Source of the DNA: an uncultured Planctomycetota bacterium
GTDB lineage: Bacteria; Planctomycetota; Planctomycetia; Pirellulales; Thermoguttaceae
DNA length: 42,678 nucleotides
Reading direction: 5' to 3'
Assembly (NCBI GenBank): GCA_902803085.1
Contig: CADCOO010000009.1
Location: forward strand, 1-42,678
The first letter of the stretch is position 1. The number at the start of each line of letters is the position of its first letter. Below the pieces are notes generated by a model. It was given only the letters and a program-made list of their open reading frames with translations. It did no database searches and was not told the origin of the DNA. Shown one piece after another: positions 1 to 42,678 of this stretch. A program made the position numbers and the translations under genes.

Positions 1-627
1 TCGGAACTCGCCGGAAGGCGCGGGATCGGTCGGCGCGGGGTATTGAGCCGCGGCGGAAGATTCGGCGGCGGGGAGAACGTCGAAGAGGGACGCGATTCGA
101 CGATCGGGGACTTGCCCGTCTTCAACGTTGGCGTCGTCTTGAACCTGATATTCGAGTCCGAGCCAGCCCTTGCCGTTCGGTTGGACGATTTTATATTTTA
201 CGCCGGAATTACACGCTCTGCCGAATCGCCATTCGAAGGAGAACGCGTAATTGGCGTAGGAATCTGCGGTAACAATATCGCGCGCGTTCGCAGGATCAAC
301 GATCTTAAGAACGCCGCCTTCCGCAACCCAACCTTGCGGTTCGCCCCCCGCTTCGTCAGTCCAACCTGCGAAGGACTCGCCGTCGAAGAGCGCGATCGGT
401 TCGGAGGCGTCGCATAGCGATTCTAGAGTTGCGTTCTGATCGGGCGCGACGTTTTCGGCCTCGTTAGTTGAAGGAACGGCGAGAGGCGCGGAGTCGGCGG
501 GTTGCGACGGACTGGACTGACCGAGTTCATAATCCGGATCGGCGACGAAAGTCTTATCGCCGGAATTGCACGAAGAAGCGACGAGCGCAAGGAGAAGCGC
601 GGCGCTGAAAAAAACGATGCGTTGCAT
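1..627 (-). CDS. DUF1080 (3-keto-disaccharide hydrolase-like, LamG-fold) domain protein, probable lipoprotein; N-terminal 209 codons only, since the 3' end lies beyond the window start
   Basis: Absent from the ORF track because it runs off the window. The reverse-strand ATG (CAT at 625-627) opens a stop-free frame down to position 1. Translation: MQRIVFFSAALLLALVASSCNSGD... (signal peptide with a lipobox-like ASSC), then PIALFDGESFAGWTDE..GWVAEGGVLKIV..ADSYANYAFSFEWRF..CNSGVKYKI, the pattern I associate with DUF1080 proteins. It supersedes the antisense ORF 43..417(+). Confidence 0.7.
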   Translation of the reverse strand, partial: MQRIVFFSAALLLALVASSCNSGDKTFVADPDYELGQSSPSQPADSAPLAVPSTNEAENVAPDQNATLESLCDASEPIALFDGESFAGWTDEAGGEPQGWVAEGGVLKIVDPANARDIVTADSYANYAFSFEWRFGRACNSGVKYKIVQPNGKGWLGLEYQVQDDANVEDGQVPDRRIASLFDVLPAAESSAAAQYPAPTDPAPSGEFR

Positions 628-684
628 GATAAGTCTCTTGTAGGGTGGAGCGCGGTCGCGTTGCGGCGGCGCGCGTTGCGCATT

Positions 685-713
685 AAAAAAGCGGAGCGTT
701 GGAAACGCCCCGC
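685..713 (-). terminator. Rho-independent terminator after the nucleoside hydrolase gene
   Basis: The minus-strand RNA reads GCGGGGCG-UUUCCAA-CGCUCCGC, an 8-bp GC-rich stem with one G-U pair. It is followed by UUUUUU (the plus-strand A-run at 685-690), about 50 nt after the stop at 764. Confidence 0.75.
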
Positions 714-763
714 CTCGATTGAAAACGAGTTGCGCGCCCGAAAACTTAGCGCGCCGGACGCGA

Positions 764-1810
764 TTACGGCTTCAGTTGGCGTTCGCTACTGAGCCATTCA
801 AACGCCTCTTGAACGCGCACGATCTGCTCGCGATTAACGATAAAGAGTCGCGCGTTTCCTTGTTCGTCTGCGATAAAGCGAGAATGACCTTGGTCGTCGA
901 TTGTGATATTGCCCGCTTGAGATAGGGAGAAATATCCGCGATCAGGTCGCGCCGCGTAGAGGATCGTCGTGAGATCCCACGTGCATTGCTTTGCGTTAGG
1001 ATCGAGACCGCGATAGTATTTATACGCTTCTTTGACGGGATGATATTTCACATAATCATAGTCGTTGAGCATGGCGACGCCGGTCATGAGAATTTCACGA
1101 CCTACTTCAAATCCGGAGCAGAAGATTGGAGTCGGCCATTCGGCAAAGACCTTTTGAGCGGCGGGAATATCGTTCGCGACGTTGTACTCCGCGTGCTGAA
1201 CTTCGGCGAAATTGCCCGCCATGGCGACGAGACATTTGACTTTTTTAGCCGCGAGTTCGCGTCCGTTGAGAGGCGAATATTCGTCGCCCGGCGTGTCGAG
1301 GAGTCGCGCAAGATTTGTTGAGAAACCGACTTGCGCGATCACGACGGAGCCGTCCGGTTGCGCCGCGAGCGTCTTGCGCAGCAGCGCGACCGCTTCCATA
1401 TACTCGGTCTTGTCTTCCGCGAGGTTGAAGAACGGGAACATGAGATTGCCGTCTTCGTCCTTAGCTTCGAGGGACTGACGAAGGAATTTGCCGTCGTCGG
1501 TCGTGCAGCCGCTCTCCTTAACGTATCCGATCGGAACGTCCGGGTTCTGATAGAACGTATTGAGCATTTTGCAATAGGGCGCGGCGTATTTATTATCTTT
1601 GGTGAGCGTGAGCGCGAGGAATTCGAGTTCGCCGCGTTTCTCCAGGTTATTGATCATAGCGAGCGCGAAGACGTCGTCTATGTCGTTTCCCATATCGGTG
1701 TCGTAGATCAATTTGACCGGCTCGCCGGCGCGTGATTGCGGCGCGGACGGCGCGAGAACGCCTAGGAACGCTACGCAAAGAGACAATTTCAGAATAGCGA
1801 ATTTTGACAA
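764..1810 (-). CDS. Secreted inosine-uridine-preferring nucleoside hydrolase family protein
   Basis: 348-aa ORF with an N-terminal signal peptide (MSKFAILKLSLCVAFLGVLAPSAP). This is followed by the IUNH aspartate cluster LIYDTDMGNDIDDVFALAM (DxDxxxDD motif). Confidence 0.75.
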   Translation of the reverse strand: MSKFAILKLSLCVAFLGVLAPSAPQSRAGEPVKLIYDTDMGNDIDDVFALAMINNLEKRGELEFLALTLTKDNKYAAPYCKMLNTFYQNPDVPIGYVKESGCTTDDGKFLRQSLEAKDEDGNLMFPFFNLAEDKTEYMEAVALLRKTLAAQPDGSVVIAQVGFSTNLARLLDTPGDEYSPLNGRELAAKKVKCLVAMAGNFAEVQHAEYNVANDIPAAQKVFAEWPTPIFCSGFEVGREILMTGVAMLNDYDYVKYHPVKEAYKYYRGLDPNAKQCTWDLTTILYAARPDRGYFSLSQAGNITIDDQGHSRFIADEQGNARLFIVNREQIVRVQEAFEWLSSERQLKP

Positions 1811-1875
1811 GGCATAGCCCTTTCATGTTGAACCGAGCGCAACCGCGCGTCGGATTTCACTCGAGGTAATAAATA

Positions 1876-1912
1876 GCGACCGCGCGGCGCCAATAGACCG
1901 CGCGGCCGGTCG
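1876..1912 (-). terminator. Candidate GC-rich terminator hairpin after rubredoxin
   Basis: Two copies of the self-complementary octamer CCGCGCGG, separated by about 10 nt, can form an 8-bp GC stem. On the minus strand it is followed by UAUUUAUUA. It starts 10 nt after the rubredoxin stop. Confidence 0.4.
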
Positions 1913-1921
1913 ATCGAAACG

Positions 1922-2083
1922 TTATTCTTCAACTTTGACAAACTCGTCTTTGGAGACTCCGCAAACGGGGCAGACCCAATCTTCCGGGAGGTCCTCAAAA
2001 GCGGTTCCGGGCGCGATTCCACTATCGGGATCGCCGACGGCGGGGTCGTAAATGTATCCGCAAGGTTCGCATTGATATTTCAT
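1922..2083 (-). CDS. Rubredoxin (53 aa)
   Basis: Below the 60-aa cutoff of the ORF track. Reverse-strand translation: [53 protein letters not shown]. It has two CxxCG iron-binding knuckles (CEPCG, CPVCG) and the conserved Y-x-Y-D-P and DLP-DW-CP rubredoxin pattern. A GAAAGGAAG RBS lies 5 nt upstream of the ATG. Confidence 0.93.
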
Positions 2084-2170
2084 ATTGACTTCCTTTCATG
2101 GATAGTAATTGATTTCGGGTTTACATTATTGGACTGTCGATTCAAATCGCCAACCAGGGGCGACCCGTAA

Positions 2171-2199
2171 ATTGTACTAAGCGTTCTCGACGATTTCAA
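2171..2199 (-). promoter_or_regulatory. Sigma-70-type promoter candidate for rubredoxin
   Basis: The minus strand reads TTGAAA-N17-TACAAT (plus-strand tttcaa at 2194-2199, attgta at 2171-2176), about 90 nt upstream of the rubredoxin ATG. Confidence 0.5.
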
Positions 2200-2223
2200 G
2201 TTGTCTAGAACTTTTGCGCGGAG

Positions 2224-5049
2224 TTAGCGATCGTCTCGTCGGCCGCCGTGTCCGCCGCGTTTAAAGTTGGAATTCGACCCGCCGCCTCTTTTGAACGGTT
2301 TATTATTGGGCTTGTCAAACCGCTTTTGAGCGCCGTAACCGTCTTTCGGTTTTCCGTAAGACTTCTGACGATCGTCGCGTTTTTTAAAGTCGTCGTTAAA
2401 ACGCGAGCCGGTCTTTTTGAAGTCGCCGCGTTTTGAGAATCCGTCGTCGCGGCGCTCTTGTGCGGAGTCGAATTCTCGCGGCTTGCGGCGTTCCCCCGCG
2501 ACGCGCGCGTCCGATTGACCGAAGTCGCCGCGTCTAGGCCGTCGCGCCGCGTCGGTGGAACCGCCGAAATTGCGGCGTTCTCTTGCGTCGCGTCCGTAAT
2601 TGCGCGCGCCGCCGCGATAGCCGTCGCCGGTCTTTTCGCGCCCGACCCGTTTGCCGCCGCGTTGCGCGTCGTCGCGTCGTTCCTCGTCGCGCGGCTCGTT
2701 TACGTGGGCGTGCGGATCGAATTCGGCGAACTGCGCGCGTCTGGCTTTTGCCGCCTGTATATCGCGCTCCGTCTCCTTCTTTTTACGCACGATTTGTGAA
2801 GAGCGCAGGCGCGTCGCCGATTTTTCAACGTAACGAGGAATAAGCGAATCCTCGCTGTCGCCGATGAGGTCGGTTCGGCCGGCCTCCTGAAGCGCGCTTT
2901 TGACGTCGTAGTAGCATTCGGGATTGTAATAGAAGAGTAGCGCGCGCTGTAGACGACGTTCGCGCAACGTTTTGGGAACGTAGACTTCCTCGCCGCTTAT
3001 GGGGTCGATTCCGGTGTAATACGCGCAAGTTGCCGGCTGGAAAGGCGCGGGAATGAAATCTTGCACCTGTTCAGGTCGTACGTCGTGCTTTTTGAGATAG
3101 ACGGCGACCTCGACCATTGCCGTAAGGGTACACCCGGGGAAGCCGGAAATGAGGTAGGGGATGCAATACTGCTCTTTCCCGGCCTTTATGGACTCTTGCG
3201 TAAAGACGTCGACGAATTCCTCGTAATTCTCAATCGGCGGCTTGTTCATGAGGCGCAAAACGTCGTTGTCGACGTGTTCTGGCGCCGTCTTTAAATGCCC
3301 GCCCGTATGATTGGCGGCAAGTTCGGCGATAAACGGAACGGAGAAGATCGCAAGATCGGTGCGGATTCCCGACGCGATAAGAACCTTTTTAACGCCTTCG
3401 ACGGCGCGCGCGCGGCGCAAGAGTTCGACGTAACGCGACTGGTCGACGTCGAGATTCTGGCAGATCGTCGGACAGAGGCACGAGACTCGGCGACACGTCT
3501 TGCAGATATCCTTGTTTTTACCCCCGAGTCGGTACATATTCGCAGTCGGCGCGTTCAAGTCGCTTACGACGTAATCGCCGCCGTTCGCGTCCGCCAACTG
3601 CCGAATTTCTTTGAGAATAGCGTCCTCGCTTCGCGACTGAATGAATTTGCCCTGGTGCGCGGTAATCGCGCAAAAACTACAGCCTCCGAAGCACCCGCGA
3701 TGCGTTTGCACGGTCGAGCGTACGACTTCGACCGCCGGTATCGTCTCGGTATAAGACGGGTGGGGGCGACGCGTAAACGGCAGCGCGTAGACGGCGTCCA
3801 TTTCTTCTTCAGAGAGTGGAAACGCCGGAGGATTGACGACGATCGCTTCCTCGCCGCATTCTTGCAGTAGCGTTTTGGCGCAGTATGGATTGAGATTGGC
3901 ATAGGCGATTTGCGTCATTTTAACGAACTGCTCTTTGGAAGAGCGCTCGTTTTGTTCAGGCGCGCTTTTGACTTTCTGAAGCTCGTTCTTGAGCTCGTGC
4001 GTTCTGGCTTTTGCGCGATTGATTTCAGCGTTGAGTTCGTCAAGGCGCTGATCCGCGAGTTCTTTGAGCGCGTCTAGGCGACGTTTCTCCTCGAGAACCT
4101 GAGGATCGGGCTCCTTCTCTTGCGATTCATCTTTGAGGATCGCGTCGCGGTTAGCGAGCAGTTCGCGTTCGAGACGCTTTTTTTCGTCTTTCGCCGGATC
4201 GATTTCGGCAAAGAGTCGATCGAGACGTCGTTCCAGCGGTTTGAGTTCGTCGAGTAATTCGCGCGACTTCTTTTCAGCGGCGCGCTTCTCGACGTTTTCG
4301 TCAAAGCTCACTTCCTCGTAGCTTGGCAGGTGAGCGACCGTATCGGATTCTTCAAGGAGGTCCTCTGATTTTCCGAGACGATAGACGGAACCTCGCACGT
4401 CGCGAATCGATGTGATCGGTTCCCCCTTGGCGAGACGACGCATGACCTCGAGGATCGGACGCTCGCCCATGCCGTAGAGGAGCAGGTCCGCTTTTGAATC
4501 GAGAAGAATCGAACGACGAACGCGATCGCTCCAGTAGTCGTAATGCGCGATGCGTCGGAGACTCGCTTCGATTCCGCCGGCGATTACGGGCGTGCCTGGA
4601 AACGCTTGGCGCGCTCGCTGACAGTACGCAAGCGTGGCGCGGTCGGGACGGCGACCGATAACGCCGCCGGGAGAATAGGCGTCGTCGTTGCGTATTTTGC
4701 GATTCGCCGTGTAGTGATTGAGCATCGAGTCCATATTGCCGGCGCTGACGCAGAACGCGAGGCGCGGACGCCCGAGTTTGCGGAAATCGTCGACGCTGTT
4801 CCAGTCGGGCTGGCTTAGCACGGCGACTCTAAATCCGTCCGCTTCGAGAACGCGGGCGAGAAGCCCGTTAGCGAAGCTTGGCGAGTCGACGTACGCGTCC
4901 CCTGTAATGAAGACGACGTCGACTTCATCCCATCCGCGTCGTTCAATTTCTTCGCGCGACATTGGGAGAGGGTCGGGCGTTTGTAGATTAGGTCGCGTAG
5001 CGCGTTCGGGGTCTTCAAATAGGCTTACAGATTGACTCGGTTCACTCAT
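2224..5049 (-). CDS. ygiQ: YgiQ-family (UPF0313) radical SAM protein, expanded to 941 aa
   Basis: The N-terminal domain (VDVVFITGDAYVDSPSFANGLLARVLEADGFRVAVLSQPDW) matches the YgiQ radical-SAM N domain. The cluster motif CFGGCSFC (CxxxCxxC) is at aa 453-460. The ORF also carries a charged coiled-coil insertion (aa ~250-370) and an R/G/D/K-rich tail (aa ~745-941). Confidence 0.88.
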   Translation of the reverse strand: MSEPSQSVSLFEDPERATRPNLQTPDPLPMSREEIERRGWDEVDVVFITGDAYVDSPSFANGLLARVLEADGFRVAVLSQPDWNSVDDFRKLGRPRLAFCVSAGNMDSMLNHYTANRKIRNDDAYSPGGVIGRRPDRATLAYCQRARQAFPGTPVIAGGIEASLRRIAHYDYWSDRVRRSILLDSKADLLLYGMGERPILEVMRRLAKGEPITSIRDVRGSVYRLGKSEDLLEESDTVAHLPSYEEVSFDENVEKRAAEKKSRELLDELKPLERRLDRLFAEIDPAKDEKKRLERELLANRDAILKDESQEKEPDPQVLEEKRRLDALKELADQRLDELNAEINRAKARTHELKNELQKVKSAPEQNERSSKEQFVKMTQIAYANLNPYCAKTLLQECGEEAIVVNPPAFPLSEEEMDAVYALPFTRRPHPSYTETIPAVEVVRSTVQTHRGCFGGCSFCAITAHQGKFIQSRSEDAILKEIRQLADANGGDYVVSDLNAPTANMYRLGGKNKDICKTCRRVSCLCPTICQNLDVDQSRYVELLRRARAVEGVKKVLIASGIRTDLAIFSVPFIAELAANHTGGHLKTAPEHVDNDVLRLMNKPPIENYEEFVDVFTQESIKAGKEQYCIPYLISGFPGCTLTAMVEVAVYLKKHDVRPEQVQDFIPAPFQPATCAYYTGIDPISGEEVYVPKTLRERRLQRALLFYYNPECYYDVKSALQEAGRTDLIGDSEDSLIPRYVEKSATRLRSSQIVRKKKETERDIQAAKARRAQFAEFDPHAHVNEPRDEERRDDAQRGGKRVGREKTGDGYRGGARNYGRDARERRNFGGSTDAARRPRRGDFGQSDARVAGERRKPREFDSAQERRDDGFSKRGDFKKTGSRFNDDFKKRDDRQKSYGKPKDGYGAQKRFDKPNNKPFKRGGGSNSNFKRGGHGGRRDDR

Positions 5050-5223
5050 AATTGTCGCCTTTTGGAACTAGCGCAATAGCCGGACGGTAATCGAAACGGA
5101 TTGCGCGATGCGAAGGAATATGTCGAAATACGGTCGTATTGTCGCACATCGTCGCCATTTTGCAAGCGCCCAGTCATTTTTTTGCGACGCTTTGAGATAT
5201 TTAGCGGCGATTGAACGAAGAAT

Positions 5224-5268
5224 AAAAAAAGAACGCCGAAGCGGACAGGGACAAGTCCTTCGGCGTTC
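5224..5268 (-). terminator. Rho-independent terminator after the 512-aa secreted-protein gene
   Basis: GAACGCCGAAG(C)GGAC ... GTCCTTCGGCGTTC forms a stem of about 14 bp with one bulge. On the minus strand it is followed by UUUUUUU (plus-strand A-run at 5224-5230), about 75 nt after the stop at 5342. Confidence 0.75.
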
Positions 5269-5341
5269 TCAACGAGTCTGCGCAGATTGGGTTGACGCTT
5301 TGCGGAAGCGTTCTGCGCGACAGAGAAAATAGTCGTTAAGT

Positions 5342-6880
5342 TTAGTAGGTTGGCGCCGCCTGACGGCGAGGAGCGTTTGCCGGTCTCGTTGCGACTGGCG
5401 CCGGTTGCGGCGTTGCGGCGGGACGCGGCGCGGGGCTAGCGGCGACGCGTTGGGGAACGGTCGCGGCGTTTGCGCGGACGGGCGCCGCCTGCGTTGGATT
5501 CGGCTGCGCTTGCTGCGCGTAATTCGGCGACGTCGGCGCGGGTTGCGCCTTCGGTTGGCCCTCTTGGCGTTTAGACGCTTGCATAGCCGCGAAGATCTTA
5601 GGATCTAATTTCTTAAGCTCCTCTTCGGTGAGCGCTTGACTGGAATTGGCAAAACTTCGTACGCTTTCGAGATCCATCTCCGCTTCGTGGAGCGCCGCAG
5701 CCGTTACCTGAGCAACCTTCTGCTTCTTGACGAGTTCTAATTGTTCCTGAGCGAGAGCAATCCTTTGGACGTTTTCTTCACCCGAGCGTTGGGGAACCAT
5801 GATGATAACGGGACGCACGTCGCAGGCGATTGAGAGCCTTTTCTTTTTCGGGTTCATCCTCGTCGATTCCGGGTCGGGTATCTCGACTTCGATCGTATAC
5901 GCTTTGTACTGGCTCGTGCCGGAGCCGTCGTTGACCAGCTCGCCTCCGAACTTCTTCATAATCGCGCCAATTTGGGGATTCAATTCGATATGGCCGTCCT
6001 CTTGTAGCGTTCCGTAGGAATCGAAACCTCCGATCGTTACGAAGCTACAGTCGCGATCGTGGAATTCCCACGCTTCGACGTTCGAATTGCGCAACGCTTC
6101 GCATAGTGCGGCGGCTCGCAGACCCGCGTACTGAAGTCGTTCGGAGAGATTGCCGGAGACGTCCGACGATTTCGACATGTTAGAGTCGCCTGAGAACGTG
6201 GCGATTCGCACCGTATACATCTTCTTATTGTTGAGGAGGCTGTACGGACTGTCGGAATTGAGTTTCGCGACGAAGCCGTCGACGACCCCTTTGTGATTGA
6301 AGTACTCTTTCGGAAGCAACGGGTTCGGCACGGGGGTTGCCCCGCCGAGCGGACCGTAGCCCGCTAGCTTAGGATCACGTTTCGCGTCCGCCTTGAACTT
6401 AGCGGCGATCGCTTGAGATTGTGGATCGTCCTTGAGCGCGCGAGGTTGCATTTTGCGAATCGTTTCGAGCGTCTTTTGCAACCCGGGGTCTTCGCCGGTC
6501 GGGAAACTACCGACGAGTACGGCGTATTCCGGCGCGCGCGCCGTCTGGTAGTGGAAGCGCTTAGACGCGCCCACATAGCTCGAAAGCGCGTCCATGTCCA
6601 TTTTGTCAGGGTCGTATTTGAAAACAAACGCCGGTAAATTCTGAGAGGCGCGTAGTTCGTAGACGAGACGCTTAGCCTGGCGCGCCGCGCCCTCGCCCGA
6701 GAATTTCTTAGCCATAATGAACCAGCGCCCGTCCGACTCCTGCAGAACGTAGTCTTTATTGACGTCGGCTTCGACTTTGTTCGACCTACCCGAGAACAAT
6801 TGGGGCGCCGCAAAGGAAGTCCCGGCGAATCCGCAGAGAATCGCAACGGACAGAATCGTTTTCCAAGTGAATCGTCGCAT
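5342..6880 (-). CDS. Hypothetical secreted protein with a Pro/Ala/Gln-rich C-terminal tail
   Basis: 512-aa ORF with a signal peptide (MRRFTWKTILSVAILCGFAGTSFAAPQ). Two segments loosely resemble SPOR-type beta-alpha-beta repeats (WFIMAKKFSGEGAARQAKRLVYEL..., YTVRIATFSGDS...LCEALRNSNVEAWEF...FVTIGGFDS). The last ~90 aa are low-complexity P/A/Q. I do not recognise a family with confidence. Confidence 0.65.
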   Translation of the reverse strand: MRRFTWKTILSVAILCGFAGTSFAAPQLFSGRSNKVEADVNKDYVLQESDGRWFIMAKKFSGEGAARQAKRLVYELRASQNLPAFVFKYDPDKMDMDALSSYVGASKRFHYQTARAPEYAVLVGSFPTGEDPGLQKTLETIRKMQPRALKDDPQSQAIAAKFKADAKRDPKLAGYGPLGGATPVPNPLLPKEYFNHKGVVDGFVAKLNSDSPYSLLNNKKMYTVRIATFSGDSNMSKSSDVSGNLSERLQYAGLRAAALCEALRNSNVEAWEFHDRDCSFVTIGGFDSYGTLQEDGHIELNPQIGAIMKKFGGELVNDGSGTSQYKAYTIEVEIPDPESTRMNPKKKRLSIACDVRPVIIMVPQRSGEENVQRIALAQEQLELVKKQKVAQVTAAALHEAEMDLESVRSFANSSQALTEEELKKLDPKIFAAMQASKRQEGQPKAQPAPTSPNYAQQAQPNPTQAAPVRANAATVPQRVAASPAPRPAATPQPAPVATRPANAPRRQAAPTY

Positions 6881-6989
6881 AGTTGTCTTAAGCCTTACGG
6901 GATAGTTTCAAGGATGGTCGCAACGTTCTTTGACGAATCAAGAGCGTTGCGAATCGGTGATTATTTGTCGGTAGGGGAGCGCCTCGCGC

Positions 6990-7017
6990 TTGCGCGCGTC
7001 GGCGTTTCGCATATAAT
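6990..7017 (+). promoter_or_regulatory. Sigma-70-type promoter candidate upstream of dus
   Basis: TTGCGC (6990-6995), a 16-nt spacer, then TATAAT (7012-7017), about 115 nt before the ATG at 7134. Confidence 0.3.
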
Positions 7018-7133
7018 TTCCATGTCGTTTGCGGGTGCGCATACGAGCTACTAGTTGTATCGGTTAAAACGATTATTCGCTTTAATCGGTTTTTATTGAG
7101 AGAACGTTTTTTATTGGCTACGGGGATCATCGT

Positions 7134-8165
7134 ATGGGAGAGCCGCTCTTTCCGCCCCTTAAAATAGGCTCTTTGACGATAGGCGTTCCGCTTCTTCAGG
7201 CGCCTCTTTCAGGATATTCAGACGCGCCGATGCGACGTTTGGCGCGGAAGTTCGGCGCGTCCTTTGCGCTGTGCGAGGTCTTTCTCGATCAGTTTGTCCT
7301 TGAAGTTTCGAAACGGTCGAAATCGCGTTTTTATTTGGCGGTGCAAGACGGCGATAAACCGACCGGCGCGCAACTCATGGGCTCGTCTTCCGACGAATTT
7401 GTTTCGGCGGCTCTGCGACTCGTCGAGTGCGGTTTTGAGCTCATCGACCTAAATTTCGCGTGTCCTGTTAAGAAGGTCGTCGGAAAGAGTCGCGGAGGAT
7501 ACCTCATTTCTGACCCCGAGCGCGCAATTGAAATCGCACGACGCGTGCGCAACGCTCTACCTGGCGACGTTCCCGTTACCGTTAAAATGCGCAAGGGATA
7601 CGACGAGTCCGAGAAAAGTCGGGACGCCTTTTGGCGGCTCCTCGACGGACTGATTGACGTTGGCGTCGACGGGGTCGCCGTCCATGGTCGCACGGTCCTT
7701 CAGCGTTATCAAGGCGTCGCCGATTGGAATTTCTTGCGCGACGTTAAAGAGCGCGTCGCCGTCAAACGGAATCGTCCCGACCTACCGGTGATCGGTTGCG
7801 GCGATCTTTTTTCAGCGGAAACGGTCGTTGCCAGAATGAAGGCGTCCGGCGTCGACGGGGTGGCGTTAGCGCGCGGCATTATCGGTAATCCGTGGCTCTT
7901 CGCTCAGACGCGCGCCGCATTGGAAGGACGCGAGATTCCGCCTCCGCCGACCCTTGCGGAACAAAAGGCGACGATTATGGAACATTTCCAAGCGGTTCTC
8001 GACCTCTACGGCGAAAAACGCGGCGCGACTATTATGCGAAAATTCGGCGTCGCTTATTCGAAGCTTCATCCTGACGCGGAGAAGCTCCGTATGGAGTTTG
8101 TGCTCTGCAAGACGGCGGCGGGTTGGTTTGAGATTCTGGACAAATACTATTCTGATCCGAACTAG
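7134..8165 (+). CDS. tRNA-dihydrouridine synthase (Dus family)
   Basis: 343 aa with these motifs: LQAPLSGYSDAPMRRLARKFG, DLNFACPVKKV (catalytic Cys), VTVKMRKG, VAVHGRT, VIGCGDL and ALARGIIGNPWLF. Confidence 0.9.
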   Translation: MGEPLFPPLKIGSLTIGVPLLQAPLSGYSDAPMRRLARKFGASFALCEVFLDQFVLEVSKRSKSRFYLAVQDGDKPTGAQLMGSSSDEFVSAALRLVECGFELIDLNFACPVKKVVGKSRGGYLISDPERAIEIARRVRNALPGDVPVTVKMRKGYDESEKSRDAFWRLLDGLIDVGVDGVAVHGRTVLQRYQGVADWNFLRDVKERVAVKRNRPDLPVIGCGDLFSAETVVARMKASGVDGVALARGIIGNPWLFAQTRAALEGREIPPPPTLAEQKATIMEHFQAVLDLYGEKRGATIMRKFGVAYSKLHPDAEKLRMEFVLCKTAAGWFEILDKYYSDPN

Positions 8166-8216
8166 AATTATGCGGGTTCAATCGAGATCGGAGAATAATT
8201 CCACAGGTGCGACGTT

Positions 8217-10055
8217 ATGAAAACATGGACGACAAGATTCGCGGCGCTCGTCGTCGCCTTTAGCGGTATTATTACGGCGGCGAACGCCGACGAGACGGCG
8301 CAGGCGCGCCTGAACGCGCTCGATTACGGCGTAAAACTCAACGACGAGAAGTTCGACAATACGGCGGCGTTACAGAGCGCGCTCGACGCGGCAGGCGATA
8401 TGGGCGGCGCCGTCGTCGAACTGCCAAGCGGGCGCTTCCGTTTCGACGGAACCCTTGTCGTTCCGACCGGCGTAACTCTCCAAGGGACATATCGCGTTCC
8501 GCCGACCGTCGTGAATAAAGACGAGCGTCCGACCGGCACGACGCTCCTCACGTATGCTAATCGCGGCAATCCGGACGGCGCGCCCTTTATTAATCTTAAG
8601 GGCTCCAACAGCGCGATTAAGGGGCTTGTGGTAACGTACCCGGAATGGAGTATGACGGTCGTTCCGCCGACTCCGTATCCGCCGTGCGTCGCGTCGGAAG
8701 ACACGGAAAACGTCGGCGTGATCGATTGTTGCCTCCTCAATCCGTACGAAGGGATCAGGTTTCATTTAGCGCATCGGCATCTCGTTCGCAACGTTACGGG
8801 CTATCCCAGCTGGCGAGGTCTTTTTGTCGACGAATGTTACGATATTGGGCATATTGAGAACGTGCACTTCTGGCCGTTTGGCGTTTTGTATAAGCCTGAC
8901 GATCCTTACTGCGAGTGGGTGAACGTTAACGGAACGGCGTTTGAATTCGCGCGAACCGATTGGCATTATGTTTCGAACACGTTCTGTTTTGGCTATGGGC
9001 GCGGGTACTATTTCAGCGATCATGGAAAGGGCGGGACGAACGGAAACTTTTTGGGAATTGGCGCCGATTCATGTCGGCGCGCCGTGTTGGTCGAGCAGTC
9101 GCAGAAGCAGGGATTGTTGATTACGAACGGCGAGTTCGTCGGACGCTGGACGAGCGAGGATTCCGTCTGCGTCGAGATCGGCGAGGAAAACGACGGCGCC
9201 GTTATGCTCAATAATTGTTCCTTCTGGGGACCCGTTAAAACGTGCGTTCTTTCGAAACAGAAGACCGGACGCGTTACGCTAACGGCGTGCGAATTCGTCA
9301 ACTGGGACGAGGTTCATTCGCGCAACGCAAAGACGGGCTCGGCGGCCGTGGAAATCGAAGCGGGGCGCGCGACGTTGCAAGGTTGTTCTTTTGAGCAGGG
9401 CGGCGCGCACCTGGCGATCGGAAAGAAGGCGCTTTACGTTACCGCCGTTGGGAATCAGGCGCCCGGTGGATTTCATGTCGTCGGCGACGTTTCGCCTTTT
9501 AAAACCCAGTTTGCCGCTAACGAGCTTGATTCTCTCGACGCGTTTCCCGACGGCAAGACTCATTATCAAGTTCTCCTTGGATCGGCCGGAGACTCGCGTT
9601 TCATTCGATATTGGTACGGACCAGAGGAGAATGCGACGCGAACTTTCAGATGGTCGGGGGACGAATCTCGGCTTGTTCTGCCTCTTCCTGAGAAAGTCGA
9701 GCGCGCGACGGTAACGCTTATTTTAGACGCGCCCGACCAGGCGGCGGCGCAAGACGGAGATTCCGAGACGCCGGGCGTTTATTTTAACGATCAACTCCTC
9801 GCGCCGATCAAACCCGGTCCAAACGCTTTGCAATTTGAGGTCGAGCCGAAGCCGGACGATTTTTCGTCCAATCATGAAATAACCCTCTATGTTCGCTGTC
9901 GCGGCTGGCGTCCCGTAGATTTTCACGCCAATTCCACAGACGAGCGTACGCTAGGCGTCGCTTGTTTCAAAGCGATTGTTCGAACGCCCGACGCCAGGGA
10001 AGACGCGATCTTTAACGCCAATACGGGCGAATGGACGTCGGATGAAGAGGAATAA
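8217..10055 (+). CDS. Secreted right-handed beta-helix protein (pectate-lyase superfamily, Pectate_lyase_3-like N-terminus)
   Basis: 612 aa with a signal peptide (MKTWTTRFAALVVAFSGIITAANA). This is followed by LDYGVKLNDEKFDNTAALQSALDAAGDMGGAVVELPSGRFRFDGTLVVPTGVTLQG, the typical opening of pectate-lyase-3 / GH55-like beta-helix proteins. Confidence 0.65.
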   Translation: MKTWTTRFAALVVAFSGIITAANADETAQARLNALDYGVKLNDEKFDNTAALQSALDAAGDMGGAVVELPSGRFRFDGTLVVPTGVTLQGTYRVPPTVVNKDERPTGTTLLTYANRGNPDGAPFINLKGSNSAIKGLVVTYPEWSMTVVPPTPYPPCVASEDTENVGVIDCCLLNPYEGIRFHLAHRHLVRNVTGYPSWRGLFVDECYDIGHIENVHFWPFGVLYKPDDPYCEWVNVNGTAFEFARTDWHYVSNTFCFGYGRGYYFSDHGKGGTNGNFLGIGADSCRRAVLVEQSQKQGLLITNGEFVGRWTSEDSVCVEIGEENDGAVMLNNCSFWGPVKTCVLSKQKTGRVTLTACEFVNWDEVHSRNAKTGSAAVEIEAGRATLQGCSFEQGGAHLAIGKKALYVTAVGNQAPGGFHVVGDVSPFKTQFAANELDSLDAFPDGKTHYQVLLGSAGDSRFIRYWYGPEENATRTFRWSGDESRLVLPLPEKVERATVTLILDAPDQAAAQDGDSETPGVYFNDQLLAPIKPGPNALQFEVEPKPDDFSSNHEITLYVRCRGWRPVDFHANSTDERTLGVACFKAIVRTPDAREDAIFNANTGEWTSDEEE

Positions 10056-10086
10056 CGAATTCTGTGCCGTAGCCATTTAACGAACG

Positions 10087-10120
10087 AGCGTCCCGTTCGG
10101 CGTGTTCCGGTCGGGACGCT
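10087..10120. terminator. Hairpin between convergent genes, a possible bidirectional terminator
   Basis: AGCGTCCCG (10087-10095) and CGGGACGCT (10112-10120) form a perfect 9-bp stem with a 16-nt loop. A weak T-rich tract (TTACGTTAT) follows. The hairpin lies between the stops at 10055 (+) and 10140 (-). Confidence 0.45.
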
Positions 10121-10139
10121 TTACGTTATCGCCAGACGA

Positions 10140-11333
10140 CTAATGCGCCTTTTTAAGATAGTATGCGCCGAGCAGGCCGAGAACGAGATTGCCGAGCCAA
10201 ATTGAAAGGGGGGGTAAAACGCCGCTCTTAGCGTTATGAAGCGCTATTTGAAAGCACATGAAGTAGGGCGCCAGCGTTATAACGCACGCGACTAACGGCG
10301 TTGGTATTTCCGGTATTCGATACTTCGTTTTGAGCTCCTCTGGATTGTAACAAATGGCGAAGGGCGCGCTCAACCATGCGAAAAAGAAACAACTGAAACC
10401 CGTTGCCCACGCGCGTGGCGCTAGCAACCGATAACCGTTTCGCCGACGTGTGAATTCGCGTTCGCGCCATTCGCGCGATCGCCATTCTTGATGCGACGTC
10501 TCGAAAAGATTACCGGAAAGGAGCGCAAAACTCGCCTGCGCGGCAAGCGTGCGATGGTAATTCTGACGCTCGGCGTCGAGCGTCGCCAGCGCCTCCTTGC
10601 TCTTCGAGGCGGGCGGGTCGATTCTGAACGACTTGAAGAAGTCGTTAATGGGTAGTTCGATCGGGTATTCTTGCGGTAGCGCGGCGACGGCGTTCGGCGT
10701 GTTCGCTTCCGTATTGTAAAGTTTAACGACGACGATCGGACCCAAATCGTCGTTATTCTGCACCTCGATCTCGGCGCGCTCCGCGCTTATGTTGAGGTCT
10801 TCTTTCTTACATGTGAAAACCGGATTAATGAGCACGTTGTCTTCCGTTACCGCGGAAACGTCGATGACGTACTTGTTGCCCGGCAAGGCGAAGGTGCGAT
10901 TCTTCTTCAGTTGCGAGATGATCGTCGATTCGAATCCGTTAATAATCGTATTTCGGAACATTCCCTTGCCCCAGTAAGCGGACAGGTCGGTGAGCCACAC
11001 GTTCGCAAGGCTAACGACGAACATCATGATATAAATGGGCGCAATAATACGCCAGGGCGCTATTCCCATGGCTTTGAGCGCGATGATTTCGTTATTAGCT
11101 CGCATTTTCGAAAAACGATAAGCTATGGCGATAACTCCGAATATCGGTATAAAAATCGAAAGGAGTTCCGGCGCTTTATAAGGAATTGCCTTAATGCCGA
11201 GCGACGCCGGATAGCCTTGAAAGGACGTTTGAATGATCACAAAAACCGGCGTTAGTGCGAAGAGCACTAACAAACAGCGAACAAAAAGACTCAAAACGCC
11301 GAAAAATACGTAACGGGTATATATCCTCATCAT
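10140..11333 (-). CDS. LptF/LptG (YjgP/YjgQ) family permease
   Basis: Multi-TM protein that starts like the family (MMRIYTRYVFFGVLSLF...). It has the conserved KMRANNEIIALKAMGIAPWRIIAPI segment after TM3, a soluble beta-rich middle domain, and three C-terminal TM helices. I prefer the internal Met (11333 or 11330) to the track start at 11414, but the start is uncertain. Confidence 0.65.
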   Translation of the reverse strand: MMRIYTRYVFFGVLSLFVRCLLVLFALTPVFVIIQTSFQGYPASLGIKAIPYKAPELLSIFIPIFGVIAIAYRFSKMRANNEIIALKAMGIAPWRIIAPIYIMMFVVSLANVWLTDLSAYWGKGMFRNTIINGFESTIISQLKKNRTFALPGNKYVIDVSAVTEDNVLINPVFTCKKEDLNISAERAEIEVQNNDDLGPIVVVKLYNTEANTPNAVAALPQEYPIELPINDFFKSFRIDPPASKSKEALATLDAERQNYHRTLAAQASFALLSGNLFETSHQEWRSREWREREFTRRRNGYRLLAPRAWATGFSCFFFAWLSAPFAICYNPEELKTKYRIPEIPTPLVACVITLAPYFMCFQIALHNAKSGVLPPLSIWLGNLVLGLLGAYYLKKAH

Positions 11334-12194
11334 GATCCCTCTCATCCGTGAAAGCGTCGTCTCCAGACGGCGCTTCGGGGGCGGCATCATAATAAATACG
11401 GCGTTAAAAGTCAACCTTGGTTTTCCAATTTACATTTTGGCGACTTTTACTCGTTCCTCCGCGTTTTTGTTCCATTCGTCAGAATCATACTATTCGCGAC
11501 GTTCGCTCCATTTGAAAGAACAGATTTCTCAAACGTTCCCCTAATAAACGTTCTCCTCGATATTTTCTTAAAATGCAATTTCATGCGTTCGACCGGCGTC
11601 TCGTTTTGAGGGATTACGAAAAAACGTCTCTTTCTCCTGAACGAAGGCCTGGACGATTTACGATTCTATCACAGCGAAAAGTTTTCATGCGTCCACGACG
11701 CGCCGCAACGGCTCGACGTCGAATCGCGTCAAACCGCAAGACGAAAGGAATGCGGATGAATTTGGGGCGAATTTAACGATTGTGTCGACCAGCGTCTGCG
11801 TTCGTCGATTTATTTGGGAGCTTTTTGAACGTTGACGGCGAAGCGGAACGTATTACCTACAGCGCGTTGCTAACAAGCGGCGCGGTTGAGGTCGTACGAG
11901 ACGAACGCCGCGACGACGTTATTTTATATGGAAGCGGTTTTGAAAAGCGCGCGAGTTCTGTCGAGAAGACGGCGCTCACGGCGTTTCAACGGCGCAAACG
12001 ACGCGCGTTCGCTATGCCGAACGCGCGTGGCGCGCGGCGAACAACGCGAGATTTTTCTCCACCGGCAGCTTCGCTAGGAGGGCGACTGAAAAGGAGTTCC
12101 ATTTCGATCTTTGGAGAAATGCGCGGAGCGCGTTTGAGCAGGACGCTCGTCCGTAAGATCGACAAACCGACGACGACGGTCGTTTGGTGAAAAC

Positions 12195-14105
12195 ATGTTA
12201 TCAATCCTCCGAATGGGCGTCGGCTTTTGTACGGCGCTTATCCTTTGTTTTCCCGTCTCGGGCAGCGAACCGAACGCTAGTTCATCCGCGTGGACCCCGA
12301 CGGCGACTATGCGGTCAAGCGCGGCGCCCAAGGCGCTACGCGCGCTTGATCCTTCGCAAGCTCGCGACGTTAAACTGGAGCGTTCGCGACCGACGTCCGT
12401 AGTCGATCTTTCGCTCGCTACGAACGACGAAGCGACCCGAATTCTCGAAGAAGGCGAAGAACTCATGGCGCAAAAGCGATGGTTCGACGCGAAAAAACGC
12501 TTTGAGAAAGGGCTGCGATCTTTTCCAGATTCTGCGCCGTTGCGCGCGAAGTTCGCTGAAGCGCGACGGCGTCAGGAGATTGGCGCGCGCTATCAGGACG
12601 GATCTTTCGTTGCGTTAACGACTCGCGCCACGTTAGACGACGCGCGCGTTGTTTTCGACGAGGTTTTCGACGATATCGATCGCTATCACGTCGACTCGCC
12701 GGCGTACCGCGAACTCTTTGATTTCGGGGTCGCCGGGCTTGGCGAGGCGCTCGAAGAAGACTTGTTCTATCGTCAATACAAAGCTCCGTTGACGTACAGG
12801 TCGGTCGGACTTGAAACGTATCGAATCATGCGCGACCGTCTGAAGAGCGAGAGTTTTCGCAATAAGGAAGACGTCTGGCGTGCGGTGCAGTGGATGGCGC
12901 GTCAGCTTCAGCGACGATTAGGAGTTCCTGAGTCGGCTACGATTTGCGAATTCCTGGCTTCTGCCGTCTGTTCGCTCGACGCGTATTCCGCCTCGCTGAC
13001 GCCGGTGCAAGTCGACGACGTTTTTTCACTCATCGACGGACGATTTGTTGGAATCGGCGTCGAGTTGAAGATCGACGCGCCTAATAAAATCGCGCGCGTT
13101 ATTCCAGGAAGTCCGGCTGAAGAAGCGGGAATTCTCGTGGGAGACGAGCTCGTTGAGATTGACGGACAGACGACGGAAAATCTCACGGGCGCCGAGGTCG
13201 GCGATCTCCTCCAGGGCGTGGAAGGTGAAAAAACGACGCTCGTTCTTCGCGGCGCGAGCGGTTTCGAGCGCACGATTACGGCGGTTCGGCGTCCGATTGA
13301 GGTGCCGAGCGTAGAAGACGCGAAGTTGTTGGAAACGCCCGGCTCGATCGGCTACCTAAAGATATCGTGTTTCCAGAAGACGACGACGGGCGAACTTGCC
13401 GTTGCTCTTGATCGATTTGTTGCGATGGGCGCCAAGGCGTTGATAATCGACCTGCGTCAGAATCCCGGCGGGTTGCTTCAAGAAGCGGTTAGCGTGTCGG
13501 AACTCTTTCTGGAAGACGAGATGATTGTTCAGACGCGCGGTCGCAACGGTTACCATGCGTTTCGCGCGCACAACGCGCACGCTTATTCGTTGCCGCTCGT
13601 CCTTTTGGTCGACGGGAATAGCGCGAGCGCGGCTGAAATCTTCGCGGGCGCGATGCAGGAGAATGGTCGAGCGGTCGTCGTCGGCGTTCAGAGCTACGGC
13701 AAGGGTACGGTTCAAGCGATCGTTCAGCTTAACGTGGCGAGCGCCAGTCAGAAGCCGATCGCCGGTCTGCGTCTCACGACCGAGAAGTTCTACTCGCCCA
13801 AAGGACGCGCCTACAGTGGGGTCGGCGTAACGCCGAACGTCGATATCGCGGCGGCGCTGGAACGTCAGTCGCGAATGGCGCCGACGAACCAAGCGTACGC
13901 TCAGGAGATTGCCGAGTCGAGCGCGGAACGCGAAGAGAACGCTTCCGGAGCCGAACGCGAGTTCGTTGGATACATTCGCCGCCCGAGTCGTTCGCAATCC
14001 GATTTCAACGGCGATCTATACCTTTCGATTGGCGTTCGCGAAGCGTTGAAGCTCGAGCAGACTGCGGCCCGCGCCGACGCGCACGCGTTTAACGCCGCGT
14101 TGTAG
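12195..14105 (+). CDS. S41-family C-terminal processing peptidase (Ctp/Prc-like) with a PDZ domain
   Basis: 636 aa with a signal peptide (MLSILRMGVGFCTALILCFPVSG). The PDZ domain reads GIGVELKIDAPNKIARVIPGSPAEEAGILVGDELVEIDG. The S41 core has LIIDLRQNPGGLL, LVDGNSASAAEIFAGAMQ (catalytic Ser) and SYGKGTVQ (catalytic Lys). Confidence 0.88.
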   Translation: MLSILRMGVGFCTALILCFPVSGSEPNASSSAWTPTATMRSSAAPKALRALDPSQARDVKLERSRPTSVVDLSLATNDEATRILEEGEELMAQKRWFDAKKRFEKGLRSFPDSAPLRAKFAEARRRQEIGARYQDGSFVALTTRATLDDARVVFDEVFDDIDRYHVDSPAYRELFDFGVAGLGEALEEDLFYRQYKAPLTYRSVGLETYRIMRDRLKSESFRNKEDVWRAVQWMARQLQRRLGVPESATICEFLASAVCSLDAYSASLTPVQVDDVFSLIDGRFVGIGVELKIDAPNKIARVIPGSPAEEAGILVGDELVEIDGQTTENLTGAEVGDLLQGVEGEKTTLVLRGASGFERTITAVRRPIEVPSVEDAKLLETPGSIGYLKISCFQKTTTGELAVALDRFVAMGAKALIIDLRQNPGGLLQEAVSVSELFLEDEMIVQTRGRNGYHAFRAHNAHAYSLPLVLLVDGNSASAAEIFAGAMQENGRAVVVGVQSYGKGTVQAIVQLNVASASQKPIAGLRLTTEKFYSPKGRAYSGVGVTPNVDIAAALERQSRMAPTNQAYAQEIAESSAEREENASGAEREFVGYIRRPSRSQSDFNGDLYLSIGVREALKLEQTAARADAHAFNAAL

Positions 14106-14149
14106 TCGGGCGCGACGTCCCGGTAATGCGAATACGCAATTGTGAAAAA

Positions 14150-14185
14150 GGTTCTCCTCGGTCTTGCCGGGGAGAGCCTTTTTTC
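14150..14185 (+). terminator. Rho-independent terminator after the S41 peptidase gene
   Basis: GGTTCTCC (14150-14157) and GGAGAGCC (14171-14178) form an 8-bp stem with one G-U pair. It is followed by TTTTTT (14179-14185), 45 nt after the stop. Confidence 0.7.
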
Positions 14186-15102
14186 TCGTACGACGCGTCT
14201 GACGCGGTCGTCGTACGATAGGTGAAAAGATAATAATCGTTATATCTTCTCTGTTTTGTTTTGTCGATACAGGCGAAATTTAAGGTATTATCGTTGTGTT
14301 CGTTTAAGCTTGCGTAATGCCTAACTCTATGATACTATTGATCCTTTAAGGTTTCCGTTTGCCAGTCTTTTTCAGTTTTTTTTCGGGCGTTTTTGTCGCG
14401 TTATGAGAACGCTTTCTTTGTTGGAACCGCGACGTTGTAAAAAGACGTCGAACGCCATTTCAACGCGTATTTTTACGATGTTTTAACGCCTTGGTCGACG
14501 CCGAGAACGCCTTGTAAACGACGTCGATTTAGAAGAAACAACGACGTGCTCGCGGCGATTTCGTTAAAAAAGAACGCCGGCTTTTTCTGAAGTCTGCTTT
14601 TCAACCTTTCCGATACTAATGGCGTCGGCCGGGCGGTCGGCGCAAGCGTCCTGCGGACGTGCGCGTCGCTACCTTGCCGTAAGCGAATTCGAAGGGAATT
14701 TGCGAAATCTTTTAAAGGTCGCTTAGGCGAGAGTCGATAAAGATAAGGCAATTTTTCCAGCGTTCGCTAGACGCAGACTCTTTGCAACGACGAGTGCGTT
14801 GGAAAGTTTGCTAGTCCTCCGTTCGACGTCGAGTCTTTGAACGACGCGTCGGCCGGATTGATTACGACGATCATGACGACTTCGGTCGTCTAGTATTTCG
14901 CCGAAAGGTCCTAGCCCAATTAGTCGCGTTGTATTGATGAATTCGAACGACGCGCTAGGGCAAGCCAATTGGTCAAGCCCAGAGTTTGAGAAAGGAACTC
15001 AAACGCGCTGATCGAACGATTCGATATCTTCGGAATGGATTGACGCGGAGTAGCGGCTAATTGACCCTTCGGTTTTCCAGGTTTAAAAGGAGTTTACCTA
15101 TT

Positions 15103-15756
15103 ATGAAAATTCGTTTGACTGCTTGCTTTGTTGCTCTGGCGGCTATTTTTGCCTCCGCGAGCGCTTTTGCTCAAGACTGCGCGCCTTGCGCCGCTGCCTC
15201 CGATATCTCGTGCACGAGTTGCGCCCCTTGCGCGTCCTGCACCGGTTCCTCTTGCGAACTCTTCGGCGGTCTCCGCTCGTTGCTCGCTTGCCGTCCGTGC
15301 ATTTCCACTTGCACGATTACTCCCGCCTGCACTCCCTGCTCCCCCTGCGCCGCTCCTGCCGCGCCTTCGTGCGGTCCGATCGTCAAGGCCAATCTCCCGA
15401 ATTGCGGCGCTCCGGCGGCTCCGTCCTGCGGTGGATGCGGCGAATGCGCCGATTGCGCGCCCGCTTTGCCCGCGCCGAATTGCTGCGGCCCAATGTTCCC
15501 GTACTTGGCTCCTTGCCTCTATAATGCGGTTCATCGTCCGATCAACGGCGTCTGCAAGCTCGTACACGGCGCATTCAGCGCTCTCGCCGACGTCACGACC
15601 CCGACCGACGATTGCGGTTTCCTGAAGCCCTGCATCGTCGACTGCGGATCTTGCGCGACCTGCGGACCCGTCGACGTCGCTCCGGCGCCGTGCGGTTGCG
15701 GCGATCCGGCTCCGGCTCCCGCCCCGTGCGCTCCCGCCGTTGCTGGTTGCAACTAA
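15103..15756 (+). CDS. Secreted cysteine-rich (32 Cys), Ala/Pro-rich protein of unknown function
   Basis: A strong AAGGAG RBS (15087-15092) lies 10 nt before the ATG at 15103. The signal peptide is MKIRLTACFVALAAIFASASAFA-QD. The mature part is dominated by CxxC units (CAPC, CTSC, CASC, CRPC, CTPC, CSPC, CGGC, CGEC, CADC, CGSC, CATC) and carries a repeated APAAPSCG unit. I chose it over five overlapping ORFs in other frames or on the other strand, which are Arg-rich and lack an RBS or signal peptide. Confidence 0.7.
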   Translation: MKIRLTACFVALAAIFASASAFAQDCAPCAAASDISCTSCAPCASCTGSSCELFGGLRSLLACRPCISTCTITPACTPCSPCAAPAAPSCGPIVKANLPNCGAPAAPSCGGCGECADCAPALPAPNCCGPMFPYLAPCLYNAVHRPINGVCKLVHGAFSALADVTTPTDDCGFLKPCIVDCGSCATCGPVDVAPAPCGCGDPAPAPAPCAPAVAGCN

Positions 15757-15827
15757 CGCGCGCTGAACGCGAGGACTACGACGAAGACCTACGCGTCTCA
15801 ACGACGAGTCCACTCTAAATGAAAGAA

Positions 15828-15868
15828 AGACGGACGGTTCTCGCTACGGGAATCGCCCGTCTTTTCTT
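15828..15868 (+). terminator. Candidate terminator after the Cys-rich protein gene
   Basis: AGACGGACG (15828-15836) pairs with CGCCCGTCT (15854-15862) with one mismatch and a 17-nt loop. It is followed by TTTTCTT. Confidence 0.5.
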
Positions 15869-15880
15869 ATTGGGCTCGTA

Positions 15881-15908
15881 TTGATTTTTTACCGCGCGAG
15901 CATATAAT
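15881..15908 (+). promoter_or_regulatory. Sigma-70-type promoter of rnpB
   Basis: TTGATT (15881-15886), a 16-nt spacer, then TATAAT (15903-15908). The P1 helix of RNase P RNA starts 6-8 nt downstream. Confidence 0.6.
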
Positions 15909-15913
15909 CTAAC

Positions 15914-16295
15914 GCGAGCGTTGGACGAACGGTCGCGGGAAATTGGCGTTTGAGCTATTTCCTGAGGAAAGTCCGGACTCCATAGGATACAACGACGGGT
16001 AACGCCCGCCGGTCGCAAGACCAGGGAAAGCGCAACAGAAAGCAAACCGCCTCCGTTAGGAGGTAAGGGTGAAACGGCGAGGTAAGAGCTCACCGCGTTT
16101 CAGGCAACTGAAACGGCATGGCAAGCCCCGTTGGGAGCAAGGGTAAAACGCGTCGCGTTTTTCGTAAACGGAAGGCGATCCGTCTTCAAGACGCAGGTAA
16201 TCCGCTAGAGCGATTAGGCGACTAATCGTCGAGATAAATGACCGTGCTTCTCCATAGCGAGAGGACAGAATCCGGCTTACAGTCCGGCGCTCCAT
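15914..16295 (+). ncRNA. rnpB: RNase P RNA, bacterial type A
   Basis: Universally conserved blocks are present: GAGGAAAGTCCGGACTCCATAGG (P4 5' strand), GGGTAACGCCCG, AGAAAGCAAACCGCC, GGTAAGGGTGAAACGGCGAGGTAAGAGCTCACCGC, GGGAGCAAGG, and ACAGAATCCGGCTTA (P4 3' strand). P1 forms between GAGCGTTGGAC (15916-15926) and GTCCGGCGCTC (16282-16292). The ends are good to within a few nt. Confidence 0.95.
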
Positions 16296-16641
16296 ATTTC
16301 AATCTTTCAACTTGGATTGTTTCTGCCTCGGCCTGTCCAGTGAGAAAGTTTACGGTTTGAGTTGGACTTGCCGTCCGCATAGGTTGTGCAGGTTCGTTTT
16401 GAGAATCTATCCTTTTCTCGGCGGATTTCTTTTTTCTATTTTCTTTTCGCGGTCGAAAGGGAAGGATAGGGGAGCGTAGCGCTCGAACGTCCTTTTTTCA
16501 TTTTTCAACGTTGAGACGATTGCATCCTCGGCGCTTTCTGTTTATAATTAGAATGGAAGCGTTGTGGAGCGACGTCAGTGGACGGGCGACGCGACGTTAG
16601 TCACTGTACTGAGGATTCAGGATTGTCGACGGCTAGAACTG

Positions 16642-17631
16642 ATGATGAGTAACATGCATGAAAAAATGCGAGACCTCGCGATTGTTGGACGGGACGCTGG
16701 GCGCGACGTTGGATTCGCGCGCGCGGCGGCGGTTCTATGTCTACTCGCGTGTCTGACCGTTGGCGCTCGTGAGTCCTGGGCGCAGCGTGCGGACGACTCC
16801 GCCTCTGGAACAAATGCGGCGCCCCTTTTCGTGCCCTCGAGAGACCTTCATTCGCCGAACTATTATTCAGCCGTCGACGCCGCGCGCAAAGACCGACCGC
16901 CGGAGCCGACAAAGGTTCGAGAAGACCTCTTTTATCCCGATGGTTTTTTAACCCTCTCAACCCCGACTCCGCCGCCGCAAAGTCCTGAGAAGCCAAAAAA
17001 ATCCGAGAGCGAACCTGAAAAGACTCAGAAGAGGGTTGATCGCGGCGATCCGATACGTCCGCTGGACCCGAGCGTCGAAACGACTCCGCTTACCGTGGAG
17101 CCGAGAGTTAAGACCGAGGAAACGGAAGAGCCTGCAAGGAGGTCGCGTAAGGATCGATTCTTCTTCTTTGCCGTATCCGTTGCCCTTGCTGGTCTGGGGA
17201 TTTTCGTTTACAACGATTTTCGATATCGCGATCAGTTGCGCGCCGATCTGGTTAAGAATGCGAAATTGTGTTCTCCGACGGCGACCCCGGCCGATTTCGC
17301 CGAGGTCTTGGCGGAAGACGTCGATCTTACCGATCCCAGAGCCCCGTCGTACGTCAATCCCCATTACGACGCCGACGTCGTCCTCTACGCCGATCCGGAT
17401 AAGGCGGGAAAGATTCTCAGCGATCCTGCTTTCGACGACTACAGGTTTGAAGTTTCTAATTCTCCGCGATCGCACTTTGGTCCCGGTTTGGGCGACGAGA
17501 ACTTTGATTTCGCGCCGTCCGGGGACGGCGCCGACGTCCTTGGGGAAGAAGAGGAAGAGGATTTTGACGTCTCTTTGCACGGCTCCGCTACTGGATCGCA
17601 ATCAGCCGTAATGCCAAACGGTTCTATTTGA
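16642..17631 (+). CDS. Hypothetical membrane protein (Pro/Glu/Lys-rich linker, one internal TM helix, acidic C-terminus)
   Basis: This is the longest ORF in the region. It has an N-terminal hydrophobic segment (AAAVLCLLACLTVGARESWAQ), a Pro-rich stretch (TPTPPPQSPEKPKKSESEPEK) and a TM helix (FFFFAVSVALAGLGIFVY). I recognise no family. The start is uncertain: the track start is GTG at 16564, and ATG-ATG lies at 16642. Confidence 0.5.
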   Translation: MMSNMHEKMRDLAIVGRDAGRDVGFARAAAVLCLLACLTVGARESWAQRADDSASGTNAAPLFVPSRDLHSPNYYSAVDAARKDRPPEPTKVREDLFYPDGFLTLSTPTPPPQSPEKPKKSESEPEKTQKRVDRGDPIRPLDPSVETTPLTVEPRVKTEETEEPARRSRKDRFFFFAVSVALAGLGIFVYNDFRYRDQLRADLVKNAKLCSPTATPADFAEVLAEDVDLTDPRAPSYVNPHYDADVVLYADPDKAGKILSDPAFDDYRFEVSNSPRSHFGPGLGDENFDFAPSGDGADVLGEEEEEDFDVSLHGSATGSQSAVMPNGSI

Positions 17632-17707
17632 GGCGGCGTTTCAATCCCTATATTATAGCGCGCTCCTTTTAGAGGGGGCGCGCCGTTCTCTTTAGCGTGA
17701 GTTCGTC

Positions 17708-17736
17708 TTGCCGCGCGCGAAAAATTGTCTTATAAT
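17708..17736 (+). promoter_or_regulatory. Sigma-70-type promoter candidate upstream of the DUF374 gene
   Basis: TTGCCG (17708-17713), a 17-nt spacer, then TATAAT (17731-17736), about 60 nt before the ATG at 17799. Confidence 0.35.
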
Positions 17737-17798
17737 CCGTGCAGTTTTTACCAATACTATGGTCGCGTTCAAGAGAGCGCCAACGGTGAGAAAGAACA

Positions 17799-18560
17799 AT
17801 GAAGATTCGAAATAAGACGCTCATTCGCGCCGCTGGAGCGCTCGTATCGTTAGGCGTTCATCTTATCGCGCCTACCCTCGATTACCGCGTTGCATACTAC
17901 GATCCGATTATTGACCCCGCCTATCCGAACGACGGCAAACGCAGAATCTATATCTTTTGGCACGAGTACATCCAATATTTTATCTATTTGCGTAAGAGAT
18001 GTGGACTCGCTATGCTCTTGAGTAAGCATTCCGACGCGGACGTCCTCGCCGACGTTGCGAAATTGCTCGGTTTCGACGGCGTGCGCGGTTCTACGAATCG
18101 CGGCGGCGTTCAGGCGCTGCGCGAAATGATGCGTAAGGAACAGGAAGAGTCTTTTCACCTGACGATTACTCCCGACGGACCGCGCGGACCGCGACGCGTT
18201 TTAGCGCCCGGCTGCGTTTTCCTCGCTTCGAAATTGCAGATTCCGATCGTCGCCATGGGCGTTGGATATGATCGTCCTTTCCGTTTCAACAGCTGGGATC
18301 GATTTGCTATACCGAGAGTAGGATCGCGAGCGCGTTGCATTCCCAGCGGCGACATTATGGTGCCGCCCGACCTTGACCGCGACGGCCTGGAGCATTATCG
18401 CGTTCAAATCGAGAAGCTTCTTAACGAATTAAGCGACGAAGCGGAAGCGTGGGCGGAATCGGGCGATTCCTATGAAAATGAGTCGAGCGTACTGCCGGGA
18501 CCATGTTTCTCGTCGACGTACTTTGCTCGTCCGAAACGCGCCGCGATTCAGGACGAATAA
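17799..18560 (+). CDS. DUF374 / lysophospholipid acyltransferase-family protein
   Basis: 253 aa with motifs I associate with DUF374: IYIFWHEY, LLSKHSDADVLADVAKLLGFDGVRGSTNRGG, and the signature ITPDGPRGPRR. Confidence 0.7.
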   Translation: MKIRNKTLIRAAGALVSLGVHLIAPTLDYRVAYYDPIIDPAYPNDGKRRIYIFWHEYIQYFIYLRKRCGLAMLLSKHSDADVLADVAKLLGFDGVRGSTNRGGVQALREMMRKEQEESFHLTITPDGPRGPRRVLAPGCVFLASKLQIPIVAMGVGYDRPFRFNSWDRFAIPRVGSRARCIPSGDIMVPPDLDRDGLEHYRVQIEKLLNELSDEAEAWAESGDSYENESSVLPGPCFSSTYFARPKRAAIQDE

Positions 18561-18707
18561 CCGCCGTTCAGAGCGCGAGACCCGCTCAATAAAGACTGGG
18601 CGCAATTCCATTCCCATTGTTATTTGCGACGCTCTCGATATAATCGCCGAATATCGCGCGCCTCGTGCGTTGCGAGTCTATTTTCCATGAAAGCGGAGGT
18701 AAGGAGA

Positions 18708-20084
18708 ATGAGAGTGAACGCTTTTTGGTCGCGAGCAATATTGGCAATTCTCGTTGTTTGTCTCTTAGGACGCGCGAGCGAGTGCATGGCGCAGCAGAGC
18801 GCGAATCACGACGATTGGAAGGCGGAGTACGCCGAACGTATTCGCGCCACATTAGAGAATCGACGCGCGCAAAAACCTCAGTTTCAGAAGGACGTCCAAC
18901 ATACGACGCCTGATTTTATCGTCTACGTGCCGAAAGTGGAGCCGGAGAAACTGGGCGATTGCTATAACGACCATTTCCAGGTCTTCGAAGGACCAAAAGG
19001 AATGCTCTTCGCTACCGTATGTCAGGCGACCTGCGAAGGATCTCTCGACCAGCACGTCGCTTTTATGAGGAGTTTCGATCGCGGGAAAACGTGGGAGGAG
19101 CCGCGCGTTTTGGTTGGGCCCCCGACTTTTGACTCCGATAAGCCGATTGCGAGCTGGGGGTTCGCTATGACGTCTGAATCCGGACGGATTTACGTGATCT
19201 ACGACCAGTACCAGGAGGGCAAGGTTTCAACGAATCGCCAGCACACCGGGTTCATGATGGGATGTTACAGCGACGACTTGGGGGAAACATGGTCTGAGCC
19301 GCAACAAATCCCCATGCCGAGAACCTCGAACGATTCGCCTGACGAGACGATTCCGCCAGAATGGGTCGTGTGGCAACACCCGTTGCGGCTAGGACCGGAG
19401 CGCAAGTATCTCGTCGGCGTAACGCGCTACGCCGCGCCGCAACTCCACAGTAAGTATCGGACTGTTACTGAATTTATTCGATTCGATAATATCGACGCCG
19501 ATCCTGAACCGCGCGATCTTATTGTTCGGTGGTTCATGACCGACGACCGCGTGCTGACCAAAGGAACATACTGCGAAGAACCTTCCATCGTGAAACTGCC
19601 CGACGGAAGACTCTTTGCCCTTATGCGAACGGGAATAGGATATCCGTGCTGGTCGGTAAGCGACGATCTCGGCGAGAATTGGACGGAGCCCGAAATTCTG
19701 CGTGATCGCGATAATGGAACGCCCTTTTTGCACCCGATTTCGCCGTGCCCCCTCTACGATTGGGAAGGGGGAACTGCCGGTAGCGGGCGTTACTTTGCAA
19801 TGATTCACAATAAGTACAATTTTGACGATAAGAATCCATGGCAGAATCGCGGTCCTCTTTACTTGATAGCTGGAACCTATCAAGCGAACGCGCGCCAACC
19901 GATCTGGTTTGGCGAGCCGCAACTTTTCGTCGATCGACCGTCTGGAAATTCTTTCTATACTAGCGTTACGCGCATCGATGGAAAGACGGTTTTGTGGTAT
20001 CCCGACCAGAAGTTTTATCTTCTAGGACGGTATATTGGCGAAGAATGGTTGAAGAACGCGCCTAAAATGAACGAGGCGCGCTAG
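18708..20084 (+). CDS. Secreted BNR/Asp-box repeat protein (sialidase-like beta-propeller)
   Basis: A GGAGGTAAGGAGA RBS sits directly before the ATG at 18708. The signal peptide is MRVNAFWSRAILAILVVCLLGRASECMA. There are three Asp-boxes (SFDRGKTW, SDDLGETW, SDDLGENW). The track start at 18624 is rejected because it lacks an RBS and would put Arg-rich residues ahead of the signal peptide. Confidence 0.7.
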   Translation: MRVNAFWSRAILAILVVCLLGRASECMAQQSANHDDWKAEYAERIRATLENRRAQKPQFQKDVQHTTPDFIVYVPKVEPEKLGDCYNDHFQVFEGPKGMLFATVCQATCEGSLDQHVAFMRSFDRGKTWEEPRVLVGPPTFDSDKPIASWGFAMTSESGRIYVIYDQYQEGKVSTNRQHTGFMMGCYSDDLGETWSEPQQIPMPRTSNDSPDETIPPEWVVWQHPLRLGPERKYLVGVTRYAAPQLHSKYRTVTEFIRFDNIDADPEPRDLIVRWFMTDDRVLTKGTYCEEPSIVKLPDGRLFALMRTGIGYPCWSVSDDLGENWTEPEILRDRDNGTPFLHPISPCPLYDWEGGTAGSGRYFAMIHNKYNFDDKNPWQNRGPLYLIAGTYQANARQPIWFGEPQLFVDRPSGNSFYTSVTRIDGKTVLWYPDQKFYLLGRYIGEEWLKNAPKMNEAR

Positions 20085-20164
20085 TTCTCTTTATGAGTTG
20101 AAGTAGGTCGAATTCCCGCAACTCCGTCTGTTGGGCGTGAGTTTTCGATTTGCGACGACTTAAC

Positions 20165-20188
20165 GCGCGTTTATCGTCGCGCTTTTTT
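20165..20188 (+). terminator. Rho-independent terminator after the BNR gene
   Basis: GCGCG (20165-20169) and CGCGC (20178-20182) form a stem with an 8-nt loop, followed by TTTTTT (20183-20188). Confidence 0.5.
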
Positions 20189-20208
20189 AGGAAAGGACGG
20201 ATAATCTC

Positions 20209-21477
20209 ATGGAAAAAGTTTTAATGGCGCTTTCAGGCGGGGTCGACAGCGGGGTTTCCGCCGCCTTATTGCTCGAACGCGGTTTCGAACTTGCGGGGCT
20301 TTTTATGCGCCATCGGTACCAACGTTCTCTTGCCCCGGAGCAAATGGACGAATTCCTCGCGCGTCTCGACGCAAATTCTCGATTGCGCGTCTGGCGCGTG
20401 GACGGCGTCGGCGTCGAATCCCTCAAAGAGGTCGACTGGCGACGCGAAGGCTGGCCTTTCGCAATTCCAGCGGACGCCGTTTCTGCTTTCGATCTAGCAA
20501 ATTCGCTGGGCGTAGAGCTCAATCTTCTTGATCTTGACTCGCCTTTTACCGAGATCGTCGACGACTTTGTCGAACGGTATTACGCCGCTCAGACTCCAAA
20601 TCCCTGCGTTTTATGCAATCGCAAGATTAAGTTTGGACTCCTTGCCGACGTAGCGACGCAATGGCGCGCCGATTATCTCGCAACGGGTCACTACGTCCAA
20701 AAGCGGCGCGTCGCCGAATGGATTGACGACCTGCGAATAAACGCGCCCGAGGTCGCCGCTACTCTGCCGGAGTGGCTTGCAGAATCTCCCTCCGACTATT
20801 GCATTACGCGCTCTCCCTCTCCTAAGGATCAGTCGTATTTTCTCTATGGAATCGCGCAAGCCGCGTTAAATCGCACGCTTTTTCCCGTTGGCGCCTTCGA
20901 GAAGTCGGGCGTGCGGAAAATGGCGCAAGAGCGAGCGCTTTGCGTGGCGACTCGAAAGGATAGTCAGGAAGTCTGCTTTATACCCGACGACGGACGCGTC
21001 GACTTTATTCGAAAGATTGTCGATGAGGAGCCTGAACGCTGGAAATCTGTGCCTCGCGAATCGGACGGACCGTTTCTATCGTTGGAAGGAAAGGTTATCG
21101 GTAGGCACGGCGGCTACGAGCGCTATACGATCGGGCAGCGAAAGGGACTAGGCATGGGATTTGGCGAACGAATTTTTGTTCAGAGCGTCGATTCGTCGAC
21201 TCGCGCCGTCGTACTTGGTCCTTACGACGCGTTAGCGCGTTCCGAAATCAACGCCGTCGATTCCAATTGGCATGCGCGCGTTCCCGTCGGCGAGGATTTC
21301 AGGTGCGAAATCAAGATTCGTTATCGTAACGAGTCGACGGCGGCGACCGTGCGCGTGGAGGAGGACGGTTCGTTCAAAGTTTCAACGGACGCGCCATGTT
21401 ACGGCGTCGCGCCAGGGCAGTCTGTGGTTTGCTACTGGCGCGATCGACTACTCGGGGGCGGGCGGATAACGCTCTGA
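20209..21477 (+). CDS. mnmA: tRNA 2-thiouridine(34) synthase MnmA
   Basis: It has the PP-loop ALSGGVDSGVSAALL, the catalytic region PNPCVLCNRKIKFG, and ATGHY, DQSYFL and the C-terminal beta-barrel. It also carries an extra ~50-60 aa between the PP-loop and the NPC motif. Confidence 0.9.
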   Translation: MEKVLMALSGGVDSGVSAALLLERGFELAGLFMRHRYQRSLAPEQMDEFLARLDANSRLRVWRVDGVGVESLKEVDWRREGWPFAIPADAVSAFDLANSLGVELNLLDLDSPFTEIVDDFVERYYAAQTPNPCVLCNRKIKFGLLADVATQWRADYLATGHYVQKRRVAEWIDDLRINAPEVAATLPEWLAESPSDYCITRSPSPKDQSYFLYGIAQAALNRTLFPVGAFEKSGVRKMAQERALCVATRKDSQEVCFIPDDGRVDFIRKIVDEEPERWKSVPRESDGPFLSLEGKVIGRHGGYERYTIGQRKGLGMGFGERIFVQSVDSSTRAVVLGPYDALARSEINAVDSNWHARVPVGEDFRCEIKIRYRNESTAATVRVEEDGSFKVSTDAPCYGVAPGQSVVCYWRDRLLGGGRITL

Positions 21478-21707
21478 AATGTCTTTCGCGCGAGCGGTGG
21501 GGAAAAATGATTTTTTTCGGAAAAGAGAGTCGCGGGGAGTCGCGCGCTTTGGTCTATCGGGTATAATATAGGTTTCCCGGGACGCTTATAAGTCAGGCGA
21601 TCCCGCGAGAGTCGGCGACGGGCGTGCGTTCGTCGTTAGGTCGTTTGTAACATAACAAGGTCGGCGCGACGTTCCTACGAGACGCCGAAAGATTGAGAAC
21701 GAGAGCA

Positions 21708-22940
21708 ATGAGCGATCCTTATTTTCAAAAGCTTTTTGCCGATCGAATCGGCGGCGTCAATTACGGTAAGAGCACGGAAATCTACAAATTTGAGAAGATC
21801 AAAAGAGCAAAGCGCCAGGCGCTTGCCGAACATCCCGAGCGACGACTCCTCGACTTTGGAATTGGCGAAAACGACGAGATGGCGGCTCCGCAAGTACGCG
21901 AGAAAATGACCGAAGAACTCAATCGGCTCGAGAACCGAGGCTATGCCGACAATGGATGCCTTGAATTCAAGGAGGCGGTCGCACGCTTTATGAAGCGACG
22001 TTTCAACGTCGAGTTGGATCCGAAAACTGAAATTAACCACTCGATCGGTTCCAAGCCGGCGTTGGCAATGTTGCCCGACGTCTTCATCAATCCGGGAGAC
22101 GTGACGATTATGACTACGCCGGGCTATCCCGTCGCTGGAACTCACACGCGCTATAACGGAGGAGAGGTATTCAACCTGCCCCTCGTTCCCGAGAACGACT
22201 TCTATCCCGACCTCGAATCCGTCCCCGACGATATTCGCAAGCGCGCTAAGATGCTCGTCATTAACTATCCGAATAGTCCGACGGGGCAACTTGGCTCGAC
22301 GGCTTTCTTTGAAAAGGTGATCGATTTTGCGAAGACGAATGAACTCGTCGTCGTTCAGGACGCCGCGCACTCGATGTTTAGTTTCCGGAATCGTCCGATG
22401 AGCTTTTTGGAAGTCGACGGCGCGAAGGACGTTGGAGTCGAGGTTCATTCCATGTCAAAGGGATGGAACATGATCGGCTGGCGTTTGGGCTGGGTCTGCG
22501 GCAACGAACGGATTGTTCACGCTTTTGCCGACGTTAAAGACAATAGCGACAGCGGTCAATTCCTCGCGATTCAAAAGGCGGCGGCTTTCGCTTTGGACGA
22601 CGATTCGATTCCCGATCAGGCACGCGCGAAGTATTTGCGACGTCTCCAGAAATTGGTGAATACGCTGAATAAATTTGGATTTGACTGCCAAGTTCCAGGC
22701 GGCACCTACTTCTTATACGCGAGAGCCCCGAAGGGATTGCGCGAGGGACGACGCTTTGCCAACGCGGAAGAGGTCGGGCAATTTCTTATTACCGAACAGT
22801 CGGTATGCACCGTTCCGTGGGACAACGCCGGCGCCTATCTGCGTTTCTCTGTGACTTATCTCGCCGACACGGAGGAAAAGGAAGACGAACTCATGGAAAG
22901 TCTTGCCGAACGACTTGCCAGAATCGATTTCGTCTTTTAA
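21708..22940 (+). CDS. Class I/II PLP-dependent aminotransferase, possibly LL-diaminopimelate aminotransferase
   Basis: The N-terminus MSDPYFQKLFADRIGG..KSTEIYKFEKIKRAKR and DFGIGENDE resemble proteins I recall being annotated as DapL-type. The PLP-lysine motif is HSMSKGWNMIGWRLGW. It also has NYPNSPTG. The specific substrate call is tentative. Confidence 0.75.
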   Translation: MSDPYFQKLFADRIGGVNYGKSTEIYKFEKIKRAKRQALAEHPERRLLDFGIGENDEMAAPQVREKMTEELNRLENRGYADNGCLEFKEAVARFMKRRFNVELDPKTEINHSIGSKPALAMLPDVFINPGDVTIMTTPGYPVAGTHTRYNGGEVFNLPLVPENDFYPDLESVPDDIRKRAKMLVINYPNSPTGQLGSTAFFEKVIDFAKTNELVVVQDAAHSMFSFRNRPMSFLEVDGAKDVGVEVHSMSKGWNMIGWRLGWVCGNERIVHAFADVKDNSDSGQFLAIQKAAAFALDDDSIPDQARAKYLRRLQKLVNTLNKFGFDCQVPGGTYFLYARAPKGLREGRRFANAEEVGQFLITEQSVCTVPWDNAGAYLRFSVTYLADTEEKEDELMESLAERLARIDFVF

Positions 22941-22964
22941 TTAGCGGCCGTTATTTCGACGAAT

Positions 22965-22992
22965 GAAACGGCGTTTTACAAAAGCGCCGTTT
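22965..22992 (+). terminator. Hairpin after the aminotransferase gene (candidate terminator)
   Basis: GAAACGGCGTTTT-AC-AAAAG-CGCCGTTTC forms a long near-perfect hairpin starting 25 nt after the stop. The downstream T-tract is weak (GCCTTTCC). Confidence 0.4.
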
Positions 22993-23079
22993 CGCCTTTC
23001 CTATTAGGAACACGATAAGTTGGGCGGACGTCTTAACGACGAACGACTGTTATTTTAGGCCCCATCCTGTCAGCGCGCT

Positions 23080-26000
23080 ATGTCTCATATTACTATTCGC
23101 GGCGCTCGCGAGCACAATCTGGATAACGTCGATTTGATTTTGCCAAATTCGCAACTCGTCTGCTTTACCGGCGTGAGCGGGAGCGGAAAGAGCTCGTTGG
23201 CTTTTGACACGATCTATGCCGAGGGGCAACGACGATACGTCGAAAGTCTTTCGAGCTACGCCAGGCAATTTTTGGGACAACTTCCCAAGCCCGACGTCGA
23301 TCAGATCTATGGTTTGAGTCCCGCTATTTCCATTTCTCAAAAGACGGGCGTGCAGAACGCGCGGTCGACGGTCGGTACGATAACGGAAATCTCCGATTTT
23401 CTGCGCGTCTTGTACGCGCGCGTCGGAACAGGGTACTGCCCAAAGTGCGGACGCAAGATAGAAGCGCAAACGAGACTGCAGATTATTGAGCATATCAAGG
23501 TCGTTGCAGAGGGGTCAAAAATTACTTTTCTGGCGCCACTTGCGCGCAGTCAGAAAGGACGTTGCGTCGAGTTCTTGAATTCAATGCGCAAAGGCGGGTA
23601 TCGCCGCGCGCGTATCGACGGGCGTTTCGTCTCGCTTGACGTTGAAATTGAGCTTGACCGCCAAACGCGACACTCAATCGACGTGGTTGTCGACCGAGCG
23701 ACCCAGTCGAAGGAAAACTATAGACGGATTACCGAAGCGATTGACGCGGCGTTGCGACTGGGACGCGGAAGAATGATCGTGATCGTCGACCCGCCCGCCG
23801 CGACGGAAGACGCGGCGTTGCAAGGCGCCAAAACGTCTGCGCGCAGAGAGCCCGTCTTTGCTTTCGACGAGCTCGACGACGACTGGCTGGCTAATCCCGT
23901 CGACGTTTTGGACGATTCCAATTCGCCGTCCGACCAGCGGGAACTATACTTCAGCGCCGATTACGCTTGTCCGCAGTGCGGCGTGAGTTTTGAACGACCG
24001 TCCCCGCAGATGTTTAGTTTCAACAATCCGCAGGGAATGTGCCCATACTGTCAAGGCATGGGCGCGTCGTATACTTTCGATCCGGATCTGCTCATTCCCG
24101 ATAAGTCGCGTTCCTTTCAGCAGGGCTGTATCGCGCCAATTGGCAAATGGCAGGATCTCAGCAGTTGGAAGCAGCATATTTATCTGGGAATTGCGACCGC
24201 AATTGCTGAAAAGCGGGGACTTGAGGCGAGAGACGTCTTAGAAACGGCTTGGGAAGAGCTCGACGAAGACGTGCGACGAGATTGGTTGTGGGGAGTCGGC
24301 AATACGCCCGTCTCGTACTCTTGGAAGACCGCCGGTAACGAACACAAGTGGAGCGGTCGGTTCGAGGGACTCATTCCCAAAATGGAGAAGCAGTATCGCG
24401 AGACGACGAATCGCGCGCAGTTGGACGTTATGGAACGCTATATGGCGACGATTCCATGTTCCTTTTGTAAGGGAATGCGTCTTAACGAGCAAGCGCGCGC
24501 CGTTAAAATTGAGACGAAATCTTCCGCGCCGATTTTTGCTGAGAAACCGGAACTCTCGTTGCCGGAGGTCGCCCAGCTGTCGATCAGCGACGCCGCTGAA
24601 TTCTTCCGCGAGCTGAAGCTCTCTGATTCCGGCAAGATTATCGCGCGCGAACTCCTCAAAGAGATAACCTCGCGTCTGGGGTTCCTTGCCGACGTCGGAT
24701 TGAGCTATTTATCTCTGGGACGACCTGCGCCGACTCTTTCGGGCGGCGAGATGCAACGCATTCGACTCGCCGGACAGATTGGCGGCGGTCTCGTCGGGGC
24801 TCTCTACGTTCTTGACGAGCCGTCGATCGGTTTGCACCCTCGCGATAACGACAGACTTATTTCGACTCTTGCAAAGTTGCGCGATCTTGGCAATTCGATT
24901 ATTCTTGTTGAACATGACGAAGACGCCATGCTCGCGGCGGATTACCTCGTCGACTTTGGACCGGGCCCGGGCTCGCGGGGAGGTCGCGTCGTAGCGAGCG
25001 GAACCGTCGCCGACGTGCTCAAGTCCCAGCCAGAGGAAAGCGTGACCGCGCGTTTCCTAGCCGGTAAGGAGCAGATTGAAACGCCGCGCCAACGCCGAAA
25101 ACTTGACGGGCGCGAGTTGGTCGTTCGTGGCGCGCGCCATCATAATTTGAAGAATATCGACGTTCACATCCCTCTTGGCGGCGTCGTCTGCATAACGGGC
25201 GTGAGCGGTAGCGGTAAGAGTTCGCTGGTCAACGATATTTTGCGAGAGGCGCTCGGGCGAGAACTCAATCATGCGATTGGCTATCCTGGCGATCATGACG
25301 GTATCGATGGAATCGAGCATTTAAAGAAGCTCATTTCGATCGATCAGACGCCGATCGGCAGAACGCCGCGCTCGAACCCCGCGACTTATATCAAGCTCTT
25401 CGACGACATTCGCAAGCTCTATTCTGAAACGCCGGAAGCGCGCGCTCGCGGATTCGCGCCTGGAAGGTTTAGCTTCAACGTCGCCGGAGGGCGTTGCGAG
25501 GCGTGCGAGGGAAACGGCGCGATTAAAGTCGAGATGGACTTTCTTGCCGACGTTTGGGCTACCTGTTCCGTGTGCGGAGGCGCGCGATTCAATCAAGAGA
25601 CGCGCGCTGTCAAGTTCAAAGGGCTCTCGATCGATCAGGTTCTCGATCTGGAAGTTGAGGCGGCGCTCGAGTTATTCGAGAACATTCCCAAGATTCGCGA
25701 GAAATTGCAAACGCTTTGCGACGTTGGGCTAGGTTATATGAAGTTGGGACAACCGTCGCCGACTTTGTCGGGAGGGGAAGCGCAGCGCGTTAAATTGGCG
25801 AAGGAGCTTTCCAAAAAAAGCTTTGGCAAAACGATTTATCTGCTCGACGAACCGACGACCGGTTTGCACTTTGACGATATCAAAACCCTCTTGCGCGTTC
25901 TCCATAATTTTGCCGACGCCGGCAATACCGTTCTTATTGTCGAGCACAATCTCGACGTCATTAAAACGGCGGACTGGGTGATCGATCTAGGGCCCGAGGG

Positions 26001-28101
26001 CGGCGAAGAGGGCGGTCGCATCGTCGCGCAGGGCGTACCGGAGGATATCGCGAATAATCCGCGTTCTCACACGGGGCGCGCGCTCAAGGAGTATTTAACG
26101 CGCGATCGTGAGAAAATGGTCGAGCGACTCGTCGCCAAAGAACAAGCCAAACAGAACAAAGACGAAGAGCCGGACGACTCCATTATTATTCGCGGCGCGC
26201 GCGAGCACAATCTGCAAAACGTATCGCTCTCGATCCCTCGAAACAAATTGACCGTATGTTGCGGTCCGAGCGGCAGCGGCAAGTCGTCTTTGGCAATTGA
26301 CGTCGCTTATGCGGAAGGAAGAAGACGGTACGTTGAGAGCCTGTCGAGTTATGCGCGGCAATTTATCGGACAGATTCAGAAGCCCGACGTTGATCAAATG
26401 ATAGGGATTTCGCCTGCGATCGCCATTGAGCAGAAGACGACAAGTCGCTCGACGCGCTCGACCGTTGGTACGATCACGGAAATTTTGGATTATCTGAGGG
26501 TTGTCTTCGCTCGTTTGGGCGTTCCTTACTGTCCAGATTGCGATATTCCCGTCGGCGCGCAGTCGATCGACGAGATTGTCGCGCGCGTTATGCGCATCGG
26601 CGGCGAAGAAGATCGAAGGTTATTGATTATGGCCCCGATTACGCTCGATCAAGGCGAGACGTACGCAAGACTGTGGGAACGGTTGAAGGCGCAAGGCTTT
26701 GCGCGCGCGCGCGTCAACGGTCGGAATTTTACGCTCGACGCGCCCCCGGAGCTTGCACCGAAGAACGTCTATACGATCGAAGCGGTCGTCGATCGCGTCC
26801 AGTTGAAAGCGTCTATGGACTCGAGGGAGCGTAAAAAGATTCGCGGACGCGTTGCCAATAGCGTTGAAACGGCGCTCGAGTGGGGGAACAAAGAAGTTCG
26901 GATCGCCATTGTCGACGAGGCGCGGGATGAGAAAGACTGGGAAACCAGGACGTTAAGTCAAAAGCTGTCCTGCGAACGTTGCGGACGCGCGTTCGAGGCG
27001 CTAACGCCGCGTCATTTCTCGTTCAATAGTCCCTTAGGGCGGTGTCCTCAATGCGAAGGACGCGGCGTTCAAGTCGGGTTTAGTTCCAGAACGCTTATTC
27101 GCGATCCCAAGCTGTCGCTCCTTGAGGGCGCCGTTTCGCTGTGGTCAGATTTTAGCTCGCCCACGACGCTGGCGACGATGCGCGCGCTTGCGCGAAACGT
27201 TGGATTGCCCCTAGACGTACCGTTCGAACGCCTCGATTCGCGATTTCGACGCCTTATTCTGAACGGCGCCGGCGATCGATGGTTCGACGTTCTTGCGAGC
27301 GATCTCGAGATTGCCAGAAGCGCGAAAACCGTCGACGAGCGCGCCGCCGGTCTGAACGCGCCGAAAGGTCGAACGGACAAGGTCGCGTATCGATTCCAAT
27401 ATAAAGGGCTTTATCCTGCGTTGGAAGAAGCGGGACGATTGACGCCCGCGTTTCGTCGACGTTTGGAATTTCAAGAGGAAGATTGCGAATGTTCGAGTTG
27501 CTTGGGCAGTCGCTTGCGCGACGACGTCGCCGCCGTGCGTTTTCATTCGCTCACGCTCGATCAGATATGCCGCACGCCCCTTGACGAGCTAGCGTACTTT
27601 TTCGAATCCCTTGAACTCAGTGAACTGGAACGTGAGGTTGCGGGCGATCTCATTAACGAAATCATTGCGAGATTGCGGTTTTTGGTTGACGTCGGGGTCG
27701 AGTATTTAACGCTTTCGCGACCGGCGAGCACGCTTTCTGGCGGCGAAGCGCAACGCATACGCTTGGCGTCGCAGATTGGGAGCGGACTTGTCGGCGTGCT
27801 TTACGTTCTGGACGAACCGACGATAGGTCTTCATCCTCGCGACAACAATCGCCTCATTTCCGCAATGAAGAAACTTCGAGATTTGGGCAATACGTTGCTC
27901 GTCGTCGAGCATGATCGCGACGTGATCGAAAACGCGGACTTTCTGGTCGATTTCGGCCCGAAGGCGGGGGCGCAAGGCGGTCTCATCGTCGCAACGGGGT
28001 CGCCTGAAGAACTCCGCGAAAATACGTCGTCCGTATCGGGCGCTTACCTTTCGGGGCGCGAATCGATTCCGATTCCAGTAAACCGGCGCATCGTGCCTTG
28101 A
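23080..28101 (+). CDS. uvrA: Excinuclease ABC subunit UvrA fused to an additional UvrA N-half (three ABC ATPase modules, 1673 aa)
   Basis: Module 1 (aa 1-~678) has [34 protein letters not shown], four CxxC zinc pairs, [14 protein letters not shown] and [11 protein letters not shown]. Module 2 (aa ~679-1010) has [52 protein letters not shown] and [10 protein letters not shown]. Module 3 (aa ~1035-1673, from ~26183) has [95 protein letters not shown] and VVEHD. Confidence 0.9.
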
Positions 28102-28125
28102 GCGCGACCGGAAAAAGATTACAAT
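28098..28125 (+). promoter_or_regulatory. Possible internal promoter for the downstream UvrA-C-half gene
   Basis: TTGAGC (28098-28103, overlapping the uvrA stop codon), a 16-nt spacer, then TACAAT (28120-28125), about 115 nt before the ATG at 28242. Confidence 0.3.
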
Positions 28126-28241
28126 TACACGGTTGTTTCAGCGCGTTGGGCGCGATGGACGAAGCATGAGGAAGGCGACGTCGAACCTCTCGGCGAGCGC
28201 GTTTAACGAGTCTTTTTAGCGATAGGGTATTAGGCGCTTCT

Positions 28242-30827
28242 ATGAAGAAAAACTTGCGCAACACCGGTTCCACAAGCGAAACCGACGGCGAGATTGCGGC
28301 GCGTACCGAAACAACGCGTAGAAGAACAAAACGAGCCGAAAACGATTCCGCCGCGACCGAAGGTTCGACGCGCAAAAAAACGAAGAAGGCTAAGCCGACG
28401 TCCGACGCGACTCTCTTCGATCTGAATCCTGACCAAGAGAAAAAGACCGTCAAAACGGCCGCGCGCAAAACGAGCGGCGTTAAACGCGTCGCTTCCTCGG
28501 CCGCCAAGGAGACCGCCGTCGTCCAAAAAAGACGCCGTTCGGACAAAAGCGCCGACTCCGAAACGAAAAAGAGTTTAACGCGCGCGCCGAAAGAGGAGCT
28601 GCTGTTCGACGCTCAAAAGATTTTGCGTCAAATAGCGCGCGTCCCGCTGTCGCGAGCTGAAAAGAAACGCCGGAAAGAGGCCGACGCGCGCAACGCAACG
28701 GCCGCGCCGTCGGATGCGGAACGTTTTTATACCGGCGTTCTCCCTCAGTGGGAGCCCGGATGGCTGTTAGTTCGCGGCGCGCGCCGTCATAATCTCCAGT
28801 TAATCGACGCGCCGATTCCTCTGTCTGCGTTTACCGTCGTTACCGGCGTGAGCGGCAGCGGCAAGAGCACGCTGGTAGAAGAAGCGCTCTATAAAGGCGT
28901 CTTTGCCGATCTTAATCGTCTACCGTTCCCGAGCGACGCCTGTAGCGGCATAATCGGCTCCGAGGCGTTGCGCAAGGTGGTGCGCGTCGACCAAAGTCCG
29001 ATTGGCGCGTCGCCGACCTCGAATCCAGCAACCTATACCGGACTTTTCGATCTTATTCGGCTTCTGTATTCGAAACTGCCGGAATCGCAACTACGCGGCT
29101 ATACGCAGCGTCGATTCAGTTTTAACGTCGAAGGCGGACGCTGTGAAAAATGCCAAGGCGCGGGACTTGTTAAAATCGAAATGCATTTCCTCGCGGATAT
29201 TTGGATTACTTGCGACGCATGCAACGGGAAACGTTACGATTCGGAAACGCTTGAAGTGAAATATCGCGGCAAATCGATTGCCGACGCGCTTGAAACGACG
29301 TGCGGGGAGGCGCTGAATCTATTTGCCGACGTACCCCCGATGCGACGCATTCTGCAGACGCTGTGCGACGTTGGACTCGACTACTTGCCGCTCGGTCAGG
29401 CGGCGACGACTCTTTCTGGCGGCGAGGCGCAACGCGTTAAGCTTGCGGCGGAACTTTCGCGCGTCGACTCGGGACGAACCCTCTACGTACTTGACGAACC
29501 GACGACGGGACTTCATTTTTCCGACGTTCGCAAACTCCTCAACGTCTTGCATCGCCTCGTTGATCTTGGCAATACGGTCGTGGTGATCGAGCATAATATG
29601 GACGTGATTAAGAACGCCGACTGGATCCTCGATATCGGACCGGAGGCGGGCGCAAAAGGGGGAAGACTCGTTTTCGCCGGTACCCCGGAGCAGTTGCTGG
29701 GGTACGTTGAGTCTTACTATCGCGGTGGAGAAAAGTCGAACTCTATGTTGCGTAGCTATACGGGCGAGGCGCTTTTTTCTACTTTCGAACGCGGAACCTT
29801 TGTCGAGCGAGAATTTTGGACCCCGAAAGACGCGACGCGCGATTTCGACGATACTACGGCGGCAGAAGAGGTCGTCGCTAGCGTCGCTCAGGGCATGGAC
29901 GAAGGCCAGCCCTGGGAGACCGACGGAAGACGTTGGCATTTGGAAGCCCCGTCGAAATTGCGACGATGGAGCCCGAAGATCTTGAGCTCTATCGTTGAGA
30001 AACTCGAAGAGAACGACGCCTTTGCCGATACTGATTGGAGTTCGAAAACGCTTGTTGAGACGCGCGCGCTTGAAAAATCTTTCGGCTGGTTTATGCGCGC
30101 CTATACTTCCGACGAGTGGCTTCTCAAATTGAAGTTCCGTCTCCCGAAAAACACCTTTAATCGCGACGCTCTCGCCAAGCGTCTTGCGCTCAAACCGTTA
30201 AATGAAATTGACGAGATTCCTCTCTGTGGAACTCAGTCGCGCATTAAGATCGAAGCGGTTGGCGCATGGCAGGAAGTGGAAATCAAGGTCTTTTCCTACG
30301 ACGAAATTGACACGCCCGAGTTCTGGAGATTTCTCGAGTTCGCCATTGAACGTTTTACCGCGCGCGTAAACGAATCTAAAAAGGACGACGTCGATTTGAC
30401 GCCGTGGCGGCGCGACGGGAGGGACTGGCATCTCTCGAAAGAGGGGCTCGCCGGCGCAAGCGACGAGACGCTGTGGGACGCGACCCTTTTGGAAGGAACT
30501 CTTAACGAGATAGAGCTCGTTAATCAAGAAGGTAAAACGGTCTGGAATAAAAGGACCTTTGTCGAGTTTATTACGAGAAACGGCGTTCTCTGGGCGCAAG
30601 TTTACACGAAGAACAAGGACTTTATTTGCGTTCAACTTAATGCCGCAAAGGGGTTCTTCAAGCCGAAAATGTACCAGAAGCTGGGTTTTGAACCGGAACT
30701 TGACGATTCGGAAGCGGAGCGCGATTCGCTCTATCTCCGTTGCCGCAACGACGCGGTCTTTGACGACAAACGGTTCAAGGCTCTATTGAAGACCGTCTAT
30801 CAGGAAGCGTGCGAGACCGGAAAATAA
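28242..30827 (+). CDS. UvrA C-terminal-half homolog (single ABC module) with a basic N-terminal low-complexity region and a duplicated C-terminal domain of unknown function
   Basis: aa 1-~173 is K/R/T/A-rich (KKTKKAKPT, KRRRSDKS, EKKRRKE). aa ~174-490 has [49 protein letters not shown]...[34 protein letters not shown] and VVVIEHN. aa ~515-861 has no motif I recognise, but shows an internal repeat (QPWETDGRRWHL... / TPWRRDGRDWHL...). An in-frame TGA at 28167-28169 closes the frame upstream, and 28242 is the first start codon after it. Confidence 0.88.
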   Translation: MKKNLRNTGSTSETDGEIAARTETTRRRTKRAENDSAATEGSTRKKTKKAKPTSDATLFDLNPDQEKKTVKTAARKTSGVKRVASSAAKETAVVQKRRRSDKSADSETKKSLTRAPKEELLFDAQKILRQIARVPLSRAEKKRRKEADARNATAAPSDAERFYTGVLPQWEPGWLLVRGARRHNLQLIDAPIPLSAFTVVTGVSGSGKSTLVEEALYKGVFADLNRLPFPSDACSGIIGSEALRKVVRVDQSPIGASPTSNPATYTGLFDLIRLLYSKLPESQLRGYTQRRFSFNVEGGRCEKCQGAGLVKIEMHFLADIWITCDACNGKRYDSETLEVKYRGKSIADALETTCGEALNLFADVPPMRRILQTLCDVGLDYLPLGQAATTLSGGEAQRVKLAAELSRVDSGRTLYVLDEPTTGLHFSDVRKLLNVLHRLVDLGNTVVVIEHNMDVIKNADWILDIGPEAGAKGGRLVFAGTPEQLLGYVESYYRGGEKSNSMLRSYTGEALFSTFERGTFVEREFWTPKDATRDFDDTTAAEEVVASVAQGMDEGQPWETDGRRWHLEAPSKLRRWSPKILSSIVEKLEENDAFADTDWSSKTLVETRALEKSFGWFMRAYTSDEWLLKLKFRLPKNTFNRDALAKRLALKPLNEIDEIPLCGTQSRIKIEAVGAWQEVEIKVFSYDEIDTPEFWRFLEFAIERFTARVNESKKDDVDLTPWRRDGRDWHLSKEGLAGASDETLWDATLLEGTLNEIELVNQEGKTVWNKRTFVEFITRNGVLWAQVYTKNKDFICVQLNAAKGFFKPKMYQKLGFEPELDDSEAERDSLYLRCRNDAVFDDKRFKALLKTVYQEACETGK

Positions 30828-30876
30828 GCGATTCAACTCGCGCTTTGGGGTAAGAAATGATCGAAGATAATTAACG

Positions 30877-30911
30877 AAAAAAGCCGCCGAAGAACTCTTC
30901 GACGGCTTTTT
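30877..30911. terminator. Bidirectional terminator hairpin between the UvrA-C-half gene and the tRNA-Pro pair
   Basis: AAAAAA-GCCGCCGAAG-AACT-CTTCGACGGC-TTTTT forms a 10-bp stem with one mismatch. An A-run flanks it on the 5' side and a T-run on the 3' side. Confidence 0.65.
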
Positions 30912-30914
30912 CAG

Positions 30915-30990
30915 TCGGGGCAACTGGATTCGAACCAGCGACCTTTTGACCCCCAGTCAAACGCGCTAAACCAGACTGCGCCATGCCCCG
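30915..30990 (-). tRNA. tRNA-Pro (anticodon GGG), copy 1
   Basis: The reverse complement folds as CGGGGCA-TG-GCGC-AGTCTGGTTTA-GCGC-G-TTTGA-CTGGGGG-TCAAA-AGGTC-GCTGG-TTCGAAT-CCAGT-TGCCCCG-A. It has a 7-bp acceptor stem, anticodon loop C-U-GGG-G-G with G37, and T-loop TTCGAAT. CCA is not encoded. Confidence 0.93.
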
Positions 30991-31046
30991 GAACGGTATT
31001 CTCAATATCAAACAAGGCCTCGTCGAGACGACAAACGCCTAATTAG

Positions 31047-31122
31047 TCGGGGCAACTGGATTCGAACCAGCGACCTTTTGACCCCCAGTCAAACGCGCTA
31101 AACCAGACTGCGCCATGCCCCG
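31047..31122 (-). tRNA. tRNA-Pro (anticodon GGG), copy 2, identical to copy 1
   Basis: The 76-nt sequence is identical to 30915..30990. The copies start 132 bp apart and are separated by a 56-bp spacer. Confidence 0.93.
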
Positions 31123-31133
31123 CAGTGGAGAGT

Positions 31134-31161
31134 ATTCTAATACTAGATCGTTTTTTTTCAA
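31134..31161 (-). promoter_or_regulatory. Sigma-70-type promoter candidate for the tRNA-Pro pair
   Basis: The minus strand reads TTGAAA (plus tttcaa at 31156-31161), a 16-nt spacer, then TAGAAT (plus attcta at 31134-31139). The tRNA 5' end lies 11 nt downstream. Confidence 0.5.
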
Positions 31162-31329
31162 CCCCCTATTTTATTTTTATTTTGATCTTTCATGCTGTTC
31201 CGGCGTTATTGAAATGTTTTTGAGCCGCCTGTGAGAAGGCTTCTAATTGGAGTTGGGCGTCTGGCCAACGATACAAAGCGCCGTATAATTGATTGAAACT
31301 CTCACGCGGAGAACAACGGTGGTGGTCGC

Positions 31330-32328
31330 ATGTTAGAAAAAACAGAATACGAGTTAATTGATTTCGGCGCTGGAAGACGATTGGAGCGATTTAACGCGTT
31401 AATTTTGGATCGTCCTTGTCCGAGCGCGCAAGGCTTGCGTCAAGGTTCGCCTTCGGTCTGGAAACGCGCCGACGCAACCTTTGTCGAACGGCGAAAAGAA
31501 GCTGGTAGGTCGCGAAAGAACGAGGCGGCGGCGTTAGGGGTTCGCGGATACTGGCGTCCTCTGACGGAACATGGCGCCGTATTTTTTTCTGAGGAATCGA
31601 CAAACGAGTCTAGCGGCGATCGCGAGGGGAACGCTATTTCCTCAAAACCGTGGGCGCTTTCTGTCGGCGGCTTCTTTACGCTCGAACTGAAGGGGTCCCC
31701 TTTTGGGCATCTTGGCGTCTTTCCGGAGCAGGCGGAGAATTGGAGGCGCATTTACGACCTGTGCCAAGAGGGGCGCGGACGGATAAACCGCCCCTTGAGG
31801 ATTCTCAATCTCTTTGGATATACGGGCGGCAGCGCGCTCGCGGCGCTTGCCGCAGGAGCGGAGGTTACCCACGTCGACGCGGCGCGCAATGTTGTCGCCA
31901 TGGCGAAGTGCAACGCGGCGCTTTCTTTTCCCGAAAGAGAGGTTGCCGCGCGCTGGATTGTCGACGACGCCGTTAAATACGTCAAACGCGAGCTCAAACG
32001 CGAATCGCGGTACGACGGCGTCATTTTAGATCCGCCGACCTATGGCCACGGCGCGCGCGGAGAAGTATGGCGGCTTTCGCGCGATCTTGAACCGCTTCTT
32101 ACGAACTGCGTTAATCTTCTAAACGATTCCTTCGCGTTCATTATGCTGACGGGACACACGCCGGGTTTTGACGCGCCGGTTTTGGAAAGGCTACTCCGTT
32201 CTTGTATGAAGAAGCGGTTTGAAGCAAACGCGAGACGTTGCGAGCATTTGTCGCAACCGTTGGGAATTCAGTCGACGTTCAACGGCGCGTTGCCGTGCGG
32301 CGATCTTGCGTTAAGCGTCTTGCGATAG
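31330..32328 (+). CDS. Class I SAM-dependent methyltransferase (RlmI/RlmK-like catalytic domain, no PUA domain)
   Basis: 332 aa with SAM-binding motif I ILNLFGYTGGSALAALAAGA, then EVTHVDAARNVV, and the catalytic motif IV GVILDPPTYGHG. The substrate is unknown. Confidence 0.7.
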   Translation: MLEKTEYELIDFGAGRRLERFNALILDRPCPSAQGLRQGSPSVWKRADATFVERRKEAGRSRKNEAAALGVRGYWRPLTEHGAVFFSEESTNESSGDREGNAISSKPWALSVGGFFTLELKGSPFGHLGVFPEQAENWRRIYDLCQEGRGRINRPLRILNLFGYTGGSALAALAAGAEVTHVDAARNVVAMAKCNAALSFPEREVAARWIVDDAVKYVKRELKRESRYDGVILDPPTYGHGARGEVWRLSRDLEPLLTNCVNLLNDSFAFIMLTGHTPGFDAPVLERLLRSCMKKRFEANARRCEHLSQPLGIQSTFNGALPCGDLALSVLR

Positions 32329-32349
32329 ATTTTAGACGTCAATACGACG

Positions 32350-32389
32350 AAACGCGGCAGATCGCGACGAAGCGCGAGGAGCCGCGTTT
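32350..32389. terminator. Hairpin between convergent genes (candidate terminator)
   Basis: AAACGCGGC (32350-32358) and GCCGCGTTT (32381-32389) form a perfect 9-bp stem with a 22-nt loop. It lies between the stops at 32328 (+) and 32423 (-). Confidence 0.4.
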
Positions 32390-32422
32390 AGGTGGGAAGA
32401 CGTTGAGCTGAGCGCGCTCGAA

Positions 32423-35400
32423 TTAATTGATTCCGTAAAGCTGCTTCGCTAGGTCTTGAATTCCCTTAAGGTTTAATTTGCCCGTTCCTAGAATGGGAAT
32501 TTCTGGGACTTGTTTAAAATTGGCGGGGGCGGGAATCCACAGTTGCGGTAAGACGCCGGCGTCGAGCGCGCGTTTGCAGAGTTCTTCGGGGGCGCAAGGG
32601 AGATCGACGTAAAGTACGACGAGCTTTTCTCCTTTGCGTTCGTCGGGAACTGCGGTTACCACGAGATTGAGCCCGCCGGAGCTTGACGAATCGTCGCCGT
32701 CCTGCTCGTTGTTCGGTTGATCCGACATATCTTTGAGCGCTTCCAGAAGCTTCTCTTCGATGAACGCGTGCGGCGCCATTTCGCCGCCTATTTTCGAAAT
32801 GCGCGTTTCACGACCCGTTATGAAGATGAAATTGTCTTCGTCAATTTTGGCGATATCGCCTGTTACATACCAGCCGTCTTTAAAAATAGAACTCGTTCTT
32901 TCGGGATCCTCGTAGTATCCTTCCGTAACGGAATTACCTTTGACCAGCATCATGCCCGACGTATTGGGCGGAAGCTCTTCGCCGGTTTCCATGTCGACGA
33001 CCTTGGCGACGAAATTGGGATCGGGCGTTCCTATGGAGAAGTCCTTATGATACGGCGTAATGTCGTCGGGCGCGTCGCATTCCGGTATATTATGGCTGAA
33101 AACGGGCGAGAGTTCAGTTGCGCCGTAACCTTCGTTGAGACCGACGCCAAACTTTTCCTTGCAATCAGCGTAGAGTTGAGCTGGCGCCTTTTCCGCGCCG
33201 ACGATGGGGAAGTAAACCGATTCGAAGTCCTCTTTGGAACATTTTCGAATGTACGTTCGCATAAAAGTCGGAGTTGTTACGAAAAGATCGGGACGATACT
33301 TTTTAATAACGGCGGCGACGCCTTTATAGTCCAGAGGATTGTAGTGGTAATAGCACGCGTAGGGATGATAAAGCGGAAACCATATGGTAACGGTGTAGCC
33401 GAAGGAGTGGAAAAAGGGCAACACGCCGCAGAGACTCAAATTGTACGCCGGCATTGCGGACTGAGCGAAACTTTGCGCGTTTGCCGAGATGTTCGCGTTT
33501 GTCAGAACGGCGCCCTTGGGCAACCCGGTCGACCCGCTTGTAAAGACGATCGTGTTGATATCCGTCAATTTCTCTTTCGTTAGTCCCAAAATACGCTCAA
33601 GGAGCCAAGTCGGCAGAAGCGATTCAAGAAAGCCGACTAACTTGTCGCTCGTACGAATATTGCTTTTGGCGACTTCTTCGAGAGGTAAAACCTCCGCTTC
33701 GAGATCGAGTTTAGGGAGCTTTTTAAGAAGTTGCGAGGACGCGACGATCGTCTTAATGCCAACCTTGTGAATACAGTAATTATTCACGTCGTTTGTAAAC
33801 GTGTAATTCAGGTTGATGGGAATACGACGATCAAAAGCGAGCGCCGCGTTGACCAAAACCCCTGCCACGGACGTCGGAAGAAGAACGCCGACGAACTTTT
33901 CAGGCGGCAAGATGCGGTGAAGTAGTCGACGAAGAACAAGGATTTGGAGGAGCGCCTGCTTGCCCGTCGTTTCTTTGCCCGTTGAATCGCCAAAGTGGCG
34001 CCGAGCGCCGGACAAACGCAGACCGCGAATCGCGCCGCGAGCGGGCGTATAAAGGAAGACGTTCTCAGGATGCTTGCGGTAATCGGTCGCGTCTATGTTA
34101 AGCTCCTGGACGATGTGCAAGAGCTTTTGCATGATGTGCGCGTCGCTGCAGCCTTTGGCTCGTTCGTCTTCTACGGAATAGGTCGAGCCGTAGGATATGG
34201 TCAAACGATAGGGCGCCTTGCGGCGATAGCCCTTGGGTTTCGCATAGGCAAATCGGGAACCGTAAAGTCCCGTTATCGCGAAAGGAATAATAGGCGCGTT
34301 CGGCGTCTTTCTAAGAAGCGCGAGAAAGCCGGGCTTAAATGCGCGCGTCTGACCGTCGCGCGTTATCGCGCCTTCGGGGAAGATGCAGACGACTTCGCCG
34401 TTTTGGAGCGCCGTTTGCGCCTCGCGTAGCATGTATGCCGTCGATTTGCGCGATTTAGGATCAAATTGAATTACGCCCGTTTTACGGATTACGAAATTCG
34501 CCAGGCGGCTCTTTGCCGGGAGGAAATTCTGATCGGAAATGAATCGAACGGGGCGCGACGAACTGGTGTAAACGATCAGCGCGTCGAGGAATGACACGTG
34601 ATTGCCAAGGAGGAGAACGGGACCTTCTTTGGGAATATTGTCGACGCCGTACTCGCGCATCCCGTACGTAATCTTAAGCCAATTCGTAACGAGGACGCGC
34701 AGAAGGGGAATCGCAAACGCTCGGAGAGTCAGATAGAGCACGGGTATGCTGATAACCGAACAGACTAACCAAATCTCGGCGCCGTTGAGCCCGGTAAGCG
34801 CCTGTTCTCCCTTCTCGTTGACCGTTTCCCTTAAAGGGAGACCGCCGAGAAAACTCTGGAATACGGCGAAGAGCGCCATTGCCGCAAAGGAAAAGAAGTT
34901 GTACGCCGCCAAAATACGACCGCGATGTTCCGCAGGACTTTCCGTTTGAAGAACGGCGACGAGCGGCAAGTCGTACATTGTCGCAGAAAGACCCAACAGA
35001 AGAAGACCCGTTCCCGCAAACATGAAACCGAAAGAGTGGGGCGACGCCAATTCCCGAGGAACGAACGGCGTAAAGAACAGGATAAACGAGAAAACGACAA
35101 TTGCAAGCGCGCCGAGCGGCACAAGACCGAGCTCAATACGTCCGCGCGACAATTTTCCGGCTATAACCGCGCCGCCCGCCATACCTACTGAGAGCGCTAC
35201 AAGAAGCGCCATCGCCCAATCTTGGGGGACGTTGAGGTATTCGGTCGCGAATTTATCGATATTGATTTGCGCAAGCGCGCCGACGCCCCAAAAGAACGAA
35301 CTTGCCATAGCTATCCAGAATAGGTAGCGATTTTGAACGAGGAGTTTCAGATCGGCGTACGTCTGACCAATCGGGTTCACTGGAAATTTCGCGTGGGGAT

Positions 35401-36076
35401 CCGCCGCCGTAATCGAGGGCAGGAAGAAGCTAGAGATGAGGCCGAGAACTGCTACTCCGACAATGACGCTCGACCAGATGATCCAGTTATGCATTCCGCC
35501 TTGACCAATTTCCGGTAGACCCTGATTATACGGCGTCGTGAGAACAAAGAGGATTCCTCCTAAAACTTGACCGCCTATGCACGCGACCATCGTCGTCATC
35601 GTTATGTAACCGTTGGCTTCGGAAATACGATTGCCGGGAACGATATTAGGAATACTGCCGTATTTGGCGGGACTGAAGAAGGCGCTTTGCGCAGCCATGA
35701 GGAAGAGCGTGGCGAGCATAAAAGGAACCGACTGCAGAAGGATCGCTATGGTCCCGATCGCCATAACGACTAGCTCGGCGGCTTTGCACCATATGATAAC
35801 CTTGCGACGGTTGAAACGGTCGCAACAGTAGCCCGCGTAGGTCGCAAAAAGGAGGAACGGCACGAGAAACGCTATGGAGCCTATTCCGCGAATCTTGTCC
35901 GGATTGTCGGACCAACCGATCGCGCATTTCCCAATGGGAATGATCAGCCAACGGAAAATATTGTCGTTGAGCGCGACCATGAATTGCGTGATAAGGAGCG
36001 CGATAAAACCTTTGGTCCAGAGCGGCGATTTCGCGGTTTCAATCGCTTCCACATTGCGGGACGCCTGCGTTTCCAT
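32423..36076 (-). CDS. Triple fusion: MFS transporter (LplT-like), PlsC-type acyltransferase and AMP-binding acyl-ACP/CoA synthetase (Aas-like)
   Basis: 1217 aa. aa 1-~450 has about 12 TM helices of MFS type. The acyltransferase HX4D motif is LLGNHVSFLDALIV (encoded near 34582-34600), with the FPEGAITRDG block. The adenylation motifs are VFTSGSTGLPKGAVLT (near 33513-33542), GYGATE, YVTGD and GKLN. Confidence 0.85.
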   Translation of the reverse strand: METQASRNVEAIETAKSPLWTKGFIALLITQFMVALNDNIFRWLIIPIGKCAIGWSDNPDKIRGIGSIAFLVPFLLFATYAGYCCDRFNRRKVIIWCKAAELVVMAIGTIAILLQSVPFMLATLFLMAAQSAFFSPAKYGSIPNIVPGNRISEANGYITMTTMVACIGGQVLGGILFVLTTPYNQGLPEIGQGGMHNWIIWSSVIVGVAVLGLISSFFLPSITAADPHAKFPVNPIGQTYADLKLLVQNRYLFWIAMASSFFWGVGALAQINIDKFATEYLNVPQDWAMALLVALSVGMAGGAVIAGKLSRGRIELGLVPLGALAIVVFSFILFFTPFVPRELASPHSFGFMFAGTGLLLLGLSATMYDLPLVAVLQTESPAEHRGRILAAYNFFSFAAMALFAVFQSFLGGLPLRETVNEKGEQALTGLNGAEIWLVCSVISIPVLYLTLRAFAIPLLRVLVTNWLKITYGMREYGVDNIPKEGPVLLLGNHVSFLDALIVYTSSSRPVRFISDQNFLPAKSRLANFVIRKTGVIQFDPKSRKSTAYMLREAQTALQNGEVVCIFPEGAITRDGQTRAFKPGFLALLRKTPNAPIIPFAITGLYGSRFAYAKPKGYRRKAPYRLTISYGSTYSVEDERAKGCSDAHIMQKLLHIVQELNIDATDYRKHPENVFLYTPARGAIRGLRLSGARRHFGDSTGKETTGKQALLQILVLRRLLHRILPPEKFVGVLLPTSVAGVLVNAALAFDRRIPINLNYTFTNDVNNYCIHKVGIKTIVASSQLLKKLPKLDLEAEVLPLEEVAKSNIRTSDKLVGFLESLLPTWLLERILGLTKEKLTDINTIVFTSGSTGLPKGAVLTNANISANAQSFAQSAMPAYNLSLCGVLPFFHSFGYTVTIWFPLYHPYACYYHYNPLDYKGVAAVIKKYRPDLFVTTPTFMRTYIRKCSKEDFESVYFPIVGAEKAPAQLYADCKEKFGVGLNEGYGATELSPVFSHNIPECDAPDDITPYHKDFSIGTPDPNFVAKVVDMETGEELPPNTSGMMLVKGNSVTEGYYEDPERTSSIFKDGWYVTGDIAKIDEDNFIFITGRETRISKIGGEMAPHAFIEEKLLEALKDMSDQPNNEQDGDDSSSSGGLNLVVTAVPDERKGEKLVVLYVDLPCAPEELCKRALDAGVLPQLWIPAPANFKQVPEIPILGTGKLNLKGIQDLAKQLYGIN

Positions 36077-36161
36077 AATAACAATGATCCCCGTTGGCTT
36101 GTGTCGTGAACTAATTGATCGCGCCGGACAATCAAAACCGACGCGACCCTACTAACGCGCT

Positions 36162-36190
36162 ATAGTAACCATATTATCGTAGATTGACAA
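36162..36190 (-). promoter_or_regulatory. Sigma-70-type promoter candidate for the MFS-PlsC-Aas fusion gene
   Basis: The minus strand reads TTGTCA (plus tgacaa at 36185-36190), a 17-nt spacer, then TACTAT (plus atagta at 36162-36167), about 85 nt upstream of the ATG at 36076. Confidence 0.35.
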
Positions 36191-36204
36191 GAGAAAAGAG
36201 AGTT

Positions 36205-36237
36205 GAAAATGACATTTTTTTAAATTTTGTCATTTTC
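36205..36237 (-). terminator. AT-rich perfect inverted repeat after rpoN (terminator or operator)
   Basis: GAAAATGACA (36205-36214) and TGTCATTTTC (36228-36237) are 10-bp perfect arms around a T/A-only loop. The repeat is 30 nt downstream of the rpoN stop, and a U-rich tract follows on the minus strand. Confidence 0.45.
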
Positions 36238-36267
36238 AAGGGAAGAGTTGCGCGCGTTGGAAAAACG

Positions 36268-38061
36268 CTATTTTGATTTCCCGGCGAGCCTTTTTCGTTC
36301 ACGGCTATTGGGGATTCCAAGTCGATCGCGGTGCTCTTGAACCGTTTTGCGACTGACTTCAAGGCCGTGTTTGCTCTTGAGCTCGGCGGCGAGCGCCTCG
36401 TCGCTGAGCGGCTTGGTTTTCGATTCGTTGGCGACCAGATCGCGTATTTTTTCCGCGACGTTCGAACTCGTCGCGTCGCCGACGACCGCTTTCGGAAAGA
36501 AATCGCGAAACGCGGCGAAACCCCGGGGAGTAGCGAGCCATTTGTTATTGCACGCGCGCGAGATTGTCGAAGAATCGAGACCGAGTTTGTCCGCTATTTG
36601 TTGCTGCGTGAGCGGCTTGGGGTAAGAGGAAGGGTCGTCGAAATAATCCGACTGAAAGTCGACCACCGCCTTCGCAACGCGCAGCAGCGTCGATTTCCTA
36701 TTGCGCAACGCGTCGACGAGCGCCTGGGCCTCCACGTATTGACGGCGGAGATACTCTTTTGTTTTCTTATCGACTCGCTTTGAAAAGAGGAGCTTGCTAT
36801 AGTAGGGATCGAGCTCTAAATCTTCGCGCGAGTCGTCGAGTTTAACGATCCAACGTCCTTCGGCGTTTTGTTCTACGACGATTTCAGGTTGAATCCAGTT
36901 AAGTTGCGAAGGCGCTTCGGCGAAGAGTTCGCTTGGAGAAGGGTAAAAAGGAAAGTCGCCCGAAAAGATTTGCACGAGTTCGTCGTGCGAAATACCCGTT
37001 TCACTGGAGAGCGCGCCAAGCCGCTTTTTAATGAAGTCGTCGAAATACCGCGTTATAATGAGTTCAAGTTGCTCGTGGTATTCCGCGTCGGGACGCAGCC
37101 GCAGAATTAGACTCTCTTGCATATTGCGCGCGCCGACGCCGGGCGGGTCCATCTGCTGAATCGTTTTGAGCGCTTCTTCTGCGAGCGCGCGTTCTTGTTC
37201 TGAAGGCGGATTGGGAAAGAGCGCGTCGAGCGGATCGACGTCTTGACGCTGGGTTTTAATGGCGTCGAGCGCCTTCTTGGCGATTTCGCGTTCTTCTTTA
37301 GTCGTTTTTCTTCCAACGATGGCGTCGAATTCCTCGCGCGCGAGTCTTCGGGACGATTTGGAGACGCTTTTAACGGAATAATAGTCGTCGAGCGCTTTTT
37401 TGGCGCGCGAGCGCAATTCGTCCGTTGATATTAGGTCGAAGAGCGTGTCGAATTCGACAATAGCGCGAACGGATTCTTCGTCGACGCCTTCCGACGCGGC
37501 GTTGTCTTGCGTTTGACGATCGGTTTTGACGTCGGGCTTGAGGTAGCCGGAAGAATCGAGATTGTCGATAACGACGCGGCAGAGCGCCTTTACTTCGGGC
37601 TTAAGTCTGCTAAATTTCCCGTCGAGTTCGAGCTGTTCAAGGAGGTGATCGCGCAACGTCTCTTGCGTGGGCGCGACGGGATCGAAGTACTGTTCGTCCT
37701 CGGAATCGAAATAGCGTTCGGACGACGGAGCGCGAGCCGTCAGAAAGGCGCGCGGGGAGAAGTAATAAGCTTCGGCTTCGGAGTCCTGCGCCTCGTCGTA
37801 TCCGACGTTGACGTCGACTGGGGCGCCCTCGTTTCCAGAGCTCGTCGATTTTTCGGCGCGTCCTTTGGCGATAAAGACGTTGTCCTGGGACTCAATATAG
37901 GCTTCGACGTCCTGACTGGAGCGCTCCAGTAGATTCGAGAACTGAATCTTCTTTTGCTGCGCGTACAACTCCTGCTTGAGTTTGTTGACGCGTTGCATAG
38001 CGATCCGTCGCTCTTCTGAAAGACCGAGCCCAAATCGAGGACTGCCGAAGGAACTTGACAT
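36268..38061 (-). CDS. rpoN: RNA polymerase sigma-54 factor (RpoN), expanded to 597 aa
   Basis: The core-binding region has MDPPGVGARNMQESLILRL. The C-terminal DNA-binding region has PKPLTQQQIADKLGLDSSTISRACNNKWLATPRG (HTH) and an RpoN-box-like VSRKTVQEHRDRLGIPNSRERKR. The N-terminal region I is divergent. Confidence 0.85.
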   Translation of the reverse strand: MSSSFGSPRFGLGLSEERRIAMQRVNKLKQELYAQQKKIQFSNLLERSSQDVEAYIESQDNVFIAKGRAEKSTSSGNEGAPVDVNVGYDEAQDSEAEAYYFSPRAFLTARAPSSERYFDSEDEQYFDPVAPTQETLRDHLLEQLELDGKFSRLKPEVKALCRVVIDNLDSSGYLKPDVKTDRQTQDNAASEGVDEESVRAIVEFDTLFDLISTDELRSRAKKALDDYYSVKSVSKSSRRLAREEFDAIVGRKTTKEEREIAKKALDAIKTQRQDVDPLDALFPNPPSEQERALAEEALKTIQQMDPPGVGARNMQESLILRLRPDAEYHEQLELIITRYFDDFIKKRLGALSSETGISHDELVQIFSGDFPFYPSPSELFAEAPSQLNWIQPEIVVEQNAEGRWIVKLDDSREDLELDPYYSKLLFSKRVDKKTKEYLRRQYVEAQALVDALRNRKSTLLRVAKAVVDFQSDYFDDPSSYPKPLTQQQIADKLGLDSSTISRACNNKWLATPRGFAAFRDFFPKAVVGDATSSNVAEKIRDLVANESKTKPLSDEALAAELKSKHGLEVSRKTVQEHRDRLGIPNSRERKRLAGKSK

Positions 38062-38121
38062 TGACGTTGCGGCGCTGGAATATCAAAGGGGTAAAGGGTT
38101 GGAAAAATGCGAGAACGGAAG

Positions 38122-39183
38122 TTACTCCGAGTCGTTCCGTTTCGTCGGCAACGTAAGAGACGGACGCTGACGAAGACGGTCGGGGGTCGGCGCGGGACGA
38201 TCGGCGGGGATTTCTCGTAGGCCTGGCGTCGTCGGCGTTTCGACGGCGTTGGAGCGGGTTGCGAACTTTTCCGAGTCGTCGCCGACTCTAGCGCGCGAAG
38301 TTCCCGGCGCTTTTAAAGGTTCAAAAAGCGTATTGATCATTTCGGCGCCTTGGGAAACGAGCGTGGCAATTCGCGCGTTTATGAGCGAGTGCGCCACGAG
38401 CGCGGGAATCGCGACGATAAGACCGTCGACCGTCGTAACGAGCGCGAAATAGATGCCGTTGGCAAGATTGCGGCCGGACCCGTCCGAGACCGCTATTTCG
38501 CCAAAGGTCGTAACCATTCCAATGACCGTGCCGAGCAGACCCAGCATAGGAGCGACGTTTCCGATCGTGGCAAGCGGTTCCGAGCGACGGAAAGTTTTGC
38601 TTGCGTAGTCGGCGGCGGCGTCTTCGAGCGCCTTCTCGACGGCGTTCCACCCGCGCGACGCTTCTCTTAGACCCTGCGCGACGACCGCGCCTAAAAAGGA
38701 GTTGGAGCCTTCTGCAAGCTTCAACGCGCCCTCGACGTCGTGGCGAACCAAACGCGTTCGCAATTCCTTGGCGAGCTCTTCGGGGATAAAGGACGAACGG
38801 CGCAGCGCCAGGCAAAGTCGAATGATTAGCGACACGGCTACGATCGACGCGATCAATAAAACGACGCCAATCCAGCCGCTTGACAAAAGAAGGTCGAGAA
38901 AACGCGCGCGTTCGCCGCTCGACGGAGACGCGGGCGGCGCCGACGCGGATTCGGACTCCGATTGCGAGTCGGCGACCGGGTCGTTAGACTCTGCCGGTGG
39001 CGTTACGTCGTCGAGCGCGCTAAGATCGAGATCTTGCTCCTGAGCAAACGCGACGACCTCGGCGGACGACGGCGTAATCGCAACAGTTCCCAATGGAACC
39101 GTCGCGACAAAGAGGGCGACTAAAACAAACGCGACTTCTAGCGCGCGACGTCGGGAGTTGGCGAATAGCTTGAAGGTTCGCAT
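38122..39183 (-). CDS. MotA/TolQ/ExbB proton-channel family protein
   Basis: The conserved C-terminal core is ATIGNVAPMLGLLGTVIGMVTTFGEIA...GIYFALVTTVDGLIVAIPALVAHSLI. An N-terminal TM helix is followed by an acidic Ser/Pro-rich linker. I place the start at the ATG at 39183 (MRTFKLF...); the track's TTG at 39261 is also possible. Confidence 0.8.
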   Translation of the reverse strand: MRTFKLFANSRRRALEVAFVLVALFVATVPLGTVAITPSSAEVVAFAQEQDLDLSALDDVTPPAESNDPVADSQSESESASAPPASPSSGERARFLDLLLSSGWIGVVLLIASIVAVSLIIRLCLALRRSSFIPEELAKELRTRLVRHDVEGALKLAEGSNSFLGAVVAQGLREASRGWNAVEKALEDAAADYASKTFRRSEPLATIGNVAPMLGLLGTVIGMVTTFGEIAVSDGSGRNLANGIYFALVTTVDGLIVAIPALVAHSLINARIATLVSQGAEMINTLFEPLKAPGTSRARVGDDSEKFATRSNAVETPTTPGLREIPADRPAPTPDRLRQRPSLTLPTKRNDSE

Positions 39184-39458
39184 TGGACGATCGGCTTGGT
39201 GGAGGAGGAATTCGGGTAATGCCGCGCCGGGACGGCGCCTTATTGACGCGCCCCCTTTCAATCGCGCGGGAACTTTGTATAATCATTATATTGTGTTCGG
39301 TGCGTTTTGACAGACTACGGTTGGTTAAAAACGTGCAGAAAAGGGTATTTTTAGAATTTCCAGCCCGGTTCGAGCGGATATTGCGCAATGTAGCGCGGCT
39401 TGTTGGCGCCGCTCGGGGCTCTTCCATATTTCCTCTTTGAGAACAGGAAGGTATTTCA

Positions 39459-40652
39459 ATGGCGAAGAAAACGATCGCTAACGTTGACGTTGCCGGTAAG
39501 AAAGTATTGGTTCGCGTCGATTTCAATGTTCCGCTCGACGACAATGGCGCCATTACCGACGACCGTCGTATTCAAATGGCGTTGCCGACGATTAAGTCCG
39601 TACTCGAACGCGGCGGCAAGCTGATCCTTATGAGTCACCTCGGACGACCGAAGGACGCGCCGGATCCGAAATTCACGCTGAAGCCGACCGCCGTGCGTCT
39701 CGGCGAATTGCTCCCGGGCGTTAAGGTCGATTTCGCGACCGACACGGTTGGCGACGACGCGCAGGCGAAGGTTGCCGCGCTCGCCGACGGCGGAGTCGTC
39801 GTTCTTGAGAACCTCCGATTCCAACCTGGCGAGAAGAAAGGCGATACCGAATTCGCCGCGAAGCTCGCCGCGTTTGGCGACGTATACGTCAACGACGCGT
39901 TCGGCACTTGCCACCGTACCGACGCGTCGATGTACGCCGTGCCGCAAACGATGGGCGCGCAGGGTAAGCCGCGCGTCTGCGGGTTCCTCGTCGAAAAGGA
40001 AATCAAATACCTCACCGACGCGATCAGCTCGCCGGAACGTCCCTTTATCGCGATTCTCGGCGGCGCCAAGGTCTCCGATAAGATCATGGTCATTAAGAAC
40101 CTCCTCGGTATCTGCGACAAGGTCCTTATCGGCGGCGCTATGGCATATACCTTCTCCCTCGCGACCGGTGGAAAGGTCGGTAAGAGCCTTGTTGAGCCCG
40201 ACAAAGTCGATCTCGCCAAAGAACTTCTCGCGGAAGGTGGCGACAAGCTCGTTCTGCCCGTCGACGTTCACTGCGGCGACGCCTTCTCCTCCGACTGCAA
40301 TAAGGTCGTCGTGGCGGCCGGTCAGATTCCGGACGATTTCGAAGGTCTCGATATTGGTCCTGAGACGGCGAAACAGTACGCCGAAATCGTCAAGGGCGCG
40401 AAGACCGTCGTCTGGAACGGTCCGATGGGCGTTTCTGAAATGCCGCCGTTCGACTTCGGCACCAAGACGGTCGCGCAAGCGATCGCCGACAGCTCCGCCG
40501 TCTCGATTATCGGCGGCGGCGACAGCGCCGCGGCTATCCAAAAGCTCGGATTCGCCGATAAGGTTTCGCACGTCAGCACGGGCGGCGGCGCCAGCTTGGA
40601 AATGCTCGAGGGCAAGAAATTCAAGGCGCTCGAAGAGATCGACGAGGCGTGA
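39459..40652 (+). CDS. pgk: Phosphoglycerate kinase
   Basis: 397 aa with [54 protein letters not shown] and STGGGASLE. Confidence 0.97.
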
Positions 40653-40682
40653 TTCACGCGCGATTGCGGTTTCATTAGCGGT

Positions 40683-40714
40683 TAGCGTCTCGTAATCAAC
40701 CGACGCTATTTTCT
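40683..40714 (+). terminator. Rho-independent terminator after pgk
   Basis: TAGCGTC (40683-40689) and GACGCTA (40702-40708) form a 7-bp stem with a 12-nt loop. It is followed by TTTTCT, 30 nt after the pgk stop. Confidence 0.6.
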
Positions 40715-40855
40715 GACTGGGGCGCTTGCGGATCCTTGTCCTACGATTCGCAAGCGCCTCGTTGTCGGGACTCCTCTCGAGTCCTGACGCGTTATTCTTT
40801 TAGACGTCGTTTCATAATATGCGCCTCTTATTGCGTTTTAAGAAGGAGTTCAACG

Positions 40856-41845
40856 ATGCGATTTACGCGTGTTTTCGTTCCAGACGATCCTGATCCGAAA
40901 TTGGCGGTTTGGGTCGAAGCGCTGCAAGGGTGGGTCTCTTTGGGCTGTTTGGGATTAAGTCCCACCAACATAGAGGATCTGTCGATCGACGATATGCTCG
41001 CCGCTAATATTCGTGAAATCGAACTATTTAATCGACCCATTTGGGGAGAAATACGCAAAGCCGTCCGCGAGATTCCTCTGCCGTTGGTCGAGCGTTTCCC
41101 GATCTATGGACGGGACGGCGCGCCAACGCATTATGCGCCGCTATTTACAAGGAGCGTTAAGATACTCTGCGTCGGACTCAATTACGCGGAGCATGTTAAA
41201 GAATTCAACGACAACCTCCCGACCGAACCGGTGATCTTCAATAAGGCGACGTCGGCGATTAATTATTACGGCGCCGACGTCATATTGCCGGAATGCTCGA
41301 ACCGCGTGGATTACGAAGGAGAACTTGTTACGGTGATCGGCGCGCCATGCCGCAACGTGAGCGAGGAGGACGCGCTCGATTATGTCGCAGGATATTGCGT
41401 TGGCAACGACGTCTCCGCGCGCGACTGGCAGAAGGATAAGCCGCAAGGACAGTGGTTTCTCGGCAAATCCTTCGATACGTTCGCACCCTTAGGGCCGTGC
41501 TTTGTTACGTGCGACGAGGTTGGCGATCCCAACGACCTCGCTATTGAGACGCGACTCAACGGCGAGGTAATGCAGTCTTCTTCCACGAAGTATTTCATTT
41601 TTAAGATTCCGAAGCTGATTTCCTACTTGTCTCAGATCATGACCCTTGAGCCCGGCGACTTAATCTTTACCGGCACGCCTAACGGCGTCGGGGACGTGCG
41701 TAACCCGCCGGTGTATCTGAAGCCTGGCGACGTCGTGTCGGTCGAGATCGAAAAGATCGGCAAGCTTGTCAATCCCGTTCGGCGGCGTTGCGAGGACGAC
41801 GATCCCTGGCGCATACTTCCTTCTGGACGTTTCAGAACAAAATAG
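40856..41845 (+). CDS. Fumarylacetoacetate hydrolase (FAH) family protein
   Basis: An AAGGAG RBS (40843-40848) precedes the ATG at 40856. FAH-fold motifs are GLNYAEH, VIFNKATSA, VDYEGELVTVIG, GYCVGNDVSARDWQ, GKSFDTFAPLGP and PGDLIFTGTPNGVG. The track start at 40736 is rejected because it overlaps a hairpin and has no RBS. Confidence 0.85.
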   Translation: MRFTRVFVPDDPDPKLAVWVEALQGWVSLGCLGLSPTNIEDLSIDDMLAANIREIELFNRPIWGEIRKAVREIPLPLVERFPIYGRDGAPTHYAPLFTRSVKILCVGLNYAEHVKEFNDNLPTEPVIFNKATSAINYYGADVILPECSNRVDYEGELVTVIGAPCRNVSEEDALDYVAGYCVGNDVSARDWQKDKPQGQWFLGKSFDTFAPLGPCFVTCDEVGDPNDLAIETRLNGEVMQSSSTKYFIFKIPKLISYLSQIMTLEPGDLIFTGTPNGVGDVRNPPVYLKPGDVVSVEIEKIGKLVNPVRRRCEDDDPWRILPSGRFRTK

Positions 41846-41856
41846 ACGTTGTGAAT

Positions 41857-41885
41857 TTGACAAACGGCGCCGCCTATGCAACAAT
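41857..41885 (+). promoter_or_regulatory. Sigma-70-type promoter candidate for the DtxR-family regulator
   Basis: TTGACA (41857-41862), a 17-nt spacer, then AACAAT (41880-41885), about 70 nt before the ATG at 41957. Confidence 0.35.
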
Positions 41886-41956
41886 AGAGGCGTCGGGTGA
41901 AACGCAACGGCGTTTTTATTGAGAGCGAAAGAACGTTTTAACAAGAGAGCACACGA

Positions 41957-42678
41957 ATGCGCGAGCAAGAAGAAACTCACGATTTGACGCAGAGTCTCGA
42001 AGATTACCTCGAAGCTATCTACGAGTTAATGCTGGAGACGAAGACCGTGCGATGCAGTAGTATCGCCGATCGTCTGCAGGTTAAGAGACCGTCTGTTACG
42101 AGCGCGTTGCGCTCGCTTGCGGAAAAGGGACTGATTGTCTATTTGCCCTACGTGCCGATCACGCTCACTGAGCTTGGCGAGAGCGAAGCAAAGAAGATCA
42201 TTCGTCGGCACAAGGCGATGGAAATCTTCTTGGAGCGAATTCTCGGCGTCGAGAACGCGGAGTCGCATGAACTTGCTTGTCGTCTCGAGCACGCAATGAA
42301 CGACGAGGTTACGACCCGCCTTGTCGAATTCGTCGAATTCGTCGATAGTTGCCCGAGAGTCGGCGCCTCTCTGTTCCGACGCTCCGACTATCACTGTCGC
42401 GAAAAAAACAACGACCAATACTGCGCGATGTGCATTCACGGCTGTCTCGACGAAATTGTCCATTCGGGACGGACCGTTGATCTTTCAGGAGTCCATCGCG
42501 AGTCGAAGTCGCTCGCCGAACTCCGCGAGGGACACGAAACTCTCATTCTCGTTCAGCTCGCGGACGAGCTGCTTGATCGAGAGGAGTTTTCCACGAGCTA
42601 CTGGCGACCCAATAAAACGCTTCACCTCATTAAGAGCGACCCGGAAGGAGACGAGCGGCTGGCGGTTAGAATCGACGA
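41957..42678 (+). CDS. DtxR/MntR-family metal-dependent transcriptional regulator with a Cys-rich linker and a FeoA/SH3-like C-terminal domain; 3' end beyond the window
   Basis: Absent from the ORF track because it runs off the end. Translation: MREQEETHDLTQSLEDYLEAIYELMLETKTVRCSSIADRLQVKRPSVTSALRSLAEKGLI...LTELGESEAKKIIRRHKAMEIFLERILGV...HELACRLEHAM (winged HTH plus dimerisation/metal-site helices). Then comes CPRVG..C..C..C...C, then LAELREGHETLILVQL... (FeoA-like). It supersedes the antisense ORF 42026..42463(-). Confidence 0.75.
   Translation, partial: MREQEETHDLTQSLEDYLEAIYELMLETKTVRCSSIADRLQVKRPSVTSALRSLAEKGLIVYLPYVPITLTELGESEAKKIIRRHKAMEIFLERILGVENAESHELACRLEHAMNDEVTTRLVEFVEFVDSCPRVGASLFRRSDYHCREKNNDQYCAMCIHGCLDEIVHSGRTVDLSGVHRESKSLAELREGHETLILVQLADELLDREEFSTSYWRPNKTLHLIKSDPEGDERLAVRID

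Follow-up and report, generated by a model that had tools for sequence, protein, structure and literature searches.

A planctomycete double UvrA encoded by two adjacent genes: sequence evidence for an ancient fission

Canonical UvrA is one chain of about 940 aa, which forms a symmetric homodimer with four ATP sites. A different arrangement is found in the stretch of DNA analysed here (the window, 42,678 nt from an uncultured planctomycete of the Thermoguttaceae, contig CADCOO010000009.1), for which a first-pass annotation, made by a model from the sequence alone, had described a complete UvrA fused to a second UvrA N-half in one open reading frame (ORF) and the corresponding C-half in the next, i.e., four nucleotide-binding domains (NBDs) divided 3 + 1. 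This raises the questions of whether the division is genuine, from which protein it arose, and whether the two products could act as a single UvrA dimer. The features of the locus are listed in Table 1, in which the two UvrA copies are designated A and B.

Table 1. Features of the split uvrA locus (positions in the window; aa numbering within the respective gene product).
Feature	Position (nt)	Strand	Description
Gene 1	23080..28101	+	1673 aa; complete copy A, linker and N-half of copy B; C-terminus ...PVNRRIVP*; from the ORF list
Module 1 (copy A NBD-I)	23080..25095	+	aa 1-672; ATP-binding domain I, signature domain I, four CxxC pairs
Module 2 (copy A NBD-II)	25096..26100	+	aa 673-1007; C-terminal zinc hairpin CEAC...CSVC; GRTPRSNP motif intact
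Charged linker, copy A to copy B	26101..26181	+	aa 1008-1034; poorly conserved
Module 3 (copy B NBD-I)	26182..28098	+	aa 1035-1673; own UvrB-binding domain, insertion domain, four CxxC pairs, Walker A, Walker B
Intergenic gap at the fission point	28102..28241	+	140 nt; stops in all three frames (three-frame translation)
Gene 2	28242..30827	+	861 aa; basic tail, C-half of copy B and C-terminal extension; from the ORF list
N-terminal tail of gene 2	28242..28736	+	aa 1-165; low complexity, basic
Module 4 (copy B NBD-II)	28737..29726	+	aa 166-495; Walker A GVSGSGKS, zinc hairpin CEKC...CDAC, LSGGE, Walker B, H-loop
C-terminal extension	29727..30824	+	aa 496-861 (~370 aa); connector, then two tandem alpha/beta repeats
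Extension repeat 1	29910..30401	+	gene 2 aa 557-720
Extension repeat 2	30402..30824	+	gene 2 aa 721-861
Strong hairpin, 16 pairs	30877..30912		between gene 2 and convergent tRNA-Pro genes; terminator scan

The gene 1 protein, which is present with identical sequence on three contigs, is matched by the NCBIfam equivalog model for UvrA, NF001503, in two stretches with a total of 1992 bits (curated cutoff 1147): model positions 4-942 align end to end with aa 2-1007, which amounts to a full-length class-I UvrA, and positions 6-608 align a second time with aa 1035-1670 in module 3 (683 bits). Scanning for motifs returned Walker A at aa 31, 707, and 1062 (nt 23170, 25198, and 26263), LSGGE signatures at aa 553, 896, and 1552, Walker B at aa 575, 919, and 1574, H-loops at aa 610, 954, and 1609, and ten CxxC pairs laid out 4+2+4. 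Pfam places two matches each of the UvrB-interaction domain (PF17760) and of the insertion, DNA-binding domain (PF17755) in gene 1: the first matches, at aa 130-235 and 334-452, mark the UvrB-binding and insertion domains of module 1, which also carries a variable acidic insert at about aa 236-290, and the second matches fall into module 3. Module 2 aligns with chain positions 623-956 of Geobacillus UvrA (2r6f_A, E 4e-197). Copy A, which covers positions 4-940 of a canonical UvrA HMM (1318 bits), has both NBDs with Walker A, Walker B, signature and H-loop, as well as three zinc modules, all within gene 1. The charged linker that follows is only 33% identical to that of the related locus L083, vs. 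83-93% in the flanking modules.

The remainder of copy B is found in gene 2, whose aa 174-492 correspond to NF001503 positions 614-932; since only this part of the model is present, gene 2 alone scores 495 bits and stays under the cutoff of 1147. Module 4 has Walker A at aa 202 (nt 28845), LSGGE at aa 391, Walker B at aa 414, an H-loop at aa 449, and two CxxC pairs; it shares 56-62% identity with the C-halves of canonical UvrAs from many phyla and is predicted to fold with an AF2 pLDDT of about 90. When joined from both genes, copy B spans positions 3-928 of the canonical UvrA HMM, and its full set of two NBDs and 4 + 2 CxxC pairs is obtained only with gene 1 aa 1035-1673 and gene 2 aa 166-495 together. 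The layout given by the first-pass annotation is thus borne out by coordinates, motifs, and NF001503 stretches; its four Walker A positions (~23170, ~25198, ~26263, and ~28845) are the nucleotides returned by the motif scan, and its four NBDs are recovered by the HMM, with NF001503 covering copy A fully and copy B across both genes. Gene 2 had been described there simply as the missing C-half, which holds for aa 174-492 and overlooks the 165-aa tail and the ~370-aa extension; tail and lineage-specific C-terminal domain make up about 60% of the gene.

The tail is strongly basic (pI 10.5, 43 K+R, 13% hydrophobic) and 46% identical to that of L083; alignment with the linkers of two unsplit relatives (P0003 and P0022) places it where these proteins have the linker between NBD-I and NBD-II. 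The C-terminal extension, which among the two copies is carried by copy B only, contains an internal repeat (hhalign probability 97.3%, E 1.8e-11), both units of which begin with PW..DGR.WH, and its predicted structure has an AF2 pLDDT of 88.9. It has no Pfam match at E<=10, a profile search of gene 2 against the PDB gave no sequence match outside the UvrA part, and Foldseek found nothing at E<=1e-3 in PDB and BFVD. Relationships to LAGLIDADG nucleases, type III secretion chaperones or small phage proteins were considered and rejected, as the Foldseek matches were weak and had poor TM-scores. An exhaustive profile search of 1.84 billion representative proteins returned 609 that match the extension, and no informative relative among them; the inspected matches are joined to a UvrA module 4, are fragments, or are apparently free-standing copies, such as the metagenomic ORFs P0209 and P0253. 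One protein that seemed to offer a new domain context (P0223, with a TrmE N-terminal domain, an ABC fragment, and the extension) was discarded as most likely a chimeric gene call.

Modules 1 and 3 are 40% identical over 698 aa and modules 2 and 4 are 55% identical over 319 aa, values that imply an old duplication instead of an assembly repeat, as the first-pass annotation had already supposed. Overall, copies A and B are 48% identical to each other, and to canonical UvrAs copy A is 53% and copy B 50% identical. For a tree, the copies were aligned by hmmalign with 54 canonical UvrAs and analysed by neighbor joining only (200 bootstraps). The canonical outgroup was drawn from a contig scan with the gene 2 ortholog alignment, which, by matching the universal UvrA core peptides GGRCEKC and KIEMHFL, had returned 79 canonical uvrA loci of other phyla and one Pirellula locus. 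In this tree, copy A and copy B, the latter comprising modules 3 and 4, are each monophyletic at 100% bootstrap, and A and B together are set apart from all canonical sequences at 100%. Long-branch attraction may contribute to the latter grouping, given that each copy has a slightly higher identity to canonical UvrAs than to the other copy. In the copy-A part of the tree as well as in the copy-B part, the sequences from split loci are united in a single clade (100%), which groups with the unsplit proteins P0003 and P0006 at 96-100%.

Both copies appear to be maintained by selection. In the comparison of the window locus with L083 (86% identity), dN/dS is 0.044, 0.046, 0.058, and 0.059 for modules 1 to 4, 0.084 for the extension and 0.26 for the gene 2 tail; these values are approximate, because dS is saturated (1.2-2.6) in this comparison, and they indicate that the four ATPase modules are under strong purifying selection. 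Together with the complete motif sets, the range of 0.044-0.059 agrees with the earlier impression that catalytic and zinc motifs are intact and that neither copy looks like a pseudogene. The two copies are nevertheless not equivalent vs. canonical UvrA: copy B retains 84-89% of the strongly conserved positions in its NBDs, vs. 69% in the UvrB-binding domain and 52% in the insertion domain, and by these counts is more diverged in the latter two domains. Moreover, A and B carry complementary, copy-specific substitutions. In module 4, the GRTPRSNP motif reads IGASPTSNP, with both arginines replaced. The missing arginines correspond to Geobacillus R691 and R694, are near-invariant in signature domain II, and presumably are DNA-contacting residues. 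Signature domain II of UvrA presents cationic residues to DNA (PMC6486640). The Arg/Gln mark five residues before LSGGE, which by comparison with the same study distinguishes distal from proximal sites, is retained in both copies (PMC6486640).

The origin of the arrangement becomes apparent from its relatives. About 93 of the 120 best homologs are unsplit four-module proteins of 2300-2600 aa that have the extension and contain the same parts in the same order, and the unsplit double UvrA, for which the first-pass annotation had suggested to search, is the usual form in the retrieved planctomycete relatives. The closest of them (P0003, P0006, P0022, and P0034; 2359-2625 aa) have all four modules on one polypeptide and continue past the gene 1 stop with ...PVNRRI/M, a linker, GWL..GARHNNL, module 4, and the extension. 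Some relatives lack the extension (e.g., the 2071-aa Pirellula protein L026). Another 25 of the 120 best homologs, each representing a cluster at 90% identity and originating from different projects, are three-module proteins that all terminate at P[VI]NRR[IV]xx, and a single-NBD gene with extension lies directly downstream of the gene 1 ortholog in all seven split loci examined, which come from independent assemblies; the same split thus recurs in relatives. Judged by these comparisons, the split locus is a derived fission of a planctomycete tandem double UvrA, and it is real, old, and conserved. The alternative offered earlier, a canonical UvrA tethered to half of a split paralog, gives way to this derivation.

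At the break itself, gene 1 and gene 2 lie in different frames. An equivalent gap of 89-152 nt is present at the same place in five further split loci (L083, L001, L002, L086, and L087). Joining of the two products by recoding, i.e., read-through or frameshifting, was considered and rejected, because each of the three frames contains several stops within the 140 nt. The terminator scan found no terminator-like hairpin on the + strand inside this gap, and the promoter scan found a weak -35/-10-like match at 28098-28125, given which gene 2 may be separately transcribed. The hairpin downstream of gene 2 is likely a shared bidirectional terminator.

How might the two products work? The starting protein would have been a tandem of two complete class-I UvrA copies with a lineage-specific C-terminal extension, broken by one ancient fission in this lineage of Planctomycetia at the flexible NBD-I/NBD-II linker of copy B. 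Gene 1 supplies copy A together with ATP-binding domain I, signature domain I, and the UvrB-binding and insertion domains of copy B. In UvrA, each ATP site is built from the two halves of one and the same copy (PMC6486640), and therefore both ATP sites of copy B need the products of gene 1 and gene 2, which in turn makes a 1:1 complex likely that is equivalent to one asymmetric UvrA dimer. Upon association of the products, both copy B sites would form, and the resulting complex would have four ATP sites, two UvrB-binding domains, and the overall make-up of one UvrA2 dimer that is covalently fixed and asymmetric; in UvrABC nucleotide excision repair, it could serve as damage sensor. Possible roles of the C-terminal extension are partner binding, DNA binding or localization. 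The unsplit relatives and the composite ATP sites (PMC6486640) lend strong indirect support to one four-NBD unit formed by the two products; their association, its 1:1 stoichiometry, the intramolecular pseudo-dimer, and the role in excision repair are all predictions from sequence. We put the probability at roughly 75% that the locus is a planctomycete double UvrA split by one ancient fission, the products of which work in a 1:1 complex with four ATP sites.

Several other explanations have to be weighed against this reading. The break falls into a low-complexity linker, a kind of sequence that is error-prone in assemblies, and one ortholog (L085) has an apparent frameshift within its tail, so that a sequencing error or a fresh nonsense mutation in a normal 2400-aa gene might be suspected. 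This suspicion is effectively refuted by the shared end point of the 25 clusters, by a multi-stop gap that no single-base shift could produce, by the conserved MKK start of gene 2 (kept in six of the seven split loci), by the growth of the tail to at least 165 aa vs. a linker of about 70 aa in unsplit relatives, by strong purifying selection on either side of the break, and by the monophyly of the split clade. It is also very improbable that the products are independent proteins, with gene 2 encoding, e.g., a homodimeric single-NBD ABC ATPase and module 3 being a non-catalytic appendage of a normal UvrA. It is true that the start of gene 2 is conserved, that its product has a long tail and a private domain, that a weak promoter-like site lies ahead of the gene, and that apparently free-standing extension ORFs exist in metagenomes. 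However, the intact Walker A, Walker B, signature, and H-loop of module 3 and its low dN/dS are hard to square with a dead appendage, modules 3 and 4 share a single polypeptide in most of the closest relatives, UvrA ATP sites require both halves of one copy (PMC6486640), and gene 1 and gene 2 are adjacent in every split locus compared.

The pairing of the copies is a different matter. The sequence fixes no such pairing, most conserved UvrA positions are kept in both copies, and the A-B linker has only about 27 residues; copy A might thus pair with A' and copy B with B' between molecules, giving (gene1·gene2)2 or chains with at least eight ATP sites. We consider such a higher-order assembly unlikely: in all planctomycete sequences sampled, the two copies have diverged in concert, and this co-divergence, like their complementary substitutions, is the pattern expected if A faces B; besides, a homodimer fused in tandem would most simply yield an intramolecular dimer. 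A further reading of the planctomycete double UvrA, and above all of its split form, which at present seems doubtful, would be an obligately asymmetric sensor, in which A keeps the canonical DNA and UvrB contacts and B, its presumed DNA-contacting arginines lost and its UvrB-binding and insertion domains diverged, uses its extension and tail to recruit another partner or anchor the complex. Anchoring to a cellular structure would fit the behavior of the UvrABCD subunits of Tuwongella immobilis, which were recovered in the SDS-soluble fraction (S3) and not in the Tris-soluble fraction (S1) (PMC8567305). If true, such a division of labor between protomers would add a new functional layer to bacterial excision repair, by means of a domain without known relatives.

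Site roles are hard to assign to the individual protomers of UvrA, because any mutation falls in both. A natural, fixed, asymmetric A·B pseudo-dimer, if this is what the locus encodes, would allow the two copies, and even the two halves of copy B, to be manipulated genetically one by one. The split also shows that UvrA withstands a break in its NBD-I/NBD-II linker, a property of use in engineering and in studies of ABC domain assembly, and the conserved extension of ~370 aa is a candidate for a new accessory module of excision repair in Planctomycetota. For annotation, the consequences are more immediate: orthologs of gene 2, which score too low for the UvrA models, are readily taken for generic ABC ATPases, and orthologs of gene 1 are labelled as complete UvrA.

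Among known systems, the planctomycete double UvrA is the closest. The protein is annotated as "excinuclease ABC subunit UvrA" in many metagenome-assembled genomes of Thermoguttaceae, Pirellulales, and Planctomycetaceae, and a fused planctomycete UvrA was noted in the proteome study of T. immobilis (Front Microbiol 2021, Fig. 13), in which all four UvrABCD subunits, including the fused UvrA, were detected (PMC8567305). By analogy with that study, the double UvrA would be the UvrA of these genomes (PMC8567305). The locus shares with it the four modules and their order, its copies A and B are orthologs of those in the unsplit proteins, with 55-60% identity along the full length of gene 1, and the C-terminal extension is common to the forms of ~2300-2600 aa; the window differs in that two genes take the place of one ORF with both uvrA copies, and in that the linker has turned into a basic N-terminal tail. 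No paper on this split or on the C-terminal extension was found in the literature searched, and novelty lies in the two-gene form; the double UvrA itself is common in relatives and already in print (PMC8567305).

Compared with canonical class-I UvrA (E. coli, Geobacillus, Thermotoga, M. tuberculosis; NF001503/TIGR00630; PDB 2r6f, 3pih, 3zqj), the locus shares the ATPase and zinc motifs, the UvrB-binding and insertion domains, and the Arg/Gln signature, but encodes two proteins of 1673 and 861 aa with two tethered, diverged copies, one of them split, with an added tail and C-terminal domain, and with a copy B that is devoid of the R691/R694 equivalents of Geobacillus. UvrA of about twice the normal length is also represented by NF001885 / PRK00635 ("excinuclease ABC subunit A", 1809 aa), which we take to be the long UvrA of Chlamydiae and, if this origin is correct, to stem from the same PVC superphylum. 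Gene 1 scores 980 bits and the unsplit P0022 1299 bits against this 1809-position model, below its curated cutoff of 3054; module 3 matches positions 8-595, i.e., only the first half of the model, and nothing in the scores or positions ties copy B specifically to the second half. Finally, class II UvrA paralogs (Deinococcus UvrA2, DrrC, Ecm16) are, like the proteins described here, UvrA-derived ABC ATPases; they occur alongside or in addition to a repair UvrA. Class II is distinguished from class I by the lack of the UvrB-binding domain (PMC3167621); copies A and B each have this domain, and class II proteins are neither tandem nor split.

Genes 1 and 2 run in the same direction, 140 nt apart and in different frames. 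Four UvrA nucleotide-binding domains (NBDs) are distributed over them: modules 1 and 2 (copy A) and module 3 (NBD-I of copy B) in gene 1, and module 4 (NBD-II of copy B) in gene 2. Gene 1 contains Walker A motifs at aa 31, 707 and 1062, LSGGE signatures at aa 553, 896 and 1552, Walker B motifs at aa 575, 919 and 1574, H-loops at aa 610, 954 and 1609, and ten CxxC pairs in the order 4+2+4; gene 2 has each ATPase motif once and two CxxC pairs. All motif coordinates in the first-pass annotation were correct for both genes, and its reading of a complete UvrA plus a second N-half in gene 1, with the C-half in gene 2, agrees with the curated UvrA equivalog model NF001503: gene 1 aa 2-1007 matches it end to end, and a second match comes in two pieces, model positions 6-608 with gene 1 aa 1035-1670 and positions 614-932 with gene 2 aa 174-492. 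Pfam places two copies each of the UvrB-interaction domain and the insertion domain in gene 1. Modules 1 and 3 are 40% identical and modules 2 and 4 55%, so that the duplication is old, as had been proposed, and not an assembly repeat. Gene 2 far exceeds a UvrA C-half in length, owing to its N-terminal tail and a long extension past the UvrA core, both absent from the first-pass annotation.

Features of the gene pair and its surroundings (window coordinates)
Feature	Position	Strand	Description
Gene 1	23080..28101	+	ORF, 1673 aa
Gene 2	28242..30827	+	ORF, 861 aa
Copy A site, arginines kept	25348-25371	+	TPIGRTPR, gene 1 aa 757-764
Gene 2 tail	28242-28736	+	aa 1-165; basic, low-complexity, pI 10.5, 43 K+R
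Copy B site, arginines replaced	28992-29015	+	QSPIGASP, gene 2 aa 251-258
C-terminal extension	29727-30824	+	gene 2 aa 496-861; ~370 aa, past UvrA core
RNase P RNA, bacterial class A	15917-16295	+	Rfam RF00010, 302 bits
MFS transporter + acyltransferase + AMP-binding (acyl-activating) triple fusion	32423-36076	-	1217 aa

When 5.8 billion proteins were searched with gene 1, two length classes stood out among the best 120 matches: 25 three-module proteins of 1673-1782 aa, all of which end in P[VI]NRR[IV]xx, and about 93 four-module proteins of 2300-2625 aa, the unsplit double UvrA that had been envisaged. Named members of the latter class come from metagenome-assembled genomes (MAGs) of Thermoguttaceae, Pirellulales, Planctomycetaceae or Planctomycetia and are labelled "excinuclease ABC subunit UvrA". 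Four unsplit proteins (P0003, P0006, P0022, P0034) continue unbroken across the gene 1 stop point, in the order ...PVNRRI/M, basic linker, ...GWL..GARHNNL, module 4 and a C-terminal extension of the gene 2 type. Because these relatives carry the same parts across the stop, the locus is the planctomycete tandem "double UvrA" in two genes, divided at the inter-NBD linker of copy B.

The split was compared across seven loci (the window, L083, L001, L002, L085, L086 and L087) from independent JGI, NCBI, ENA and Logan assemblies. In every one of them the same 3+1 arrangement is seen, with a gene for a single NBD plus extension directly 3' of the three-module gene; the intergenic gap is 89-152 nt in five of the six loci other than the window, and in six of the seven, gene 2 opens with MKK. 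The exception, L085, has an MKKS start (ORF 9693..10253) out of frame with its main ORF (9925..12807) in the region 9583-10580, an apparent frameshift within the low-complexity tail, whether real or due to misassembly. Common neighbours are MnmA and an aminotransferase upstream, and a PF10672 methyltransferase and a large MFS-acyltransferase-AMP-binding fusion downstream. The first-pass annotation had named a sequencing or assembly artefact as a possible refutation of the split; the end motif shared by 25 proteins and the several stops in each frame of the gap speak against this, and an assembly artefact or fresh pseudogene was set aside. Recoding that would join the two genes was likewise set aside, since stops interrupt every frame of the gap. 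Relative to L083 (86% identical), modules 1-4 have dN/dS values of 0.044, 0.046, 0.058 and 0.059, compared with 0.084 in the extension and 0.26 in the tail; because dS is saturated, all are approximate.

In a neighbour-joining tree (200 bootstraps) built on a single HMM alignment, in which the pieces of either copy stand beside 54 canonical UvrAs of other phyla, copies A and B are each monophyletic at 100% and together separate from all canonical UvrAs at 100%. Four sampled split sequences form one clade (100%) in both the copy-A and the copy-B part, and P0003 and P0006, both unsplit, join this clade at 96-100%. The tree indicates a single, derived fission. Overall, the earlier interpretation of the locus is supported.

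The gene 2 tail sits where unsplit relatives have their inter-NBD linker, at 165 aa or more versus about 70 aa, and shares with P0003 the short motif LS..E..RR just 5' of module 4. The extension is modelled confidently (AlphaFold2, 56-sequence alignment; pLDDT 88.9) as two tandem alpha/beta modules, each beginning with PW..DGR.WH, and the two match each other in a profile-profile comparison (probability 97.3%, E 1.8e-11), which confirms the repeat. When gene 2 aa 166-861 was modelled (pLDDT 87.5, pTM 0.66), a lower-confidence connector linked module 4 and the extension. Searches for relatives of the extension returned none in Pfam at E<=10 and none with Foldseek at E<=1e-3 in PDB or BFVD, and PDB sequence matches to gene 2 cover the UvrA part only. 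In an exhaustive profile search, 609 of 1.84 billion representatives matched; the inspected ones were fusions to UvrA module 4, fragments or, apparently, free-standing copies, and one seeming TrmE-extension fusion is probably a chimeric gene call. The extension thus appears to be a conserved accessory domain without known relatives, limited to planctomycete double UvrAs apart from the apparent free-standing copies. A Pirellula sp. MAG (JAJTID010000113.1, 6845-13060; L026) encodes a double UvrA of 2071 aa with four modules; it stops at the usual UvrA C-terminus, ...RSYTGEALKDLL, and an unrelated gene follows. As this protein lacks the extension, only part of the phylum carries the domain, which was therefore gained or lost within Planctomycetota. 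Three proteins from the profile search differ in layout: P0260 (1381 aa) begins exactly at copy B (MVGARQNNLK...) and extends through the extension end, a possible 2+2 split, and P0209 (321 aa) and P0253 (359 aa), with Met starts, resemble free-standing extension domains and are possible further fission variants; truncation or a frameshift in the gene call could also explain all three.

The two copies are unequally conserved. Of the columns with at least 90% conservation in canonical UvrAs, copy A retains 88-95% and copy B 84-89% in the three core NBD segments, 84% and 69% in the UvrB-binding domain, and 64% and 52% in the insertion domain. The GRTPRSNP motif of signature domain II has two near-invariant arginines, R761 and R764 in gene 1. 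Aligned with 2r6f_A, whose 20-residue tag was taken into account, they fall on Geobacillus R691 and R694; R691 is reportedly a DNA-binding residue. Nearly all planctomycete copy B sequences have Q/A and T at these positions (IGASPTSNP in the window). Signature domain II offers cationic residues to DNA (PMC6486640), and the loss of both arginines from copy B suggests asymmetric DNA contacts, so that the two "protomers" are unlikely to be equivalent on DNA. Between its UvrB-binding domain and the zinc module that follows, copy A also has an acidic, poorly conserved insert (23785-23950, gene 1 aa ~236-290) of very variable length, about 250 aa in P0006 and enlarged in L001 and L002 as well.

A UvrA monomer has two composite ATP sites, and the residue five before LSGGE is Arg in distal and Gln in proximal sites (PMC6486640); in the sequence itself, modules 1 and 3 carry Arg there, modules 2 and 4 Gln. 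[quoted passage not shown] Given composite sites, both ATP sites of copy B need the products of both genes. Since most relatives have modules 3 and 4 on a single chain, and strong constraint acts on both, the two products would probably form a 1:1 complex holding four ATP sites and a pair of UvrB-binding domains; of fixed composition, it would be equivalent to one UvrA2 dimer and would act as the damage sensor of UvrABC repair. The copies may pair as an intramolecular A·B pseudo-dimer or, alternatively, between molecules. Co-transcription of the genes fits the absence of a terminator-like hairpin on the coding strand within the 140-nt gap and the strong one 3' of gene 2; a weak promoter-like match at 28098-28125 may instead allow separate transcription of gene 2.

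Two tandem tRNA-Pro(GGG) genes (30914-30990 and 31046-31122, - strand) are convergent with gene 2; they are identical to each other and to both L083 copies, and the spacer has diverged. The triple fusion, which also adjoins the uvrA pair in L083, resembles a lysophospholipid transporter joined to an acyltransferase/acyl-ACP synthetase.

All four UvrABCD subunits occur in the proteome of Tuwongella immobilis, and the double UvrA, noted in the same paper, is already known and annotated (PMC8567305). The novelty raised at first pass therefore does not extend to the fusion; for the 3+1 split, as for the tail and the extension, no description was found in the literature. The locus does not belong to the NF001885 long-UvrA family, whose cutoff of 3054 bits exceeds the scores of gene 1 (980 bits) and of the unsplit P0022 (1299 bits); module 3 fits the first half of the model, not the second. 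Nor is it a class II UvrA, since both copies keep the UvrB-binding domain. In this locus a UvrA fusion noted before has undergone lineage-specific gene fission, and a natural asymmetric UvrA "dimer", here physically separable, is of use for mechanistic work.
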